Shown piece by piece: positions 1 through 64,000 of a DNA stretch of 64,000 nucleotides. Source of the DNA: an uncultured Actinomycetes bacterium (GTDB taxonomy: Bacteria; Actinomycetota; Thermoleophilia; Gaiellales; JAICJC01). How positions within the stretch are numbered: the first letter of the stretch is position 1; each line of letters opens with the position of its first letter. The translations under genes were made by a program, and so were the position numbers. The notes beneath the pieces are model-generated. The model made no database searches, was not told where the DNA came from, and worked only from the letters and a program-made list of their open reading frames with translations. Location of the stretch: NCBI GenBank assembly GCA_963821535.1, contig CAWGEC010000003.1, positions 273,554 through 337,553 on the forward strand. Reading direction: 5' to 3'.

Positions 1-807
1 CGACACGACGTACCGGCGCCGGTTCACGCCGGAGAAGAGGATGAAGGCCGCGAACACGGCGGCCAGCTCGACCCATGCGTACCGGCGAAACGCGAGCACG
101 ACGACGCTCGTCCCGACGGCGACGCCGGCCATCCAGAGGAACCGGCTGCGGTGCGTGCGGAGCATCGCCATCGACACGCCCACGGCCGCAACCATGAACT
201 CGAGCGTCGCGTGGTCGCCGACCGTCGTTCGGCCGTAGAACGCGATCTCGCCGCCGCCGGACGCATACTGGATGAGCTGCCAGATGCCGTAGCCCGTCAG
301 GATGCCGACGAAGATCTGCGCGAAGCGGAAGCAGTCACGATCGGTGCGAAGCACGGTCGACCAGAGCGCGAACGCGTAGACGAGCCCGAGCGCCAGGTTC
401 CGCCAGTCGCCGAACGGGCTCTGCGTCTCGTGGTAGACGCCCGCCGCGATCCCCACGAGGACAGCGGTCGTGCCGAGCCCGAGCAGCCACGCCATCCGGT
501 TCGAGATCGCCATGCGGCCCGTGCGGAACCGCTCGATGAGGCCGGCGTACGCAAACATGAACACCGCGACGTCGCCGGGCGTGAACTGGCCGAACTTCTG
601 CTGCGTCCACCACGACGGGCCGTAGTTCGTGAGGCCGCTGTGCTTCACCGCGAAGCGGATGCCGGGGTCGGTCTTCGAGTGGAAGTAGATGGCGCAGAAC
701 AGGATGACCGTCGCGATCGACCACCACACGAACCGGCCGAGCTCCGCCGGCTGGCTGATCGGCACCGCCGGAGCCGTCGTCGGCCGGCGCTGGGCGGCGA
801 CGCTCAT
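1..807 (-). CDS. O-antigen polymerase/ligase-like polytopic membrane protein (Wzy/O-antigen ligase type); C-terminal end runs off the window
   Basis: Minus-strand frame is open from ATG 807..805 to the window edge (absent from the ORF track because it has no stop). Translation MSVAAQRRPTTAPAVPISQPAELGRFVWWSIATVILFCAIYFH...WLLGLGTTAVLVGIAAGVYHE...FLWMAGVAVGTSVVVLAF is strongly hydrophobic and multi-TM. ATGA overlap with the upstream GT4 stop. Sits in a glycan-assembly gene context. Confidence 0.6.
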   Translation of the reverse strand, partial: MSVAAQRRPTTAPAVPISQPAELGRFVWWSIATVILFCAIYFHSKTDPGIRFAVKHSGLTNYGPSWWTQQKFGQFTPGDVAVFMFAYAGLIERFRTGRMAISNRMAWLLGLGTTAVLVGIAAGVYHETQSPFGDWRNLALGLVYAFALWSTVLRTDRDCFRFAQIFVGILTGYGIWQLIQYASGGGEIAFYGRTTVGDHATLEFMVAAVGVSMAMLRTHRSRFLWMAGVAVGTSVVVLAFRRYAWVELAAVFAAFILFSGVNRRRYVVS

Positions 808-2037
808 CGGGCCGCTCCGTTCGCGGCGAGCGGCGCGGCGTCGGCGGCCGGGCCTGTCGCGCCGTGGGTCCCGGAGTAGATCTCGAGCAGCCGGTCGGTC
901 GTGGCCTTCGGGCTCAGGTTGCGCTCGTACTCCCGGCGGGCGCCGGCGCCCAGGCGCTCGACGAGCTCGCGATCGCCGGCCAGGCGCCGGAGGGCGCGCG
1001 CCAGGTCGGCGGGGTCGCCCGGCTCGGCGTGCAGGCCGGTCTCGCCGTCGGCGACGATCTCGGCCAGGCTCCCGAGCCGCGAGGCGATCACCGGAACGCC
1101 GAGCGCGTACGCCTCGGCGACGATCCGCGGGAACACCTCATACCAGCGCGACGGCACGACGAGCGCCCGCGCCCCGGCGAGGATCTCGAGGCCGCGGTCG
1201 CGCGCGACCTGGCCGGTCAGCTCGACGCCGGCGAGCGTTGCGGCGCGGGCCCGGAGCGCATCCTCGAGGTCGCCGGCCCCGACGACCCGCAGGCGCTGGC
1301 CGCCCTCGGGGAAGGCCTGCCCCCAGGCCTCGAGGAGCACGTCCACGCCCTTCTCCGGCGCCAGGCGCGAGAGGCAGATGAAGCCTCCGTCATAGGTCGG
1401 CTGCGGCGCTCCCGGGTCGGGCGCGGTGTTGTACTTGACGACGATCTGCTCGGCCGGCCATCCGGCCTTGAGGTAGCGGCTGCGGGCGAACTCCGACGGC
1501 GTGATGTACGTGTCGACCGCCGACGACCACGTGCCGATCGCGCTGTGCAGCGCGTCCTTGACGGCGATCGGGAGCGTGGCCGCCCGGGAGGAGCGGTAGC
1601 AGCCGTGGACGACCGCCGGGATCGGGGACGCGCCCGAGGCAGTCCTCGCACACCCGGCCGTCGCGCAGGAAGGTCGCCGCCGGGCAGAGCGGGCGGAAGT
1701 TGTGGAGCGTCTGGACCACCCTGACGCCGGAGCCGTGGGCCGCGCGGAGCGCCGCCGGGCTGAGGAGCGGGAAGGTGTTGTGGGCGTGAACCACATCGGG
1801 CCGGAATCCGGCGATCGCGCGCCGCACCGTGCGGGCGCCGTCGCGCGACCAGACCACGCGCCCCGGCAGCGTCAGGCGCTTGGCCCGCGGCCAGCCGGCG
1901 ATGTCGTCGCTCTCGACCGACAGCACCTCGACGACCGCCCCGGCCCCGCGCAGGAGGGCGGTCTCCTCCTCGACGACGGCGTTCTCACCGCTCGGCTGGG
2001 CGCTTCGGTAGCGGTTGTGGACGACCAGGACGCGCAT
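804..2037 (-). pseudogene. GT4-family (GT-B) glycosyltransferase, one frameshift as assembled
   Basis: N-terminal half is in ORF 1390..2037 (MRVLVVHNRYRSAQPSGENAVVEEE...RVCEDCLG). C-terminal half is in ORF 804..1796 (PIPAVVHGCYRSS...LSRLAPEKGVDVLLEAW...PSRWYEVFPRIVAEAYALGVPVIASRLGSLAEIV). The frames switch at the GGGG run 1624-1627. Confidence 0.85.
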
Positions 2038-2040
2038 GCG

Positions 2041-2844
2041 TCACCGGGACGGGCGGGCAGACCCGACCGTGTCGCGGGTGACCTCGGCGATCGTGCTGGC
2101 GATGAAGAGCGTGTTCGCCGCCGCGTATCTGGGCGCGAGCTTGATCGGGTCGTGCACCATCCGGTGCACCCACTCGAGGCCCGACTCCTGCATCCACATG
2201 GGAGCCCTCGGCCGGTTGCCCGAGATGAAGTCGAACGCCGCACCGACGCCCATGGCGAGCACTCCGCCGAGGTCGGGCGAGAGCCGGTGCATCCACAGAT
2301 CCTGCTTCGGCGTCCCGAGGCCGACCCAGACGATGTGAGGCGTAGCCGCGGTGATGGCCGCCACGGCCTCGCGCTCCTCGGGTGCGTTCATCGCGCGGAA
2401 GGGCGGAGAGCTCGTGCCGACGATCTGCGCGCCCGGGAAGCGCTCGAGCAGGTTCTGTTCGAGGCGCTCGAGCACGGCGGGCGTGGCTCCGAACAGGTAG
2501 TGGCGCAGCCCGCGCTCACGGCCCAGGTCGATCACGCGCGGCATCAGGTCGGGCCCGGCGATCCGCTTGGCGTTCGCGGTGCCGTTCTGCCGCTGCCGCC
2601 ACGCGACCGGCGCGCCGTCGGGGAAGTTGATCCACGCCTCGTGGAGCGCGTGGCGCAGGCCCGGGTCGCGCTGGGCGAGCGTCAGGCCGTGAACGCCGGT
2701 CAGCGACGCGTAGCCGCCATCGCCGGAGAGGGCGCGGTCGATCACGGTCCGCGCGGCGCCCTCGAGGTCGCCGGCGTAGAGCTCGGTGCCCATCACCGTG
2801 CAGGTCATCAGTCGCTGGTCGGCGCCCGCCATCGCACCGATCAT
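2041..2844 (-). CDS. WecB/TagA/CpsF-family (GT26) glycosyltransferase
   Basis: C-terminal 267 aa of ORF 2041..4290: MIGAMAGADQRLMTCTVMGTELYAGDLEGAARTVIDRAL...IVWVGLGTPKQDLWM...GVGAAFDFISG, the TagA-family signature. ATG 2844 makes an ATGA overlap with the Wzc stop. The alternative start at 2808 cannot be excluded. Confidence 0.85.
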   Translation of the reverse strand: MIGAMAGADQRLMTCTVMGTELYAGDLEGAARTVIDRALSGDGGYASLTGVHGLTLAQRDPGLRHALHEAWINFPDGAPVAWRQRQNGTANAKRIAGPDLMPRVIDLGRERGLRHYLFGATPAVLERLEQNLLERFPGAQIVGTSSPPFRAMNAPEEREAVAAITAATPHIVWVGLGTPKQDLWMHRLSPDLGGVLAMGVGAAFDFISGNRPRAPMWMQESGLEWVHRMVHDPIKLAPRYAAANTLFIASTIAEVTRDTVGSARPSR

Positions 2845-4534
2845 TGACCGGCGCGCGTCCGGGCCGCCTGATCCGCGGGAGCGCCGTAGCCGCCGTATCC
2901 GTATCCGCCGCCGTAGCCGTAGCCCGACTCGGACTCGGCGTCGGTCACGACCACCCCGAGGCCGAGCGCGCGGGACGTGCCGAGCTCGCGCCGCAGCTCG
3001 TGCAGCATCGGCCGGCGGACGAGGTCGAGCTTCGAGACGACCATGTAGGCGTCGGCCTGAGAGGTGAGGCCCATCGTGTCGGCGACGGGCAGCACCGGCG
3101 GGGTGTCGATCACGATCGTCTCGGCACGCTCGCGCAGCTCGGTGAGGAGCGTGGCGAGCGCCTTGGAGGCGAGGAGCGACGACGGGTCGGAGGGCGGCTC
3201 GCCGGCGACGAGCACGTGCAGCAGCGAGCCCGATGGCTCGTTCCCGTGGCCGTTCCGGCGTGCGCCGGGATCGGGGGCGCCGGGGACGACGACCGGGACG
3301 AGCGCCTCGTCGAGCGTCGCCTGTCCGAGGATGACGTCGGTGATGCCGGGGCGGCCGGTGAGGCCGAAGAAGCGGTCGAGGTACGGCGCGCGCAGGTCGA
3401 GGTCGACCAGGATGACGTTCTTGCCCGATGCGGCCATGGCGACCGCCAGGTTGGCGGCGGTCGTCGACTTGCCCTCCTGAGCGACGGCGCTCGTGACGAG
3501 GATCATCTGGGCCTGCGGGTCGAGGTTCGCGAAGTCGAGGCTGACCCTGAGCTTCTTGTAGGCCTCGCTGTGGATCCCGTGCGGATCGGCGAGGAGCGTC
3601 AGCTGGTCGTGCTTTCGCATGTCCTTGTCGGGCCGCGGCAGCCGGCCGAACAGCGGGAGGCCCAGCTCGGAGGCGACCTGCTCGGCGGAGCGGATGCGCG
3701 TGTCGAACGCCTCGCGGGCGAACACGAGGCCGATGCCGATGCACCAGGCCGAGGATGGCGCCGATCGCCGTGTTCCGCTTGGCGTTCGGGGCGAGCTGGG
3801 CGGCGCCGGACGCTCTGCTCTGGACGGCGCTCTGCCCGGCGCCCGAGTCGGCGTTCGCCCGCAAGCTCCACGACGTAGTTCTGGGCCGCGGTGGCCTTCC
3901 GGTCGAGTTCGTTGTACGTCGCGAAGTCGGCCTGCAGCGTCGCGTTGGGCAGCCCAGCGTTCCTGTCGGCCTGGTACTTCGCGAACGCAACGTCGCGCAG
4001 ATGTCCGTAGCGATCGGATCTGCCGTCTGTGCCGCGGCCTGGAGCTTCGCAACGTGGTCCTGCGGCCTGCTGCCTGGCTGTAGTCCGCGAATGCCGGTCG
4101 CGTAGGCGTTCGTCAGGGCCACCGCGCCGGCCTTCGTGTGGTACGAGACCTTGAATTCGACGATCGTGGCGTTCGGGTCCGCGGTGACGGTCGACGCCTT
4201 GAGGAGCTTGCCGGGCGTCATGTCGGTGATCTCGGGCACCTTCGCGAGCGCCGCGCCAGCGACCTGCGGACTCTGAGCGACCTGCGCCATGGTCTGGACG
4301 TACTGCTGAGATGTCCCCGACGACGTGTGCTGGTTGGACAGCGGGTTCGTGAGGTCCTGGGCGACTGATCAGGTCGTCCGCCGTCGCCTGGAAGACCGGC
4401 GCCTGCCGCGACGAGATGAAGTACGTGACCGCGGTGACGAGGACGAGCGTCGTGACCACGATCCACCACCCTCGGCGGATTACGCGCACATAGTCGGCCA
4501 TGGGGCGGCCCGGACGCCCAATATCATCGATCAC
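2841..4534 (-). pseudogene. Wzc-like polysaccharide co-polymerase (Wzz domain) fused to a BY-type tyrosine kinase; about 4 frameshifts as assembled
   Basis: Pieces lie in three frames. (1) MADYVRVIRRGWWIVVTTLVLVTAVTYFISSRQAPVFQATADDLI (ORF 3599..4534). (2) QDLTNPL...MAQVAQSPQVAGAALAKVPEITDMTPGKLLKASTVTADPNATIVEFKVSYH (ORF 2041..4290). (3) YQADRNAGLPNATLQADFATYNELDRKATAAQNYVVEL. (4) Kinase part in ORF 2841..4052, with Walker A VTSAVAQEGKSTTAANLA, VILVDLDLR, IVIDTPP and tail ESGYGYGGGYGYGGYG. Frame switches at about 4360, 4010, 3870 and 3745. GTG 4534 is preceded by SD AGGGAGGAA (4541-4549). Confidence 0.85.
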
Positions 4535-4649
4535 GCGACCTTCCTCCCTGAAAAAGGTGAGCGGCGGGCCGAATGGTACCCGCTTGCCAGGGATACCTCA
4601 GCATCCAGACCGTGTCAAGCGAGAAGCGCGTTCCACCCGTCCGTTTCCA

Positions 4650-4670
4650 ATCCCGCTCACACAGCGGGAT
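4650..4670 (-). terminator. Hairpin overlapping the hisIE stop codon (possible operon-end terminator, no U-tract)
   Basis: ATCCCGCT (4650-4657) / AGCGGGAT (4663-4670) perfect 8-bp inverted repeat with a 5-nt loop. Lies between hisIE and the Wzc-locus upstream region. Confidence 0.3.
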
Positions 4671-5256
4671 CGCGGCGCCTGCGCCCGAGCACTGAGAGCG
4701 GCTCCAGCGGATCGCGGCCGTCGCCCGCGAGGAGCACCATCGAGTGGAACCACAGGTCGGCCACCTCCGACACGAGGTGATCGCTCGCGGGCTCGGCGAG
4801 CACGGTCTCGACGGCCTCCTCGCCGACCTTGCGCTGGCGCGCCTCGCGGACATCGGCCAGGAGGCCGGCGACGTACGAGCGCTCGTCGCCGCGCTCGGCC
4901 CGCTCGGCGATCGTCTGTGCCAGGTCGGGGAGGGCCGGCGCGGCGGCGTCGAAGCACGACTCGGTTCCCGTATGGCAGGTCGGCCCCGCCGGCAGCGCCA
5001 GCATCAGGACGGCATCGCCGTCGCAGTCGGCGGCGAGCGACGTGACGGCGAGGACGTTGCCCGACGTCTCGCCCTTCTTCCAGAGCCGGTCGCGCGAGCG
5101 GGAGTGGAAGTGCCCGAGCCCGGTCTCGAGGGTCGCCGCGAGCGCCTCGGCGTCCATGTAGGCGAGCATGAGCACCCGGCCCGTGTCGGCGTGCTGGACG
5201 ACGCACGGCAGGAGGGCGCCGTCGGGGATGCTCAGAGGCGGATCGGAAGGCCGCAC
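4657..5256 (-). CDS. hisI: Bifunctional phosphoribosyl-AMP cyclohydrolase / phosphoribosyl-ATP pyrophosphatase HisIE
   Basis: Tail of ORF 4657..5754: LPCVVQHADTGRVLMLAYMDAEALAATLETGLGHFHSRSRDRLWKKGETSGN...CDGDAVL...GPTCHTGTESCF (HisI), then SYVAGLL...KVGEEAVETV...EVADLWFHSMVLL (HisE). Start placed at GTG 5256; this is uncertain and overlaps the hisF end. Confidence 0.88.
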   Translation of the reverse strand: MRPSDPPLSIPDGALLPCVVQHADTGRVLMLAYMDAEALAATLETGLGHFHSRSRDRLWKKGETSGNVLAVTSLAADCDGDAVLMLALPAGPTCHTGTESCFDAAAPALPDLAQTIAERAERGDERSYVAGLLADVREARQRKVGEEAVETVLAEPASDHLVSEVADLWFHSMVLLAGDGRDPLEPLSVLGRRRRDPAV

Positions 5257-5984
5257 GCGGCCACCTCCTGCTTCACCTCGGCCATCGTCGCCTCGCCGTC
5301 GTGGAAGATCGACGCTGCCAGCGCGGCCTGCGCGCCGGCGGCGAGGGCGGCCGCCATGTCCGCCGCCCCGCCCGCGCCTCCCGAGGCGATCACCGGCACA
5401 TCCACCGCGGCCGTGACCGCCGCGATCAGGTCGAGGTCGTATCCGGCGTGGCCGCCGTCGGCGTCGATGCTCGTGACGAGGAGCTCGCCCGCGCCGCGCT
5501 CGACCGCCTCGCGCGACCACTCGATCGCGTCGCGGCCGGTGGGCCGGCGGCCGGCCGAGGCGTACGCCTCCCAGCCGCCGTTTGCCCGCGCGGCGTCGAC
5601 CGCCACCACGACGCACTGCGAGCCGAGGCCCGCCGCCAGCTCCGACACGAGCTCGGGCCGGTCGAGCGGAGCGGTGTTCACGCTCACCTTGTCGGCCCCG
5701 GCCAGGAGCAGGTCGTGCGCCCGCTCGAACCCGTCGACCCCCCCGCCGACGCACAGCGGCACGTCAACCCGCCGGGCCGCCCGCTCGACGGCGTGCAGGA
5801 GCTCGGCCCAGGCCTCCTCTCCGGCCGAGATGTTGAGCCAGACGATCTCGTCGGCGCCGGCCTCGGCATAGCGGGCGGCGGCGTCCACGGGGTCGCCGCA
5901 GTCGCGCAGGTCGCGGAAGCGCACGCCCTTCACGAGCCGGCCGCGGCGCACGTCGAGGCACGGGATGATCCGCCTACGCAGCAT
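5232..5984 (-). CDS. hisF: Imidazole glycerol phosphate synthase cyclase subunit HisF
   Basis: 250-aa ORF MLRRRIIPCLDVRRGRLVKGVRFRDLRDCGDPVDAAARYAEAGADEIVWLNI...VSVNTA...VIASGGAG...ASIFH. Canonical HisF sequence pattern. Confidence 0.95.
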   Translation of the reverse strand: MLRRRIIPCLDVRRGRLVKGVRFRDLRDCGDPVDAAARYAEAGADEIVWLNISAGEEAWAELLHAVERAARRVDVPLCVGGGVDGFERAHDLLLAGADKVSVNTAPLDRPELVSELAAGLGSQCVVVAVDAARANGGWEAYASAGRRPTGRDAIEWSREAVERGAGELLVTSIDADGGHAGYDLDLIAAVTAAVDVPVIASGGAGGAADMAAALAAGAQAALAASIFHDGEATMAEVKQEVAACGLPIRL

Positions 5985-6588
5985 CCGCGCCCCGCTCGAG
6001 GAACGCGGCCAGGAGCGCCCGGCCGGCGGCGCCGCTTCGCTCCGGGTGGAACTGCACCGCCGCCACCCGCCCGCGGCCGACGGCCGACGGGAACGAGGTG
6101 CCGTCGAGGTCGGTCGTCGCGATCACGTCGGAGGCGTCGGCCGGCTCGGCGACGTAGGCGTGTGCGAAATAGCAGACGGCCGGGAGCGTGCCGCCGAGCG
6201 CGCCGGGGTCGGCCGGGGCGACGTCGTTCCAGCCCATGTGCGGGACGGTCTGCGCCCAGTCGATCCGGCGGACGACGCCGGGGAGGAGCCCCAGGCACTC
6301 CGTGTCGCCCTCGTCGCTTCGGTCGAAGAGGAGCTGGAGGCCGAGGCAGATGCCGAGGACGTGCGCTCCGCGGTCGGCCGCCGCCCGGATGGCGCCCGCC
6401 AGGCCGGTCGCCCGCAGCCGCTCCATCGCCGGCCCGGCCGCGCCGACGCCGGGGACGACCAGCATCCGCGAGCGCTCGGCGACCTCCGGCTCGGTCGTGA
6501 TCTCGACGCCGACGCCGAGCCGCTCGAACGCGGCTCGCAGGCTGCGCAGGTTTCCGGCGCCGTAGTCGACCACCGTGACCGCGGTCAC
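5974..6588 (-). CDS. hisH: Imidazole glycerol phosphate synthase glutamine amidotransferase subunit HisH
   Basis: GTG 6588 forms a GTGA overlap with the hisB stop. VTAVTVVDYGAGNLRSLRAAFERLG...LVVPGVGA...HVLGICLGLQLLF...MGWN...YFAHAYV...AVQFHPERS. The long N-terminal extension of ORF 5974..7950 is Arg/Pro-rich shadow sequence. Confidence 0.93.
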   Translation of the reverse strand: MTAVTVVDYGAGNLRSLRAAFERLGVGVEITTEPEVAERSRMLVVPGVGAAGPAMERLRATGLAGAIRAAADRGAHVLGICLGLQLLFDRSDEGDTECLGLLPGVVRRIDWAQTVPHMGWNDVAPADPGALGGTLPAVCYFAHAYVAEPADASDVIATTDLDGTSFPSAVGRGRVAAVQFHPERSGAAGRALLAAFLERGADAA

Positions 6589-8090
6589 AGGCTGCCCTTC
6601 GTCGAGGGGATCTCTCCCGCCCGCCGGGGGTCCTCGGCCACGGCGACGCGAAGGGCGCGGGCCAGCGCCTTGAAGGCCGCCTCGAGCACGTGGTGGTCGT
6701 CGGTGCCCGCGCCGCTCATGTGGATGCCGAGGCGGCCGCTTCGGGCCAGCGTGTCGAAGAAGTGCGGCACGAGGCTCCCGGGGAGCGCGCCGATCCGGTC
6801 GCTCGCGAACGGCAGCTCGATCGCGGCGACGCCGCGGCCGCCGAGGTCGACCGTGGCGTGTGCCAGCGCCTCGTCGAGCGGCGCGCGGGCGTCGCCGAAG
6901 CGGGCGATGCCGGCCCGGTCGCCGAGGGCGTCGTCGAGCGCCTGGCCGAGCGCGATCGCGACGTCCTCGACCGTGTGGTGCTCGTCGACCCACAGGTCGC
7001 CGGTGCAGGTGAGCTCGAGGTCGATCAGGGAGTGGGTCGAGAGCGCGGTCAGCATGTGGTCGAGCATGCCGATCCCCGTGGCCACGGCCGACCGCCCGGA
7101 GCCGTCGAGCACGACCCGGCAGCGGATGTCGGTCTCGGCCGTGCGGCGCTCGGCGGCGCCGATCCGCGTCCCGGCCGGCGGCTCGGCGGTCTCCGCCCGG
7201 GCGCCGAGCGCCGCCAGCAGCACGTCGTCGTCGGCCGGCGTCGCCGGGCTGATCCGGAGGTGCGTCGCGAGGAGCGGGTCGGCGAAGGTGCGCACGACGA
7301 GGCCCTGCTCGAGGAGCCGTTTCGAGACCGGCGCCGCCGGCTCGCCGAGGTCGACGAGCAGGAAGTTCGCGCACGAGTCCTGCACCTCGAGCCCGGCCGA
7401 GCGGAGCGCCGCCGCCATGCGGTCGCGCTCGGCGACGGTCGCTGCGGCCCGGGCGCGCATCTCGCCGGCTTCGCGGATCGCGATCCCCGCGAGGGCGACC
7501 GAGAACGACGAGATCGACGCCGGCGGGCGGATCGCGTCGAGCCGGCGGGCGATCTCGGGCGGCGCGAGGATGTAGCCGATCCGGGCGCCGGCCAGAGCGA
7601 ACGCCTTCGAGAAGGTGCGGACGACGACGGTGTTCGTGCGCTCGCGGACGAGCGGCGAGAGATCGCGCCCGCCGAACTCGACGTACGCCTGGTCGATCAC
7701 GACGAGGCCGTCGCGCTCGCGCAGGTCGTCCTCGGTCGCGTCGGCGCCGGTCGGGTTGTGCGGCACGCACGACCACCACAGCCGCACCGCCGGCGACGGC
7801 TCGTGGACGAGCGTCGCTCCGGCCAGCCGGGTGGCGTTCCCGTACCAGGAGTAGAACGGGCGGCGCACGTACGCCTCGTCGCCGGGGCGAAGGGCGAGGA
7901 GCGCGCACAGCTGCACCGCCTCGTCTGCGCCGCCGGTCAGGACGACGCACTCAGGGTCGAACCCGGCGTGCTCGGCGATCGCGTCGCGAAGGCCGGCGTA
8001 GGTGGCGTCCGGGTAATTGTGGACGGCCACCCTGCCGAGCGCCGCGACGGCCCGGCCGTACCAGGCCGGCGGCACCGGCGAGAGGTTCAT
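6585..8090 (-). CDS. hisC/hisB: Single ORF encoding histidinol-phosphate aminotransferase (HisC, N-terminal) fused in frame to imidazoleglycerol-phosphate dehydratase (HisB, C-terminal). The true start is probably ATG 8212, reached through a frameshift in the A6 run.
   Basis: HisC part: NYPDATYAGLRDAIAEHAGF...VPHNPTGA...VVIDQAYVEFGG...VVRTFSKAFALAGARIGY. HisB part: RTAETDIRCRVVLDGSG...TGIGMLDHMLTALSTHSLIDLELTCTGDLWVDEHHTVEDVAIALG...HHVLEAAFKALARAL. No stop or start codon at the junction (about 7160-7200). The in-frame conserved sequence LPIRPDLIDAEPYHWEEG continues upstream of the listed Met. Confidence 0.85.
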   Translation of the reverse strand: MNLSPVPPAWYGRAVAALGRVAVHNYPDATYAGLRDAIAEHAGFDPECVVLTGGADEAVQLCALLALRPGDEAYVRRPFYSWYGNATRLAGATLVHEPSPAVRLWWSCVPHNPTGADATEDDLRERDGLVVIDQAYVEFGGRDLSPLVRERTNTVVVRTFSKAFALAGARIGYILAPPEIARRLDAIRPPASISSFSVALAGIAIREAGEMRARAAATVAERDRMAAALRSAGLEVQDSCANFLLVDLGEPAAPVSKRLLEQGLVVRTFADPLLATHLRISPATPADDDVLLAALGARAETAEPPAGTRIGAAERRTAETDIRCRVVLDGSGRSAVATGIGMLDHMLTALSTHSLIDLELTCTGDLWVDEHHTVEDVAIALGQALDDALGDRAGIARFGDARAPLDEALAHATVDLGGRGVAAIELPFASDRIGALPGSLVPHFFDTLARSGRLGIHMSGAGTDDHHVLEAAFKALARALRVAVAEDPRRAGEIPSTKGSL

Positions 8091-8208
8091 GTCGAAGCGG
8101 CGCAGGCGCCCCTCGGGCAGCCCCTCCTCCCAGTGGTAGGGCTCAGCGTCGATCAGGTCGGGGCGGATCGGCAGCGCTGAAAATTGGTGCCTGGCACCGT
8201 TTTTTCAC

Positions 8209-9069
8209 TCATGGGATGAGGTTCTGGATCGGGAGCACGAGCAGCGAGCGGGCGCCCGCCGCCTGGAGCGGGGCGAGCAGGTCGGAGACCGCGTCGGCGT
8301 CGACCACCGCGTGGACGGCGTGCAGGCCGCCGCGGGCCAGCGGCAGGACGGTCGGCGAGTCCATGCCCGGCAGGAGCGCGATCACGTCGTCGAGCGAGTC
8401 GTCCGGTGCGTTCAGCATCAGGTAGCGCTTCCCGCGGGCCGCGACGACGCTCTCGATCACCATGGCGAGCTCGTCGGCCACGGCCTGCGCGCGTCCGTCG
8501 AGGCCGCGGCGGGCGACCAGCGTCGCCTGCGACTCGAGCACCGTCGCGATCGGGCGCAGCCCGTTCTGGCGCAGCGTGTCGCCGCTCGAGACGAGGTCGA
8601 CGATGCCGTCGGCCGCATCCAGCCGCGGGGCCAGCTCGACCGAGCCGCGGATGGGGACGGTCTCGACGGCCAGGCCCTCGGCGGCGAAGAAGGCCGCCGC
8701 GGTCCGCGGGTGGGCGGTTGCGACCCGCCCGCCGTCGAGCTCCGAGACGGCGTCGATGCCCCCGCCGGCCGGCACGGCGACCTCGAGTGCGCAGCGCCCG
8801 AACCCGAGCGGTACCAGCTCCTCGACGTCGGCGCCGGACTCGATGATCTGATCGCGGCCCGCGACGGCCGCGTCGACGGCTCCGTCGGCGGTCCACGCCG
8901 GGATGTCGTCGGCGCGTGCGAACAGCACCTCGATGTCCCAGCGCGAGCAGTGCGCGTGGAGCGCCCGGCCGTTGACGTCGACCTCGACGCCCGCGGCCCG
9001 CGCCAGCTCGAGCGCGGGCGCGTGCAGCCGCCCCTTCGACGGCAGCGCCAGGCGGAAGGGGCGCGTCAC
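8209..9069 (-). CDS. hisG: ATP phosphoribosyltransferase HisG (long form with C-terminal regulatory domain)
   Basis: GTG 9069 forms a GTGA overlap with the yerC-like stop. VTRPFRLALPSKGRLHAPALELARAAGV...DIPAWTADGAVDAAVAGRDQI...LVSSGDTLRQNGL...KRYLMLNAP. 286 aa. Confidence 0.92.
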   Translation of the reverse strand: MTRPFRLALPSKGRLHAPALELARAAGVEVDVNGRALHAHCSRWDIEVLFARADDIPAWTADGAVDAAVAGRDQIIESGADVEELVPLGFGRCALEVAVPAGGGIDAVSELDGGRVATAHPRTAAAFFAAEGLAVETVPIRGSVELAPRLDAADGIVDLVSSGDTLRQNGLRPIATVLESQATLVARRGLDGRAQAVADELAMVIESVVAARGKRYLMLNAPDDSLDDVIALLPGMDSPTVLPLARGGLHAVHAVVDADAVSDLLAPLQAAGARSLLVLPIQNLIP

Positions 9070-9365
9070 GGCCGCCTCGTCGAGCGGCCGCGCCGGTCGA
9101 GCACGAGCCGGTAGCCGCCCTCGCCGTGGCGCAGCCAGTGGGCGACGCGTGTCACCGTGGCGGTGGAGCCGTGCACGGTGCGGGCGACCTCGGCGTAGGG
9201 GATGCCGCGGTCGAGCAGCTGGGCGGCGTGCCACCGGTGGGCCAGCACCTCGAGCTCGTGGAGCGTGCAGACATCGCGCAGGAACGCGGCCGCCTCGTCG
9301 CGGCTGCGGAGCGCGACGACCGCGTCGCAGAGGTCGTCGACCTCGGGTGTGCGCCATTCGCTCAT
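9066..9365 (-). CDS. TrpR-like YerC/YecD-family DNA-binding protein, first gene of the his operon (candidate histidine regulator)
   Basis: 99-aa ORF MSEWRTPEVDDLCDAVVALRSRDEAAAFLRDVCTLHELEVLAHRWHAAQLLDRGIPYAEVARTVHGSTATVTRVAHWLRHGEGGYRLV. This is the YerC/TrpR-family pattern (DlCT..El, StaTvtRV, G.GGY). Confidence 0.85.
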   Translation of the reverse strand: MSEWRTPEVDDLCDAVVALRSRDEAAAFLRDVCTLHELEVLAHRWHAAQLLDRGIPYAEVARTVHGSTATVTRVAHWLRHGEGGYRLVLDRRGRSTRRP

Positions 9366-9375
9366 CGTGATAGCA

Positions 9376-9391
9376 TTTTAGCATGCTAAAA
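9376..9391. promoter_or_regulatory. Perfect 16-bp palindrome TTTTAGCATGCTAAAA in the 17-bp yerC/hisA divergent gap; candidate operator
   Basis: Read directly: self-complementary over all 16 nt. It is the only AT-rich patch in the region. It overlaps the hisA ATG (9383) and both divergent -10-like boxes (TAGCAT 9371-9376 on plus, TAAAAT 9380-9375 on minus). Confidence 0.6.
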
Positions 9392-10099
9392 CGTTGGGGC
9401 AAGCAGGCGGTGCCGGCGATCGACCTCCTCGGAGGCCGGGTCGTGCGGCTCCACCAGGGTCGCTACGACCGCGTGACCGTGTACGCGGACGACCCCGTCG
9501 CGGTCGCGGAGGACCTGGTCTCGGCGGGCGCCACGCGGCTCCACGTCGTCGATCTCGACGCGGCCAGGGACGGCGCGCGACCGGCCGCCCACTCCGAGAT
9601 CATCGCCCGCATCGCGGCCCTGCCCGGCGTCCGCGTCCAGCTCGGCGGCGGCATCCGGAGCGAGGCCGACGTGGCCGCGGCGCTCGAGACGGGCGCCTGG
9701 CGGGTGGTCGTGGGCACGCTCGCCGCGGACGAGCCCGAGACGGCCGGCCGGCTCGCGCGCGAGACGGGCCGCCTGGTGGCGGCGATCGACTGCCGCGACG
9801 GCAGCGTCCGCGTGCGCGGCTGGGCGGCCGACTCGGGCGCGGATCCCGTCGAGCTCGTGCGGCGGCTCGTCGACGCGGGCGTTCGCGACGTCGCGGTGAC
9901 CGCCATCGACCGCGACGGGACCGGGGCCGGGCCGGACGCGAGCCTGATCGGGCGCCTGCGGCCGGCGGTACCGGGCGAGCTGATCGCGGCGGGCGGCGTC
10001 TACGCGCCCGTCGACGTGACCGCGGCCGTGGGGGCCGGGGCCGACGCGGTCATCGTGGGCCGGGCGCTCTACGAGGAGGGACGGTTCCGCGTTGCATGA
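9383..10099 (+). CDS. hisA: 1-(5-phosphoribosyl)-5-[(5-phosphoribosylamino)methylideneamino]imidazole-4-carboxamide isomerase HisA (could be a dual HisA/TrpF PriA type)
   Basis: 238-aa ORF MLKRWGKQAVPAIDLLGGRVVRLHQGRYDRVTVY...RLHVVDLDAARDG...VQLGGGIRS...AIDRDGTGAGPD...IAAGGV...VIVGRALYEG. Confidence 0.92.
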   Translation: MLKRWGKQAVPAIDLLGGRVVRLHQGRYDRVTVYADDPVAVAEDLVSAGATRLHVVDLDAARDGARPAAHSEIIARIAALPGVRVQLGGGIRSEADVAAALETGAWRVVVGTLAADEPETAGRLARETGRLVAAIDCRDGSVRVRGWAADSGADPVELVRRLVDAGVRDVAVTAIDRDGTGAGPDASLIGRLRPAVPGELIAAGGVYAPVDVTAAVGAGADAVIVGRALYEEGRFRVA

Positions 10100-10107
10100 T
10101 CATGCAA
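10092..10107. promoter_or_regulatory. ARG-box-like perfect palindrome TTGCATGATCATGCAA upstream of argR
   Basis: 16-nt self-complementary sequence (TGCAT-N4-ATGCA core, the half-site type I recall for actinobacterial ArgR operators). It overlaps the hisA stop (10097-10099) and lies 23 nt before the argR ATG. A TATTGT -10-like box is at 10115-10120. Confidence 0.6.
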
Positions 10108-10129
10108 TAGACGGTATTGTCATGCGTTC

Positions 10130-10588
10130 ATGCCTGATCGCCGCCAGCTCATAGCCTCCCTGCTCGACCGCCACGCCGTCACCTCCCAGCCCCAGCTCAT
10201 CGAGCTGCTCGCCGGGAACGGCGTAAACGTGACCCAGGCCACCGTGTCGCGCGACCTGGAGCGGCTCGGCGCGGTGCGGGTGCGGAAGGGCGGCCATCTC
10301 GTCTACGCCCTTCCGGCCGATGAGGCGCCGGTCGATCCCCTCGAGCGCCTGCGCGAGGCGCTCGCGCTCGTGCGGTCGATCGAGCCGTCGGGAAACCTGC
10401 TGGTGCTGAAGACCGCGCCGGCCAACGCGATGCCCGTCGCGCGGGCGTTCGACGTCACCGAGCTCGCCGAGGTCGCCGGCACCGTGGCGGGCGACGACGT
10501 GATCCTCGTCGTCGCGCGGGAGCCCCACACCGGCGCGGATGTGGCCGCCGTGTGCGCCGAGGTCCAGTCGGGTGCCGTCCGTGCCTGA
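10130..10588 (+). CDS. argR: Arginine repressor ArgR
   Basis: 152-aa ORF MPDRRQLIASLLDRHAVTSQPQLIELLAGNGVNVTQATVSRDLERLGAVRV...LVLKTAPANAMPVARAFD...AGTVAGDDVILVV. Winged-helix N-terminal domain plus an ArgR C-terminal domain (GT.AGDDT-like motif). Confidence 0.93.
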   Translation: MPDRRQLIASLLDRHAVTSQPQLIELLAGNGVNVTQATVSRDLERLGAVRVRKGGHLVYALPADEAPVDPLERLREALALVRSIEPSGNLLVLKTAPANAMPVARAFDVTELAEVAGTVAGDDVILVVAREPHTGADVAAVCAEVQSGAVRA

Positions 10589-11531
10589 GCTGACCCTCGT
10601 CGACGATCGGCCCGGGCTCGGGAGCCTGTGCGGCCGCGACCTTCTCCGGATCGACGATCTGGCGGCGGAGGAGCTGCTCGCGCTGCTCGACCTGGCCGAC
10701 CGGCTGAAGGCGCTCCAGCACGAGCGGATCCCGCATCCGCTCCTGCCCGGCCGGTCGCTGGCGATGATCTTCGAGAAGCCGTCGACCCGCACGCGCGTGT
10801 CGTTCGAGGTGGGGATGGCCCAGCTCGGCGGCCACGCGGTCCACCTCGCGACGGCCGAGAGCCAGCTCGGGCGCGGGGAGCCGATCGCCGACACCGGCGC
10901 CGTCCTCTCCCGGTACGTCGACGCCGTCATGATCCGCACCCACGCGCACGCGCGGGTGGAGGAGCTCGCGGCGGCGGCCTCGGTCCCGGTCGTGAACGGC
11001 CTCACCGACGAGCACCACCCCTGCCAGGCGCTGGCCGACCTGATGGTGCTGCGGGAGCGGCTCGGCGACCTCGAGGGCCGGCGGCTCGCATGGGTCGGCG
11101 ACGGGCTGAACAACGTGTGCCACTCGCTGCTCACGGCCGCTGCGATGGTGGGGATGGAGGTCGTGGTGGCGAGCCCGGCCGGCTACGCGCCCGATCCGGA
11201 CGTCGTCGCTGCGGCTGCCGCCCCTGTGGAGGTCGTCGACGACCCGCGCGCCGCGGTCGCCGGCGCGCACGCCGTGGTGACGGACACGTGGACGAGCATG
11301 GGGCAGGAGGACGAGCGCCAACGGCGCCTGCGCGACCTGGCGGCCTACCAGGTGAACGATCGCCTGCTCGAGGCGGCGGCGCCCGGCCACGTCGTGCTGC
11401 ACTGCCTGCCCGCCCACTGCGGCGAGGAGATCACCGAAGACGTGCTGTGGGGCCCGAGCTCCGCGGCATGGGACGAGGCCGAGAACCGGCTGCATGCGCA
11501 GAAGGCGCTCTTGGCCATGATCGTGGAATGA
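10581..11531 (+). CDS. argF: Ornithine carbamoyltransferase ArgF
   Basis: ORF 10539..11531: SLAMIFEKPSTRTRVSFEVGMAQLGG...HPCQALADLMVL...DGLNNVCHS...HCLPAHCGEE. Start placed at GTG 10581 (8-nt overlap with argR); the exact start is uncertain. Confidence 0.92.
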   Translation: MPELTLVDDRPGLGSLCGRDLLRIDDLAAEELLALLDLADRLKALQHERIPHPLLPGRSLAMIFEKPSTRTRVSFEVGMAQLGGHAVHLATAESQLGRGEPIADTGAVLSRYVDAVMIRTHAHARVEELAAAASVPVVNGLTDEHHPCQALADLMVLRERLGDLEGRRLAWVGDGLNNVCHSLLTAAAMVGMEVVVASPAGYAPDPDVVAAAAAPVEVVDDPRAAVAGAHAVVTDTWTSMGQEDERQRRLRDLAAYQVNDRLLEAAAPGHVVLHCLPAHCGEEITEDVLWGPSSAAWDEAENRLHAQKALLAMIVE

Positions 11532-11546
11532 CGATGGGGGTGTTGG

Positions 11547-12758
11547 GTGTCTGAGACAATTGTGCTCGCCTACTCGGGCGGGCTGGACACGTCGGTCGCA
11601 CTTCGCTGGCTGGCTGAGGAGTACGGCGCCGAGGTCGTGGCGCTCCTGGTCGACGTCGGCCAGGGCGTCGATCGCGAGACCGTGACCAGGCGCGCGCTGG
11701 CCGCCGGCGCCGCCGACGTCGTCATCGTCGACGCCCGTGAGGAGTTCGCGCGCGAGTTCGTGCTGCCGATCCTTCAGGCTGGCGCTCTTTACGAGAACCG
11801 CTATCCCCTGGTGTCGGCGCTCTCGCGCCCGCTGATCGCCCGCCATCTCGTGTCGGTCGCCCGCGAGGCGGGCGCCACGGCCGTCGCGCACGGCTGCACC
11901 GGCAAGGGCAACGACCAGGTGCGGTTCGAGACCGCCGTGGCGGCGCTCGCGCCGGACCTCGCGGTCCTCGCCCCCGTCCGCGACTGGGGCATGACCCGCG
12001 AGCAGGAGATCGCCTACGCCGAGCGGCACGGGATCGAGGTGCCCGTGAAGCGCGGCGCCGCGTACTCCATCGACCAGAACCTGTGGGGGCGGTCGATCGA
12101 GGCCGGCCCGCTCGAGGACCCGTGGGTGGCGCCGCCCGAGGAGGCATACGCGCTCACGCTCTCGCCGGAGCGGGCGTTCCACGCGCCGCAGGAGGTCGAG
12201 ATCACGTTCGAGGCGGGGGTGCCCGTTGCCGTCGACGGCGAGGAGCTGGAGCTGGTCGAGCTGATCGGCCGGGCCGCTGCGCTCGCCGGCGCCCACGGCG
12301 TCGGCCGGATCGACATGATCGAGAACCGGCTCGTCGGGATCAAGTCGCGCGAGGTGTACGAGACGCCGGCCGCGGCGGTCCTTCTCGCTGCCTTCGCCGG
12401 GGTCGAGGAGCTCGTCTGTGACCGCGACCTGGCCCACATGAAGGCCGAGCTTGCGGCCCGCTACGCCACCCTCGTCTACAACGGCCTCTGGTACTCGCCG
12501 CTTCGCGCGGCGCTCGACGCCTTCATGAACGAGACCTCCGCCGCCGTGACGGGCACGGCGCGGGTGAAGCTCTACCGTGGCTCGTGCTCGATCGTCGGCC
12601 GGCGGGCCGAATCGGCGCTCTACGACCACGGCCTTGCGACCTACGAGCAGGGCGACAGCTTTCAGCACGGGGCGGCCGCCGGGTTCATCCACATCTGGTC
12701 GCTCCCGTCCAAGACCTGGGCGGCGGCCGGGCGGTCGAGGGAGACGACTCCGGCATGA
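11547..12758 (+). CDS. argG: Argininosuccinate synthase ArgG
   Basis: 403-aa ORF (GTG start) SETIVLAYSGGLDTSVALRWL...AVAHGCTGKGNDQVRFE...YSIDQNLWGRSIE...NRLVGIKSREVYE. Confidence 0.95.
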   Translation: MSETIVLAYSGGLDTSVALRWLAEEYGAEVVALLVDVGQGVDRETVTRRALAAGAADVVIVDAREEFAREFVLPILQAGALYENRYPLVSALSRPLIARHLVSVAREAGATAVAHGCTGKGNDQVRFETAVAALAPDLAVLAPVRDWGMTREQEIAYAERHGIEVPVKRGAAYSIDQNLWGRSIEAGPLEDPWVAPPEEAYALTLSPERAFHAPQEVEITFEAGVPVAVDGEELELVELIGRAAALAGAHGVGRIDMIENRLVGIKSREVYETPAAAVLLAAFAGVEELVCDRDLAHMKAELAARYATLVYNGLWYSPLRAALDAFMNETSAAVTGTARVKLYRGSCSIVGRRAESALYDHGLATYEQGDSFQHGAAAGFIHIWSLPSKTWAAAGRSRETTPA

Positions 12759-14020
12759 CGCAGGCGCTCTGGTCCGGGCGCCTGCCGGGCGGGCTCGATC
12801 CCGACGTGAAGGCCTTCACGGCCTCGCTCGCGGTCGACCGGCGCCTCTTGCCGTACGACCTGCGCGCGACGGCCGCGCACGTCCGCATGCTCGCGGCGCG
12901 CGGGATCCTCGAGTCTGAGCTCGCGACGTCGATCTGCGCGGCCCTGGAGGGCGTCGAGATCGACGCCGGCGCCTCCGACGAGGACGTGCACTCGGCGATC
13001 GAGCGCGAGCTCGGCGAGCTGGGCCGGTGGGTTCACGCCGGCCGCAGCCGAAACGACCAGGTGCAGACGGCCATGCGCCTCTGGGTCAAGGACGCCTGCG
13101 ACGAGCTGGCCGCCGGGCTCCGCGACCTCGCCGGCGCCATCCTCGACCGGGCAGAGCGCGACGGCGACGCCGTCCTCCCGGGCTACACGCACGGCCAGCG
13201 CGCCCAGCCCGTCTGGCTCGGCCAGCACCTGGCCGCGCACGTCTGGGCCCTCGTCCGCGACATCGACCGCTTCCACGCTGTCCACCGCCGCGCCGATACC
13301 TGCCCCTCAGGAGCCGGCGCGCTGGCCGGGTCGAGCCTGCCGCTCGACCCGGCGGCGGTGGCGTCGGAGCTCGGCTTCGCGGCGGTGCACGAGAACCCGA
13401 TCGACGCCGTGGCCGACCGCGACTACTGCGTGGAGCTCGTGTTCGCGTGCACGCTTGCGTTCTCGCATCTCTCGCGGATCGCCGAGGAGCTCGTGCTCTG
13501 GACATCCGCCGAGTACGGCTTTGCCGAGCTCGACGATTCGGCCGCGACGGGCTCGTCGATGATGCCGCAGAAGAAGAACCCCGACGCCGCCGAGCTCGTG
13601 CGCGGCCGCGCGGGCACAGCGGCCGGCCGGCTCGCCGGTCTGCTCGCGACGCTCAAGGGGCTCCCGCTCGCCTACAACCGCGACCTCCAGGAGGACAAGC
13701 GGGCGTCGTTCGACGCCGTCGACGACCTGGCCGGAGCGCTGCGCGCGCTCACCGTGTGCATCCGCGGCATCACGTTCCACCCCGACCGGATGGCCGCGGC
13801 GGCCGGCGACGGCTGGTGCGTGGCCACGGACGTTGCCGAGGCGATGGTGCGCGAGGGCACGCCCTTCAGGGCGGCCCACTCGGCCGTCGCCGGCCGGGTC
13901 GCGGCCGGCGAGCGCTTCTCGTCTCCGGCGCCGGCCGAGGCCGCCGCTGCGCGCCAGCCGCCGGACGCGCTTCGGATCCAGCTCGCCAGGGCGCGGGCGG
14001 CGGTGAGCGGGGATGGCTAG
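12755..14020 (+). CDS. argH: Argininosuccinate lyase ArgH
   Basis: ATG 12755 (ATGA overlap with the argG stop). MTQALWSGRLPGGLDPDVKAFTASL...HAGRSRNDQV...LPGYTHGQRAQP...GSSMMPQKKNPDAAELVRG. Confidence 0.94.
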   Translation: MTQALWSGRLPGGLDPDVKAFTASLAVDRRLLPYDLRATAAHVRMLAARGILESELATSICAALEGVEIDAGASDEDVHSAIERELGELGRWVHAGRSRNDQVQTAMRLWVKDACDELAAGLRDLAGAILDRAERDGDAVLPGYTHGQRAQPVWLGQHLAAHVWALVRDIDRFHAVHRRADTCPSGAGALAGSSLPLDPAAVASELGFAAVHENPIDAVADRDYCVELVFACTLAFSHLSRIAEELVLWTSAEYGFAELDDSAATGSSMMPQKKNPDAAELVRGRAGTAAGRLAGLLATLKGLPLAYNRDLQEDKRASFDAVDDLAGALRALTVCIRGITFHPDRMAAAAGDGWCVATDVAEAMVREGTPFRAAHSAVAGRVAAGERFSSPAPAEAAAARQPPDALRIQLARARAAVSGDG

Positions 14021-15092
14021 CCGGAACCCCGGGCTGCGCCGGATCGTCGTCGTGAAGGTCGGGTCGAGCACGCTCGTCGACGGCGACGGCCGCGCACGGA
14101 CGGACGTCTTCGCGCGCCTGGCCGGCGAGTGCGCAGGGCTGCAGGCGGACGGCGAGCCGGTCGTGCTGGTGAGCTCCGGCGCGGTCGCGCTCGGCGTCGG
14201 CGAGCTCGACGGCCGCGCCCGCCGCCGCGGCGTGGGCGACCTTCAGGCCGCGTCCGCGGTCGGCCAGACCCTGCTCCAGGATCACTGGCGCGCGGCGTTT
14301 GCCGGCCACGGGGTGCGGACCGGGCAGGTGCTCCTGACCGAGGCGGACGTCCACCGGCGCGTGTCCTACGTGAACGCCCGCCGCACCCTCCGGAGGCTGA
14401 TCGGCTGGGGCGTCGTCGCGGTCGTGAACGAGAACGACTCGACGGCGACCGACGAGATCACCTTCGGCGACAACGACACGCTCGCGGCCCAGGTTGCGAT
14501 CATGCTCCAGGCCAGGATGCTCGTGCTCCTCACCGACATCGACGGCGTGTACGACCGCGATCCCGGCCTGCCGGGGGCCCGCCGCCTGGCCGAGGTCGGC
14601 GACGAGGCAGTCGAGGTCGCCGACGCGGGCGGCCGGCTCTCGCCGTGGGGCACGGGCGGGATCGGGAGCAAGGTCGCGGCCGCGCGCACCGCCGGCGCCG
14701 GAGGCGTCGAGGCCGTGATCGCGTCGGGGCTCGACCCGGGGGCGCTCACCGCCGCGGCCGACGGCGGCACCGGCACGCGGTTCCCGGCGGCGTCGAGCCT
14801 GCCGTCGGCCTACAAGCTCTGGCTGCGCCACGGCACACCTGTCCGCGGCAAGCTCGTCGTCGACGACGGCGCCCGCAGGGCCGTGGCGGAGCGGGGCACG
14901 AGCCTGCTGCCGGTCGGCCTGGTGGCCGTGGACGGGTCGTTCGACGCCGGGGATGCCGTCGAGCTGGTCGGCCCGGACGGCAGCCGGTTCGCCATCGGCG
15001 TCAGCCGCTACCAGGCGCGCGAGCTGGCCGGGCTCGCCGGGCGGCGAGGGCTGCCCGAGGCGGTCCGCCGAGACGATCTGGTGCTGGTATGA
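14013..15092 (+). CDS. proB: Glutamate 5-kinase ProB (with C-terminal PUA domain)
   Basis: 359-aa ORF RRIVVVKVGSSTLVDG...VVLVSSGAVALG...NENDSTATDEITFGDNDTLAAQVA...LTDIDGVY...GTGGIGSKVAAA. PUA-like tail: KLVVDDGARRAV...SLLPVGLVAVDGSF. Confidence 0.93.
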   Translation: MASRNPGLRRIVVVKVGSSTLVDGDGRARTDVFARLAGECAGLQADGEPVVLVSSGAVALGVGELDGRARRRGVGDLQAASAVGQTLLQDHWRAAFAGHGVRTGQVLLTEADVHRRVSYVNARRTLRRLIGWGVVAVVNENDSTATDEITFGDNDTLAAQVAIMLQARMLVLLTDIDGVYDRDPGLPGARRLAEVGDEAVEVADAGGRLSPWGTGGIGSKVAAARTAGAGGVEAVIASGLDPGALTAAADGGTGTRFPAASSLPSAYKLWLRHGTPVRGKLVVDDGARRAVAERGTSLLPVGLVAVDGSFDAGDAVELVGPDGSRFAIGVSRYQARELAGLAGRRGLPEAVRRDDLVLV

Positions 15093-16291
15093 GCGCGACC
15101 GGAACCGCATCCGCGCCTGGGGTTCGCGCCCGGGCCGCCGCCCGCGTCCTGGCCGCGCTCGACGGCGATGCCCGAAACGACGCCCTGGCCGCGATCGCCG
15201 AGGCGCTCGAGCGGCGCGCGGCGGAGGTGCTCGACGCCAACGCCGCCGACGTCGCCGGCGCGTCGGGCGAGACCGCCGCGATCGTCGACCGGCTCTCCCT
15301 CGACCCGGGCCGGCTGGCGGGCATCGCCGCCGGCGTGCTGGCGATCGCTGACCTGCCCGATCCGATCGGCGCCGTCCTTCGCGACTTCACGCTCGCGAAC
15401 GGGATCCGGGTGCGCAAGCTGCGCGTGCCGCTGGGCGTCGTCATGGTGGTCTTCGAGGCCCGCCCGAACGTCGCAGTCGACGCGGCCGCGCTCTGCATCA
15501 AGTCGGGGAACGCCTGCATCCTGCGCGGGTCGCGGCTCGCCGCCCGAACGAACCTCGTGCTCGTCGACATCGTGCGCGACTCGCTCGAAGCGTCCGGCGT
15601 CCCCGCGGACGCGGTCGTCGCCGTCGGCGGTGGCCACGAGGCGCTCGACGAGCTGCTGGCCGACCCGGCGACGGCCGACGTCGTCATCCCGCGCGGCGGC
15701 GAGGAGCTGAAGAAGCGGCTCCTGCGCGACTCGCGGATCCCGGTCCTCGCGGCCGCCGGCGGGAACTGCCACGTCTACATCGACGCCTCCGCCGACGCCG
15801 AGTCGGCGATTGCGATCGCCGTCAACGCCAAGACCCAGCGCCCGGGGGTGTGCAACGCCGCCGAGACGCTCCTCGTTCATCGCGACCGGCCCGAGCTGCG
15901 AGACGCGATCTGCGCCGCGCTCCGCGACGCGGGCGTCGAGATCCTCGAGGGCGAGGAGGCCTGGGAGACGGAGTACCTCGACCTGCGGATGGCCGTCCGC
16001 ACGGTCGACTCGCTCGACGAGGCCATCGACCACGTGAACCGTTACGGCACGGGCCACTCGGAGGCGATCGTCACCGCCGACTTCGACGCCGCGGCCCGGT
16101 TCACCAACGAGGTCGACGCCGCGGCCGTCTACGTGAACGCGTCGACCCGGTTCACCGACGGCGGCGAGTACGGGATGGGGGCCGAGATCGGGATCTCGAC
16201 GTCGCGCCTGCACGCCCGCGGGCCGATCGGCCTCGAGGAGCTCACGACCTCGAAGTACGTCGCCTGGGGCGACGGCCAGATCAGAGGCTAG
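15089..16291 (+). CDS. proA: Gamma-glutamyl phosphate reductase ProA
   Basis: ATG 15089 (ATGA overlap with the proB stop). Tail of ORF 14129..16291: VPLGVVMVVFEARPNVAVDAAALCIKSGNACILRG...NAKTQRPGVCNAAETLLVH...HSEAIVT...ASTRFTDGGEYGMGAEIGIST. Confidence 0.94.
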   Translation: MSATGTASAPGVRARAAARVLAALDGDARNDALAAIAEALERRAAEVLDANAADVAGASGETAAIVDRLSLDPGRLAGIAAGVLAIADLPDPIGAVLRDFTLANGIRVRKLRVPLGVVMVVFEARPNVAVDAAALCIKSGNACILRGSRLAARTNLVLVDIVRDSLEASGVPADAVVAVGGGHEALDELLADPATADVVIPRGGEELKKRLLRDSRIPVLAAAGGNCHVYIDASADAESAIAIAVNAKTQRPGVCNAAETLLVHRDRPELRDAICAALRDAGVEILEGEEAWETEYLDLRMAVRTVDSLDEAIDHVNRYGTGHSEAIVTADFDAAARFTNEVDAAAVYVNASTRFTDGGEYGMGAEIGISTSRLHARGPIGLEELTTSKYVAWGDGQIRG

Positions 16292-16305
16292 GCAGGCGAA
16301 CCACC

Positions 16306-16335
16306 GGGGCCAGACCCCGGACGGGGTCTGGCCCC
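16306..16335. terminator. Strong GC hairpin between convergent proA and the ABC permease (bidirectional terminator candidate)
   Basis: GGGGCCAGACCCC (16306-16318) / GGGGTCTGGCCCC (16323-16335), perfect 13-bp arms with a 4-nt loop. It sits in the gap between the proA stop (16291) and the frameshift-corrected permease stop (16349). Confidence 0.6.
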
Positions 16336-16348
16336 ATGGGGTTGCGCC

Positions 16349-19159
16349 TCACTCGTACTGGAGCGCCTCAGGACGTTCAGCTTGGCCGCGCGGCGGGCCG
16401 GCAGGATCGCCGCGAGGATGCCGAACAACGTGGCGACGATCAGGAAGCCGACCAGCTGGCTATACGGCACGACGAACACGAGCCCCTGGTCGGACAGGCC
16501 CTGGGCGACGATCCAGCCGAACACGAGGCCGACGACGATCCCGAGGATGCCTCCGATGATCGCCGTGATCGTGGACTCGTAGCGGATCACCCGCCGAAGC
16601 TGGCGGCGGGTCATGCCCACCGCCCGCAGCATGCCGATCTCGCGCGTCCGCTCGAACACCGAGAGCGCGAGCGTGTTCACGATCCCGATCAGGCTGATGA
16701 TGAGGCACATCGCCAGCAGGATGTAGAGGAACTGCAGGAGGCCGTTCACGAAGTCCTCGGCGTCCTTCTTGTACTCCGCATTCGTCTGCACCTTGGCCCC
16801 CGGGAACGAATCCAGCGCCTGCCGGATCGACCGCTCCGCCTGCGCACCCGCCGGGCCCTTGTCGAAGGACACCAGCACGATCCCCGGGTCCTTGCTGCCC
16901 GGTGAGAAGGTGCTGAGCGTCTGCGACGGGATGATCAGGCCGGTCATCAGGCTCGGGTCCTTGTACTCGCCGGCCACGGTCAGGTGCAGCTTGTTGCCGT
17001 CGATGCTCGTCAGGTTGAACGTGTCGCCCGGGTTGAGGTCGTGGGACTTCGCAAACTGCTCCTCGATCAGGGCCTGGTTGGGCGTCAGATTGTGCAGCAG
17101 CTTGTCCGAGCCGCCCTTCAGCCAGTCGAACCGGTAGACGTTCGAGAAGGTGGCCGGATCGACGCCGTTCACCGTGTCGATGCCGCCGTTTCCGATCTTG
17201 GCGTCGGCGAACTGGATCCCCGAGGCCGTTGCGACGCCCGGCACCTTGGCCGCCGCGTGCACGACCGGCGCCGGGATCGTCTGGAAGCTCTGCCCCTGGA
17301 TGATCATGTCGCTCGTGATCGAGCGGTCGATCGCGCCCAGGAACGATTCCTTGAAGCCGTTCACGAACACGGCGACGAACACGATCAGCGCGACGCCGAT
17401 CATCAGCGCCGCTGATGTGACCGCCGTGCGGTTGGGGTTCCGCGAGGTGTTCTCGCGGGCGAGCACGCCGGCGGTCGGCGAGGACGCGTCCCACGGCCAC
17501 TCCCGGAGCCGCCGCCTCCACATCACGAACGCGATGATGCCGCCGATCGCCAGCACCACCGCGGCCCCGATCAGGGTGCCGGTCGAGAGGCCGCCGCGCA
17601 GGAGGGAGATCACGATCAGCGCCGTGATGATGCCGGCCCAGACATATCCCAGCGTGAGCCCGTAGGCAACCCGACGGAGGAGCGGGCCGAGCACCGGGAT
17701 GCGGTCGCGGATCTGGCCCAGGAACCTCGAGACCCGGAGCGCCACCTCGAGGACAACGCCGAGCGCGGCGGCGATCGGGACGATCAGGAGCTGGGAGAGC
17801 ATGCTCATCCCGAGGAACGCGATGATCGCCCCGGCGGCCATCGTGAGCAGGACCCGGGAGCCGCCGCCGCCGGCGCGGATGGCGAACGCGATCACGCCGA
17901 CGCCGAGGGCCGCCATCCCTATGCCGATGTAGGGGATGTAGGGCGCGAGCACGCCTCGAGGCAGGGAGAAGCCCTCGCGGAGCGCGGCGATCGGCGGCAC
18001 GCGCGTCGCCTTCACGGCCGGTGCGACCGACGCCACGAGCGCGGCGCCGAGGCCGACGGCGAGCGGCAGAAGGACGCTCCACACGATGGGGATCGAGATC
18101 GGGGCCGTCGGCAGGTCGACGCCGACGGCCTTGAAGAGCGCGTTCAGGCCGATCGCGAGCAGGATGCCGAAGACGATGCCGATCAGCGAGGCGGCGAGCC
18201 CCATCAGCGCGGCCTCGAGCAGCACCGAGCGCATCACCTGCCGCCGGCTGGCCCCGAGCGTGCGCAGCATCGCGAACTCGCGCATCCGCTGGGCGACGGT
18301 GATGGAGTACGTGTTGAAGATGATGAACAGGCCGACGAACACGGCGGCGCCCGCGAACGCGAGCAGGATGTACGTGAGGAAGCTGGTCGAGCCCTCGACG
18401 TCGCTCGTCTGCTGGTCCGCGTTCTCCTGGCCGGTCTGCACCTTGACATCGCCCGGCACCACCGCCTCGACGCTCTTCTTGAGCTCGGCCGGGGAGACGC
18501 CCGGCTGGGCCGACAGGTAGACGACCGACGTCTTCCCGGCCCGGTCGTACCACTGCTGCGCGTCGGTGAAGGTGGGTACGACGAGCGTCGCGCCGCCGAT
18601 CGACGAGACGCCCGCCAGCTTGAAGACGCCGGAGATCGTCACCGGGACCACGCCCGTGTCGGTGGCCAGCTTGACCTGGTCGCCGACCTTGAGGTGCTCG
18701 TCGTTTGCGAGCTTCTCGTTGATCGCGATCGTGTTGTCCGTCGGGCGGGCCGCCGGCCGTGAACTGCGAGTTCGAGAACGGCTCGGTGACGTAGGAGAAG
18801 ACCAGGTCGGGTGCGCCGCCGCTGCCGGTGACGTACTTGCCGTCGACGACGATCGAGCCCGTCGCCTGGATCTGCCCCTCGACCTTGTCGACGCCCTCCG
18901 CCGACTTCGCGGTGGCGATCACCGACTCGGGGAGCGGCCCGGCCACGGTGCCGTTGTCGGATGTGAACGTGGTCTTCTTGGAGAGCACCACGTCGATGCC
19001 CTTGTTGCTCTCGTGGAAGATGTCCGAGAACGCGTTGTTGATCTGGTCGCGGAGGATGAAGGTGCCGGTGATCATCGCGGTGCCGAGGACGATCGAGAGC
19101 GCCGTCAGCACCGTGCGGAGCTTGCGGCCCCACAGCCCGCGAAGGGCCACCTGCATCAC
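16349..19159 (-). pseudogene. MacB/FtsX-family ABC transporter permease (double FtsX domain), two frameshifts as assembled
   Basis: N-terminus in ORF 16460..19159 (MQVALRGLWGRKLRTVLTALSIVLGTAMITGTFIL...). The rest is in ORF 16288..18651 (NTIAINEKLANDEHLKVGD... two FtsX blocks ITVAQRMREFAMLRTLGASRRQV / VFERTREIGMLRAVGMTRRQL). Frame switch in the GC run at about 18741-18765. A second indel at about 16368 hides the canonical C-terminus AAKLNVLEALQYE* (stop 16349-16351), so the ORF appears to run to 16288. Confidence 0.85.
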
Positions 19160-19896
19160 AGCGCGCTGACCTCCGCCATCGCGGCGAGCACCTCGGAGGC
19201 CTCGGAGTGGCCCTGGTCGCGCACGATCCGGCCGTCCGCGAGGAACAGGACGCGGTCGGCCATCGCCGCCGCGTTCGCGTCATGGGTGACCATCACCATG
19301 GTCTGGCCGTGCGTCGTCACCATCTCGCGCAGCAGGCTCAGGATCTCGCCGCTGGTCGTCGAGTCGAGGTTGCCGGTCGGCTCGTCGGCGAACAGCACGG
19401 CCGGGCGCGTGGCGAGCGCGCGGGCGATCGCCACGCGCTGCTGCTGGCCGCCGGACAGCTCGGCCGGACGGTGCTTGCGCCGGTCCGAGAGGCCGACCTG
19501 GTCGATGATCGCGTCCGCCCATGTGCGGTCGATGTTCTCCCCGGCCAGCCGCAGGGGCAGCAGGATGTTCTCCTCGGCGGTCAGCATCGGGAGCAGGTTG
19601 AAGAACTGGAAGATGAACCCGACCTGGTGGCGGCGAAGAAGGGTCAGACGGCTGTCCGAGAGGTTCGTGATGTCCGTCCCCGCGATCTCGACGACGCCCT
19701 CGGTGGGCTTGTCGAGGCCCGCCAGGATGTGCATGAGCGTCGACTTGCCCGACCCCGACGGGCCCATCACCGCCGCGAACTGCCCGGGGACGATGTCGAG
19801 GGTGATCCCTCGGAGAGCATCGACCGCGGCGTCGCCCTCGCCGTAGCGGCGGGTGACGTCGCGTGCGGAGACGACGGCGGTGGCGGTGGCGGTCAT
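19156..19896 (-). CDS. ABC transporter ATP-binding protein (MacB/LolD-like)
   Basis: ATG 19896 (ATGA overlap with the chorismate mutase stop). MTATATAVVSARDVTRRYGEGDAAVDALRGITLDIVPGQFAAVMGPSGSGKSTLMHILAGLD...LSGGQQQRVAIARAL...LFADEPTGNLD...MVTHD. Confidence 0.93.
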   Translation of the reverse strand: MTATATAVVSARDVTRRYGEGDAAVDALRGITLDIVPGQFAAVMGPSGSGKSTLMHILAGLDKPTEGVVEIAGTDITNLSDSRLTLLRRHQVGFIFQFFNLLPMLTAEENILLPLRLAGENIDRTWADAIIDQVGLSDRRKHRPAELSGGQQQRVAIARALATRPAVLFADEPTGNLDSTTSGEILSLLREMVTTHGQTMVMVTHDANAAAMADRVLFLADGRIVRDQGHSEASEVLAAMAEVSAL

Positions 19897-20196
19897 GCGC
19901 GTGCGGCCTCCCGGGTGCAGAGTTGCAGGATGACGCCGTACAGCTCGCGCAGCCCCTCGTCGGAGAGCGGCCCCCCGTTGGCGCGAAGCGCGGCCGTGAT
20001 GACCTGCTCCTCGCGGGCCGGATCGAACACCTCGTAGCCCTCGGGCGCGCTTGTGCGCATGCAGCTCCGAGACTGATGATGCGCGCCGGTTGACGGCCGC
20101 GACGATGTCGGCGTCGGCGGCGGTGATCCGGGCCCGGAGCTCGTCGACGACGGGGTCCTGGGCGAGGTTCGGCATTGCGGGAGTGTACGCAGGCAT
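19893..20196 (-). pseudogene. Small AroQ-type chorismate mutase, one frameshift as assembled
   Basis: MPAYTPAMPNLAQDPVVDELRARITAADADIVAAVNRRASSVSELHAHKRAR (ORF 19156..20196 frame), then after an indel near 20035-20045 YEVFDPAREEQVITAALRANGGPLSDEGLRELYGVILQLCTREAARA* (my own translation of the other frame). Confidence 0.7.
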
Positions 20197-20223
20197 GGTC
20201 GGCGAGGTCTCCGCTACCCGGGC

Positions 20224-20884
20224 TCACACGGTCAGAAACGCGATGGCGAGCGCAAGGCCGTTGAACGCCATGTGGACGCCCATTCCCGGCAGCACCGAGT
20301 CCGTCCGCCGCCGGATCTCGGCCAGCACGAGCCCGGCGACCGCGACCTCCACGAGGAGCGACGGCAGGCCGTGGGCGATCGCGAACAGGAGCGACGTGAC
20401 GGGGACCGCGACCGCGCCCAGCGCGGCGAAGCCGAGGCCGCGGAAGATCAGCTCCTCGGCGATGGGCGCCACGATGACGAGCATGAGCGCAGCCACGGCG
20501 ACCGCGACCCATTGGTGGGTCGTCTGGGGGTTGTGGGTCGGCTCGATCCCCTGTTGCGCTCCGCCGTTGAAGATCGGGTCGAGCACCGCCTCGGACGCCA
20601 GGACCACGACGAGCCCGACCGCCCCCGTCAGGAGCGCTCCGCGGAGCGGCACGCGCCGGATCGCGAGCGTCTCTGCGATCGGCTGCGCCGAGAGGCGCGA
20701 CCGCGAGCACGGCGTACCCGGCGAGCGCCGCCTCGATCGCACCCGACGCGACCAGGGTTGAGACGTTGTAGACCTCGTTCGCGCGATCGCCCGTGTCCTG
20801 CACCAGCCCGCCGATGAAGTTGAGGACGAACAGGAGCGCCGGGAGCAGCATCCACCACGGCGACACCCGCCGTTCCGGCGTCAC
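20224..20884 (-). pseudogene. CPBP-family intramembrane glutamic endopeptidase (CAAX protease-like), one frameshift as assembled
   Basis: GTG 20884 (GTGA overlap with the upstream stop). VTPERRVSPWWMLLPALLFVLNFIGG...ALAGYAVLAVA, frame switch at about 20695, then ORF 20224..20742 carrying the APIAEELIFRGLG and LFAIAHG motifs. Confidence 0.82.
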
Positions 20885-22032
20885 CGAAGCGCCTGGTCGA
20901 GGTCCTCGATCAGATCGTTTGCGTCCTCGATCCCGACCGCCAGGCGGAGGTCGCCGGCCCTGATGCCCGCGGCGTCGAGCTCCGCTTCGGTGAGCTGCCG
21001 ATGGCTCGTCGACGCGGGATGGGAGACGCAGGTCTCGACGCCCCCCAGGCTCGTCGCCCGCATGCACAGGCGCACGCGGTCCATCACGGCCTCGCCGGCC
21101 GTCCGGCCGCCCTCGACCTCGAACGCCAGCATCGCGCCGTAGCCGTCGAGGATCCGCTTCGCGACATCGTGGGCCGGATGCGACGGGAGGCCGGGGTAGA
21201 CGACGCGGACCACACGCGGATGCGCTTCGAGGAACTCCGCGATCTGCATCGCATTCTGGCCGGCGCGCTCGACGCGGAGATGGAGCGTCCGGATGCCCCT
21301 GCGGACGAGCCAGGCGGAGTCGGGCGAGAGGGTCGCGCCGAGCTCGAGCGCACTCGTCCGCACCTCGGCCATGAGCGACTCGGGCCCGGCCAAGACGCCC
21401 GCAAGCACATCGGAGTGGCCGTTCAGGTACTTCGTCGCCGAGTGCATGACCATGTCCGCGCCCCACTCGAGCGGACGGCAGTTCACGGGTGTCGCGACGG
21501 TGTTGTCGACCAGGACGCGCGCCCCCGCGGCGTGTGCGACCTCGCAGATCGCGGGCAGGTCGGCGACGGCCAGGTTGGGGTTCGAGAGCGTCTCGACGAC
21601 CACGAGCGCGGCTCCGGTCGCGACCCGGCGCAGCCCGTCCATGTCCCCGACGTCGAAGTGCGCTCCGTCGGGGCGCAGGCCGACGAGCCGGTGCGTCTGC
21701 CCGTAGATCTGCTTGGCCGCGACCACTCCGGCGCCGGGAGGCGCCATCACGCCGATCGCCGCCGTGAGCGCGCCCATGCCGGACGCGAAGCAGTGCGCGG
21801 TTTCGGCGCCCTCCAGTGCGGCGACGACCGCTGCGAGCTCGTCGGTGGAGGGGTTTCGGATCCGCGTGTAGAGGTAGCCGCGCCGCTCGTCGGCCATGAT
21901 CGCGCCGAACTCGGCGGCCGACTCGAACTCGTAGATCACCGAGCGGTGCACCGGCTCGACAACGGGATCGCCCGGCAGGGTGGGCAGGCGCCCGGCGTGA
22001 ACGGCGGCGGTTCCGAGCCGGCGATCGTTCAC
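20881..22032 (-). CDS. Cys/Met-metabolism PLP-dependent enzyme (cystathionine gamma-synthase / gamma-lyase / O-acylhomoserine sulfhydrylase family)
   Basis: GTG 22032 (GTGA overlap with the HAD stop). VNDRRLGTAAVHAGR...YTRIRNPSTDELAAVVAALEGAE...FASGMGA...LVDNTVATP...DMVMHSATKYLNGHSDV...SLGGVETCVSHPASTSH. Confidence 0.9.
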   Translation of the reverse strand: MNDRRLGTAAVHAGRLPTLPGDPVVEPVHRSVIYEFESAAEFGAIMADERRGYLYTRIRNPSTDELAAVVAALEGAETAHCFASGMGALTAAIGVMAPPGAGVVAAKQIYGQTHRLVGLRPDGAHFDVGDMDGLRRVATGAALVVVETLSNPNLAVADLPAICEVAHAAGARVLVDNTVATPVNCRPLEWGADMVMHSATKYLNGHSDVLAGVLAGPESLMAEVRTSALELGATLSPDSAWLVRRGIRTLHLRVERAGQNAMQIAEFLEAHPRVVRVVYPGLPSHPAHDVAKRILDGYGAMLAFEVEGGRTAGEAVMDRVRLCMRATSLGGVETCVSHPASTSHRQLTEAELDAAGIRAGDLRLAVGIEDANDLIEDLDQALR

Positions 22033-22693
22033 AGGAGCTCCAGCACCTCGGTCAACGACGCGATGGTATCCCGGCCGCCGGATTCGCCGGTGCGATCCAC
22101 GATGCGCACGTCGATGCCGGCGGCCTCGGCGCCCGCGCCATCGGTTTCGGGCGAGTCGCCGACATGGAGCGCTCGGGCGGGGGCGACGCCCAGCCGCCCG
22201 AGCGCCTCGAGGAAGACGCGTGGATCGGGCTTCCTGACGCCGGTCTCGCCGCAGGTCACGATCGCGTCGAGCTCGAATCCGAGACCGGCGAGCGTACGCC
22301 GCAGCGTGCAGTCCCAGTTCGAGACGACGGCGGCCGGCACCTCCGCCCGGGCCAGACCGGCGAGCAGCGGCTCGACGTCGGGCAGGAGGCGGAAGACGAC
22401 CGCGTCGGAGAGCATGCGGTCCGCCGCGCCGGGGTCGGCTTCGAGGCCGAGCTCCGCGAGGATGATCCCGGCGCAGTCGGCTCGGAGCGCCGCGAGGCTC
22501 TCCGCGTCGGCGCCGGTCTGGCAGTTCCCGGCGTAGTGCGATCATCTCGGCCCGGAAGGCCCGCTCCGCGTCTTCGAGCTCCACGTCCGCACCGAGGTGC
22601 CGTCGCACCGATTCGCGCAGCCGCTCGAACGGGTCGTCCAGCTCGACGAGCGTCCCGTACGCGTCCAGGAGGACAGCGTCGTACCGTCGGCAT
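22029..22693 (-). pseudogene. HAD-superfamily hydrolase, 1-2 frameshifts as assembled
   Basis: Motif I YDAVLLDAYGTLVELD (ORF 20881..22749 frame). Frame switch at about 22535. Then ORF 22029..22415 with VVSNWD, KPDPRVF and HVGDSPETDGAGA. ATG 22693 directly follows the upstream TAG but needs one further 1-nt correction (ACGG at about 22684) to read MPT-YDAVLLD. Confidence 0.75.
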
Positions 22694-23609
22694 CTAGCTG
22701 AGCGACGCCGTCGGGTGGAGCGCGTGTGCGATCTCGCGCAGGGTGGCAACCACCCGGGGCCCGCGGTCGCTGAACGCGGTCGGGTCGATCAGGAAGAAGC
22801 GCCCCGACCGCACCGCGGGAAGGTGCTTCGTCGCGGGGCTTCGGCGCAGGCCCGAGAGCGTCGTCCCGCGTCCCGCGACCGCGAGGTACGCCTGCGGGTG
22901 GGCGGCGCGCAGCTTGGCCAGCGGGTACGGCTTTCCGAGCTCGGCGTCGGCCGCGACGTCGAGGCCGCCGGCCAGGGTGATCAGGGCGCCCGCCGGCCCG
23001 GCGGGGTCGATCGTGTAGAAGAAGCCGTTGTCGACGAACACCGGCACAGGCGGCTCGGCGCCGACGCCGCGCTTGATCGCCGCCACGCGGTCCTGCATGT
23101 GTTGGACGAGCGTTCGCCCCCGGACGGCGAACCCCGTGAGCACGCCGACCTGGGCGATGTCGTGCTCGATGGCGTGCACGCTGCCGTCGCCTCCGACGTA
23201 GACGGGGACATGGAGCCGTCGTCGCCAGCGAGGTGGCGTCACCGGCCATCGACGCCGGCGCCAGGATCAGATCGGGCTTGAGCCGCCGGATGCGCGCCTG
23301 CTCGGGCCGGCCCGAGCTGTCCAGGGCGACGGGCAGGCGCCGTGCCGCCGGCGGGTAGCTCTCCGAGCCGGAGGCGGCGACGACGTCCGCCCCCGCACCG
23401 ACGGCGAACGCGGTCTCGGTCAGCCCTGGGTCGAGCGAGACGATGCGGCTGGGCTGGGCCTCCACGGTCACGGCTCGGCCCTGGCCGTCCTGCGCGGTTC
23501 GCGGGAAGGACGGGAGCGCCCCGACCGGCTCCGACTTGAAGCCGCACGCGGGCGCAGCCAGCGCGAGCGCGGCCAGCGGCACGGCGAGGCGCAGGCGGCG
23601 GGAGCTCAT
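22694..23609 (-). pseudogene. ABC-transporter periplasmic binding protein (Fe-siderophore/cobalamin/heme PBP type), lipoprotein-like signal, one frameshift
   Basis: MSSRRLRLAVPLAALALAAPACGFKSEP...RIVSLDPGLTETAFAVGAGADVVA...KPDLILAPASMAGD (ORF 22542..24215 frame). Frame switch at about 23220. Then ORF 22694..23242 (VPVYVGGDGSVHAIEHDIAQVG...RFFLIDPTAFSDRGPRVV). Confidence 0.75.
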
Positions 23610-23619
23610 TTTCGAGCCG

Positions 23620-23629
23620 ATTCTAGACT
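23620..23629. promoter_or_regulatory. Overlapping divergent -10-like boxes (TAGAAT on minus, TAGACT on plus) around a TCTAGA core
   Basis: Plus TAGACT 23624-23629 lies 6 nt before ATG 23636. Minus TAGAAT (23625..23620) lies 10 nt before ATG 23609. The whole intergenic gap is 26 bp. Confidence 0.45.
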
Positions 23630-23635
23630 TCGCAC

Positions 23636-24079
23636 ATGCCGAGGAGGGGCAGCCTGTTCTGGGGGATCGTCGCCGTGCTCGTCGCCGGAACGCTCGTCTA
23701 CGGGCCCGCCGAGCTGGCGCGCCGCTCGACCGGGCATGGCGAGCCGGTCGACTTTCTGACCCACCCCCAGGAGGGGTGGCGCTTCGTCGCCGACGCCCTC
23801 CGCCAGATCGGATCAGCCCGCGCCGGCTCGCCGGCCGAGGCCGGGGCGCTCGCGGCCCGGGCCTTCTCAGGTACGACCGTGCAGCCCGTCCGGGTGGATC
23901 TCCTGTACGTGCCCGACAGGCGCGTGCCGATCGGCGCAGGGAGCGGCGAGGCGACGGCGAACGGAAGGCTAGTCTGGAGAGTGTCGGGCCGCGTCCGCCC
24001 GGGCGGCCCGGTGCTGACTGTGGGCCTGATCGACTTCGCCACGGGGGAGCTGACCTACGACGTGAGAACTGCGCCGTGA
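23636..24079 (+). CDS. Hypothetical membrane-anchored protein
   Basis: 147-aa ORF with an N-terminal TM segment (LFWGIVAVLVAGTLVYG) and normal amino-acid composition. GTGA overlap with the downstream MscS gene. No family recognised. Confidence 0.6.
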   Translation: MPRRGSLFWGIVAVLVAGTLVYGPAELARRSTGHGEPVDFLTHPQEGWRFVADALRQIGSARAGSPAEAGALAARAFSGTTVQPVRVDLLYVPDRRVPIGAGSGEATANGRLVWRVSGRVRPGGPVLTVGLIDFATGELTYDVRTAP

Positions 24080-24876
24080 CCGGCCATCTGGAGATCGTGC
24101 TCGGCGGTCTGGCCGCGCTGTTCGTGCTGATCGTGCTCGTCGACCGCTTCGTGTTCCGGCGGTACATGACGCGGATCGTGGCCCGGCTGCCGGAGGCTGA
24201 CCGGGCCGCGTTCAAGACGCGCTACCGGCTGCTGCGCCGCGCCGTCGAGGCCGTGATCGTCTTCATCGGCCTCCTCGCGGTGCTGTTCTCGTTCGACCAG
24301 ACGCGGTCCGCCGCCCAGACCGTGCTCGCCTCGTCCGCGCTGCTCGGCGTGGTCGTGGGGTTCGCGGCTCGCTCGACGATCGCGAACTTCGTGGCCGGGG
24401 TGATGATCGCGGTGAACCAGCCGGTCCGGCTCGGCGACCGGGTCATGATCGCTGACGTCGAGGGGATCGTCGAGGACGTCGGCCTTACATACACGCGCCT
24501 TCGCACGTCCGACAATAGGCGGGTGCTGATCCCGAACGAAGAGCTCGCCAGCTCGCGGGTCGCGAATATGACTTTGGTCGACCCGGTCAGCCTGGCCCAG
24601 GCCCGGGTGACGGTTCCGGTCACCGCCGACGGGGCCCGCGTGCGGGAGGTGCTCTCGGAGCTCGCAGCGGCCGCGCCCGGCTCGCTTCCCGACCGGCCGG
24701 GGCCGGGCGTGAGCGTCGCCGAACTGACGGCCGACGGAGCCGTCTTCACCGTTGGGGTCTGGACCGCCGATGCGACCCAGGCCGTGCAGGCGGCGGCCTG
24801 GCTTCGCGAGCGGGCGCTCGCGCGCCTGAACGACGAGGGCGTGCTGGCCGCGCTCGAGCCGGAGGCGGCGGGATGA
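24076..24876 (+). CDS. Mechanosensitive ion channel family protein (MscS-like)
   Basis: GTG 24076. Tail of ORF 23443..24876: TM segments, then GVVVGFAARSTIANFVAGVMIAVNQPVRLGDRVMIADVEGIVEDVGLTYTRLRTSDNRRVLIPNEEL, the MscS beta-domain signature. Confidence 0.88.
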   Translation: MTGHLEIVLGGLAALFVLIVLVDRFVFRRYMTRIVARLPEADRAAFKTRYRLLRRAVEAVIVFIGLLAVLFSFDQTRSAAQTVLASSALLGVVVGFAARSTIANFVAGVMIAVNQPVRLGDRVMIADVEGIVEDVGLTYTRLRTSDNRRVLIPNEELASSRVANMTLVDPVSLAQARVTVPVTADGARVREVLSELAAAAPGSLPDRPGPGVSVAELTADGAVFTVGVWTADATQAVQAAAWLRERALARLNDEGVLAALEPEAAG

Positions 24877-27028
24877 GCGGTCCGGTGCGGAACCGGCGCG
24901 CGTACGACGACGTCCTCGGGCATGTCGCGGCCCGCCGCCGCAGGCGCCGGGCCGTCGCCCGGCGGCGCGGGCGCCGGTCGGCCGCCGCCACCGCACTGGT
25001 CGCGATCGCGATCGCGTTCGGTGCCGTCGTGGCATCGGGCGGTGTCGGGGCGACGCTCTATGTGAGCGACGTCCTCAAGGGCTACGACCTTGCGACGCTG
25101 AAGCCGCACTACCCCGGCGTGACGACGCAGATCCTCGATCGCAACAAGAACCTGCTGGCGCTCATTCCGTCGGTCCAGAACCGTACGCCGGTGAAGTTCA
25201 GCGAGATGGCGCGGTGGCTCAAGGTCGCGACGGTCGACGTCGAGGACAAGCGCTTCTATCAGCACGGCGGCGTCGACTACCAGGGCGTGCTGCGCGCCGC
25301 GTACGAGGACGTGACCGCCGGCGGGGTCGTGCAGGGCGCCTCGACGATCGAGCAGCAGCTCGTGCGAAACGTGTACCTCACTGACGAGCAGTCGGTCACC
25401 AGGAAGCTGCGCGAGGCCTACCTGGCAACCCAGATGGCCGACCAGTGGTCGAAGAACAGGATCCTCGCCACGTACCTGAACACGATCCCCTACGGACCGG
25501 TCACCTACGGGTGCGAGGCGGCCGCCGCGGCGTTCTTCAACACCCATTGCAGGCACCTCACCCTGGTCCAGTCCGCGCTCATCGCGGGGCTTCCCCAGTC
25601 ACCGACCGAGTACAACCCGAGGCTCCATCCGGCTGCGGCGAAGGCGCGCCGAAACCAGGTGCTGGCCGCCATGTACGCGGCCGGGCACATCACTCTGCAC
25701 CAGTTCAGCGTCGCCACCGCCAGCCCCCTCGGCCTCCAGAAGCCGACCAAGTCGACCCGCATCCGCCAGCCGTACTTCGTCGAGTATGTGCGCCAGCTCC
25801 TGAAGGACAAGTACGGGAAGTCCGCGGTGAAGCGGGGCGGTCTCACGGTCAAGACGACGATCGACCCCGTGCTCCAGGAGGACGCCCGCCAGGCCATCTC
25901 GGACACGATGAACTTCACCGATGCGCCTGCGGCGGCGATGGTGGCGATCGACCCCCGCACGGGCGAGATCCTGGCGATGCAGTCCTCGACCGACTACTCC
26001 CACAGCAAGTTCAACCTGGCGGTCGACGCCAAGCGCCAGGCCGGGTCGACGTTCAAGACGTACGGCCTGCTGGCGGGGATGGTCGACTTCGGGATCGACC
26101 CGTACACGACTCAGTACGCAACGTCGCCGCTGCACGACTACCCGATCAGCCCGAACCCGGTCGGCCCCAACGACTTCTGGACGGTGAACAACGCCGAATC
26201 GACGATCGCTACCGTGCTGCCGCTCGACACGGCCATCGAGGCGTCGGTGAACGCGGTCTTCGCCCGCCTCTCGATCGACATCGGCGGCTACAACGTCGCG
26301 AACATGGCCTACAAGCTCGGGATCCCGAGGTCGGACCACCTCCCGACGACGCCGTCGGTCATCCTGGGCTCGGGCGCGGTCTCGCCGCTCGACATGACGC
26401 ATGCGTACTCGACGATCGCGGCGAACGGCGTCCGCCGGGATCTGCTCGCGTTTACGAGGGTCGAGAGGTACGGCGGCAAGGTCGCGAAGTTCAAGCCGGA
26501 CAAGGGCAAGGCCGTCATCCCGGACGGCGCGACCTCAGTGGTCACGAAGTTCCTGGATGCGAACGTCCACTCCTGCTGCACCGGGCTGAATGCGAACGTC
26601 GGCGACGGTCGCGCCCAGGCCGGCAAGACCGGCACGACCGACAGCCACACCGACGCCTGGTTCTGCGGCTACACGCCCAATCATGGCCGCCTGCGTGTGG
26701 GTCGGGTACCCGCGCGGCGAGATCCCGATGTGAAAGCCTCGGCGGGCCGATCGGCGGGCCGGCGTTCGGCGGCGGCTACCCGGCCACGATCTGGAGGGTG
26801 TTCGCGCAGGCGGTGTTCGCCGACGAGCCGGCCAAGTTCCCGCCCACGCCGTGGCCTGTCCCAAGGCACTTCCTCACGTTCCAGCCGTGGCACTCACCCA
26901 ACTTCACGCTGCCCACGCCCAAGCCGCCGAAGAGCTCGAAGGGCGGCAAGTCCACGACGGGCGGCACCGGCACGGGCACGGGCACGACCGGCGGGACCAC
27001 CACCGGCCCGCCGACGACGACGCGGTGA
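24873..27028 (+). pseudogene. Class A penicillin-binding protein (PBP1A: transglycosylase + transpeptidase), two frameshifts near the 3' end
   Basis: ORF 24873..27578: VDVEDKRFYQHGGVDY, GASTIEQQLVRN, RKLREAYLA (GT51 motifs); QAGSTFKTY (SxxK); KTGTTD. Indels at about 26683 and about 26732, then frame of ORF 25445..27028: GGPAFGGGYPATIW...Thr/Gly-rich tail GGTGTGTGTTGGTTTGPPTTTR*. Confidence 0.88.
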
Positions 27029-27032
27029 GGCC

Positions 27033-28213
27033 GTGATCAGCCCCGAGGAGGCGCTGGCCCAGATCCTCGAGCGCGTTCCCCGCCTCGAGCGACGAGGAGG
27101 CCGACGTGTCGCCGGCGCTCGTTGGGCGCGTGCTCGCGGCCGACGTCGCCGCCGCCGTCAGCCTGCCGCCGTTCTCGACGTCGGCCATGGACGGCTACGC
27201 GGTGCGGGCGGCCGAGCTCGGCGACGGGCCCGTGCCCATCGCGTTTCGGCTGGCCGCCGGAGACCCGCCGCGGCCGCTTCCGGCGGGTGCTGTCGCGGGC
27301 ATCGCCACGGGCGCACCGATGCCGGCCGGGGCCGACGCGGTGGTGCCGGTCGAGGACGCCGAGGAGGTGGAGGGCGCGCTCCGCGCGGGCCGTCCCGAGC
27401 CCGGCGCCCACATCCGGCCCGCCGGCGGCGACGTGGAGTCGGGCCGGATCATCGCCCGCTCCGGGCGCGTGCTGACGCCGGCGCTGCTCGCGGCGATCGC
27501 CGCCGTCGGCACGCCGCGCGTGCGCGTCTCGCCGGCGGCCGCGCGTCGCGGCGATCGCGACGGGCAGCGAGCTCGTGAGCGCCGGGACGCCGCTCGCGCC
27601 GGGCCAGATCTACGAGTCGAACCTCACGGCGATCGTCGCCCAGTCCGTGCGCGCGGGCGCCGAGGTCGTGGCCGCAGAGATCGTCCCCGACGATCGCGCG
27701 GCGACCGAGGCCGCGTTCGCAGCGGCGCTCTCAGCGGACGTCGTCGTGTCGTCCGGCGGCGTCTCGGTCGGCCCGCACGACCACGTGAAGGGCGCGCTCG
27801 ACGCGCTCGGCGTCCGCGAGGTCTTCTGGCGGGTCGCCCACAAGCCGGGGAAGCCGCTCTGGTTCGGGGTGGCGCCGTCGGGCGCCCTCGTCTTCGGCGT
27901 GCCGGGGAACCCCGTGTCGAGCCTGGTCTGCTTCGAGCTCTTCGTGCGCCCGGCGCTCCGCGCGCTCCAGGGCGCCCCGCAGGAGCCGCGCCAGGTCGCA
28001 CGGCTCGCGCAGCCGGTCGCGCGCCTCGCGACCCGCGACCACGCCGTGCGCTGCCGCCTGCGTCCAGGGCCGGACGGCATGGAGCTCGACCAGGCAGGGG
28101 CGCAGGACTCGCACATGATCGTGCACGCCTCGGGCGCCGACGCGGTCGCGCTGGTCGCAGCCGGCACCGGCGAGGTGCCCGCCGGGACGCTGGTCGAGTA
28201 CGTCCCGATCTGA
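27033..28213 (+). pseudogene. moeA: Molybdopterin molybdenumtransferase MoeA, two frameshifts as assembled
   Basis: VISPEEALAQILERVPRLE (GTG 27033); switch at about 27080; SPALVGRVLAADVAAAVSLPPFSTSAMDGYAV...TGAPMPAGADAVVPVE; switch at about 27530; RPRVAAIATGSELVSAGTPLAPGQIYESN...SSGGVSVGPHDHV...FGVPGNPVSS (ORF 27575..28213). Confidence 0.88.
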
Positions 28214-28222
28214 GCAGGTCGC

Positions 28223-29440
28223 TCAGGCGGCGCCGAGCAGCGTCGAGCGCGGTCAGCGCGTACACCTCGGCGCACCGCTCGAGCGCGTCGACGGCCACGT
28301 GCTCGTCGGGCCCGTGCGACACCTCGAGCCGGCCCGGCCCGTAGCAGTACGCCGGCACCCCGAGGCCCGCATAGAAGCGGATCTCGAGCAGGCCGGGGCA
28401 CATCTCGAACCGCAGGTCGGCGTCCTCGACGGCGGCGACGGCGGACGCGAGCGCCCGGCCCAGGTCGGTCTCGGCCGAGACGCCGGCCGCGGGCTCCTCC
28501 TGGAGGATCTCGACCTCGATGTCGTGGCCCTCGCCGCGCAGGCGCTCGAGCAGGTCGAGCAGCCGGTCGCGCTCCTCGTCGAGGTCCTCCTCGGGGTTGA
28601 TGCGGCGGTCGACGGTGAACGAGCACCGGCCGGGGACGACGTTGAAGTTGGCGCCCGACTCCGCCTGGCCGCCGAGCAGGAGGATCGAGCCTCGTGCGGC
28701 GGCGGGCTCGATGGCGTAGGCGGTGCGGCGCTCGCCGACCTCGGTGCGCCAGGCCGCGCAGGGCCGACGCGACGTCGAGCATGTGGGTGAAGGCGTTCAC
28801 GCCGGAGTGGCTGAGGCCGACGTGGGCGCTCGTGCCATGCACGGTCACGCGCAGCGAGATCGCGCCCCGGCAGGCGTTCCACGCGATGCCGCCGGTCGGC
28901 TCCGGGCTCAGCATCCCGATCCCGTCCTCGCCGAGGAGGCCGGCCCGAGCGAGCGCCGCCGATCCGCCCGCGCCGCCCGTCTCCTCGTCCGGCACGAAGA
29001 CCAGCCCCAGCCGCCCGCCGAGGCGCGGCGCCGCGTCTCGCGCATCGCCTGGGCGGCGAGGATCATCGCCGCGAGGCCGCCCTTCATGTCGGCGCTGCCG
29101 CGACCGAAGAGCATCCCGTCTCGCACCTCCGGGGCGAACTGGCCCGGCGTGCTGCGCGGGCACGACGTCGTAGTGGCCGTGGAACCACAGCGTCGGGCCC
29201 GTGCCGACGAAGCTGCGGACGACCGAGCGCGGCGGGCCGTCGGGCGCACGTCACGTCGACAACCTCGGCCTCGAGGCCGGCGTCCTCGATGAGGTCGACG
29301 AGCGCGGCGACGCACTCGGGATAGGCGCGAGCCGGAGGGTTCTCGGTCGCGATCCCGACCAGGCGGCCGGTCGCGGCGACGAGGTCGGTCCGGCCCGCGG
29401 CGATCCGGGCGCGGACGCCGGCTGCTGTCGCTGCGGTCAC
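28223..29440 (-). pseudogene. M20-family metallopeptidase (ArgE/DapE-like deacylase), about 5 frameshifts as assembled
   Basis: GTG 29440 (GTGA overlap with the sortase stop). Pieces across three frames: TDLVAATGRLVGIATENPP / TLWFHGHYDVVPA / LFGRGSADMKGGLAAMILAAQAM / LGLVFVPDEETGGAGGSAAL...ISLRVTVHGTSAHVGLSHSGVNA / GANFNVVPGRCSFTVDRRINPEE...GPGRLEVSHGPDEHVAVD. Switches at about 29240, 29150, 29045, 28745 and 28240. The 3' end is uncertain. Confidence 0.78.
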
Positions 29441-30195
29441 GCCTGGCTGATGGCGATCGGCTGGCCGCCGCGCGGCGTCTCGGAGACGGCCCGCGCGAAC
29501 ACGACCCAGCGGTGCGAGGCGGAGTAGAGCGGATGGCAGGCCGAGAGGACGAGCCGCTCGTAGCCCTGCGGGCGGATGATGCCCCAGTCGTTGCTCTTCA
29601 CGATCCGGTGGTACTGCACCCGGTAGCGGAACGTCCCGTACGGCGTCTGGAGGCTGATCGGGTCGCCGTCCCGGAGCGAGTCGATGTGCCGGAACCACGC
29701 GCCGAACGTGGTGCGATGCCCTGCGATCGCGACCGTGCGGCCGAGGCCCGGCACGGATGTCTGCGTGTAGTGCCCGGGGCCCTTGCTGAGGTCGCTCAGC
29801 CAGTCTGTCCCCTGCACCACGATCACGCTCAGTCCGAGGCGCGGGATCTGGAGCCGGCCGAACGGGTGGCCGCCCTCGAGCCCGGCCTGGAACCGGTGCG
29901 CGTCGGCCCGGATGTGGGCGATGCCGGCCGTCGGATCCGGCCCGACCGGCGCCGTCGGCCACGCGTGCACCTCGCGGTCGAACGACTGCGAGAGCTGGTG
30001 CTGCTCGTGCTCGGCGTAGAGCGCCGTGATCGGATCGCCCCAGAACCAGACCACCGCCGCGTACGCCACGAGCACGACTCCGAGCCCGATCAGGACCGTG
30101 CCGGTGCGGTGCGCCCAGGTGCGCCTGCGCGTGCGCTCGGCCCGCGGGGTGGCTTCGGCCTGCGTCTCGGCCTGCGCCGGGATCGTCGTGCCCAT
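29437..30195 (-). CDS. Sortase-family transpeptidase (class E-like, N-terminal membrane anchor)
   Basis: 252-aa ORF. TM segment TVLIGLGVVLVAYAAVVWFW. Catalytic-type motifs VAIAGHRTTFGAWF (His), LVLSACHP (Cys, in place of TLxTC) and a downstream Arg (SHRWVVFA). Confidence 0.8.
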   Translation of the reverse strand: MGTTIPAQAETQAEATPRAERTRRRTWAHRTGTVLIGLGVVLVAYAAVVWFWGDPITALYAEHEQHQLSQSFDREVHAWPTAPVGPDPTAGIAHIRADAHRFQAGLEGGHPFGRLQIPRLGLSVIVVQGTDWLSDLSKGPGHYTQTSVPGLGRTVAIAGHRTTFGAWFRHIDSLRDGDPISLQTPYGTFRYRVQYHRIVKSNDWGIIRPQGYERLVLSACHPLYSASHRWVVFARAVSETPRGGQPIAISQA

Positions 30196-30202
30196 ACCTG
30201 AG

Positions 30203-31939
30203 TTATACCGGCCGATGCGGTGGGCCGTACCGTCCGAGCACGAGCGCGCCGATCTGCGCAGCCGCGGCCGCCGCGAGGCACATGCAGGCCGAGACGACCG
30301 GCGAGAGATAGCCGCTCGCGATCATCGCGACCAGCGCCCGCGGCGCCTCGGAGCCGAGACCCTGCGGCCCGGCCAGCTCCCAGAGGAGCGCGACGAGCCC
30401 GACGAAGCCGGCCGCGTAGCAGGCGAGCATCCCGCGGCGCCCGAGCCGTGAGGCGGCCGGGATCCAGAGCCACAGGTGCGCGGCGGGCAGGAGCACGATC
30501 AGCGTGAAGGGGTTGATCGCCGTCAGGAGGACGGAGGCGAAGAGCAGGCCGACGAGCCCGCCGGCCAGGCCGCCGGTGCGCTCTGCGCCCGTCACGCCGG
30601 CGTCGCGTACGAGCCGCGGCCGGCCGCCGAACCGCCAGACGAGCAGCCCGGCGCCCGCCGCGAGCAGGATCCCGGCAGTGGTGGCGCCGGTCTCGCCCGG
30701 AAGCGGCGCCGAGTCGAACTTGGGCATGAGCCCGCCGGGAGCGAGCGCCTCGACCCACAGCGCGACGAGGGTCGTGAACCACGCCGCGAACCGCCATCCG
30801 AGCGCGTGGATCCCCGGCGCGATGGGGATCCGCCGCCGCCGCAGCCGGGCCACGACGTCGAGCACGCAGACGACGAACGGGACGAGCAGCATCGCGATGG
30901 TCACCTCCGCCAGCCAGCCGCGCAGCACCTTCCCGGACAGGAAGAGGGCCGGCTCGCCTCCGGGCTCGATCGTGACGGCGCGAGTTCAGCTCGGCCACGA
31001 TGTTGGCCGTCGCGGCGCCGGCACGGGTGAGCTGCGCGGCATCGAGGTCCGTCAGGCGGAGGTGATCCCCGGCGGCGCCTGCCGTGACCGTCACGGCGGG
31101 GATTTCGCGCGAGATCAGCGGCCCCTGCTCCTGGGTCGTGTACGGGAATTCCGTAGCCGGAGAGCTGGTCGTAGAACCCCGGTGTCCGTGCCGGCACGCC
31201 GTAGAAGGTCTGGAGGCCGTCGCGCACGACCGAGTACACCGTCGGCGACGTGCCGCGGGGCGTGTCGGGCCGCAGCACGATCCGGAGCGCCGTCCCGCTC
31301 GGAGCCGCCACGTTGTCGAGCACGATCGCGGCCACGATGTGCGACCGCAGCGGCCACGTCGAGCCGAAGGCGGCCGCCCCCTGTGCCCCGGTGGTCCCGC
31401 CGTCGGTCGAGACGAGCACGAGCCCGCGGTCGCGCGGCATGTCCGCGAGCGTCCGCGCGAGCTGGACCAGCATGCCGGTGCCGGCCGCATCGCCGCCGGC
31501 TGGATCCGTCGCGATGGGCGATGACGGCGATGATCTGCGGCGAGCGGCCGGGTCGGTAGGCGATGACGTTCGACATCGCGACGGGCGAGGACACGCCCGG
31601 CACGCGGGCTGCGAACGCCACCTGCGACGGGCCCTTGTCGAGCACGCGGAGCTTCCGCGCCACCCAGTCGGCGCCCGCCAGCTCCCCGCCTGACCCGGGC
31701 TCGCAGCACGCCTGGCTCGACGCGTGCTCGGCGGCCACGAACGAGGCGGCGGCGGTGACGGCCGCCTTGCCGTCGAACTCGAGCGGCGGCAGCGGGTGCT
31801 GGGGGATCGCCGGCTGGCGCAAGGTCAGGAGCGCGATCAGAGGCGGCAGGAGCGCGGCGCCGGCCAGCACACGGTACAGCGGCCACGAGACCACGATGGC
31901 ACGCGTCCGCCCGCGCCGGCTGCGAGGTTGAGTCGCCAC
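30203..31939 (-). pseudogene. Membrane protein with an N-terminal M28-peptidase-like domain and a C-terminal polytopic domain, about 3 frameshifts
   Basis: ORF 31115..31939 (signal/TM, ...VAMSNVIAYRPGRSPQIIAVIAHRDG), then ORF 30901..31473 (DAAGTGMLVQLARTLADMPRDRGLVLVSTDGGTTGAQGAAAF...), then ORF 30090..31961 frame (YTTQEQGPLISREIPAVTVTAG...), then ORF 30203..30928 (multi-TM). Switches at about 31500, 31140 and 30980. Confidence 0.65.
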
Positions 31940-31973
31940 GGGAGCGGCGGTTATAGCACACGGAACGGCAGAC

Positions 31974-31979
31974 TAAACT
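31974..31979 (+). promoter_or_regulatory. -10-like box TAAACT, 8 nt upstream of the response-regulator ATG (near-leaderless)
   Basis: TANNNT hexamer read directly. No Shine-Dalgarno sequence between it and ATG 31988. Confidence 0.4.
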
Positions 31980-31987
31980 TCGCGATC

Positions 31988-32689
31988 ATGACCGGCGAGG
32001 CCACCATCATGCTGGTCGACGACGAGGAGTCGATCCAGAAGCTCCTCACCTATCCGCTCGAGCGGGAGGGGTACACGGTCGTCCAGGCGCGCGACGGCGA
32101 GGAGGCGCTGCGCCGGTTCGCCGAGCAGCCGGTCGACCTGGTGGTGCTCGACGTGATGCTGCCCCGCCTCGACGGCCTCGAGGTGTGCCGCCGGCTCCGA
32201 ACGGGCTCGGCCGTCCCGATCATCATGCTGACGGCGCGCGACGACGAGGTCGACAAGGTGCTCGGCCTCGAGCTGGGCGCCGACGACTACATCACGAAGC
32301 CGTTCTCGATCCGCGAGTTCCGAAGCCGCATCCGTGCGGTGCTGCGCCGCGCGGGCCTCAGGGCCGATCGCGCGACGGACGGGGCGATCGAGGTCGGCGC
32401 GATCGCGATCGATCCGGCCAAGCGCACCGTCACCGTCGACGGCGAGCGGGCGCAGCTCACCTACGTCGAGTTCGAGGTGCTGCACACGCTGGCCAGCCAC
32501 CCGGGGCGCGTCTACAGCCGGCAGGCGCTGCTCGAAGCCGTCTGGGGCGACTCGGCCTACCGCGAGCCCCGGACGATCGACGTCCACATCCGGCACCTGC
32601 GCGAGAAGATCGAGGCCGACCCGCGCGAGCCGGCGTACATCTTCACCGTGCGCGGCGTCGGGTACCGGTTCCGCGACACGGTGACGTAG
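31988..32689 (+). CDS. OmpR/PhoB-family response regulator
   Basis: MTGEATIMLVDDEESIQKLL...DLVVLDVMLPRLDGLEVC...IIMLTARDDEVDKVLGLELGADDYITKPFS...winged helix ...LTYVEFEVLHTLASHPGRVYSRQALLEAVWG...RTIDVHIRHLREKIE...IFTVRGVGYRF. Confidence 0.95.
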   Translation: MTGEATIMLVDDEESIQKLLTYPLEREGYTVVQARDGEEALRRFAEQPVDLVVLDVMLPRLDGLEVCRRLRTGSAVPIIMLTARDDEVDKVLGLELGADDYITKPFSIREFRSRIRAVLRRAGLRADRATDGAIEVGAIAIDPAKRTVTVDGERAQLTYVEFEVLHTLASHPGRVYSRQALLEAVWGDSAYREPRTIDVHIRHLREKIEADPREPAYIFTVRGVGYRFRDTVT

Positions 32690-32697
32690 GAAGTCCC

Positions 32698-34075
32698 GTG
32701 CCCTCGCCTCGCTCGCTGCGGTTCCAGCTGATCCTCATGTTCGGCGCCGTCGTCGCGACGGCGATGGGCGTGCTCTTCCTCTACGTCGTCCCCAGCCTCC
32801 GAGACGACCTCGTGACGGACCGGCTCGACCGGCTGGAGCGGGTCGCCCGGCTCCAGACAGGACGCGCCGGGCCTCAAGCGAGCGATGAAGCTCGGGGAAG
32901 CACATGCGGCGCCCGCTCATCCGCACCCAGAAGCTCGCGAACGCCACGGTCACCGGCTACCGGCTGGTGAGCGACGGCAAGGGCATCCCGATCGAGCTCG
33001 CCCCGCCGGTCCTGCCGCTCGACGAGCCGGCTCGCCGAGGCCGCGCTGCGATCGGGCGTCGCCCGGGGACGGACGGCGAACGGCGGCGTGGTCGTCGCGT
33101 TCACCGTGTCGGGCGGGCTGCTCTTCATGTCGCAGGGCCTGAGCGACGTGAACGCCGCCGCGTCACTCGTCGAGCGCCAGATCCTGGCTCGCCGCCCTCG
33201 TCGCGATGGCGGTCGCCGTGGTGGTCGGCTGGGGGGCGGCGCTCGCGATCTCGGTCCGGCTCGAGCGCCTGAAGGAGGCGGCGAGCCGGATCGCCGCGGG
33301 CACCTTCGACCAGCCGATCGGCGACGAGTCGCCGGACGAGGTCGGCCAGGTGGCGCGGTCGTTCGACCTCATGCAGGCCCGGCTCGCGCAGGTCGACCGG
33401 GCGCGGAAGGACTTCATCGCGAACGCGTCGCACGAGCTTCGCACGCCGCTCTTCTCGCTCGGGGGGTTCCTCGAGCTGCTGGCCGAGGAGGACCTCGATC
33501 CGGAGACCCGGGCCGAGTTCGTGCAGTCGACGCGCGAGCAGGTCAGCCGCCTGACGAAGCTCGCGGGCGACCTGCTCGACCTGAGCCGGCTCGACTCCGG
33601 GGCCGTCGGCCTGGCCCGCGAGCCGGTCGACCTGTCGGCCGCCGCCCGCACCCTCGTGCGCGAGTTCCGCGGGCTGGGCGCGAGGCACGGCAGCCGGATC
33701 GTCCTCGCGCGGTCGCCGAGCCCGCCGGCCAGGGGCATGGGCGACGAGGAGCGCGTCCAGCAGATCGGGCGCGCCCTGCTCGACAACGCCGTCCGGCACA
33801 CGCCGCCGGGCACGAACGTGCGGGTGGCGGTGGAGGCCGAGGACGGCATCGTTCGCCTCGCGGTCTCGGACGACGGACCGGGGATCGACCCGCGTGTTCG
33901 CGACCACCTGTTCGAGCGGTTCTCGCGGGGGCCGGAGACGACCGCAGCGGGGAGCGGGCTCGGCCTCGCCATCGCCGACGAGCTGGCCCAGCGGATGGGA
34001 GGGTCGATCGTCGTCGACTCCGCAGACGGCCTCACGCGCTTCGCGCTCGTGCTCCCGGCCGAGCCCGTCGCCTGA
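32698..34075 (+). pseudogene. Sensor histidine kinase (HAMP + HisKA + HATPase_c), 3-4 frameshifts in the sensor/TM part
   Basis: GTG 32698 VPSPRSLRFQLILMFGAVVATAMGVLFLYVV. Switches at about 32850, 32900, 33028 and 33185. Intact C-terminal 290 aa (ORF 33206..34075): HAMP, FIANASHELRTPL (H box), NAVRHTP (N), DDGPGI (G1), GSGLGLAI (G2). Confidence 0.85.
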
Positions 34076-34105
34076 CCCGGTTCGTCTGTGCGCTCGAAGG
34101 TTGGC

Positions 34106-34111
34106 TAACCT
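34106..34111 (+). promoter_or_regulatory. -10-like box TAACCT, 9 nt upstream of the treT ATG
   Basis: TANNNT hexamer within the GGTTGGCTAACC quasi-palindrome, in the 45-bp gap after the kinase gene. Confidence 0.35.
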
Positions 34112-34120
34112 CCGCGGGCG

Positions 34121-35395
34121 ATGCAGCGCGTGAACGTCGGACACAAGGCGCTCGCCGATTACAACTCGTTGATCGGGCGAGCGCTTGCCGAAGAGATCAG
34201 AGCCCTGGCGGAGCCGCTGAAGGGGCGCCGGATGCTGCACCTCTCGGCGACGGCGTTCGGCGGGGGCGTGGCCGAGATCCAGTACACGCTCATCCCGCTC
34301 ATGATCGACGCCGGGATCGACGCCGAGTGGCGGGTCATCCAGGGCCAGGAGGAGTTCTACGACGTCACGAAGACGATCCACAACGCGCTCCAGGGCGACG
34401 AGCGGACGCTGACCGACGGCCAGCGCGCGGTCTTCGACGGCTACAACAAGCTGAACGCCGACGCGCTCACCGACGCCGACGAGTGGGACGTCATCGTGGT
34501 GCACGACCCGCAGCCGGTCGCGATCCCCGAGTTCGTGCAGACGACGCGGCCGCACTGGGTGTGGCGGTGTCACATCGACCTCTCCACGCCGAACCCCGAG
34601 GTGCTCGACTTCCTCGCGCCCCGGCTCGGTGCCTACGACGCCTGCATCTTCCACATGCCGGAGTACGTGCCGCACGGCGCCGGGCTGAACGAGGCCGTCA
34701 TCTGGCCGCCGGCGATCGATCCGCTCGCGCCGAAGAACATGGCGCTCGCGCCCGACGACGCCGCGTACATCGTCGACCAGTTCGGCGTGGACGTCAGCCG
34801 GCCGCTGATGCTCCAGGTCTCGCGCTTCGACCCCTGGAAGGACCCGCTCGGCGTGATCGACGCGTACCGCGAGGTGAAGCGCGTCCATCCCGGGATGCAG
34901 CTCGCGCTCGTCGGCTCGATGGCGCATGACGATCCCGAGGGCTGGGAATATTGGAACCGAACCCAGGACTACTGCAACGAGGATCCCGACATCTTCATGT
35001 TCTCCAACCTGAACAACGTGGGCGCGGTCGAGGTGAACGCCTTCCAGGTGCAGGCGGCCGTCTGCATCCAGAAGTCGATTCGCGAGGGCTTCGGCCTGAC
35101 CGTGTCGGAGGCGCTGTGGAAGAGCCGCCCGACGATCGGCGGGCGCGTCGGAGGGATCGTCGCCCAGATCACCGACGGCGAGACGGGCTATCTCGTCGAC
35201 TCCGCCGAGGAGTGCGCGCGGCGCACGCTCGACATCCTCGCCGACCCCGGCGCGACCCGGGACATGACCCGGCGGGCGAAGGAGCACGTCCGCCGGCGGT
35301 TCCTGATGCCGCGCCTGCTCCGCGACTGGCTCGCGTTGATGCACCGGATGGCCGGCGAGACGGCGGTCGAGCTCGAGGTGGTGGCCGGGGACTGA
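34121..35395 (+). CDS. treT: Trehalose glycosyltransferring synthase TreT-like GT4 glycosyltransferase
   Basis: 424-aa intact ORF. HLSATAFGGGVAEIQYTLIPLM, VIVVHDPQP, WRCHIDLSTPN, QVSRFDPWKDPLGVIDAY, IQKSIREGFGLTVSEALWK. From memory this pattern matches archaeal/Rubrobacter TreT; needs confirmation by search. Confidence 0.75.
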   Translation: MQRVNVGHKALADYNSLIGRALAEEIRALAEPLKGRRMLHLSATAFGGGVAEIQYTLIPLMIDAGIDAEWRVIQGQEEFYDVTKTIHNALQGDERTLTDGQRAVFDGYNKLNADALTDADEWDVIVVHDPQPVAIPEFVQTTRPHWVWRCHIDLSTPNPEVLDFLAPRLGAYDACIFHMPEYVPHGAGLNEAVIWPPAIDPLAPKNMALAPDDAAYIVDQFGVDVSRPLMLQVSRFDPWKDPLGVIDAYREVKRVHPGMQLALVGSMAHDDPEGWEYWNRTQDYCNEDPDIFMFSNLNNVGAVEVNAFQVQAAVCIQKSIREGFGLTVSEALWKSRPTIGGRVGGIVAQITDGETGYLVDSAEECARRTLDILADPGATRDMTRRAKEHVRRRFLMPRLLRDWLALMHRMAGETAVELEVVAGD

Positions 35396-35405
35396 GGCGC
35401 GCCTC

Positions 35406-36882
35406 GTGACCCCGACAATGGACGACCAGCAGCTCTTGATCGTGTCGAATCGCGGGCCCCTGCGGTTCGCGATCTCGTCCGACGGCGAGGTCACGGCCCG
35501 CCGCGGCGGGGGAGGCCTCGTGACCGCGCTCTCGGCGCTCACGGCGACCCGGCCGCTCACCTGGGTCGCGAGCGCGCTCTCCGACGACGACGCGGCGGTC
35601 GCCGAGCAGGGCGTCTACCGGGACGGGAACCTCACGCTGCGGCTCGTTCAGCACGATCGCGAGGAGTACGACCGCTACTACAACGTCTTCGCCAACCCCA
35701 CGCTGTGGTTCGTCCACCACTACCTCTGGAGCCTCGCGCTCGAGCCGTCGGTCGATCGCAACGTGCGGCTGGCGTGGGAGGCGGGGTACGTCCCGGTCAA
35801 CGAGCGCTTCGCCGCGGCGGCGGCCGAGGAGCTGGCAGGGGCGGGGCCAAAGCCGCTCGTGATGGTGCACGACTACCAGCTCTTCATGGTGCCGGGCTTC
35901 CTGCGGGCCCGGGTGCCCGACGCGATCATCCACCATTTCACCCATATCCCCTGGCCCCAGCCGGACTACTGGCGCGTGCTTCCCACCGAGATCCGCACCG
36001 CGATCCACGAGTCGATGCTGGCCTGCGACCTCGTCGGGCTCCACACGCCGCGCTACGTGCGGTCGTTCCTTCAGTGCTGCGAGCGGTTCGTCCCCAACGC
36101 CCAGGTCGACGTGCGCGGCGGCGAGGCCGAGATCGACGGCCGCCGCGTGCGCGTGCGGGCCTACCCGATCTCGGTCAACCCGGCGGAGTTCGAGCGGCTG
36201 GCGGCGGAGCCGGAGGTCATCGAGGCGGAGCCAAAGGTGCTCGAGGCGCGGCCCGAGAAGCTCATCCTTCGCGTCGACCGCACCGACCCGTCGAAGAACG
36301 TCGTCAGGGGCTTCTCGGCGTTCGACCTCTTCCTCGCCGATCACCCGGAGTGGGTCGGGCGGGTGACGATGCTCGCGCTGCTCGACCCGTCGCGGCCGGA
36401 CATCCCCGAGTACGCCGAGTACGTGGGCGCGATCCAGCGCGCCGCCCGGGCGGTCAACGACCGCTACTACACGGGCGACTGGATGCCGATCGACCTGCGG
36501 ATCTCCGACAACTTCCCGGAGGCGGTGGCGGCGTACAAGCACTACGACGTGCTGCTGGTGAACGCGCTCTTCGACGGGATGAACCTGATCGCCAAGGAGG
36601 CGCCGCTCATCAACGAGCGCGACGGCGTTCTCATCCTGAGCGAGAACACCGGCGCCCACGTCGAGCTCGGGCGCTTCGCCCTCACCGTGAATCCCGTTCG
36701 ACATCCAGGCGACGGCCGACGCCATCTACGACGCGCTCGTCATGCCCCAGGACGAGCGGCACGAGCGGATCGAGGGCATCCGCCGGCAGGTGCGCGAGCA
36801 CGACATCGACCGCTGGATCCAGGATCAGCTCGACGACCTCGCCGACATCTCCGGCGGTGTGGCGACCAGGGCGCTCGGGTGA
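35406..36882 (+). pseudogene. otsA: Alpha,alpha-trehalose-phosphate synthase OtsA (GT20), one frameshift near the 3' end
   Basis: LLIVSNRGP...GGGLVTAL...YNVFANPTLWFVHHY...VHDYQLFMVP...RVDRTDPSKNV...NALFDGMNLIAKE. At the CCC run near 36693-36697 the frame slips. The corrected frame reads NPFDIQATADAIYDAL...RWIQDQLDDL...* with stop 36880-36882. The 750-aa ORF 35406..37658 is a read-through artefact. Confidence 0.88.
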
Positions 36883-37658
36883 GCAGCGAGCTCGTCCTCG
36901 CGCCGTGGTCGAGCCGGTTTCACGGGCCGGGGATGGAGGAGGGGCCGGATGCGGTCGCGGCGTCGCTGGGCCGCGACGGCGGGATACGGGTCGGGTTCGA
37001 CCTCGACGCCCCACCCGTGCAGGCGCTCGGGGCGGGCCTCCCGGCGCTTGCCGACGCGGTGGGTGGCGCCGGCGATCCGCTCGCGCTCCTGGGGGAGTGC
37101 ACGCTCGCGCCCGCCGTGACCGCCGGCCTGCGGCGCGCGCATCCCGACCTGGCGCTCGTGTGGATCGATGCGCACGGCGACCTGAACACGCCGGAGACGA
37201 CGCCGAGCGGCTTCCTGGGCGGCATGCCGTTCGCGGTGCTGCTCGGCTGGTGTCACGACGACCTGCGCGCCGCCGCCGGGCTCGAGCCTGCGTTCGCCGA
37301 GGAGCGGGCGGCGCTGGTCGGCGCGCGCGACCTCGACCCGGGCGAGCGCGATGCGATCGCCCGCTCGCGGCTGGTGGTCGCCGACGACGTGGCGGGCGCG
37401 CTCGCCGGCCTGCCGGACGGCGCTCCGCTCCACGTCCACCTCGACGGCGACGTGCTCGACCCCGAGGACGCGCCCGGCGTCGACTTCCCCGCTCCCGGCG
37501 GCTGGCGCCTGCCGCGGCTGGTCGACGAGATGGCGGCGCTGGCGGCGACCGGCCGCGTGGTGGGCGTGAGCCTGTGCTGCGGCAATCCCCGCCGCGACCC
37601 GGAGGGCCGCTCGGCCGCCGCCTACGCCCGCGCGCTCGAGCCGCTGCTCTCGGCGTAG
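36879..37658 (+). CDS. Arginase/ureohydrolase-fold protein with a degenerate first metal motif
   Basis: GTG 36879 (GTGA overlap with the corrected otsA stop). WIDAHGDLNTP and HVHLDGDVLDP match arginase-family motifs 2 and 3. The GGDH motif position reads LLGECTL (no His). Compare rocF at 53164, which has VIGGDHAI. Confidence 0.7.
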   Translation: MSSELVLAPWSSRFHGPGMEEGPDAVAASLGRDGGIRVGFDLDAPPVQALGAGLPALADAVGGAGDPLALLGECTLAPAVTAGLRRAHPDLALVWIDAHGDLNTPETTPSGFLGGMPFAVLLGWCHDDLRAAAGLEPAFAEERAALVGARDLDPGERDAIARSRLVVADDVAGALAGLPDGAPLHVHLDGDVLDPEDAPGVDFPAPGGWRLPRLVDEMAALAATGRVVGVSLCCGNPRRDPEGRSAAAYARALEPLLSA

Positions 37659-37692
37659 CTGACACAGGGTCGCAACGATCGTGCAACACGGC

Positions 37693-37714
37693 GGGGTGCC
37701 ATACCTGGTCCCCG
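37693..37714 (+). repeat. Copy 1 of a 22-nt imperfect direct repeat (GGGGTGCCATACCTGGTCCCCG) in the moaC upstream gap
   Basis: 18/22 identity with copy 2 at 37812-37833, by my own hand alignment. Contains the TACCTGGT core. Confidence 0.5.
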
Positions 37715-37811
37715 GCCTCCCCGCCGTGACCCTTTCGTGCGTCCGGCGTTGCATCTGCCGGCTGCGATCGCCAGGGTTCCCGGCAGAGGTGCGCCGAATG
37801 CGTGTCGCCGG

Positions 37812-37833
37812 AGGGTGCGTTACCTGGTACCCG
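37812..37833 (+). repeat. Copy 2 of the 22-nt imperfect direct repeat (AGGGTGCGTTACCTGGTACCCG)
   Basis: 119 bp downstream of copy 1. Contains the 9-bp palindrome TACCTGGTA. Followed by the -10-like box TACACT (37840-37845), 8 nt before the moaC ATG. Confidence 0.5.
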
Positions 37834-37853
37834 ACCCCGTACACTTCGCGCGC

Positions 37854-38303
37854 ATGGGCGAGATCCGGATGATCGACGTGGGCGGGAAGCCTGCGACCCG
37901 GCGCCGGGCTGTCGCCCGCGGCCACGTCGCGCTGCCCGGGCACGTGCGCGAGCGGATCGCGGCCGGGACGCTCCCCAAAGGCGACGTCCTCGCCGCCGCC
38001 AGGCTCGCCGGCATCATGGCGGCCAAGCGGACGCCCGACATCGTGCCGCTGTGCCATCCGCTCGCGCTCACGATGGTCGAGGTCGAGCCGGTGCTCGACG
38101 ACGACGGCGTCACCGTCACCGCCGCCGCCGAGACGACCGCGCAGACCGGCGTCGAGATGGAGGCGCTGACCGCGGTCGCAGCCGCTGCGCTCACCGTCTA
38201 CGACATGACGAAGGGGCTCGACCCGAACTCGTCGATCGAGCACATCCGCCTGGTCGAGAAGTCGGGCGGGAAGAGCGGGGACTGGCGGCGGGAGGCGCCG
38301 TGA
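37854..38303 (+). CDS. moaC: Cyclic pyranopterin monophosphate synthase MoaC
   Basis: MGEIRMIDVGGKPATRRRAVARG...LPKGDVLAAARLAGIMAAKRTPDIVPLCHPLALT...GVEMEALTAVAAAALTVYDMTK. Start placed at ATG 37854; the upstream part of ORF 37737..38303 is not MoaC-like. Confidence 0.92.
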   Translation: MGEIRMIDVGGKPATRRRAVARGHVALPGHVRERIAAGTLPKGDVLAAARLAGIMAAKRTPDIVPLCHPLALTMVEVEPVLDDDGVTVTAAAETTAQTGVEMEALTAVAAAALTVYDMTKGLDPNSSIEHIRLVEKSGGKSGDWRREAP

Positions 38304-38774
38304 GGGCTTCCGTCCTGACGGTGTCCGACGGCGTGGCCGCCGGCACCCGCGAGGATCTGAGCGGCAATCTCCTCGCTGACCGTCTCGCCGCCGCCGGCTT
38401 CGACCTCGCCGAGCGGCGCACCGTGCCCGACGAGGCCGACGGCATCGAGGACGCGCTGCGCGAGCTCTCGGCCGTCGGCCGACCTCGTCGTGACGACGGG
38501 CGGCACCGGCTTCGCGCCGCGCGACGTCACCCCGGAGGCCACGGCGCGCGTCGTCGAGCGCGCCACGCCCGGCCTCGACGAGCACATGCGCGCCGTGTCG
38601 ATCGCGGCGTCGCCCCATGGGATGCTCTCCCGCGGCCGAAGCGGGATCGCCGGCTCCGCGCTGATCGTCAACTTCCCCGGCAGCCCACGGGCCTGCGCCG
38701 AGCTCTTCGACGCCGTCGCCCCGGCGCTCGACCACGGCCTCCGCCTCCTGCTCGACCTCCCGACGGCGCATTGA
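38300..38774 (+). pseudogene. mog: MoaB/Mog-family molybdopterin adenylyltransferase, one frameshift
   Basis: GTG 38300 (GTGA overlap). VRASVLTVSDGVAAGTREDLSGNLLADRL...; switch at about 38478; then ORF 38490..38774 VVTTGGTGFAPRDVTPEAT...GLDEHMRAVS...LIVNFPGSPRAC. Confidence 0.85.
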
Positions 38775-39631
38775 CCGCGACCCCCGTCTACGCCCGCCGG
38801 TTCGTGTCGCTCGTCAAGCTCGAGCACACCGTCTTCGCCCTGCCCTACGCCTACGCCGGCGCCGTCCTCGCCGCGGGCGAGGTGCCCGCCGCCCAGACGC
38901 TGGCCTGGATCACCGTCGCGATGGTCGGCGCGCGCAGCCTGGCGATGGCGCTCAACCGCCTGATCGACGCCGGCATCGACGCCCGCAACCCGCGCACGGC
39001 CCGCCGCGAGCTCCCCGCCGGCCTCCTCACCCCCGTCCAGGTCGCGGCGTTCGCAGCCGCCTCGCTGGCGGTCTTCCTCGTCGCCGTCTGGCAGCTCCCG
39101 CCGATCACCCACGTCCTCTGGCCGATCCCCGTCGCCGGGTTCGTCATCTACCCGTACCTGAAGCGCTTCACGTGGCTGTGCCATCCGTTCCTGGGAGCCG
39201 TGGACGGGCTCGCGCCGGTGGGCGGCTGGATCGCCGTGACCGGCACGGTCGACTGGCAGCCGTTCCTCCTCGGCGGGGCGGTCGCGCTGTGGATCGGCGG
39301 CTTCGACATCATCTACGCGACCATGGACCTCGACGTCGACGAGCGCGAGGGCCTGCACTCGATCCCGCGCCGCTTCGGGATCGGGACGGCGCTGCTCCTG
39401 ACCCGGATCGCCCACGCCGGCTCGGTCGTGCTCCTGATCTGGCTGGGGATCGACCTCGGCCTGGGCCCGCTCTACTGGCTGGGGCTCGCCGTGGTTGCCG
39501 TGCTCCTGGCCTACGAGAACTCGATCGTCTCGGAGGACGACCTGTCGCGGGTCGACATGGCGTTCCTCGGGATGAACGGGGTGATCGCGATCGTGTTCCT
39601 GGCCGGGGTGCTGGCCGATGCACTCGCCTGA
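38771..39631 (+). CDS. UbiA-family aromatic prenyltransferase (4-hydroxybenzoate polyprenyltransferase / MqnP-like)
   Basis: TTG 38771 (TTGA overlap). KLEHTVFALPYAY...ARSLAMALNRLIDAGIDARNPRTARRELP...YPYLKRFTWLCHPFLG...GGFDIIYATMDLDVDEREGLHSIPRRFG. Confidence 0.85.
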   Translation: MTATPVYARRFVSLVKLEHTVFALPYAYAGAVLAAGEVPAAQTLAWITVAMVGARSLAMALNRLIDAGIDARNPRTARRELPAGLLTPVQVAAFAAASLAVFLVAVWQLPPITHVLWPIPVAGFVIYPYLKRFTWLCHPFLGAVDGLAPVGGWIAVTGTVDWQPFLLGGAVALWIGGFDIIYATMDLDVDEREGLHSIPRRFGIGTALLLTRIAHAGSVVLLIWLGIDLGLGPLYWLGLAVVAVLLAYENSIVSEDDLSRVDMAFLGMNGVIAIVFLAGVLADALA

Positions 39632-40250
39632 GGCGGTCGTCTGCGAGGGCCTCGTTCGCCGGTTCGGGGAGCGTGACGCCCTGGCCGGCCTCGACCTCTC
39701 CGTGGCGGCGGGCGAGACGGTGCTCATCACGGGCCCGAACGGGGCCGGCAAGACGACGCTCCTTCGCATCCTCGCGACGGTGCTCCGGCCCACGTCCGGC
39801 CGCGTCGCAGTCGCCGGCCACGACCTCCCGGGCAGCGCCGGCGACGTGCGCCGCACGGTCGGATACGCGGGCCACGACCCGCTCGCGTACGCGGACCTGA
39901 CCGCTCGCGAGAACCTGGAGCTCTACGCGGCGCTCTACGCAGTCCCGGACGGCCGGGTCGACGAGGAGCTCGACCGGGTTGGGCTCGACGGCCGCCGCGG
40001 CGACCGCGCGGCCGAGCTCTCGCGCGGGATGCTCCAGCGGCTCGCGCTGGCCCGCATCGGGCTTCACCGGCCCTCGATCGTGCTTCTCGACGAGCCGACG
40101 GCCGGGCTCGATGCCGACGGCCGCGACGTCCTGCGCCGCTTCCTCGCGGAGCCGGGCCGGACGATCGTCGCCGCCACCCACGAGCCGGAGTGGTTCTCGG
40201 GCCTCGAGGACCGGGTCGTGCGGATGGACGCCGGCCGGGTGGGCGCGTGA
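39618..40250 (+). CDS. ccmA: Heme-exporter-type ABC ATPase CcmA
   Basis: 210-aa ORF. GPNGAGKTTLLRILA (Walker A), LSRGMLQRLALARI (signature), IVLLDEPTAGLD (Walker B). Followed directly by ccmB and ccmC. Confidence 0.85.
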   Translation: MHSPEAVVCEGLVRRFGERDALAGLDLSVAAGETVLITGPNGAGKTTLLRILATVLRPTSGRVAVAGHDLPGSAGDVRRTVGYAGHDPLAYADLTARENLELYAALYAVPDGRVDEELDRVGLDGRRGDRAAELSRGMLQRLALARIGLHRPSIVLLDEPTAGLDADGRDVLRRFLAEPGRTIVAATHEPEWFSGLEDRVVRMDAGRVGA

Positions 40251-40930
40251 ACGGGCGTGCGCTCCGGGCGCTCGTCCGCAAGGACCTCCTGCTCGAGCTG
40301 CGCGGCCGCGAGGTCGTCCCGTCGATGGCGGTCTTCGTCGGCGCGGCGTTCGTGCTCTTCCGCTTCGGCCTCGGAGGCACCGAGCTGGCGGGCGGCACGC
40401 GGGCGGCGACGGGCATGCTCTGGGTCGCGATCGTGTTCACGGCTCTCATCGGGCTCGCGCGGTCGTTTGCCCACGAGCGCGAGGGCCGCACATGGGACGG
40501 CCTCCTGGCGGCGCCCGTCGACCGCGCCCTCTTCTGGTTCGCGCGGGCCTGCTCGACGTTCCTCTTCCTGGTCGCGGTGCAGGCGCTCGCGCTGCCCGCG
40601 TTCTGGCTGTTCTTCCTCCAGGAGCACGCCGGGCCGTCCTACCCGGTGCTCGTGGCGGCGGTGCTTCTCGCCGACGTGGGGATCGCATGCCTCGGCTCGC
40701 TCCTGGCGGGCCTGGCGTCGGCGGTGCGGGCGCGCGAGGTGCTCCTGCCGGCGCTCTACCTGCCCTTCTCGATCCCGCTCGTCTTGACCGCCGTCCGTGT
40801 GACGACCGACACGATTCCCCCGCAAACAAGCGGGTTTGACACCCTAGAGCGCCTGGGATTCCTCGCTCTCTATGATACGGTTTTTGCGCTTCTGGGGTGG
40901 GCGCTCTTCGAGTACGTCGTGGAGGATTGA
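40247..40930 (+). CDS. ccmB: Heme exporter protein B (CcmB)
   Basis: GTG 40247 (GTGA overlap). RALVRKDLLLELRGREVVPSMAVF...FAHEREGRTWDGLLAAPV..., six hydrophobic segments. Position between ccmA and ccmC. Confidence 0.82.
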   Translation: MNGRALRALVRKDLLLELRGREVVPSMAVFVGAAFVLFRFGLGGTELAGGTRAATGMLWVAIVFTALIGLARSFAHEREGRTWDGLLAAPVDRALFWFARACSTFLFLVAVQALALPAFWLFFLQEHAGPSYPVLVAAVLLADVGIACLGSLLAGLASAVRAREVLLPALYLPFSIPLVLTAVRVTTDTIPPQTSGFDTLERLGFLALYDTVFALLGWALFEYVVED

Positions 40931-41628
40931 TGGCACATACCGCCCGCCTCGACCGGGCAACCGCCGCCACGTTGATCGCTGCGGTTCTCATGCCCGCCGC
41001 TGTCGCACTGATCTTCTTCTACGTCCCGAGCGACGTCGATCAGGGCTACTCGCAGCGGATCTTCTACTTCCACGTGCCGATCGCGCTCACCACCTACACC
41101 CTCTTCGCGTGGGGAGCCGTGAACGCCGCCCGCTACCTCTGGACCGGCCGCGAGGAGCTCGACCTCCAAAGCTACGTGCCGATGCACCTCGGCGTCATCT
41201 TCGGCTCGCTCACCCTCGTCACCGGCTCGATCTGGGCGCACATCTCGTGGGGCACGTGGTGGGACTGGGGGAGCCGCGAGCTGAACACGTTCCTCATCAT
41301 CTTCCTGTTCTACTGTGCGTACTTCATGCTGCGCTTCTCGGTGGAGCCGGGCGCCCGCCGGTCGCGGTACTCGGCCGTGTACGCGCTCCTCGGCGTCGGG
41401 CTGATCCCGCTCTCGGTGCTCGCGGTGCGCATCGCCCAGGACGCGCTCCACCCAATCGTCTTTCGATCGAACGGCGTCAACATGGACGGCAGCATGTTCT
41501 TCACGTTCCTGGTCGCGCTGGCCGCGATGCTGAGCCTGGCGGTGTCGATGTACCTCGTCGAGATGCGCGGCAAGCGGGTCGACGAGCGGCTCGCCCAGCT
41601 CCGGCGGCTGGCCCGGGGGCCGGCATGA
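40930..41628 (+). CDS. ccmC: Heme exporter protein C (CcmC)
   Basis: MAHTARLD...RIFYFHVPIA...GSIWAHISWGTWWDWGSRE (WGxxWxWD tryptophan-rich heme-handling motif)...DALHPIVF (second conserved His). Confidence 0.9.
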   Translation: MAHTARLDRATAATLIAAVLMPAAVALIFFYVPSDVDQGYSQRIFYFHVPIALTTYTLFAWGAVNAARYLWTGREELDLQSYVPMHLGVIFGSLTLVTGSIWAHISWGTWWDWGSRELNTFLIIFLFYCAYFMLRFSVEPGARRSRYSAVYALLGVGLIPLSVLAVRIAQDALHPIVFRSNGVNMDGSMFFTFLVALAAMLSLAVSMYLVEMRGKRVDERLAQLRRLARGPA

Positions 41629-41786
41629 TCGACGAGTCGGCCGTCCGGTCGGTCGCCGCCGTCTACGGCATCGCGTGGGTCGCCACGCTGGCCTACGTCG
41701 TCATCCTGAACGCGAAGCTCGGCCGGCTCGAGCGCCAGCTCGAGGAGATCGCGGGCATGCTGGAGGCTCGGAGCGGGGATGCCTAG
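41625..41786 (+). CDS. Small single-TM protein in the CcmD position (CcmD-like)
   Basis: 53 aa MIDESAVRSVAAVYGIAWVATLAYVVILNAKLGRLERQLEEIAG... ATGA overlap with the ccmC stop. Overlaps the hemA start by 8 nt. Confidence 0.6.
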   Translation: MIDESAVRSVAAVYGIAWVATLAYVVILNAKLGRLERQLEEIAGMLEARSGDA

Positions 41787-43035
41787 CACCGCCCAGCTCG
41801 TCCTCGTCGGCACCAACCACACGCGTGCCCCGGTCGCGGTGCGCGAGCGGCTGGCGGCGCACGACCACGGCCGCGAGCTCCTCGAGGTCCTGACCGGCTC
41901 GTCGGACGTGGCCGAGGCGGTCGGCCTCTCGACGTGCAACCGGTGCGAGCTCTACATGGTGGGGGCCGACGTCGGCGCCATGCGCCAGGCGGCTGTGGAC
42001 GGCCTCGGCCATCTCTCGGGGCACGCGGCCGAGCGGCTCGAGCCGATGCTGTACGTCCACCACGGCGAGGCCGCCGCGCGCCACCTCTTCGGCGTCGCCG
42101 GCGGCCTCGACTCCATGGTGCCCGGCGAGGCGCAGATCCTCGCCCAGATCCGCGAGGCCTACGAGTCCGCGTACGAGTGGGACACGACCGGCCCGGTGAC
42201 GAACCGGCTCTTCCACCAGGCGCTCGAGGCGGGCAAGCGCGTGCGCCACGAGACGGCGATCGGCGAGGGCGGCGCGTCTCCGGCCTCCGTTGCCGCCGAG
42301 CTTGCGGCCGACCGGCTCGGCGACGAGCTGGCCGCCGCGCGCGTGCTCGTCGTCGGGGCCGGCAGGGTGGCCGAGCTCGTCGCGGCCAACCTGGCCGCCC
42401 GCGGCGTCGGATCGATCGCGGTCGCCAACCGCGATGCCTCCAGGGCGTCGGCGCTCGCCTCCCGGTTCGGCGGCCAGGCGGTCGACTTCGCCGACCTGCG
42501 CGCTGCGATCGCCGCGGCGGACGTCGTCGTCGCCTCCACGGCTGCGCGGGAGCCGCTCATCGGGCCCGGCGACGTCCCTCCGGGCCGGCGCGTGCTGATC
42601 GACCTCGCCGTTCCGCGCGACATCCACCCCGACGTTGCCGCCGTCGACGGAGCCGCGCTGCACACGATCGACGACCTCGAGGCGGTGGTCGAGCGGACCA
42701 TCTCGCTGCGCCACGGCGAGGCCGACCGCGCCCACGAGATCGTCGCCGCCCAGGCGGCCGGCTTCCGCGACTGGATGGCGGCGCTCGAGGTGGTGCCGGC
42801 GATCACCTCGCTCCGGGCGCACGCCGAGCGCATCAGGGTCTCCGAGCTCCAGCGGGCGCGCCTCGGCGACCTGTCCGATGCGGAGCGCGAGCGGCTCGAC
42901 GCCCTCACCCGCGGGATCGTGAACAAGCTCCTCCACCGGCCGACCGTCCGCCTGAAGCAGCTCGCGGCCGAGGACGGCTCGGCGCCGTACGCCGAGGCGG
43001 TCACCGAGCTCTTCGGGCTGGCCGCCGTCGAATGA
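41779..43035 (+). CDS. hemA: Glutamyl-tRNA reductase HemA
   Basis: 418-aa ORF. LVLVGTNHTRAPVAVRERL...LSTCNRCELY...GLDSMVPGEAQILAQIR...VLVVGAGRVAELVA...IVNKLLHRPT. Confidence 0.94.
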   Translation: MPSTAQLVLVGTNHTRAPVAVRERLAAHDHGRELLEVLTGSSDVAEAVGLSTCNRCELYMVGADVGAMRQAAVDGLGHLSGHAAERLEPMLYVHHGEAAARHLFGVAGGLDSMVPGEAQILAQIREAYESAYEWDTTGPVTNRLFHQALEAGKRVRHETAIGEGGASPASVAAELAADRLGDELAAARVLVVGAGRVAELVAANLAARGVGSIAVANRDASRASALASRFGGQAVDFADLRAAIAAADVVVASTAAREPLIGPGDVPPGRRVLIDLAVPRDIHPDVAAVDGAALHTIDDLEAVVERTISLRHGEADRAHEIVAAQAAGFRDWMAALEVVPAITSLRAHAERIRVSELQRARLGDLSDAERERLDALTRGIVNKLLHRPTVRLKQLAAEDGSAPYAEAVTELFGLAAVE

Positions 43036-43791
43036 TCCGGCTCGGGACGCGCCGCAGCCGGCTGGCGACGGCGCAGGCCCGGATCGTCGCCGACCAGCTC
43101 GGCGGCGCGGAGCTCGTCCCCATCACGACGGAGGGCGACCGCGACGCGGCGAGGAGCTTCGCCGAGATCGGCACCGGCCGCGGCGTGTTCACCCGGGAGA
43201 TCGAGCGCGCGCTCCTGGACGGCGACGTCGACGCCGCCGTGCACAGCGCGAAGGATCTGACCGGCGACATGCCCGACGGGCTCGTGCTGGGGGCGATCCT
43301 CGAGCGGGCCGACCCCCGCGACGCGGTGCTGCGGCGCCTTCGGTTCCCTCGCCGAGATCCCGGCCGGTGCGCGGGTCGGCACCTCGTCCGCCCGGCGGGC
43401 GGGCCTGCTGGCGGAGCTTCGGCCCGACATCCGGGTGGTGCCGCTGCGCGGCAACGTCGACACCCGCCTCGCCAAGCTCGACGCCGGTGACGCCGACGCG
43501 ATCGTGCTGGCGGCGGCCGGGCTGGAGCGGCTGGGGCTCGGCGATCGGATCGCGTTCCTGCTCGATCCGCGCGAGTTCGTGCCGGAGGCCGGGCAGGGGG
43601 CGATCGCCGTCCAGGTGAGAGCGGGCGAGGAGGCGCTGGTCGCAGCGCTCGACCACGCGCCCACCCGCGCCGCCGTCGAGGCCGAGCGCGACTGCGTCCG
43701 CCGGCTGGGCGGCGGCTGCACCGCGGCGGTCGCCGCGCACGCCTGGCACGAGGACGGCGAGCTCCGTCTTCGGCACTGGACGGCCGCGTGA
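43032..43791 (+). pseudogene. hemC: Hydroxymethylbilane synthase (porphobilinogen deaminase) HemC, one frameshift
   Basis: MIRLGTRRSRLATAQARIV...TTEGDR...GVFTREIERALLDGDVDAAVHSAKDL; switch at about 43330; ARVGTSSARRAGLL...VPLRGNVDTRLAKL...EAGQGAIAVQ...RRLGGGCTAAVAA (ORF 43435..43791). Confidence 0.9.
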
Positions 43792-45237
43792 CCGTCTACC
43801 TGGTCGGCGCCGGGCCCGGGCGACCCGGGGCTCGTCACGGTCCGCGGCCGCGAGCTGGTCGAGCGCTGCGACGCGATCGTGTACGACCGGCTGGCCGACC
43901 CGCGGATCGTCGCGCTCGCGCCCGAGGCCGCCGAGAGGGTCTACGCCGGCAAGCGGCCCGGGGAGCACGCGATGACCCAGGAGCGGCTGAACGCCCTGCT
44001 GGTGGAGCTCGGCGGCCGGCTCGAGACGGTCGTCCGGCTGAAGGGCGGCGACCCCTTCGTGTTCGGCCGCGGCGGCGAGGAGGCGCTGGCGCTCGAGGGC
44101 GCCGGGATCGCCTTCGAGATCGTCCCCGGCGTCAGCTCGGCCCACGCCGTCCCCGCGTATGCCGGGATCCCGGTGACCCAGCGCGGTACGGCGGCGCAGG
44201 TGACGTTCGTGACCGGGCACGAGGATCCGACCCGGCCCGAGAGCGCCATCGACTGGGCGTCGCTCGCGGCGACCCCCGGCACGCTCGTCTTCCTGATGGG
44301 CGTCGGCGCGCTCGAGGAGAACGCCCGCCGGCTGATCGCCCACGGGATGCGCGCCGACACGCCGGCGGCGGTGATCTCACACGGGACGCGGCCCGACCAG
44401 CGCACCGTGACAGCGCCGCTCGCGCGCATCGCCGACGCCGCCGCAGAGCTGCCCGCGCCGGCGATCACCGTCGTCGGCGAGGTGGCGCTCCTGCGCGAGC
44501 ATCTGGCCTGGTTCGAGCGGCGCCCGCTCCACGGACTGCGCGTCGTCGTCACCCGGGCCCGGGCGCAGGCCAGCGGCCTGCGCGCCAGCCTGGAGGAGCT
44601 CGGCGCCGCCGTGACCGAGGCGCCTGCGATCCGGATCGAGCCGCTCCCGTTCGAGCCGCCCGATCTGTCCGCGTTCGACCTGCTCGTCCTGACCAGCGCG
44701 AACGGCGTCGAGCGGATCCTCCCGGACGACGTCCGGGCGCTGGCCGGAGTCACCGTCGCCGCGGTCGGGAGCGCGACGGCCGATGCGCTGCCGGGCGCAC
44801 GGCATCGTCGCGGACGTGGTTCCCGCGCGGGCGGTCGGCGAGGCGCTTCTCGAGGCGCTCGGCGACGTCGGCGGGCGGCGCTGCCTCGTCGCCGCGGCCG
44901 AGGGCGCCCGCGACGTCGCTCCCCGAGGGGCTCTCGGCCCGGGGCGCCGACGTGACGGTGCTGCACACGTACCGGTCGCGTTCCCGAGCCGGTCGACCCC
45001 GACGCCGTGCTCGCCGCCGACCTCGTCACGTTCACGTCGTCGTCCACCGTCGCCAACCTGGCCCGGGCCATGGACGGGCGAGACCTGTCCGGCCTCCGGG
45101 CGGTGTCGATCGGCCCGGTGACGAGCGCCAGCCTGCGGGAGGCGGGGATCGAGCCGGTCGCCGAGGCCGATCCGCACGACGTCCCCGGCCTCGTCGAGGC
45201 GGTGCTCGCGGCCGCCGGTAGAGTCCCGAGATCGTGA
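43788..45237 (+). pseudogene. Fused uroporphyrinogen-III C-methyltransferase (CobA/SUMT) and uroporphyrinogen-III synthase (HemD), about 4 frameshifts
   Basis: VTVYLVGAGPG, switch at about 43820, DPGLVTVRGRELV...LKGGDPFVFGRGGEE...FEIVPGVSSA...TFVTGHE (ORF 43879..44955), then a HemD-like part (LRVVVTRA...LVLTSANGV). Switches at about 44795, 44918 and 44975. Ends in ORF 45007..45237 (VTFTSSSTV...SIGPVTS). Confidence 0.85.
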
Positions 45238-45912
45238 GCACGGCGCGCTACGACGGCCTTGCCGACTGGTACGACACGTGGTCGGAGCGCCCGGCGGTGG
45301 CGAGCTTTACGGCGGAGGCCATCGCCGCGGTGCTGCGCCTGCTCGGCCCGGGGCCGGGCCGATGCCTCGACGTGGGCTGCGGCGGCGGGCGGCTCCTGGT
45401 CGAGCTGGCCGACGCCGGGTGGGCGGTCACCGGCGCCGACCTCTCCGGCGATCAGCTCCGGGTCGCCGAGCTGCGCGCCGGCGGGCGGGTCGACGCGCTC
45501 GTCCAGGCCGACGCGGCCGCGCTGCCCTTCGCCGACGGCGCGTTCGACGCGGTCGTCTCGACCTTCACGCACACCGACGTCGACGAGCCGGAGGCGGCCT
45601 TCGGCGAATGCGCCCGCGTGCTCGCCCGCGGCGGGCGGCTCGTGCTACGCCGGGACGCACCCCTGCTTTGTCGGGCCCTACGCGCATCAGACTGACGACG
45701 GCGTGCTCGTCCCTCCGGGCTACTGGGATCGGCGGCTGCACTTCGACGCCCCGGGGTTCGGAGACGGCGTGCGTCGCCTGGCGGGCGCCCGGCACCTCCC
45801 GCTGGCCGACCTCCTGAACCATGTGTCCGCCGCCGGGCTCGCCCTCGACCGGGTCGAGGAGGTGAACGGCGACCCACCCGGGATCCTCGCCCTCCGGGCG
45901 TCGAAGCGATGA
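45234..45912 (+). pseudogene. Class I SAM-dependent methyltransferase, one frameshift
   Basis: GTG 45234 (GTGA overlap). RCLDVGCGGGRLLVELA (motif I)...LPFADGAFDAVVS...LARGGRLV; switch at about 45645; YAGTHPCFVGPY... (tail of ORF 45259..45912). Confidence 0.8.
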
Positions 45913-46740
45913 GCCCCACCGTCGTCACGTTCCTGTCGGACTTCGGCACCGCGGACGACTTCGTCGGCATCTGCCACGGCGTCATCCTGCGCGCCTGTCC
46001 GGAGGCGCAGGTCGTCCACGTCACCCACGGGATCCGGGCGCAGGCGATCGGGCACGGCGCCCGCGTGCTCGCCGGCGCGATCCCCTACCTGCCCGTCGGC
46101 GTGCATCTCGCGGTCGTCGACCCGGGCGTCGGGTCCGGCCGCCACGCGATTGCGCTCCGGAGTGCGGACGGCCGCCTGTTCGTCGGCCCCGACAACGGCC
46201 TTCTGATCACGGCGGCCGAGGCGTGCGGGGGCATCGTCGAGGCGACACGAGATCTCGAATCCCGATGTGATGCTGCATCCGGTCTCGCGCACGTTCCACG
46301 CCCGCGACATCTTCTCGCCGGCGACGGGCCACCTCGCCGCCGGGATGCCGCTGGCCAACCTCGGGCCGGCGCTCGACCCGGCCGACCTCGTCCGCCGCGT
46401 CGGCATCGATCACGAGCTCGACGGCTCGCTGCTCACGGCCTCGGTGCAGCACGTCGACCGGTTCGGGAACATCCAGCTCGCGGTGTTCGCCTCGGAGCTC
46501 GACGGCCTGTTCGAGCCGGGCCGGCTCGCCGAGGTCGTCACCCCGGACGACCGCTACTACGTACGCTGCGCCGAGACGTTCGCCGACGTCGACGCCGGCG
46601 AGCTGGTCCTGTACAAGGATGCCTCGGGGCTCCTGTCGGTCGCCGTGAACCGGGGCAGCGCGGCCGAGCTCACCGCCACGGAGGCCGGCGACCACATCGG
46701 CGTCGAGTTCTCTCCCAGCCGGCACGGGCGAATTTCTTGA
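45909..46740 (+). pseudogene. SAM hydrolase / SAM-dependent halogenase family protein (DUF62), one frameshift
   Basis: MSPTVVTFLSDFGTADDFVGICHGVI...HLAVVDPGVGS...LFVGPDNGLL; switch at about 46255; SRTFHARDIFSPATGHLA...VDRFGNI...KDASGLLSVAVNRGSAAEL (ORF 46267..46740). Confidence 0.82.
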
Positions 46741-46775
46741 CCGGGCGGGCCCGGTGTGGTGGAATCCGGCGTAGT

Positions 46776-46823
46776 CGAACGGCCTCCGAGGAGCGGTAGC
46801 ACCGTCCCGGAGGCCGTTCGTTT
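46776..46823 (+). terminator. Rho-independent terminator after the 12-gene operon
   Basis: CGAACGGCCTCCG (46776-46788) / CGGAGGCCGTTCG (46808-46820), perfect 13-bp arms followed by TTT. Confidence 0.7.
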
Positions 46824-46832
46824 CCGCGCCGA

Positions 46833-46838
46833 TAGAAT
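46833..46838 (+). promoter_or_regulatory. -10 box TAGAAT for tRNA-Phe
   Basis: Near-consensus hexamer, 9 nt upstream of tRNA position 1. Confidence 0.5.
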
Positions 46839-46847
46839 CCCGGCCGC

Positions 46848-46920
46848 GGCGAGGTAGCTCAGTTGGTAGAGCACGCGACTGAAAATCGCGGTGTCGCTGG
46901 TTCGATCCCGGCCCTCGCCA
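46848..46920 (+). tRNA. tRNA-Phe (anticodon GAA), CCA not encoded
   Basis: Folded by hand. Acceptor GGCGAGG/CCTCGCC, D arm GCTC-AGTTGGTA-GAGC, anticodon arm CGCGA-CTGAAAA-TCGCG, T arm GCTGG-TTCGATC-CCGGC, discriminator A. 73 nt. Followed by TCT, not CCA. Confidence 0.93.
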
Positions 46921-46929
46921 TCTCGCAGG

Positions 46930-49385
46930 TCATCCTTCCCGGAGAGCCAGCTCGATCGCCTCCTCCAGCGTGAGGGTCGATCCGGCCGCGAACTCGGTGT
47001 CGAACTGCTGTCCGACGCGTTCGCGTGCAGACCGCAAGGTCGTCTCGAGGACTCGGCCCTCGAGTCGGGGATCGAGCTCGTGCCCGTGCTGATCGGCAAT
47101 GGCCTGGACGGCGGCCAGGAGCCTGGTCGCCGCGGCGGCATCGTCGTCCACGCGCAGGGCGGCCAGGAGAACGAGCGCCTCGACGATCGACGCGGTCGAG
47201 GTGAGAGCGACTGCGTCGGCGAGCGCCTTCTCCAGAATTGGCCGAGCCTCGGCATGTCGATCGCCGGCCAGCAGCGTGTAGCCGACGGAGATATCGGCGT
47301 TGGTCGCTTCCCATCGCCGCCCGAGCTTGCGGAAGAGCGCCGCCGCCTGCTCGAGCATCTCCCGGGCCGGGTCGAGGCGTCCCTCGTCCATGAACGTCAG
47401 GCCGCGCAGGTACGCAACCCAGCCGAGCCCAGCCTCGTTTCCGAGCTCGCGCGAGAGGCGCTCGCAGTCGTCGAGCAATTTCCTGCGCTCCGCGAGGTCA
47501 GGTTCGTCGAAGCTCAAGACGCGAAGCGCCCACTCGATCTGGCGCTTGTCGTCGCGTTCGCGCGCCAGGGCGAGGCTCTCGTGTGCGTGCCTCCGCGCGG
47601 CTTCGGTCTCACCGAGATTGGCAGCTGCGAGTGCGGCAGCACCCAGCGCGTCAGCTCGAAGGGCAGGGCTCACCTCGGCTGCGCGTTCGAGTGCGGACAC
47701 GAGCCATCCATGCAGTTCCCGCAGGTTCGCGTGTGTCCAGAGACACCAGAACGCATGAATGGCGAGACGAAGCTCACGGTGTATGTCCCCAGAGGAGACG
47801 AGCCACTCGCGTGCGCGGCGAAAGTTGTCGAGCTCCGAGTAGAGCCGGCGGGCTCGCTCCACGTCCTGATCTGGGGCCCCCCCGGTGGCCTCTTCTCCGA
47901 GAGCGATGAAGTAGTCGGCGTGCCGATCGGCGAGCACGTCCGTCCCGCCGTGCAGCTCGAGCTGCTCCGCTGCGTACTCCCTGAGCGTCTCGAGCATCCA
48001 GAGGCGCTCCCCTTGCCGCCGAAGCAGGCTCTTGTCGATCAGCGACTGGAAGGTGTCGATGTCGGCTTCACAGATCTCCTCAGCAGCCTCCAGCGTGGCG
48101 CCGCCGCGGAAGGCCGAGACGCGTTCGAACAGGAGCCGCTCATGCTCGCCGAGCAGGTCGTAGCTCCATTCGATCGTCGCCCGCAGCGTCTGTTGGCGCG
48201 GATCGACGCCGCGGACGGCCTTGAGCAGGTCGAGGCGTTCGGAGAGACGGGCGAGGAGCTGCTCGGGGAGAGGACCGCGACGCGGGTGGCCGCGAGCTCG
48301 AGGGTGAGGGGGAGGTTGTCGAGCTGAGAGCAGAGCCGGGCAACGATCGGGCTGGGCTCAAACCGAGGATCCGCCGCTCGCGCCCGCGCGGTGAAGAGCT
48401 CTGTCGCATCCCGGGGATCGAGCGGCGGCACCGGATACGCCTGCTCGCCGGGGATTCGCAGCAGCTCCCGGCTCGTCACGAGGAGTTGGAGGTTCGGGCA
48501 GACGGCGAGCAACCCGGCGAGCTCAGGTGCTGCATCGATCAGATGCTCGAAGTTGTCGAGGATGAGCAGGAGCCGACGGTCGGCGATGCGGTTGGCGAGA
48601 GTGTCCCTCGCCTCCAGCGCCTGGCCGGCCGCCTCGAGGAGGAGGCTCGGGTCGCGTAATGGAGCAAGTGCGGCCCAGAAGAGGCCGTCGGGGTACTCGT
48701 CGGACGCCTCCGCAGCCGCCTGGAGCGCGAGCCTGGTCTTGCCCGTGCCGGCCGGTCCCGTCAATGTCAGCAGGCGCGCGCCACGGCCCTTGAGCAGGGT
48801 CGTCACCTCCGCGAGCTCTCGTTGGCGCCCCAGGAACGGCGTTGCCGGAACCGGGAGGTTCGTCTGGTGCAGGCTCTTCAGGGGCCGGAAGGGCTCGTCG
48901 CCGAGCTGATAGATCCGCTCCGATGCCGCGAGGTCTTTGAGGCGGTGCTCGCCGAGATCGCGCAAGCTGCCGCCTTCGACCAGCGATGCCGTCGACGACG
49001 AGATGAGGATCTGCCCGCCGTGCCCGGCCGCCGCGATGCGGGCTGCCCGGTGGACGTCAGGTCCGACGTAGCCCTCATCGATGACATTCGGCGTCCCCGT
49101 GTGGATCCCCATGCGCACACGGATCGGGCCGGCAGCGAGCGCCTGCTGCGCTTCCGACGCGGCGGCGAGGGCAGCCGGCGCGGTGGAGAACGCGATAAAG
49201 AACGAGTCGCCCTGCGTATCGACTTCGACGCCGTCGTGGCGAGCGAACGCGCGCCGAAGTGCGCGGCGATGCTGGATCAGTGCGTTCGAGTAGCCATCGG
49301 CGCCCAGCTGGTTCAGGAGCCGTGTCGAGCCCTCGACGTCGGTGAAGAGGAACGTGACGGTTCCGGTCGGAAGCACGTGGGCCAT
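46930..49385 (-). pseudogene. Class III adenylate/guanylate cyclase domain + STAND/AAA NTPase + TPR-like repeat protein (about 818 aa), one frameshift
   Basis: ORF 48039..49385: GTVTFLFTDVEGSTRL...GDSFFIAF...IRVRMGIHTG...GPDVHRAARI (cyclase), then LTGPAGTGKTRLAL (Walker A)...LLILDNFEH (Walker B). Deletion in the GGGG run 48265-48268, then ORF 46930..47997 plus its in-frame upstream sequence (EQLLARLSERLDLLK...helical repeats). No C-terminal HTH seen. Confidence 0.85.
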
Positions 49386-49411
49386 GCCCTATTCAAGCGT
49401 GACGGCCGCGC

Positions 49412-50242
49412 CTACGCCGCGGCCACCATCCCGACGCCGGTCAGTGCGAGCGCGACCCCGAGCCACTGCGGCGAGGTGATCCGCTCGCCGAGGAAGGTGT
49501 GGGCCAGGATCACGGTGGCGACTGGGTACTCCGAGCCGAGCACCGAGACGACCGTGATGTAGCCGTGCTGGATCGCCACCGCGAAGAGCCCGTTGGCCGC
49601 GGTGTCGAGGAGGCCGATGAGGGCGACGGCGGGGATCTCCGGGCGCGGGATCGCGATCGAGCTGCGGGTGACGGCCACCCCGATGCCGAGGAGGGCCAGC
49701 GACCCGAAGCGTGCGCCGAGGAGCGCCGAGAGCGTGTGCCCGCCGTCGGCGGCCCGGCCGAGGAACCACAGGAACCCGCCGATCCCGAGCGCCGCGAGCA
49801 GCGCCAGCCCGATCGAGCTCCGCGCGGCGGGATGGTCGCCGCGGATCTCGTGCACCGACGCGAGCACCGCGCCCGCGAGCCCGACGGCCGAGCCCGCCAG
49901 GGCGAGGGCGCCCGGGCGTTCTCCCGTCGCCAGTGCGAGCCCGACCGGGACGAGGGCGCCGCACGCGCTCACCGGCGAGACGATGCTGATCGTGCCGGTG
50001 GCGAGCGCCCGGTAGAACGCCGAGAGCCCGATCGCGCCGCAGGCGCCCGACGCCAGCCCGATCGCGACCGGCCGCTCGTCCAGGCCGCCCATGAGCGCCA
50101 CGGCGACGAGGAGCGCGAGAAGCCCCGCGATCTGCGATCCGACCGTGACGGACGCGAGCGTCAGACGGCGCGTGTAGACGCCGCCGAGGAAGTCGGCTGT
50201 GCCCCAGACCAGGCTCGATGCGAGCCCCAAGGCGAGTCCCAT
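49412..50242 (-). CDS. EamA/DMT-family transporter
   Basis: 276-aa ORF with about 10 hydrophobic segments. LVWGTADFLGG...SIVSPVSA...LGERITSPQWLGVALALTGV, typical of two EamA repeats. Confidence 0.85.
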   Translation of the reverse strand: MGLALGLASSLVWGTADFLGGVYTRRLTLASVTVGSQIAGLLALLVAVALMGGLDERPVAIGLASGACGAIGLSAFYRALATGTISIVSPVSACGALVPVGLALATGERPGALALAGSAVGLAGAVLASVHEIRGDHPAARSSIGLALLAALGIGGFLWFLGRAADGGHTLSALLGARFGSLALLGIGVAVTRSSIAIPRPEIPAVALIGLLDTAANGLFAVAIQHGYITVVSVLGSEYPVATVILAHTFLGERITSPQWLGVALALTGVGMVAAA

Positions 50243-50268
50243 CGCGGCATCCTAGGATGCCGCAGTCG

Positions 50269-51300
50269 TCAGGCTGCCGCGCGGGTGGAGCGGCCGCGAA
50301 GGACGCGGGCGAGCGCCGCGACGGCCTCGGCGTCGTAGACCGTGCCCGAGCGCTGCTCGAGCTGCTCGATCGCCGTGTTGGGCTCGAGCCGGTTGCGATA
50401 CGGCCGGTCCTCGGTCATCGCCGTGTACGACTCGACGACGAGCAGGATGCGCGCCCCGGTCGGGATCTCGGCGCCGGCCAGCCCGTTGGGGTAGCCCGTC
50501 CCGTCGAGATGCTCGTGGTTCGCGCGGATGATCGCCCGGGCCGCGTCGAAGGCGGCCCCGGCTCCGAGCATCTCGGCCGAGCGCTGCGGATGGCTGCGCA
50601 CGATCGCCCACTCCTCGTCGGTGAGCGGGCCGAGCTTCGTGATGATCTCGTCGGGGACGGTCGCCATCCCCAGGTCGCGGAACTTGGCGGCGGTCGCGAG
50701 ATCCTTCAGCTCCTCGGCGGACATGCCCATCTCCTCGCCGACACGGCTCGCGAGGATCTCGATGGCGCTGTCCTCGACGTCGTCGTCCAGGTCGGGCGCC
50801 GCGGGTGCGGCGGTGGCAGGGGCCGGTGCGGCGCCGTCGCCCTCCGCGGCGATCCCGAGCCGCTGGAGCCGTCCGAGCACGAACGTGCACGGCACCCACT
50901 CGTGGTCGCGCTGGGCCACATATGCAAACCGCAGGACGCCGCCGCCGTCGACGACGAACACGCCGCCGCGGCGGCGCACGCGGCCGATCCCGCGCTCGAC
51001 AAGGCCGAGCGCCGCGAAGGCGTTTGCCGCCGGGTCGGTCATGCACAGCGCGAGCTCCTCGGCCTGGAGGGTCTGCGCGATGGCCGACTCCGACGGAGTC
51101 ACCACGACGAGCTGGGCGCCCGAGCCGCGAAGGCGGCGGCCCAGCTCGCGAAGCATGTCGAGCCGCGGACCCGGGTCGGGCTCTGCCTCGAGCAGGGCCA
51201 GCACAACGGGTGCGCCGGCGGCGAGCGCGCCCAGATCGATGGACGCGCCGCCGGCGGCGGTCAGGCGAAGCGGTTCGAGCGGTGCATCAAGCTGCGGCAT
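50269..51300 (-). CDS. Fusion protein: thioredoxin-fold (AhpC/TSA-like, no active-site Cys) N-terminal domain + degenerate HD-GYP domain
   Basis: ATG 51300. MPQLDAPLEPLRLTAAGGASIDLGALAAGAPVVLALL...VFVVDGGGVLRFAYV, then ...AAKFRDLGMATVPDEIITKLGPLTDEEWAIVRSHPQRSAEML...NHEHLDGTGYPNGLAGAEIPTGARILLVVESYTAM. GYP is intact, but LHDIGK reads FRDLGM and HHE reads NHE. Confidence 0.7.
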   Translation of the reverse strand: MPQLDAPLEPLRLTAAGGASIDLGALAAGAPVVLALLEAEPDPGPRLDMLRELGRRLRGSGAQLVVVTPSESAIAQTLQAEELALCMTDPAANAFAALGLVERGIGRVRRRGGVFVVDGGGVLRFAYVAQRDHEWVPCTFVLGRLQRLGIAAEGDGAAPAPATAAPAAPDLDDDVEDSAIEILASRVGEEMGMSAEELKDLATAAKFRDLGMATVPDEIITKLGPLTDEEWAIVRSHPQRSAEMLGAGAAFDAARAIIRANHEHLDGTGYPNGLAGAEIPTGARILLVVESYTAMTEDRPYRNRLEPNTAIEQLEQRSGTVYDAEAVAALARVLRGRSTRAAA

Positions 51301-51958
51301 CCGTCGCGTCCCGGACATCGTCGGCCTCAGGCTCGGCGGTCCGCTCCGGCTGCGCGGCGGCGTTCGACTCGATCGGATGGACGTCGGCGCTGGCGGCGAC
51401 GTCCGATGGGATGCCAAGCGTCGCGCGGGCGGACTCGAGCGACCCGAGCACCTGGGCCTGGACGCGTGCGGCCGCGGCCACCATCTCGTCGGCCTGGCTC
51501 TTCTTGTCCTCGGCGGCGGCGACGATGCGCGCAGCCTCCTGCTCGGCGTCGGCGCGAACCTGCGACGCGACGTCCTCGGCGCGGGCCTTGGCCTCCTCGA
51601 GGTGGGCGCGGGCGGCGTCGGCCGCCTCGTCGAGCAGGCGCTCACGCTCGCGATGGATCTCCTCGACCTCGAGCTCGGACGCGGAGCGAACCGCGGCCAG
51701 CTCGTTCTGGACGAAGGCGTCGAGCGCACCGATGGTGCGGTCGATCGCGCCGGTCAGGCCGTTGAGATCGGCCTCCGGGCGGGGAGCGGGAACCGGCGCC
51801 GGGGCCGGTGCGGAGACGGCGGGAGCCGCCTCGATGGAAATCGGCTGAGCCTCGAGCTGGTCCGCGAGGTCCGCGAGGAACCGGTCGACCTCTTCGGGGT
51901 TGTATCCCGTCGGGGTAAGCGTGAACGAGGCGTTACGGATGCTCGCCAGGTCGATCAT
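51287..51958 (-). CDS. DivIVA-domain protein
   Basis: MIDLASIRNASFTLTPTGYNPEEVDRFLADLADQL (DivIVA N-terminal signature), then Ala/Glu-rich coiled coil. SD AGGAGGG lies 8 nt upstream of the ATG. Confidence 0.85.
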   Translation of the reverse strand: MIDLASIRNASFTLTPTGYNPEEVDRFLADLADQLEAQPISIEAAPAVSAPAPAPVPAPRPEADLNGLTGAIDRTIGALDAFVQNELAAVRSASELEVEEIHRERERLLDEAADAARAHLEEAKARAEDVASQVRADAEQEAARIVAAAEDKKSQADEMVAAAARVQAQVLGSLESARATLGIPSDVAASADVHPIESNAAAQPERTAEPEADDVRDATDAAA

Positions 51959-52041
51959 TTGCGGAGCCCTCCTGAAGGCGCGAAGAAGCAGGACGTAGAA
52001 CGGGGGTTAAGTCCCCTTATCGGGCGATAGGGCCGACGGCT

Positions 52042-52932
52042 TTAGCCCCCAGGATGGGTGCCCGCGCGCCGCGGAGAGAGCTCCGAGATCACAATGGCGA
52101 CCAGGACCACGGCCGCGCCGACCGACGCCCGGGCCGAGAGCCGCTCCCCGAGCCAGATCGCCGCCGTAACCGCGGCGACCAGGGCCTCCGCCGCAAGGAG
52201 GATCGAGGCACGTACGGGGCTCAGCGATTGCTGCGCCATGACCTGCACCGAGAACGCGATTCCCGAGCCCAGAACGCCAGTGAGGATGAAGATCCACCAC
52301 AGCGACGCGACCTCCCCGGCCTCAGGCCCGGCCGGCACGGCGATCGCCGCAGTCAGCACCGCCGAGGCCGCCATCTGCGCGACCGCGAGCGGCACCGCCT
52401 GATACCGGTCGACCAGGACGTCCACGGCGATGATGTGGCAGGCGAAGGCCGCAGCGCTGGCGAGGACGACGACGTCGCCGGCGTGCAGCGTCCCGTCGCG
52501 GATCGAGAGCAGCGCAAGGCCGACGAGGGCGAGGCCGAGGCAGCCGACGTCGACCCGGTCGGGCGAATGCCGGCCGATCAGGGCGGCCCCGGCCGGAGCG
52601 AGGACCACGTAGAGGACGGTGATGAACCCCGCGTTCGTGGCGGTGGTGTGGTTGATGCCGACCGTCTGGAGGACGTACCCGGCGGTCATGAGCGCGCCGA
52701 GCACGGCACCGGCCGGGACGAGGCCCCGCGTCCACGCCGCGCGCGGCGGGCGCCACACGGCCGCGACGACGAGGATGGCGAGGAGTCCGAGCCCGCGGCT
52801 CCACGCCACGAACGCCCAGGGTGAGATGTCGCGGAGCGCCACCTTCGCCGCCGGGAACGTCGCGCCCCAGATGACCGGCGTCAGGAGGAGGAGCAGGCCC
52901 GCTGCGCGGGCCCGGGCGGCGCGATCGGGCAT
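52042..52932 (-). CDS. EamA/DMT-family transporter
   Basis: ORF 52042..52971. LLLTPVIWGATFPAAK...NAGFITVLYVVLAP...LGERLSARASVGAAVVLVAIV. Start is ATG 52932 or GTG 52971 (undecided). Confidence 0.85.
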   Translation of the reverse strand: MPDRAARARAAGLLLLLTPVIWGATFPAAKVALRDISPWAFVAWSRGLGLLAILVVAAVWRPPRAAWTRGLVPAGAVLGALMTAGYVLQTVGINHTTATNAGFITVLYVVLAPAGAALIGRHSPDRVDVGCLGLALVGLALLSIRDGTLHAGDVVVLASAAAFACHIIAVDVLVDRYQAVPLAVAQMAASAVLTAAIAVPAGPEAGEVASLWWIFILTGVLGSGIAFSVQVMAQQSLSPVRASILLAAEALVAAVTAAIWLGERLSARASVGAAVVLVAIVISELSPRRAGTHPGG

Positions 52933-53057
52933 CGCGGAATCATGCAGATGAGTGACTCCTGGTGCCCCCACGTCTGAACGTCCCGACGCGAATGGAGATC
53001 CCCGTGCTGGTGGGGCTGCGGCTGCGAACCGTCGCCTCGCGGCGTCCTCGGTCGCGC

Positions 53058-53077
53058 CGATATTTCAGCCAATATCG
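53058..53077. promoter_or_regulatory. AT-rich inverted repeat CGATATT-N6-AATATCG upstream of arginase
   Basis: Perfect 7-bp arms (53058-53064 / 53071-53077), 87 nt before the rocF GTG. The -10-like box TACGCT at 53148-53153 lies 10 nt before the start. Confidence 0.4.
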
Positions 53078-53163
53078 ACGCTCCCTGCGTCCTTGCGACG
53101 CTCGGTTCTCGCCGCTCAGAACGCGCGGGAACCAGGAGTCAATCATCTACGCTCCTGCGACCC

Positions 53164-54084
53164 GTGTCCGCACAACCCGAACCGAAGGCCCCGATCGCCG
53201 TCATCGGCGCCGCCCTCGACCTCGGGTCGGGCCGGCGCGGAGTCGACATGGGCCCGTCGGCCGTGCGCTATGCGCAGCTCGCTGAGCGGGTCGAGGCGCT
53301 GGGGTACGAGCTGGACGACCGGGGCAACGTCGGCGCCGGCATGGTGGAGGCGCTCGATGTGGGCGACCCGGCGGCCCGCTACTGGGATGCGATCAAGCGG
53401 ACGTGCGAGGAGCTCGCAGGCGAGGTCGAGGCGGCGACGCGCGCCGGGCGGATCCCGCTCGTCATCGGCGGCGACCACGCAATCGCCATCGGCACGCTCG
53501 GCGGCCTTGCGAACGCCCACGGCGCGCCGGGCGGGGTCATCTGGTTCGACGCCCACACCGACATCAACACTCCGGCGACCTCGCCGTCCGGGAACGTCCA
53601 CGGCATGCCGCTCGCGATCGCGCTCGGCCTGGCCGACGACGACCGCTTTCGAAGCGATCGCTGGCCGCTCCCGATGATCGACGAGGCGTCCACCGTGCTG
53701 ATCGGCGTCCGGTCGGTCGACGAGGGCGAACGGCGGCGGATGTCCGAGCTCGGCCTCAAGGTCTTCACGATGCACGACATCGACCGCTACGGCATGCACC
53801 GGGTGGTCGAGGAGGCGATCGAGATCACGGCCGCGAGCCCGTTCGTGCACATCTCCTTCGACATGGACGTCGTCGACCCCGACCAGGCGCCCGGCGTCGG
53901 GACGCCCGTCCGGGGCGGGATCACCTACCGCGAGGCCCACCTGGCGATGGAGCTCGTCGCGAAGCACGGGATCCTCACGTCGCTCGAGCTGGTCGAGGTG
54001 AACCCGGTGCTCGACGAGCACAACGAGACCGCGAGCCTGGCCGTCGAGCTGACCTGCTCGGCGCTGGGCGCCCGGATCCTGTGA
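53164..54084 (+). CDS. rocF: Arginase RocF
   Basis: 306-aa ORF (GTG). IGAALDLGSGRRGVDMGP...LVIGGDHAIAIGT...WFDAHTDINTP...GNVHGMPL...HISFDMDVVDP...GGITYREAH...LELVEVNP. All arginase metal motifs present. Confidence 0.92.
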   Translation: MSAQPEPKAPIAVIGAALDLGSGRRGVDMGPSAVRYAQLAERVEALGYELDDRGNVGAGMVEALDVGDPAARYWDAIKRTCEELAGEVEAATRAGRIPLVIGGDHAIAIGTLGGLANAHGAPGGVIWFDAHTDINTPATSPSGNVHGMPLAIALGLADDDRFRSDRWPLPMIDEASTVLIGVRSVDEGERRRMSELGLKVFTMHDIDRYGMHRVVEEAIEITAASPFVHISFDMDVVDPDQAPGVGTPVRGGITYREAHLAMELVAKHGILTSLELVEVNPVLDEHNETASLAVELTCSALGARIL

Positions 54085-54113
54085 AACACTGGTACCTGGT
54101 ACAGGTGTTTCAC
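54081..54113. terminator. Hairpin filling the gap between convergent rocF and rarA
   Basis: GTGAAACAC (54081-54089) / GTGTTTCAC (54105-54113), perfect 9-bp arms. The loop TGGTACCTGGTACAG carries a tandem TGGTAC and a GGTACC palindrome. Overlaps the rocF stop. Confidence 0.55.
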
Positions 54114-54115
54114 GC

Positions 54116-55357
54116 CTAGGGCGCGTCCTCCGGGTAGTAGCGCGTCCCGACCAGATCGTCCGGCAGGTACTGCTGGGCCGCCGCCTCCTCGGGCCGGTCG
54201 TGCGGATAGACGTACCCGGCCCCGTGCCCGAGCCGCTTCGCGCCGGCGTACGACGTGTCGCGGAGCGCCGGCGGCGGGCGGAGGTTGCCGCGCTCGCGCA
54301 CATCGCGCATGGCGCTCGCGATGGCGACGTACGACGCATTCGACTTCGGCGCCCGGGCGAGATAGGCCGCCGCCTGGCTCAGGTTGATGCGGCATTCGGG
54401 CATGCCGACGAACTCGACCGCCCGGGCCGCGGCCACGGCCACCTCGAGCGCTCTCGGGTCGGCGTTGCCCACGTCCTCGGACGCGAAGACGACCATCCGG
54501 CGGGCGACGAACCGCGGGTCCTCGCCGCCCTCGAGCATGACGGCCAGGTAGTAGATCGAGGCGTCGGTGTCGGAGCCGCGCATGCTCTTGATGAACGCCG
54601 AGATGACGTCGTAGTGCTGGTCTCCGCCCTTGTCGTAGAGGAGCGGCCGCTTGCGGGCCGCGTCGCGGACGTGCTCGGGCGTGACCGGCCCATCGCCGGC
54701 GGCGCCCACCGCGCCCTCGAGGATGTTGAGGGCGTTCCGCGCGTCGCCTCCGGCCGAGTGGACGGCCGCCTCGCGGCTCTCATCGGAGAGCTCGACGCCG
54801 AGCGCCGCCTCGCCTCGGCGCACGATCGCGGCGACGTCCTCCTCGGTCAGCGGCTCGAGCTGGAAGAGCTGGCAGCGCGAGAGCAGCGCCGAGTTCACCT
54901 CGAAGTACGGGTTCTCGGTCGTGGCGCCAATCAGCGTCACGAGCCCCGACTCGACCGCCGGCAGGAGCGCGTCCTGCTGGCCCTTGTTGAACCGGTGGAT
55001 CTCGTCGAGGAAGAGGATCGTCCGGTGGCCGTTCGCGCCGAGCCGGTCGCGGGCCTCGGCGAGCACTCGGCGGACGTCCGCCACGCCGACCTGCACCGCC
55101 GACAGCTCCTCGAAGTGGGCCTTCGTCGTGTGGGCCACGATCCTGGCGAGCGTCGTCTTGCCGCTCCCCGGCGGGCCGAAGAAGATCATCGACGGCACGC
55201 GGTCGGAGGCGATCGCGCGCCTGAGCGCGCTCCCCTCGCCGACGACGCCCGACTGGCCCACGAACTCGTCGATCGTGCCGGGTCGCAGCCGCTGCGCGAG
55301 CGGCGCCACCGTCGCGAGCCGCGACTCGGCGGAGTGGGAGAAGAGATCGCCGGTCAT
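54116..55357 (-). CDS. rarA: Replication-associated recombination protein A (RarA/MgsA AAA+ ATPase)
   Basis: LAQRLRPGTIDEFVGQ...MIFFGPPGSGKTTLARIVA...ILFLDEIHRFNKGQQDALLP...LIGATTENPYFEV...YDVISAFIKSMRGSD. Start chosen at ATG 55357 because TAGATT (55370..55365) lies 7 nt upstream. The ORF track Met at 55381 is the alternative. Confidence 0.92.
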   Translation of the reverse strand: MTGDLFSHSAESRLATVAPLAQRLRPGTIDEFVGQSGVVGEGSALRRAIASDRVPSMIFFGPPGSGKTTLARIVAHTTKAHFEELSAVQVGVADVRRVLAEARDRLGANGHRTILFLDEIHRFNKGQQDALLPAVESGLVTLIGATTENPYFEVNSALLSRCQLFQLEPLTEEDVAAIVRRGEAALGVELSDESREAAVHSAGGDARNALNILEGAVGAAGDGPVTPEHVRDAARKRPLLYDKGGDQHYDVISAFIKSMRGSDTDASIYYLAVMLEGGEDPRFVARRMVVFASEDVGNADPRALEVAVAAARAVEFVGMPECRINLSQAAAYLARAPKSNASYVAIASAMRDVRERGNLRPPPALRDTSYAGAKRLGHGAGYVYPHDRPEEAAAQQYLPDDLVGTRYYPEDAP

Positions 55358-55385
55358 CCGGGGCAATCTACTCGGCCCCATCGTG

Positions 55386-55391
55386 TACCGT
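55386..55391 (+). promoter_or_regulatory. -10-like box TACCGT, 7 nt upstream of the M20 peptidase ATG (leaderless)
   Basis: TANNNT hexamer. No SD before ATG 55399. Confidence 0.4.
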
Positions 55392-55398
55392 CCGGCCG

Positions 55399-56700
55399 AT
55401 GATCGCGGCCGACGTGCGCACGGAGACGAGCCGCCTCCTGGCCGAGCTCGTCCGCATCGACACCTCGAACCCCCCGGGGAACGAGACCGTCGCGGCCGAG
55501 CATCTCGCGGCCTACCTCGCGGAGGCCGGCGTGCAGGCCGAGCTGGTCGGGCGCGACCCGGGCCGGGCGTCGCTCATCGCCCGCCTTCCCGGCACGGGCG
55601 ACGGGCCGTCGCTGATGCTCCTGGGCCATACCGACGTCGTCGGCGCCGACGCCGACGAGTGGACGGTGCCGCCGTTCTCGGGCCTCGAGCGCGACGGCTT
55701 CGTCTGGGGGCGGGGCGCGCTCGACATGAAGGGGCAGGTGGCAGCCGAGGTCGTCGCGTTCGCGACCCTCGCCCGCGAGGGATGGCGCGGTACCGGCGAC
55801 CTGATCCTCTGCGCCGTCGCCGACGAGGAGGTAGGAGACGACTGGGGCCTCTCCTGGCTCGTCGAGGAGCATCCCGACCTCGTCCGCGCGGACTACGTGG
55901 TGAACGAGGGCGGCGGGGAGCGGATCGAGCACCGCGGCCGCGTCGCCTACACACTCGGTGTGGGCGAGAAGCGCTCGGCCGCCTTCGCGATCACCGTTCG
56001 CGGAAAGACCGGGCATGCCTCGACGCCCGGCGCCGCCGACAACGCGCTCGTGAAGCTGGCGCCGGTGATCGACAGGATCCAGCGCATGCCCCGTCCGGTC
56101 GCCGAGCTGTCGGCGCTGGGCGCGTTCCTCGCGGCGATCGGGGAGTCGGGTGCCGACCCGGCCGAGGTCGTCGGGCGCTGCCGCACCGAGAACCCGCTTC
56201 TGGCCGCGGCGGTCGAGCCGATGCTGGGAGCCACGATCGCGCCGACCAAGGCCGAGGCGTCGGCGGCGATCAACATCATCCCCGGTCGCGCCACGCTCGT
56301 CTGCGACTGCAGGATCCTTCCCGGGATGTCCCCCTCCGACGTCGAGCAGGCGGTCCGGGTCGCGCTGGCGGGCATCGAGTTCGAGTTCGAATTCATCAAC
56401 AACGTCGGCGGCACGCTGTCGGCCGTCGACACGCCGCTCTACCGCGCGCTCGAGGCCTTCACCCCGGAGATCGAGCCCGGGTCGGCGCTGGCGCCCATCG
56501 TCAACCCGGGGTTCACCGACAGCCACTACATGCGGGCGGCGTTCGGATCCGTCGCCTATGGGTTCATGCCGATGCGGATGGATCCGCTGCTGGCCGGGGC
56601 GCTCGTGCACTCGGCCGACGAACGGGCGTCGATGGACGACCTCGAGCTCGGGGTCCGCTGCTTCCTCCACGTCGCCCGCACGATGGGGGGGACGGCGTGA
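55399..56700 (+). CDS. M20/M25/M40-family metallopeptidase (ArgE/DapE/CPG2-like)
   Basis: 433-aa intact ORF. LVRIDTSNPPGNE...LMLLGHTDVVGA...GRGALDMKGQVAA...VADEEVG...VNEGGG...GHASTPG...FTDSHY. Confidence 0.88.
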   Translation: MIAADVRTETSRLLAELVRIDTSNPPGNETVAAEHLAAYLAEAGVQAELVGRDPGRASLIARLPGTGDGPSLMLLGHTDVVGADADEWTVPPFSGLERDGFVWGRGALDMKGQVAAEVVAFATLAREGWRGTGDLILCAVADEEVGDDWGLSWLVEEHPDLVRADYVVNEGGGERIEHRGRVAYTLGVGEKRSAAFAITVRGKTGHASTPGAADNALVKLAPVIDRIQRMPRPVAELSALGAFLAAIGESGADPAEVVGRCRTENPLLAAAVEPMLGATIAPTKAEASAAINIIPGRATLVCDCRILPGMSPSDVEQAVRVALAGIEFEFEFINNVGGTLSAVDTPLYRALEAFTPEIEPGSALAPIVNPGFTDSHYMRAAFGSVAYGFMPMRMDPLLAGALVHSADERASMDDLELGVRCFLHVARTMGGTA

Positions 56701-57485
56701 GCCGCCAGGTCGTCAGGCTCGGCGGGATGGCCCTTCGCAACGGGATCCTCGTCCACAGCCTGTCCTACTGGGCCGCGGCCGTGCGCACCGACGACGGCGA
56801 GGTCAAGGTGGCGTCGGGCCGGAAGGCGGACATGCCCGACGCGGTCCTGCGGATGCCGCTCCTGCGGGGCGTCGCGCGGATGGCGGAGGCGGCCCTCCTG
56901 CTCCCGCTCGTCCGGCGGCGGCTGCCGGAGGCGCGGCTGCCGGTCGAGGGGCCGGGGATGGGCGCCGCGCTGGCCGGGTCGGCGCTCCTCGCCCAGGCCG
57001 TGCGGCGGAGCCGTCTCCATCCGATCGTCGGGGAGTCGCTCGCCGCCGCGGCGGCGCTCGCGCCGGCGCTCATGGCCCTTCGTGGCTCCGAGATCGCGGG
57101 CTACCACGGCGCCGAGCACAAGGCGATCGGGGCATACGAGAAGGGCACCGATGCGGTCGATGCCACGAAGGAGCACGAGCGCTGCGGGTCGCACATGGTC
57201 GGCCCGATCGTCATCCTCACCGCCGCCGGAAATGCGCTTGCGAGCCGGCTTCCGGAGTCGCGCCGCGGGCCGGCCAGGCTCGCCGTCGGCGTGGCGGCGC
57301 TCGGTGCCGCCACCGAGGCGTTCGGCTGGATGGGGCGCCACCGCGAGCACCCGGTCGCCCGGGCGCTGCGACGGCCCGGGTTCGAGCTCCAGCGGGTCGC
57401 GGCGACCCGCGAGCCGACCGCCGCCGAGCTCGAGGTCGCCGAGGCGGCGCTCGGCGAGGTGCTGCGGCTCGAGGGCGCAGTCTAG
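56697..57485 (+). CDS. DUF1385-family protein
   Basis: GTG 56697 (GTGA overlap). LGGMALRNGILVHS...IAGYHGAEHKAIGAYE...CGSHMVGPIV. The YHGAEHK motif is the DUF1385 hallmark as I recall it. Confidence 0.75.
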   Translation: MSRQVVRLGGMALRNGILVHSLSYWAAAVRTDDGEVKVASGRKADMPDAVLRMPLLRGVARMAEAALLLPLVRRRLPEARLPVEGPGMGAALAGSALLAQAVRRSRLHPIVGESLAAAAALAPALMALRGSEIAGYHGAEHKAIGAYEKGTDAVDATKEHERCGSHMVGPIVILTAAGNALASRLPESRRGPARLAVGVAALGAATEAFGWMGRHREHPVARALRRPGFELQRVAATREPTAAELEVAEAALGEVLRLEGAV

Positions 57486-57505
57486 GCACGTACCCCGGGG
57501 ACAGG

Positions 57506-57511
57506 TACCCT
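57506..57511 (+). promoter_or_regulatory. -10-like box TACCCT, 6 nt upstream of the ftsH GTG (leaderless)
   Basis: TANNNT hexamer, preceded by the quasi-palindrome GTACCCCGGGGAC (57490-57502). Confidence 0.4.
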
Positions 57512-57517
57512 GGTCGG

Positions 57518-59095
57518 GTGGACGTCCTCTTCACGATGCCGTCGGCGCATGCGCTCCTGGACACCGTCCGGGATCTCCTGACCGCGCTCGCCCAGCTCGT
57601 GATCGCCTGGATCATCCCGATCCTGTTCGCCCTGCTCGTCTACATCAGCTGGCGGATGCTCAAGATGATGCCCAACACGAAGCCGCTCGAGATCACGCCG
57701 CGGTCCGACTCGGCGGTGCGCTGGGAGGACGTTGCGGGCGTCGATGAGGTCAGGGCCGAGCTCCAGGAGGTCGTGGAGTTCCTGCGGTATCCCGACCGGT
57801 TCGAGAAGCTCGGGGCGCGCGTGCCGCGCGGCGTGCTCCTCTACGGGCCGCCCGGGACGGGGAAGACGCTCCTGGCCAAGGCGATCGCCCACGAGTCGGG
57901 CGCGACGTTCTACTTCCAGAGCGCCTCGGCATTCGTCGAGATGTTCGTCGGCGTCGGCGCGGCCCGCATCCGGCGCCTGTTCTCGACGGCGCGGAAGAAC
58001 CAGCCGGCGATCATCTTCATCGACGAGCTCGACGCGGTCGGAAGCCAGCGGTCGGGCGGGCCGTCGTCCCAGGAGCACAACCAGACCCTGAACCAGCTTC
58101 TCGTCGAGCTGGACGGGTTCGACGAGAGCCAGCGGCTCGTGGTGATCGGCGCGTCGAACCGCCTGCAGGATCTCGATCCGGCGCTGCTTCGCCCCGGCCG
58201 CTTCGACCGGCACGTGGGCGTCGCGCTCCCGGACCTGCGCGGCCGCGAGCAGATCCTGGCCGTGCACACGCGCGGGAAGCCCCTCGACTCGGGCGTGGAC
58301 CTGCACGAGGTCGCGCGCCGCACGTCGGGGCTGACCGGCGCCGACCTGGCGAACCTCGCCAACGAGGCCGCGATCTTCGCCGGCCGTTCGGCGCACGAGG
58401 AGATCACGAGCACCGACTTCGACGACGCGCTCGACCGGGTGGTCGCGGGCCTCCTCCAGCGCAAGCTCATCACCGACAAGGAGAAGCGCGTGATCGCCTA
58501 CCACGAGGCCGGCCACGCGCTCGTGGCCCGGCTGATGGGCGACGCGATGCAGCTGCACAAGGTCACGATCGTGCCCCGCGGCCTGGCGCTCGGCTACACG
58601 CTCAACCTGCCGGAGGAGGATCGCTACCTCCAGTCGACCGAGGAGCTTCGCGACTGGCTGAAGGTGATCCTGGCGGGCCGGGCGGCCGAGCAGGTCGTGT
58701 TCGGCCGGATCACCAACGGCGCCGCCAACGACCTCGACCGCGCGACCCAGATCGCACGGTCGATGGTCTTCGAGTGGGGCATGGGGCCGAGCGTCCCGCA
58801 CCTGCAGGTGCGTGCCGACGACTACGCGCTCTCGGAGGAGACGAAGCGCCTGCGCGACGCCGAGCAGCGCGCGATCACCGATGCGGCCTACCGCGACGCG
58901 CTCGGCCTCGTCGAGCGGTATCGCCCGTACCTGGACAAGCTGGCGCAGGGCCTCCTCACCCACGAGACGCTCGAGCGGCCCGAGATCGACCGGTTGCTCG
59001 AGGGGCTCGTGCCCGAGTCGAACTCGTCGCTCGACGTCGGCGTCGAGCTGGCGGCTCCCGAGGCCAACGGCCACGGCCGCCTGGCTGCTCGGTAG
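57518..59095 (+). CDS. ftsH: FtsH-family ATP-dependent zinc metalloprotease with a short single-TM N-terminus
   Basis: Tail of ORF 56150..59095. One TM segment (LAQLVIAWIIPILFALLVYISW). VLLYGPPGTGKTLLAKAIA, IIFIDELDA, ASNRLQDLDPALLRPGRFD, HEAGHAL (zinc site). GTG 57518 or ATG 57536. About 525 aa. Confidence 0.9.
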   Translation: MDVLFTMPSAHALLDTVRDLLTALAQLVIAWIIPILFALLVYISWRMLKMMPNTKPLEITPRSDSAVRWEDVAGVDEVRAELQEVVEFLRYPDRFEKLGARVPRGVLLYGPPGTGKTLLAKAIAHESGATFYFQSASAFVEMFVGVGAARIRRLFSTARKNQPAIIFIDELDAVGSQRSGGPSSQEHNQTLNQLLVELDGFDESQRLVVIGASNRLQDLDPALLRPGRFDRHVGVALPDLRGREQILAVHTRGKPLDSGVDLHEVARRTSGLTGADLANLANEAAIFAGRSAHEEITSTDFDDALDRVVAGLLQRKLITDKEKRVIAYHEAGHALVARLMGDAMQLHKVTIVPRGLALGYTLNLPEEDRYLQSTEELRDWLKVILAGRAAEQVVFGRITNGAANDLDRATQIARSMVFEWGMGPSVPHLQVRADDYALSEETKRLRDAEQRAITDAAYRDALGLVERYRPYLDKLAQGLLTHETLERPEIDRLLEGLVPESNSSLDVGVELAAPEANGHGRLAAR

Positions 59096-59524
59096 CTACT
59101 CGGCCGGAGGCGGAGGTGGCGGCGGAGGTGGTGGCGGCGGGGATGCGTCCGCGGCCGGCGGCGGTGGCGGCGGCGACGCTTCGGCGGCCGGCTCGGCGAC
59201 CTCCTCGGCGGAGCCCTCGACGGTCTCGGAGCCGTCATCGCCCTTCACGTCTGCCATCTCCTGCTCCTTGGCCGCGATCTGCGACTGGAGGTCGGCGATC
59301 CGCGCCGCCCCCGAAGCGAGCTCGCCCGACCGCTCGGCGAGCGCGCCGTCGCGGTGAAGGCCGTAGGCCTGCCGGCCGAAGTCGCCGAACGCCTCCTTCT
59401 CCTCGCCCTTCAGGCTGCGAAGCTGCATCTGCATCTGGCCGACCTTGGCCGTCTCCTGCGTCTTCTCGGCCACCGTCGACGCGACGTCCGTGGCCTGCTG
59501 CTTGATCTTGTCGAGAAACCCCAT
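59096..59524 (-). CDS. Hypothetical coiled-coil protein with a polyproline C-terminus
   Basis: ATG 59524. MGFLDKIKQQATDVASTVAEKTQETAKVGQMQMQLRSLKGEEKEAF...ends ASPPPPPPAADASPPPPPPPPPPPPAE. Its stop abuts the ftsH stop (TAGCTA). Confidence 0.65.
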   Translation of the reverse strand: MGFLDKIKQQATDVASTVAEKTQETAKVGQMQMQLRSLKGEEKEAFGDFGRQAYGLHRDGALAERSGELASGAARIADLQSQIAAKEQEMADVKGDDGSETVEGSAEEVAEPAAEASPPPPPPAADASPPPPPPPPPPPPAE

Positions 59525-59551
59525 CGGTGCCCCCTGCGGGTAGCCGTCTCC

Positions 59552-59557
59552 TAGGAT
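59552..59557 (+). promoter_or_regulatory. -10-like box TAGGAT, 9 nt upstream of the epimerase ATG
   Basis: TANNNT hexamer within CCTAGGAT in the 42-bp divergent gap. Confidence 0.4.
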
Positions 59558-59566
59558 GGGGGCGCA

Positions 59567-59986
59567 ATGCGCCCCCGCGGCATCCATCATATCGGGCACG
59601 CCGTCGACGACATGGCGGCCTCGGTGGACCTGTACGAGCGGCTCTTCGGCGCGGTGATCGAGCATCACGAGACCGTGCCCGAGCAGGGCGTCGAGGCGGT
59701 CTCGCTTCGTGTCGGGAGCGACTGCATCGAGCTCCTGCGGCCTCTCGGGGACGACACGCCCGTGGGCCGGTTCATGGCGAGTCGAGGCCCGGGGATGCAT
59801 CATGTTGCCTATGCAGTAGACGACATCCGGACGGCGCTCAGCGAGGCCGTCGCCGCCGGTGCCGAGCTGATCGACGAGGAGCCCCACGCCGGCCTCTTCG
59901 GGCTCCAGGTCGCGTTCATCCACCCCTCCAGCGTGGCCGGCGTGCTGGTCGAATACGTGCAAGTCGAAGGAGCGGTCGATGGCTGA
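59567..59986 (+). CDS. mce: Methylmalonyl-CoA epimerase (VOC/glyoxalase-fold)
   Basis: 139-aa ORF. IHHIGHAVDDMAASVDLYERLFG...VEAVSLRVGSDCIELL...FMASRGPGMHHVAYAVDDI...IHPSSVAGVLVEYVQ. Confidence 0.82.
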   Translation: MRPRGIHHIGHAVDDMAASVDLYERLFGAVIEHHETVPEQGVEAVSLRVGSDCIELLRPLGDDTPVGRFMASRGPGMHHVAYAVDDIRTALSEAVAAGAELIDEEPHAGLFGLQVAFIHPSSVAGVLVEYVQVEGAVDG

Positions 59987-60197
59987 TGACATGTCCCGGG
60001 TCGAGCTCGGGTTCGACAGCGGGCTGATCGTGATCACGAAGCTGGAATCGGGTGAGTGGGCGAAGCTCGAGGCGGCGCTCGACGCCGGCAAGGGCGTCGT
60101 CAAGATCTCCGGGCCCGACGACACCACCTACCACATCGACGTCTCGAAGGTGGGCTATGTGAAGCGCGAGGCGCACGTCGGCCGCGTCGGCTTCTAG
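59979..60197 (+). CDS. Small conserved protein, DUF3107-like
   Basis: 72-aa ORF MADDMSRVELGFDSGLIVITKLESGEWAKLEAAL...VSKVGYVKREAHVGRVGF. The size and the ...RVGF C-terminus resemble the actinobacterial DUF3107 family, from memory. Confidence 0.6.
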   Translation: MADDMSRVELGFDSGLIVITKLESGEWAKLEAALDAGKGVVKISGPDDTTYHIDVSKVGYVKREAHVGRVGF

Positions 60198-60201
60198 GGA
60201 G

Positions 60202-60621
60202 ATGGGTGGTTCGGCGCTCGACCGCGCGGTGGTCGCCTACACGACCACCGGCAACTACGGGATCGGGTGGGTTGTCGTCGGCGCGCTCTCGAGGGCACCC
60301 GTCCGGGTCGCGGCGACCGTGTGGGGGACGCTCGGCGTGAACTACGCGGTGAAGCTTGCCGTCGGCCGCGAGCGCCCCGCGTCCGCGGAGGCGTTGATCC
60401 CGCTTCCGGCGTCGAGCTCGTTCCCCTCGAGCCACGCGGCGATGTCGGTCGCGGCCGCGTTCGCCCTCACCCGGGCCCGGCCGGAGCTGGCGCCGCTCTG
60501 GTGGACGGCGGCCGCCGCGATGGCCGCGAGCCGGGTGTACGTCGGCGCGCACCGGCGGGGCGACGTCGTCGCGGGCGCGGCGCTGGGGGCCGTCACGGGC
60601 GCGGCCGCAGGGGCCGTGTGA
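60202..60621 (+). CDS. PAP2-superfamily phosphatase (small, membrane)
   Basis: 139-aa ORF. KLAVGRERP (KxxxxxxRP), SFPSSHAAMS (PSGH-like), SRVYVGAHRRGDV (SRxxxxxHxxxD). Confidence 0.8.
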   Translation: MGGSALDRAVVAYTTTGNYGIGWVVVGALSRAPVRVAATVWGTLGVNYAVKLAVGRERPASAEALIPLPASSSFPSSHAAMSVAAAFALTRARPELAPLWWTAAAAMAASRVYVGAHRRGDVVAGAALGAVTGAAAGAV

Positions 60622-61694
60622 TGTCGAGCCTCGAGGCGGGCCTCGTCGGCCTCCCCAACAGCGGCAAGTCGACCGTCTTCAACGCGCTCACCGGGGCGGG
60701 CGCCGCGGTGGCGCCGCACATGTTCTCGACGGTCGAGACGAACCACGCCGAGGCCGACGTTCGCGACCCGCGCCTGGGCGAGCTCACCCGGCTCTCGGCC
60801 TCGGCCAAGACCGTGCCCGCGACGCTGCGGGTCGTCGACATCGCCGGCCTCGTGCGCGGCGCCTCGCACGGCGAGGGGCTCGGGAACCAGTTCCTCGGCC
60901 AGATCCGCTCGACCGATGCGGTGCTCCACGTCGTGCGCTGCTTCCGCGACGAGACGGTCGCCCATCCCGGCGGGAGCGTCGATCCGCTGGGCGACGTCGA
61001 GACCGTGGAGCTCGAGCTGGCGTTCGCCGACCTCGCCGCGATCGAGCGCCGCCATGAGCGCGTCGCCAAGGCGGCGAAGGGCGGCGACCGCGACGCCGTC
61101 GCCGAGGGCGAGGCCCTCGAGGCGATCCGCGCGGCGCTCGAGGCGGGACGGCCGGCGCGGTCGGCCGGTGTCGAGGTGCCGGCGACGGTCGACCTGCTGA
61201 CGGCCAAGCCGACGCTGTACCTGGCGAACGTCGACGACTCCGGGAACGCCGCCGACGCGGCCGCCCTCGAGGCGTTTGCCGCCGAGCGCGGCGCCCCGTG
61301 CATCTCGGTGAACGCCAAGATCGAGGCGGAGCTGCGTGAGCTGCCCGAGGCCGACGCCCGCGCGTTCCTGGACGACCTCGGGATCGAGTCGCCGGCGCTC
61401 GACCGGCTCACGCTCGCGACCTACGCGCTGCTCGACCTGATCCCGTTCTTCACGACCGGCCCCAAGGAGACCCGCGCCTGGACGATCCGGCGCGGCCAGA
61501 ACGCGCAGGCCGCCGCCGGCCGCATCCACACCGACCTCGCCCGCGGGTTCATCCGCGCGGAGGTCATCGAGTGGGACAGGCTCGTCGAGGCCGGATCGGA
61601 GGTCGAGGCCAAGCGCCGCGGGTGGGTGCGCGTCGAGGGCCGCGACTACGTCGTCAAGGACGGCGACGTCCTGAACGTCCGGTTCAACGTGTGA
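60621..61694 (+). CDS. ychF: Redox-regulated ATPase YchF (Obg-family GTPase-like)
   Basis: ATG 60621. MSSLEAGLVGLPNSGKSTVFNALT...VDIAGLVRGASHGEGLGNQFL...LHVVRCF...KPTLYLANV...TTGPKETRAWTIRRG...IHTDLARGFIRAEV...KDGDVLNVRFNV. Confidence 0.93.
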   Translation: MSSLEAGLVGLPNSGKSTVFNALTGAGAAVAPHMFSTVETNHAEADVRDPRLGELTRLSASAKTVPATLRVVDIAGLVRGASHGEGLGNQFLGQIRSTDAVLHVVRCFRDETVAHPGGSVDPLGDVETVELELAFADLAAIERRHERVAKAAKGGDRDAVAEGEALEAIRAALEAGRPARSAGVEVPATVDLLTAKPTLYLANVDDSGNAADAAALEAFAAERGAPCISVNAKIEAELRELPEADARAFLDDLGIESPALDRLTLATYALLDLIPFFTTGPKETRAWTIRRGQNAQAAAGRIHTDLARGFIRAEVIEWDRLVEAGSEVEAKRRGWVRVEGRDYVVKDGDVLNVRFNV

Positions 61695-61701
61695 GGTGCC
61701 C

Positions 61702-61723
61702 GCTCGGCGTATGATCGCCGAGC
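61702..61723 (+). terminator. Hairpin after ychF; its loop TATGAT doubles as a possible -10 for the next gene
   Basis: GCTCGGCG (61702-61709) / CGCCGAGC (61716-61723), perfect 8-bp arms. No U-tract. Confidence 0.35.
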
Positions 61724-61749
61724 CCGTTCGTGCGTCCGAGGGGGATCGG

Positions 61750-64000
61750 ATGAAGCGTGGAGTGTTCGTGGGCCTCGTCGTCGCCGTGACGATCTGCGGC
61801 GCGGGGACGCCCGGGCCGGCGAGCGGATCTGACGTCCCGCGCACACCGGCCGGGTGGCGGGTCACGCCGGCCGGCCATCTCCTGACCGTCACGAGCGGGC
61901 CGGGGCTCTCGGGCCCGTGGGGCGTCGCGCTCTCGCCCGACGGCCGGCATGCGATGGTCACGTCGAGCGGCCAGGCGGTGCAGGACGAGACGCTCGAGAT
62001 GTTCGACATCAACACGCGGGCGCGGACGGACGTGCGCGTGATGAACGGCCATCGCGGCCACTCCGTCTTCTACGGCGTCGCCTTCTCGCCCGACGGCCGG
62101 CGGGCGTGGGCCTCGGGCGGTGGGCAGGACGTCCTGCACTCCTACCACGTGACTCCGGCGGGCCGGTTCGTGCCTGACGGCCCCGTCCCGGCGGGCCATT
62201 TCCCGGCCGGGATCGCCTACGGTCAGACGCCGCTCGGCGACCGCCTGTACGTCGCAAACAACCTCGGCGGCGACCCCTTCACCACGGGGTCGTACGAGGA
62301 TCCGCCTGGGCACCAGGTCACGGTGATCAACCCCAGCACCGGCCGGATCACCGCCACGATCGACCTGGGCACGCCGGGAGACCCGTTCGGCGTCGCCTTC
62401 AACCGCGACGCGACGAAGGCGTACGTCACGAACTGGACCGGCCGCTCGGTGTCGGTGATCGACACGACCGCCCAGCGCGTCCTGAAGACGATTCGGCTCT
62501 CGCCGGCGGGGGATCCGCTTCAGGCGGACCATCCCACCGCGATCGCCGCCAACCCGACGAACGACGAGATCTACACCGCGAATGCCTCGAGCGACACGGT
62601 GAGCGTGCTCGACTCGCGTCGCGACCGGCTCTCGGCCACCATCGACGTCGCTCTCGTGCCGGGCGCGCCGAAGGGGTCGATGCCCGAGGGCCTCGCGGTC
62701 AGCCCCGACGGCCGGACGCTCTATGTGGCAGACGCGGGCGAGAACGCCGTGGCGGTCGTCGACCTCGGGAGCCGCCGCGTCCGCGGGTTCATCCCGACGG
62801 CCTGGTATCCGGCCGACGTCAAGGTCGCTCCCGGAGGTCACCGGCTCGTGGTCGTGAACACCAACGGCTTCGGCGCGGGCCCGAACCCGTGCGGCCCGTT
62901 CTCGCCGCTCCTGGCCCAGGGATGCGGCACGGGCATCGAGTACTCGCCTGGCTACTTCGAGAACCAGTACAGCGGCACCATGATCCGCGGGTCGGTGCAG
63001 GTGATCGACCTGCGCGACGGCCACGGGTTCGCCCACCGGCTGCGGCGATGGACGGCGCAGGTGCGCCGCAACAACCACGTCGCCGAGCGGCGCGCGCGCC
63101 CGCCCGCCGCGGCGAGCGCCATCCACCACGTGATCTACGTCATCAAGGAGAACCGCACCTACGACCAGGTGTTCGGCGACCTGAAGAAGGGCAACGGCGA
63201 CCCGTCGCTGACGCTCTTCAAGGACGGCTCGGCGCCGAACCAGCGGGCTCTCGCGCGCCGGTTCACGCTGCTCGACAACTTCTACGTCGACGCGGAGGTG
63301 TCGCAGGACGGCCACCCGTGGTCGACCCAGGCGACGGCCACCGACTACGTGGACAAGATCTGGCCGTTCGACTACGCCTGGGCCTACTACCGAAGCTACG
63401 ACAGCGAGTTCGTGCCGCTGGCACAGCAGTTCGCCTCCGAGCCGCTGGCCGGCGACCCGACGGTGCCACGGACGGCGGCCGCCGCGACCGTCGGCTACCT
63501 GTGGGACGACGCCTACAAGCACGGCGTCAGCTTCCGCGACTACGGCGAGGGCACCCCGTGGGACGACCCCCACAACTGCCATAGCGGCACCGTGTACTCC
63601 GACCTCACCCACCTCCAGGCCCGCTTCGGCGAGCACGTCGATCCGCGCTTCCCCGGCTGGAACCTCGACTGCTCCGATCACGCGGTGCGCGAGCCCGAGT
63701 GGGAGCGGGAGTTCCACGCGTACGAGCGAAGCGGCAAGCTGCCCGGCCTCGAGGTCGTGTACCTGCCCAACGACCACACCCAGGGGACGACGCCGGGCAC
63801 GGCCACGCCGGCGTCCTACGAGGCCGACAACGACGTCGCGGTCGGCCGGCTGGTCGACGCCGTCTCGCACAGCCGCTACTGGCGGAGCACCGCGATCTTC
63901 GTCGTCGAGGACGACGCCCAGGACGGGCCCGACCACGTCGACGCCCACCGCTCCACGGCGCTCGTCATCAGCCCGTTCACGCAGCACGCCGGGGTGGACT
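61750..64000 (+). CDS. Secreted fusion protein: YVTN-type beta-propeller domain + phosphoesterase (phospholipase C / acid phosphatase AcpA family) domain; 3' end beyond the window
   Basis: Not in the ORF track (no stop). My translation from ATG 61750 (SD GAGGGGGA upstream) is open to the window end: MKRGVFVGLVVAVTICGAG (signal)...repeats LYVANNLGG / AYVTNWTGRSVSVID / IYTANASSDTVSVLD / LYVADAGENAVAVVD...then VIYVIKENRTYDQVFGDL...VYLPNDHT...FVVEDDAQDGPDHVDAHRS. Confidence 0.8.
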   Translation, partial: MKRGVFVGLVVAVTICGAGTPGPASGSDVPRTPAGWRVTPAGHLLTVTSGPGLSGPWGVALSPDGRHAMVTSSGQAVQDETLEMFDINTRARTDVRVMNGHRGHSVFYGVAFSPDGRRAWASGGGQDVLHSYHVTPAGRFVPDGPVPAGHFPAGIAYGQTPLGDRLYVANNLGGDPFTTGSYEDPPGHQVTVINPSTGRITATIDLGTPGDPFGVAFNRDATKAYVTNWTGRSVSVIDTTAQRVLKTIRLSPAGDPLQADHPTAIAANPTNDEIYTANASSDTVSVLDSRRDRLSATIDVALVPGAPKGSMPEGLAVSPDGRTLYVADAGENAVAVVDLGSRRVRGFIPTAWYPADVKVAPGGHRLVVVNTNGFGAGPNPCGPFSPLLAQGCGTGIEYSPGYFENQYSGTMIRGSVQVIDLRDGHGFAHRLRRWTAQVRRNNHVAERRARPPAAASAIHHVIYVIKENRTYDQVFGDLKKGNGDPSLTLFKDGSAPNQRALARRFTLLDNFYVDAEVSQDGHPWSTQATATDYVDKIWPFDYAWAYYRSYDSEFVPLAQQFASEPLAGDPTVPRTAAAATVGYLWDDAYKHGVSFRDYGEGTPWDDPHNCHSGTVYSDLTHLQARFGEHVDPRFPGWNLDCSDHAVREPEWEREFHAYERSGKLPGLEVVYLPNDHTQGTTPGTATPASYEADNDVAVGRLVDAVSHSRYWRSTAIFVVEDDAQDGPDHVDAHRSTALVISPFTQHAGVD

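Follow-up and report, generated by a model that had tools for sequence, protein, structure and literature searches.

The locus described here raises the question of whether a small TrpR-fold protein, encoded at the head of a histidine biosynthesis operon, controls both that operon and the divergently transcribed hisA gene through one palindrome lying between them. The window, meaning the whole 64-kb stretch of DNA that was analysed, encodes this protein (hisR; YerC/YecD family, 99 aa) on the minus strand at 9066..9365, with its ATG at 9365-9363. The initial annotation had described it as the translationally coupled first gene of a his operon, and had suggested that a dimeric repressor bound at a palindrome in the 17-bp gap to hisA could silence both transcription units.

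Matches to Pfam and NCBIfam families and by tblastn bear out the order hisR-hisG-hisC/B-hisH-hisF-hisIE, with hisA divergent. Downstream of hisR on the same strand lies hisG (8209..9069), the long form with a C-terminal regulatory domain (PF01634, PF08029, TIGR00070, TIGR03455). It starts with GTG and overlaps the end of hisR as GTGA at 9066-9069. Next is a hisC-hisB fusion (6585..8212, minus strand; PF00155 and PF00475 within a single ORF), whose product combines histidinol-phosphate aminotransferase and imidazoleglycerol-phosphate dehydratase. Its likely start, ATG 8212-8210, overlaps the hisG stop codon as ATGA. The longest ORF called mechanically begins only at 8090 because of an apparent 1-nt frameshift near 8180-8183, recognised by comparison with the related loci L003, L004 and L005. 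The 118-nt gap between hisG and hisC was considered as a regulatory spacer and rejected, as it is hisC N-terminal coding region containing the apparent frameshift. hisC and hisB are likewise fused in 67 of 73 related loci. The remaining minus-strand genes are hisH (5974..6588; tblastn synteny and coordinates), hisF (5232..5984; ORF and synteny) and hisIE (4657..5256; ORF translation and synteny), the last with an uncertain start for which GTG 5256 is a candidate. On the plus strand hisA occupies 9383..10099 (PF00977, 210 bits), and the 17-bp gap separates the hisR ATG from an in-frame hisA ATG at 9383-9385. A hisD gene was not found in the 64-kb window, and a protein search for HisD returned only the Gaiellaceae proteins, whose gene lies inside the operon.

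YerC has been named HisR and described as a TrpR-family repressor that depends on histidine and controls genes for the biosynthesis and uptake of this amino acid (Ashniev et al. 2022, PMC9413887). In that study HisR sites were predicted in 492 genomes, 395 from Firmicutes and 97 from other phyla including Coriobacteriia and Proteobacteria. In vitro binding was shown for one protein, the purified Ruminococcus gnavus HisR, which binds its own site only with histidine. The initial annotation had referred to predictions of a TrpR-family histidine regulator in Firmicutes; this was correct as far as it went and understated the published work, which covers these 492 genomes, more phyla and binding in vitro. 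HisR sites are palindromes of 20 bp; those of Firmicutes, Coriobacteriia and Synergistetes have the sequence cacTTTAnnnnnnTAAAgtg, and those of Proteobacteria the form TGTA...TACA. An operon that begins with hisR and has a site just upstream is known from Proteobacteria and some Firmicutes, with occurrences also in Peptococcaceae, Negativicutes and Elusimicrobium (PMC9413887). The Actinobacteria surveyed were Coriobacteriales and Eggerthellales only, in which hisR never stands beside his genes (PMC9413887); Gaiella, Thermoleophilia, Rubrobacter and Conexibacter are absent from the supplements of that paper.

The 99-aa protein of the window belongs to the family of this published repressor. Its YerC/YecD identity, proposed from the sequence, is upheld by TIGR02531 (71.5 bits against a cut-off of 42.2) and it matches PF01371 (67.3 bits, cut-off 27), while it falls below the TrpR equivalog TIGR01321 (20.4 bits, cut-off 67.25). 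A sequence search found 35-37% identity to PDB entries 3FRW, 3KOR and 3G1C (E-values 1e-14 to 1e-16), of which 3G1C is treated as a HisR in PMC9413887. The AlphaFold model (pLDDT 91.3) has six helices and superimposes on the same three structures with TM 0.87-0.92 and rmsd 1.1-1.7 A; on E. coli TrpR the TM is 0.65-0.75. The helix-turn-helix hallmarks of HisR are a Tyr replacing Arg69 of TrpR and a second helix of the form S-T-A-T-x-S/T-R (PMC9413887), and the corresponding residues here are Y57 and S67-T68-A69-T70-V71-T72-R73. Among 20 Gaiellales homologues Y57, S67, T68, T70, T72 and R73 are invariant and the Ala (A69) varies. At two helix-2 positions where all three solved YerC-like proteins from Firmicutes have an acidic residue, the protein of the window has another, FFED becoming FLRD and RFEV becoming RWHA, and the two positions are substituted in all Gaiellales sequences. 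Conserved acidic residues of this helix may contact histidine (PMC9413887), and the effector of the Gaiellales protein could differ from histidine. The S. aureus YerC also lacks one of them.

The gap between hisR and hisA contains the perfect 16-bp palindrome TTTTAGCATGCTAAAA at 9376-9391, as first noted; the dyad falls between 9383 and 9384. No second copy occurs in the 64-kb window, even with up to three mismatches allowed. Perfect symmetry was rejected as evidence by itself: the window is 73% GC, several GC-rich 16-bp palindromes also occur in it, and first-order Markov simulations gave a mean of 6.4 perfect palindromes of at least 16 bp per 64 kb. As such palindromes are not rare here, the case for an operator rests on AT-richness, on the match to published motifs and on conservation. 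The AT-rich island reported earlier is real, the 30-mer from 9362 having the lowest GC in the whole window (0.33). There is a single match to the HisR core TTTA-N6-TAAA in the window, and 100 shuffles gave no match. Symmetric position matrices were built from the Coriobacteriia, alphaproteobacterial and gammaproteobacterial sites listed in Additional file 3 of PMC9413887, and all three place 9374-9393 first among the 20-mers of the window. The best-fitting type is alphaproteobacterial, for which the window site scores 22.2 bits, within the 12.8-29.1 range of that matrix's own sites; with the matrix for Coriobacteriia, whose HisR sites are the only ones published for Actinobacteria, it scores 11.1 bits, under the lowest own site (14.1). 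The palindrome thus fits the published HisR box, which supports 9374-9393 (CATTTTAGCATGCTAAAACG, 20 bp, unstranded, with 9376-9391 as its core) as a predicted operator.

The decisive evidence beyond chance is the conservation of this site together with hisR. In a scan of one genome per species at least 546 genomes encode this HisR subtype; the best 80 loci were fetched, and all come from Gaiellales, Gaiellaceae or Thermoleophilia metagenome-assembled genomes. Named homologues of the protein come from Gaiellales, and the closest locus, L001, has 94% DNA identity to the window. The synteny proposed from the single sequence extends to the whole set: hisR is followed by hisG in 80/80 loci, and divergent hisA and downstream hisC, hisB, hisH, hisF and hisIE are present wherever the fetched sequence reaches. 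Conservation of the palindrome itself, on which its interpretation had been made to depend, was likewise found: 75 of the 80 loci have a single site that differs from the 16-mer at no more than four positions, and it always lies in the hisA/hisR gap. More diverged but recognisable versions lie at the same place in L047, L051, L053 and L073, and L059 has a 1-nt insertion in the left arm. The close clade has the site cgTTTTAGCATGCTAAAAtg and most Gaiellaceae loci have caTGTTAACGTGCTAACAtg; positions flanking the site are unconstrained across the loci. The more distant Gaiellaceae, and only these, carry hisD between hisG and hisC (28 of the 80 loci). The contexts of three of the nearest relatives outside Gaiellales were also read. 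Divergent hisA is kept beside hisR-hisG in L188 (51% identical) and L186 (44% identical), and L187 has a stand-alone hisR with a proteobacterial-type box.

Both promoters proposed for the gap were recovered as predictions. For hisR, a consensus scan calls a promoter on the minus strand at 9375..9402, consisting of a -35 TTGCCC (9402-9397), a 16-nt spacer and a TG-extended -10 TAAAAT (9380-9375); this is the sole sigma-70-like site in 9200-9550, and none was called in shuffled sequence. The TAAAAT lies within the operator arm, and operator positions 12-13 (TA) and 17 (T) are kept in 45-52 of 53 unique sites. In the close clade the hisR ATG stands at a constant 18.5 nt from the dyad, from which a leader of about 3 nt and a transcription start near 9368 are predicted. 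For hisA, the hexamer TAGCAT proposed as a -10 box 6 nt before the ATG lies at 9371-9376, and its geometry recurs in relatives: in 67 of 78 loci a TANNNT hexamer stands exactly 6 nt before the hisA start codon, and the background computed over all ATG and GTG codons is 0.54%. In actinobacterial promoters a hexamer 6 nt before the start codon is the geometry expected for a leaderless transcript. The TAGCAT is preceded by TGa in a block conserved just outside the palindrome, which takes the form TGnTAnCA in the close clade. The unit as a whole, cgTGaTAGCAT (9366..9376, plus strand), is a third half-site-like element in 8-bp phase with the left operator arm and the predicted extended -10 of a leaderless hisA promoter. 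This arrangement suggests that hisA is leaderless and that its -10 box doubles as a repressor half-site.

Translation of hisA probably begins at the ATG in the middle of the palindrome. Relatives favour this start, as originally proposed; in the window GTG 9410 is a possible alternative, since residue 10 is the first to be covered by the Pfam match. L001-L012, L015, L019, L021-L023 and L025 have no in-frame start other than the central ATG ahead of the segment that aligns with the HisA N-terminus; in L009 inspection by eye placed the conserved N-terminal V-D-L motif within that segment. The N-terminus M-L-x-x-W recurs in Gaiellaceae. Depending on the species the hisA start lies at -0.5, +7.5 or +15.5 nt from the dyad, that is, in steps of 8 bp, because the hexamer used is always a half-site-like unit of the form TAGCAT or TAACAT. 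That the central ATG and TAGCAT are conserved may be due as much to their roles as start codon and promoter element as to contacts with the repressor.

A matrix built from the Gaiellales sites scores the operator at 40.7 bits and finds in the 64-kb window only this site and one overlapping copy shifted by 8 bp (9366-9385, 17.3 bits), the single other match of at least 8 bits. Scanning metagenomes for the exact 16-mer gave 105 stretches; the high-GC contigs among them, approximately 21, all contain the same hisA/hisR gap, and the remainder are unrelated low-GC or mid-GC contigs. The search for the motif beyond the gap therefore found the gap site again in relatives and no further regulon member in the window or the metagenome scan. 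The one site is that between hisA and hisR-hisG-hisC/B-hisH-hisF-hisIE. Other controls were also considered. No Rfam match to a T-box or his leader was found upstream of the his genes in the window scan, where the only Rfam match is a tRNA at 46848-46920, and the hisR-hisA gap, at only 17 bp, has no room for an RNA leader. ArgR was rejected as the binding protein, since argR is adjacent in just 24 of the 80 loci, the closest relatives, while the box is found with hisR throughout. Upstream of argR lies a palindrome of different sequence (TGCAT-N4-ATGCA).

We consider it likely that the 99-aa protein is a HisR-type repressor acting on 9374-9393. In the proposed mechanism a histidine-loaded HisR dimer would bind the 20-bp operator, which would overlie two back-to-back promoters. 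The hisR-proximal arm would hold the -10 TAAAAT of the hisR-hisG-hisC/B-hisH-hisF-hisIE operon, the centre would be the hisA start codon and probably also the transcription start of leaderless hisA, and the predicted hisA -10 TAGCAT, which resembles a further half-site, would abut the other arm. Bound HisR would lie over the hisR -10 as well as the hisA start and would touch the hisA -10, so that RNA polymerase would be excluded from both promoters. Plentiful histidine would then shut down the clustered his genes and hisR itself. The parts of this scheme differ in standing. The family and fold of the protein, the site with its likeness to published HisR motifs, the hexamer-to-start-codon geometry and the strict co-occurrence of the site with hisR and his genes across Gaiellales are observations; binding by HisR at this place, histidine as co-repressor, the two promoters and their control, a leaderless hisA transcript and repression rather than activation are what we infer from them.

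The closest published counterpart is the alphaproteobacterial HisR of Asticcacaulis, Maricaulis and Brevundimonas, with the operon hisR-hisGD(CB)FAH(IE) and the box TGTnTTAGCnnGCTAAnACA (PMC9413887). Shared features are the protein family and fold, hisR as first gene, a long hisG, hisC-hisB and hisIE fusions, and a single 20-bp palindromic box directly upstream of hisR, with the core TTAGC-nn-GCTAA common to both boxes. The window differs in its host, a member of the Gaiellales (Thermoleophilia, Actinomycetota), and in that hisA is split off and divergent, so that one box would serve two promoters; in its clade the centre of the dyad is the hisA start codon, and hisD is out of the operon. With the HisR systems of Coriobacteriia and Firmicutes the window shares the exact TTTA-N6-TAAA core, predicted autoregulation of hisR and histidine biosynthesis genes as targets. 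The outer positions of its site are caT rather than the cac of those boxes, and in Coriobacteriia hisR is not clustered with his genes, three separate sites serving the his operon, the hisXYZ transporter and hisR. E. coli TrpR has the same fold, and is likewise a co-repressor-dependent dimer with a promoter-overlapping palindrome and autoregulation, but it recognises another operator sequence and controls trp rather than his genes, and its tryptophan-contacting residues are not conserved in HisR (PMC9413887). A further possible likeness is tandem binding in 8-bp phase, indicated for TrpR by the title of PDB 1TRR and for the window by the third unit at 9366-9376.

Three other readings of the locus were weighed against HisR repression. 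A YerC-family regulator might bind the site while sensing a ligand other than histidine, either a pathway intermediate (histidinol or AICAR, for example) or a different amino acid, as has been proposed for HisR2 paralogues. These are linked to tyrosine genes and do have a different predicted function (PMC9413887), and the substitution of the two helix-2 acidic positions throughout the Gaiellales sequences points the same way; but the S. aureus YerC is likewise without one of these residues, histidine repression is the predicted role of the Proteobacteria HisR, which shares the operon layout and has a similar box, and all 80 loci tie hisR to histidine biosynthesis genes and to nothing else, so that we regard another ligand as improbable. 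One could also argue that the palindrome is mainly promoter and start-codon architecture, with YerC acting elsewhere or not on DNA at this locus. Its arms do hold TANNNT hexamers around a central start codon, in a window where perfect 16-bp palindromes are not rare. Promoter function, however, does not call for a dyad of 16-20 bp, and Gaiellaceae keep the dyad symmetry though their hisA start lies 16 nt outside its centre; moreover, the sequence agrees with HisR boxes that were derived separately in other phyla, and the site always accompanies hisR. We find this account very hard to credit.

If HisR does bind here, it might still act as an activator or dual regulator, repressing one promoter and favouring the other, since overlapping promoters must compete for RNA polymerase and blocking one could free its neighbour. 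Such an outcome is highly unlikely, because a 20-bp site that takes in the hisR -10 together with the hisA start, and borders on the hisA -10, leaves polymerase no room on either side, and because the known HisR and TrpR proteins are co-repressor-dependent repressors. Histidine-dependent repression of both promoters by HisR is the reading we prefer.

The resemblance between the half-site (T)TAGCAT and the -10 consensus TANNNT invites a more tentative proposal, about which we are rather doubtful: that the two are the same element, that HisR binds arrays of half-sites phased by 8 bp, and that the regulator, operator and operon moved as one module between Alphaproteobacteria and Thermoleophilia. 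Repressor and sigma factor would then compete for identical bases where two divergent, essentially leaderless promoters overlap. The 8-bp steps of the hisA start, equal to the phasing of TrpR tandem binding, are a hint of HisR on arrays of phased half-sites rather than on a single dyad. Examples of such arrays would be the third unit at 9366-9376 in the window and the repeats in L186. The whole module may have been transferred between the two groups, since the box type and the layout, with hisR first and hisC fused to hisB, resemble those of Caulobacterales and Maricaulales.

The first interpretation of the locus is thus supported: this is a known system, HisR, in a lineage that PMC9413887 did not survey, and no new mechanism is revealed. 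The local twist is that one predicted operator would serve two divergent promoters that overlap and are probably leaderless, and that its dyad coincides with the hisA start codon. HisR is hereby extended to the Gaiellales and Thermoleophilia, an abundant and almost uncultured lineage of soil actinobacteria in which at least 546 species-level genomes encode the subtype. This corrects the impression that actinobacterial his genes are controlled by T-boxes only, or that actinobacterial HisR is confined to gut Coriobacteriia, and it offers for the Gaiellales a compact regulatory model in which one operator would serve two overlapping promoters around a start codon at its dyad.

The 118-nt interval that appears to separate hisG from hisC (8090-8212) was considered as a regulatory spacer and rejected, as it is the N-terminal coding region of hisC. 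The hisC genes of relatives begin with an ATG that overlaps the hisG stop codon (ATGA). At 8180-8183 the window reads TTTT where the relative L004 has TTTTT, and the hisC start is consequently out of frame in the window; the difference is a sequencing error in the homopolymer or else a genuine frameshift. The same stretch also carries a hairpin-like insert, GGTGCCAGGCACC, flanked by an A-run and a T-run; some close relatives share this insert, but L003 lacks it. The operon of the window's clade does not include hisD, and no hisD was found elsewhere in the 64 kb. Gaiellaceae (among L046-L080 of the fetched hisR loci) place this gene between hisG and hisC, and their HisD is unusually short (~325 aa).

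Besides the predicted HisR operator there is a second perfect palindrome that is rich in A and T, TTGCATGATCATGCAA; it lies at 10092-10107, where it overlaps the stop codon of hisA, and is followed by argR (10130-10588). A related box, GGTATTGTCATGCGTTCATG, lies immediately ahead of argR (within 10092-10131). Both are kept in the relatives in which argR adjoins hisA (18 checked) and look like a pair of ArgR autoregulatory operators of the form TGCAT-N4-ATGCA. The only Rfam match within the window is a tRNA gene at 46848-46920.

Copies of the predicted HisR operator 16-mer also occur on six metagenome contigs of 36-39% GC (L086, L087, L110, L133, L169 and L176), each with three to four identical copies, TTTTAGCATGCTAAAA, within a few kb. 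On L086, the only one of the six that was inspected, the copies mark the beginnings of two ORFs, one of 609 aa, which looked relaxase-like by eye, and one of 182 aa. The copies on these low-GC contigs have no connection with his genes; they may represent an operator of a mobile element.

Among loci encoding more distant HisR homologues, L186 (44% identical) has hisA divergent from an adjoining hisR-hisG-hisD-hisB cluster, and the gap (4920-4965) contains the repeats GTGATAAT, GTGCTATT, GTGCTAAT and ATGTTAGC in 8-bp phase. The layout of L188 (51% identical) is the same except that hisC and hisB are separate; it carries GTGCTAGCATGCTAT (3938-3968). In L187 hisR stands alone, and the upstream TGTATTAGTGTGTTAATACA (3965-3990) is a proteobacterial-type box.

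In the window, hisC and hisB are fused (6585-8090), joining an aminotransferase to imidazoleglycerol-phosphate dehydratase, and they form one ORF in 67 of the 73 Gaiellales loci compared (from L001-L080). The same (CB) fusion is tabulated beside a similar HisR box for Asticcacaulis and Brevundimonas (Ashniev et al. 2022, PMC9413887).

What the first reader, a model, noticed from the sequence alone, without database searches (positions are those of the whole stretch)
37854..46740. Twelve translationally coupled genes join Moco synthesis, a UbiA prenyltransferase, an orphan ccmABCD heme exporter and hemA-hemC-cobA/hemD
From moaC to the DUF62 gene, every junction is an overlap of 1-14 nt. The single terminator (46776-46823) comes only at the end.

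CcmA, CcmB, CcmC (WGTWWDWG and both His present) and a CcmD-like peptide are present. hemA follows directly. No ccmE, ccmF, ccmG or ccmH is here, and high-GC Gram-positives generally use the ResBC/CcsBA system instead.

An exporter that loads heme, placed between a quinone-type prenyltransferase and the tetrapyrrole trunk pathway, suggests a co-regulated respiratory-cofactor operon. A CcmABCD with a non-canonical acceptor is also possible.

The trailing SAM methyltransferase and SAM hydrolase (DUF62) have no obvious role in this set.
Basis: partly seen in the sequence, partly recalled or inferred. Interest (0 to 1): 0.6.

Follow-up and report, generated by a model that had tools for sequence, protein, structure and literature searches.

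The report
Gaiellales cofactor operon with split System I
This is a real, conserved gene cluster of a soil actinobacterium (order Gaiellales) that strings together molybdenum-cofactor, menaquinone, heme-export and heme-synthesis genes. Its "orphan" ccmABCD is most likely the export half of a known streamlined cytochrome c maturation system whose other half lies elsewhere, so it is mostly ordinary.

Summary
The twelve genes and their 1-14 nt overlaps are there, and Pfam/NCBIfam confirm the assignments. As it stands in the window, 5 of the 12 genes are broken by 8 single-base insertions.

The window comes from a Gaiellales bacterium (Thermoleophilia, Actinomycetota). The order moaC-mogA-ubiA-ccmABC(D)-hemA-hemC-hemD-SAM hydrolase is colinear in 82 of 83 related loci.

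The ccmABCD set is not a clade-level orphan. Related Gaiellales carry ccmE and ccmF. Some have them inserted between ccmB and ccmC of this same cluster. Others have a separate ccmE-ccmF-small ORF locus. All seven CcmE proteins examined have the TKCPS(K/R)Y (CxxxY) motif of the streamlined archaeal/Desulfovibrio-type System I.

I could not show ccmE/ccmF in the window's own genome. The 64 kb window has none.

The 3' hairpin is real and is a conserved RNA structure with strong covariation.

Verdict: a new member of a known kind. The operon architecture is neat and the phylum is unusual for System I. Interest is about 0.3.

The parts
37815..38303 (+). moaC, cyclic pyranopterin monophosphate synthase.
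   Evidence: PF01967, 171 bits. TIGR00581, 177 bits against a cut-off of 141.5. tblastn of the L003 MoaC covers 37815-38294.
38300..38774 (+). mogA/moaB-type molybdopterin adenylyltransferase-like gene. It is split by a 1-nt insertion at about 38474.
   Evidence: The repaired protein matches PF00994 at 119 bits. Two-frame tblastn. The insertion is absent from L099 (97% identical) and from L003, L004 and L005.
38771..39631 (+). UbiA-family prenyltransferase of the MqnP (futalosine-pathway menaquinone) type.
   Evidence: PF01040, 174.6 bits. TIGR01475, 289.5 bits against a cut-off of 180.8. The MqnP-specific models score 286-326 bits, below their cut-offs of 420-430.
39618..40250 (+). ccmA, the heme-exporter ABC ATPase.
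   Evidence: TIGR01189, 140.9 bits against a cut-off of 131.6. PF00005.
40247..40930 (+). ccmB, the heme-exporter permease.
   Evidence: PF03379, 72.1 bits against a cut-off of 24.9. TIGR01190 scores only 37 bits against 156.
40930..41628 (+). ccmC, the heme-handling WWD protein.
   Evidence: PF01578, 90.7 bits. It aligns with E. coli CcmC (7F02_C), with H60, the WWD motif and H184 conserved. These residues are invariant in 13 relatives. It is the most conserved protein of the cluster: 96% identical to L003, against 86% DNA identity.
41625..41786 (+). ccmD-family small membrane peptide (53 aa).
   Evidence: TIGR04391 CcmD_alt_fam, 29.4 bits against a cut-off of 24. A 53-aa ORF sits at the same place in L001-L003 and in the JGI contigs.
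41779..43035 (+). hemA, glutamyl-tRNA reductase.
   Evidence: GlutR_N, Shikimate_DH and GlutR_dimer domains. TIGR01035, 376 bits.
43032..43791 (+). hemC, porphobilinogen deaminase. It is a short 252-aa form and is split by a 1-nt insertion at about 43328.
   Evidence: The repaired protein matches PF01379 at 241 bits. The insertion is absent from L100 and from L003, L004 and L005.
43788..45237 (+). cobA-hemD fusion (uroporphyrinogen-III C-methyltransferase / uroporphyrinogen-III synthase). Four 1-nt insertions lie at about 43815-21, 44797, 44919 and 44978.
   Evidence: The repaired protein matches PF00590 at 172 bits and PF02602 at 169 bits. Indel map. L100 lacks the first insertion.
45234..45912 (+). 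Class I SAM-dependent methyltransferase of unknown substrate. It is split by a 1-nt insertion at about 45645.
   Evidence: Methyltransf_11/25 domains. All NCBIfam hits are far below their cut-offs. At this position it is found only in the closest relatives (6 of 83 loci). Gaiellaceae carry a methyltransferase after the SAM hydrolase instead.
45909..46740 (+). SAM hydrolase (DUF62 / SAM_HAT family). It is split by a 1-nt insertion at about 46245.
   Evidence: PF01887, 151 bits, and PF20257, 61 bits. (R)-SAM hydrolase models score 172.6 bits, below their cut-off. It is present in 66 of 83 loci.
46776..46823 (+). Conserved RNA hairpin followed by GTTTCC, at the 3' end of the cluster. It is the probable intrinsic terminator or 3' stabiliser.
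   Evidence: Inverted repeat. The fold has a z-score of -4.2. The core is identical in L003, L004 and L005. Covariation in 29 distinct versions: 93.3% of cells paired, 9 of 19 pairs with double changes, 0 of 500 shuffles as high.
46848..46920 (+). tRNA-Phe (GAA), the downstream neighbour that marks the end of the cluster.
   Evidence: ARAGORN. Rfam RF00005, 70 bits. A tRNA-Phe lies downstream of the cluster in seven of the eight relatives scanned; the eighth locus is cut off by its contig end.

Best explanation
**What it is.** The region is an operon-like cluster of a Gaiellales bacterium (Thermoleophilia, Actinomycetota). It packs four sets of genes for respiratory cofactors into one tightly overlapped unit:
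- Moco synthesis (moaC, mogA);
- menaquinone prenylation (an MqnP-like UbiA);
- heme export (ccmABCD);
- the tetrapyrrole trunk (hemA, hemC, cobA-hemD).

A SAM methyltransferase and a SAM hydrolase follow, and the cluster ends in a conserved RNA hairpin.

**How ccmABCD works here (inferred).** CcmABCD is the ATP-driven module of System I that presents heme at the outer face of the membrane and loads the chaperone CcmE. In this order the rest of the machinery is a streamlined variant:
- CcmE with a Cys (CxxxY) heme-binding motif;
- CcmF;
- a small CcmI-N-terminus-like ORF, and sometimes a ResA/CcmG-like thioredoxin.

These genes lie elsewhere in most genomes and inside this same cluster in some Gaiellaceae. 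Placing ccmABCD directly upstream of, and overlapping, hemA would couple the supply of heme to its delivery to c-type cytochromes such as the bc1 complex.

**Shown.** Gene identities, overlaps, conservation of the gene order, ccmE/ccmF in relatives, covariation in the hairpin, and the artefactual nature of the frameshifts.

**Inferred.** Co-transcription, the presence of ccmE/ccmF in this particular genome, and the physiological logic.
For: - Family assignments.
- CcmC keeps the WWD motif and both heme-ligand His residues. They align to the solved E. coli CcmC and are invariant in relatives.
- CcmC is the best conserved protein of the cluster: 96% amino-acid identity at 86% DNA identity.
- Taxonomy: the nearest relatives are all Gaiellales/Thermoleophilia MAGs.
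- Synteny: of 83 loci, ccmB is present in 81, ccmA in 80, hemA, hemC and ubiA in 75 each, and the SAM hydrolase in 66. The order is colinear in 82 of 83.
- ccmE and ccmF lie inside the cluster in L031 and L040 and in L084-L087, with Pfam PF03100 and PF01578 + PF16327.
- L046 has ccmC-hemA-ccmE-ccmF-ccmI-like-ccmG-like.
- ccmE and ccmF form a separate locus, with a small downstream ORF, in L089 and L102. L088 and L101 show ccmF and the small ORF only; in L088 ccmF begins 84 nt from the contig end.
- All 7 CcmE proteins carry TKCPS(K/R)Y. This is the CxxxY variant that works with CcmABC(D)EF in archaea and in Desulfovibrio (PMC9084895).
- L035 has a protein with two CXXCH motifs inserted between ccmB and ccmC.
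- The frameshifts are absent from 97% identical short-read contigs. They sit at different positions in the sister long-read assemblies L004, L001 and L002.
Against: - ccmE and ccmF were not found in the 64 kb window or within 10 kb of the cluster in the 17 closest loci, L001-L017.
None of the large contigs that carry the window-type CcmC appeared among the listed CcmF hits. The lists are cut at 120, however.
- CcmB and CcmC score below the NCBIfam equivalog cut-offs, so they are divergent.
- Co-transcription is untested. No promoter or canonical terminator was detected.
Confidence: 0.75

Rival explanations
1. This is a true orphan. The window's lineage has lost, or never had, ccmE/ccmF. Its CcmABCD then exports heme to a non-canonical acceptor, or acts as a heme-status sensor that tunes HemA in the manner of HemX.
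For: - No ccmE/ccmF lies in the window or in L001-L017, and none could be linked to this lineage.
- ccmD overlaps hemA by 8 nt.
- 58 of 83 related loci carry a HemX-like PF01578 protein without a WWD motif exactly between ccmD and hemA. The window's lineage lacks it, so another protein might have taken over that role.
- HemX controls glutamyl-tRNA reductase abundance in S. aureus (PMC5801465; title and abstract only).
Against: - CcmC keeps the periplasmic WWD domain and both His ligands under strong purifying selection. These features are those used to hand heme to CcmE, and the HemX-like proteins lack the WWD motif.
- Sister lineages with equally similar CcmC (L031 and L040, 62-63% identity) have ccmE/ccmF inside the cluster.
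- Many 'Gaiellales bacterium' MAGs carry ccmE-ccmF as a separate locus.
- The failure to link is a limit of the tools (lists cut at 120, no whole-genome access), not evidence of absence.
Confidence: 0.12
2. The cluster is decaying. The eight frameshifts are real mutations, and the operon is a string of pseudogenes in this strain.
For: Five of the twelve genes are out of frame as the sequence stands. All eight lesions are 1-nt insertions.
Against: - GC3 coding periodicity continues undiminished after every shift.
- The three insertion sites that the short-read contigs cover (about 38474, 43328 and 43815) lack the extra base in 97% identical JGI contigs that encode the very same CcmC.
- Other long-read assemblies of close relatives have single-base frameshifts in different genes: L004 in moaC, ubiA and ccmA; L001 and L002 in hemA and hemC.
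- Unrelated genes elsewhere in the window (MoeA, an M20 peptidase, a GT4 glycosyltransferase and probably PBP1a) are split in the same way.
Confidence: 0.03
3. The genes are adjacent but are not one regulatory unit. Internal promoters drive the moa/ubiA, ccm and hem blocks separately, and the overlaps only reflect genome compaction in a high-GC organism.
For: - In Gaiellaceae the same order is kept, but other genes are inserted and gaps of 100-900 nt appear. Examples are a DUF1932 gene or a metallophosphatase between ubiA and ccmA, hemX, and divergent ccmE-ccmF. The blocks therefore tolerate separation.
- Four-nucleotide overlaps are common in actinobacterial genomes (general knowledge).
Against: - In the window's lineage all 11 junctions overlap. 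In L003 only one of the eight same-strand junctions on record outside the cluster overlaps.
- The order is conserved across an order-level clade.
- No sigma-70-like promoter was detected inside the cluster, although that scan is weak for this phylum.
Confidence: 0.25

Closest known systems
System I (Ccm) cytochrome c maturation, heme-export module CcmABCD of E. coli (structures 7F02 and 8CE1)
   Same: - The four components appear in the same order.
- CcmA passes the CcmA equivalog model.
- CcmC aligns to E. coli CcmC with the WWD motif and H60/H184 conserved.
- A CcmD-family peptide follows ccmC.
   Different: - ccmE, ccmF, ccmG and ccmH are not adjacent.
- CcmB and CcmC are divergent and score below the NCBIfam equivalog cut-offs.
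- The host is a Gram-positive-type actinobacterium.
- The genes are embedded between a menaquinone prenyltransferase gene and hemA rather than in a ccm operon.
Streamlined variant System I with CxxxY CcmE (archaea such as Methanosarcina acetivorans, and Desulfovibrio; PMC9084895, which cites Allen 2006 and Goddard 2010)
   Same: - Relatives of this cluster encode CcmE with TKCPS(K/R)Y in place of HxxxY.
- They have a single CcmF and no recognisable CcmH.
- The ccm genes are split between loci.
   Different: - A CcmD-family peptide is present here. Archaea lack it; Desulfovibrio has it.
- A small ORF that resembles the CcmI N-terminus follows ccmF (TIGR03142, 26.6 bits against a cut-off of 29.3).
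- Occurrence in Actinomycetota is not discussed in the papers I could search.
hemAXCDBL operon of Bacillus subtilis and HemX of Staphylococcus aureus (PMC5801465)
   Same: A PF01578-family membrane protein is encoded next to hemA, followed by hemC and hemD. Gaiellaceae relatives have a HemX-like protein without a WWD motif directly upstream of hemA.
   Different: - In the window the PF01578 protein is a bona fide WWD CcmC with its ABC partners.
- It lies upstream of hemA, not downstream.
- No HemX-like gene is present.
Actinobacterial hem cluster hemA-hemC-cysG/hemD(-hemB), with System II genes (ccdA-resB-ccsA) near hemL, as in Mycobacterium and Corynebacterium (from my own knowledge, plus PMC9145763)
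   Same: The order hemA-hemC-(cobA-hemD fusion) is the same, and heme-synthesis genes are linked to cytochrome c maturation genes.
   Different: The linked maturation genes here belong to System I, not System II. hemB and hemL are not in the cluster.

Membership tests
System I heme-export module (CcmABCD) | CcmA-type ABC ATPase | tested here: met
   TIGR01189, 140.9 bits against a cut-off of 131.6.
System I heme-export module (CcmABCD) | CcmB permease | tested here: met
   Pfam PF03379, 72.1 bits against a cut-off of 24.9. The stricter TIGR01190 equivalog is not reached (37 bits against 156).
System I heme-export module (CcmABCD) | CcmC with a WWD motif and two periplasmic His heme ligands | tested here: met
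   WGTWWDWG, H48 and H174 align with E. coli WGTWWVWD, H60 and H184 and are invariant in 13 relatives. TIGR01191 scores 100.6 bits, below its cut-off of 186.
System I heme-export module (CcmABCD) | Small CcmD membrane peptide after ccmC | tested here: met
   TIGR04391 CcmD_alt_fam, 29.4 bits against a cut-off of 24.
System I heme-export module (CcmABCD) | A CcmE heme chaperone encoded in the same genome as acceptor | not testable with these tools
   It is absent from the 64 kb window. It is present in relatives L031, L040, L046, L084-L087, L089 and L102. There was no access to the rest of this genome.
System I heme-export module (CcmABCD) | A CcmF synthetase encoded in the same genome | not testable with these tools
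   The limits are the same as for CcmE. CcmF is widespread in Gaiellales, but no hit could be tied to the window's lineage.
Variant System I (CxxxY CcmE, no CcmH) | CcmE carries Cys instead of His in the xxxY heme-binding motif | tested here: met
   This was tested in relatives only. Seven of 7 Gaiellales CcmE proteins have TKCPS(K/R)Y.
Variant System I (CxxxY CcmE, no CcmH) | No CcmH/CcmI partner of CcmF | tested here: inconclusive
   No CcmH was seen next to ccmF in nine loci. A conserved 70-110 aa ORF follows ccmF with sub-threshold similarity to the CcmI N-terminus (TIGR03142, 26.6 bits against 29.3).
HemX-type regulator of glutamyl-tRNA reductase | A PF01578 membrane protein without a WWD motif, adjacent to hemA and without ABC partners | tested here: not met
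   The window's PF01578 protein has a WWD motif and CcmA/B/D partners. No HemX-like sequence is in the window. Gaiellaceae relatives do have one.
MqnP (futalosine-pathway menaquinone prenyltransferase) | Passes an MqnP-specific model | tested here: inconclusive
   The best hits are the MqnP models, at 286-326 bits, all below their cut-offs of 420-430. The broader TIGR01475 UbiA-like model is passed (289.5 bits against 180.8).
Intrinsic terminator | A GC-rich hairpin immediately followed by a U tract, downstream of the last gene | tested here: inconclusive
   The hairpin is strong and covaries. The tail in the window is only GUUUCC and is missed by the scan. Most Gaiellaceae versions have 4-6 T, but 7 versions have no T tract.

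The most novel reading that the evidence does not exclude
In this Gaiellales lineage the HemX-like gene that sister families carry between ccmD and hemA is missing. CcmABCD, translationally coupled to HemA, might then do double duty: export heme for c-type cytochromes and report heme flux back to glutamyl-tRNA reductase. In the extreme case it would work without CcmE/CcmF on a non-canonical acceptor.
Probability: 0.1. Interest if true: 0.55.

Novelty: new member of a known kind. Interest (0 to 1): 0.3.

Why it matters
- A deep-branching, soil-abundant actinobacterial order appears to mature its c-type cytochromes with the streamlined Cys-CcmE form of System I. Textbook Actinobacteria use System II instead.
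- The heme-export half is wired directly into the heme-synthesis operon, together with Moco and menaquinone genes.
- This is a tidy example of cofactor-supply genes for respiration gathered in one unit. Gaiella occulta is cultivable and could be used to study CxxxY CcmE in a bacterium that also has CcmD.
- The finding does not open a new mechanism.
- There is a practical lesson: long-read MAG windows from organisms with about 73% GC carry roughly one indel per kb, which can masquerade as gene junctions or pseudogenes.

Tried and rejected
**Attempts to link a ccmE/ccmF locus to the window's own genome (all failed)**
- I compared the longest-contig lengths of CcmC and CcmF hits. None matched.
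- I compared NCBI accession blocks. No series was shared.
- I compared sample accessions of the loci. No sample was shared.
- I looked up the window's exact CcmC. Only short JGI contigs were returned; the single long contig on record was not shown.
- The representative search with CcmF gave clusters too coarse to resolve the lineage.

**Regulatory elements**
- There is no Moco or other riboswitch upstream of moaC, and no Rfam family for the hairpin.
- The sigma-70 promoter and terminator consensus scan found nothing in 37000-47500.

**A promoter reading I did not adopt**
- I considered TTGACC-17 nt-TGGAAT (46738-46766), just upstream of the hairpin, as a promoter for a tiny hairpin RNA.
- The same spacing recurs in relatives with TANNNT-like hexamers.
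- However, the -35 (window lineage) or the -10 (Gaiellaceae) overlaps the stop codon of the preceding gene, so the conservation is ambiguous. I left this open.

**Literature**
- No paper in the library deals with ccm genes in Gaiellales or Thermoleophilia.

**Not pursued**
- I did not run structure prediction. The sequence-level assignments were unambiguous.

Full report
**Observation.** The window is about 73% G+C, so raw ORF lists are useless. A GC3 frame plot and stop-to-stop translations show continuous + strand coding from about 37.8 to 46.74 kb.

Pfam and NCBIfam identify the following, in order:
- MoaC;
- a MogA/MoaB-type MoCF_biosynth protein;
- a UbiA prenyltransferase whose best models are MqnP (below their cut-offs) and which passes TIGR01475;
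- CcmA (TIGR01189, above its cut-off);
- CcmB (PF03379);
- CcmC (PF01578);
- a 53-aa CcmD-family peptide (TIGR04391, above its cut-off);
- HemA;
- HemC;
- a CobA-HemD fusion;
- a class I SAM methyltransferase;
- a SAM hydrolase (SAM_HAT_N/C).

The start and stop positions give overlaps of 4, 4, 14, 4, 1, 4, 8, 4, 4, 4 and 4 nt.

CcmC aligns with the solved E. coli CcmC. The residues that match H60, the WWD motif and H184 are conserved.

Five of the twelve genes are not in one frame in the window: mogA, hemC, cobA/hemD, the methyltransferase and the SAM hydrolase.
- tblastn with the intact orthologues of locus L003 splits each of them into two frames.
- Nucleotide alignment against three relatives shows 8 single-base insertions specific to the window, at about 38474, 43328, 43815-21, 44797, 44919, 44978, 45645 and 46245.
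- Short-read JGI contigs encode exactly the window's CcmC and are 97% identical in DNA. They cover three of these sites, and each lacks the extra base.
- Sister long-read assemblies have their own single-base frameshifts in other genes: L004 in moaC, ubiA and ccmA; L001 and L002 in hemA and hemC.
- Coding periodicity continues after every shift.
- Unrelated genes elsewhere in the window are split in the same way: MoeA, an M20 peptidase, a GT4 glycosyltransferase and probably PBP1a.

I conclude that these are indel errors of a long-read assembly, not pseudogenes.

moaC also most likely starts at GTG 37815 (162 aa, as in L003) rather than at 37854.

**Origin and conservation.** The CcmC search returns only Gaiellales relatives. 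A scan of GTDB species genomes returns 80 loci. All are MAGs labelled Gaiellales, Gaiellaceae or Thermoleophilia, or only to phylum or class.

tblastn of the twelve proteins against 83 loci gives these counts:

| Gene | Loci with the gene (of 83) |
|---|---|
| ccmB | 81 |
| ccmA | 80 |
| ubiA | 75 |
| hemA | 75 |
| hemC | 75 |
| mogA | 74 |
| moaC | 73 |
| hemD | 72 |
| SAM hydrolase | 66 |

- Many of the misses are contig ends. The order is colinear in 82 of 83 loci.
- The complete run of overlapping junctions is a feature of the window's own lineage (L003 has the same pattern).
- In Gaiellaceae the order is kept, but gaps and extra genes appear.
- The upstream neighbours (response regulator, histidine kinase, TreT, OtsA, an arginase-family gene) are separated by gaps. 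155 nt precede moaC in L003.

**Is ccmABCD an orphan?** Within the 64 kb window it is.
- CcmC is the only WWD protein.
- No coding segment of 80 aa or more has a CXXCH motif.
- Nothing resembles ccmE, ccmF, ccmG, the ccmI-like ORF or hemX.

At clade level it is not.
- In L031 and L040 a CcmF with WGGYYAWDPVEN and a 135-aa CcmE sit on the opposite strand between ccmB and ccmC.
- A search with that CcmF finds more than 100 close Gaiellaceae homologues.
- The two I looked up, at four loci, have the same layout. It reads moaC-mogA-ubiA-ccmA-ccmB, then divergent ccmF and ccmE, then ccmC-ccmD-(hemA)-hemC-hemD-SAM hydrolase-methyltransferase. CcmE and CcmF carry Pfam PF03100 and PF01578 + PF16327.
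- L046 has ccmC-hemA-ccmE-ccmF, then a small ORF, then a ResA/DsbE-like thioredoxin with WCRAC. It comes from the same MAG as L035, whose main cluster lacks ccmEF.
- A second search, with a 'Gaiellales bacterium' CcmF, shows a broad set of CcmF proteins.
- In L089 and L102, ccmE-ccmF-small ORF is a separate locus. L088 and L101 show ccmF and the small ORF only, and in L088 ccmF begins 84 nt from the contig end.
- All seven CcmE proteins carry TKCPS(K/R)Y. This is the CxxxY variant described for archaea and a few bacteria such as Desulfovibrio desulfuricans, where CcmABC(D)EF suffices (PMC9084895).
- The small ORF after ccmF resembles the CcmI N-terminus just below threshold.
- L035 even has a protein with two CXXCH motifs inserted between ccmB and ccmC.
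- Classical Actinobacteria use System II (PMC9145763).

The parsimonious reading is that Gaiellales use a split, streamlined System I, and that the window shows its export half.

**The limit of this conclusion.** I could not demonstrate ccmE/ccmF in the window's own genome.
- None of the 17 closest loci has them within 10 kb.
- The hit lists are cut at 120.
- No CcmF hit shares a contig length, accession block or sample with the window-type CcmC.
- One group of CcmF loci (L101, L102) has the same high G+C (74-75%) and the same error-ridden long-read character as the window's lineage. That is only suggestive.

I therefore keep about 0.12 for a true orphan. Against that rival, CcmC is the most conserved protein of the cluster (96% amino-acid identity at 86% DNA identity). 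It retains the periplasmic heme-handling residues. The WWD motif among them is absent from the HemX-like protein.

**HemX connection.** In 58 of 83 loci (Gaiellaceae and others) a membrane protein of about 275 aa lies between ccmD and hemA. It belongs to PF01578 (58.9 bits) and has no WWD motif. This recalls hemX of the Bacillus hemAXCDBL operon and the S. aureus HemX that modulates glutamyl-tRNA reductase (PMC5801465). The window's lineage lacks this gene, and there ccmD overlaps hemA directly. This is the basis of the 'novel case'.

**3' end.** The hairpin at 46776-46823 is real. Its fold has a z-score of -4.2.
- By energy alone it is not unique. Four coding-region windows are at least as stable, and the consensus terminator scan misses it.
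- Its core is identical in relatives whose coding DNA is 86-93% identical.
- Homologous hairpins follow the last gene of the cluster in about 40 loci.
- On 29 distinct versions, 93.3% of cells pair and 9 of 19 pairs show changes on both sides. There are 79 double-change cells against 26 ± 5.5 in shuffles (0 of 500 as high), and the slid controls give at most 12.
- One position is U·G in 25 of 29 versions. This points to RNA pairing on the + strand.
- Most versions end in a T tract, which fits an intrinsic terminator. Seven do not, and the apical GCGGUAGCACCG is nearly invariant. The element may therefore do more than terminate.
- No Rfam family matches it.
- A tRNA-Phe follows at 46848-46920.

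**Comparison and verdict.** Each part is a known family:
- hemA-hemC-(cobA-hemD) is the usual actinobacterial hem block;
- the ccm genes belong to the known CxxxY variant of System I;
- linkage of heme synthesis with cytochrome c maturation genes is familiar from Bacillus and mycobacteria.

Two things are new. The phylum is unusual, because Actinomycetota normally use System II. The architecture is also unusual: Moco, menaquinone, heme-export and heme-synthesis genes, plus a SAM hydrolase, sit in one overlapped unit conserved across an order.

I rate it a new member of a known kind. Interest is about 0.3, and the confidence in the main explanation is 0.75.

Noticed in passing
window 38474, 43328, 43815-43821, 44797, 44919, 44978, 45645, 46245; also 807-2040, 24954-26977, 27037-28210, 28197-29037: There are about eight single-base insertions in 9 kb of the cluster. 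Several other genes in the window are split between frames (a GT4 glycosyltransferase, MoeA, an M20 peptidase and probably PBP1a). This is typical of indel errors in long-read assemblies of high-GC MAGs. Sister assemblies L004, L001 and L002 have their own, different frameshifts.
   Followed up: yes
window 46776-46823 (flanks 46738-46835): The 3' hairpin is a conserved RNA structure. Its core is identical in close relatives, and 29 distinct versions show strong covariation and a U·G pair. The apical GCGGUAGCACCG is nearly invariant, and seven versions lack a T tract. A promoter-like pair (TTGACC-17 nt-TGGAAT) lies just upstream but overlaps the stop codon. No Rfam family matches. It may be more than a terminator.
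   Followed up: partly
L029 10751-11575; also L021, L027, L053, L071 and 58 of 83 loci in all: Gaiellaceae relatives carry a HemX-like PF01578 membrane protein, without a WWD motif, between ccmD and hemA. The window's lineage lacks it.
   Followed up: partly
L035 7855-9924: In one Thermoleophilia MAG, two genes are inserted between ccmB and ccmC: a 218-aa ORF that looks Crp/Fnr-like by eye (no family search run) and a 470-aa protein with two CXXCH motifs. This links the cluster physically to a c-type cytochrome.
   Followed up: partly
L088 2078-2389, L089 8013-8306, L046 ~4770-5030, L102 11545-: A conserved 70-110 aa ORF (one transmembrane helix plus a charged helical tail) overlaps the end of ccmF in Gaiellales. 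It has sub-threshold similarity to the CcmI N-terminal domain (TIGR03142, 26.6 bits against a cut-off of 29.3). It may be a minimal CcmF partner in a system that otherwise lacks CcmH.
   Followed up: partly
window 43032-43791: HemC is short (252 aa here and in all close relatives), and only the first half of the C-terminal domain matches PF03900. The GGGC motif with the cofactor-binding Cys is kept.
   Followed up: no
window 46848-46920: tRNA-Phe (GAA) lies directly downstream of the cluster. It was found downstream of the cluster in seven of the eight relatives scanned, preceded by a -10-like TAGAAT or TACACT about 12 nt upstream.
   Followed up: partly
L035 and L046 (JABFWJ01); L037 and L043 (DASRCL01): Two MAGs each contain two copies of ccmC on different contigs. 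One pair is a full cluster plus a ccmC-hemA-ccmE-ccmF locus. This may be true paralogy or mixed bins.
   Followed up: no
window 4660-16288 and 27037-28210: Upstream lie histidine (hisIE, hisF, hisH, hisC/B, hisG, hisA), arginine (argR, argF, argG, argH) and proline (proB, proA) biosynthesis genes. A further Moco gene, moeA, lies at 27037-28210, separate from moaC and mogA.
   Followed up: no
window 45234-45912 versus L084/L086 ~2380-4386: The methyltransferase precedes the SAM hydrolase in the window's lineage but follows it in the Gaiellaceae. tblastn does not detect the two as homologues, so two different methyltransferases are paired with the same conserved SAM hydrolase.
   Followed up: no
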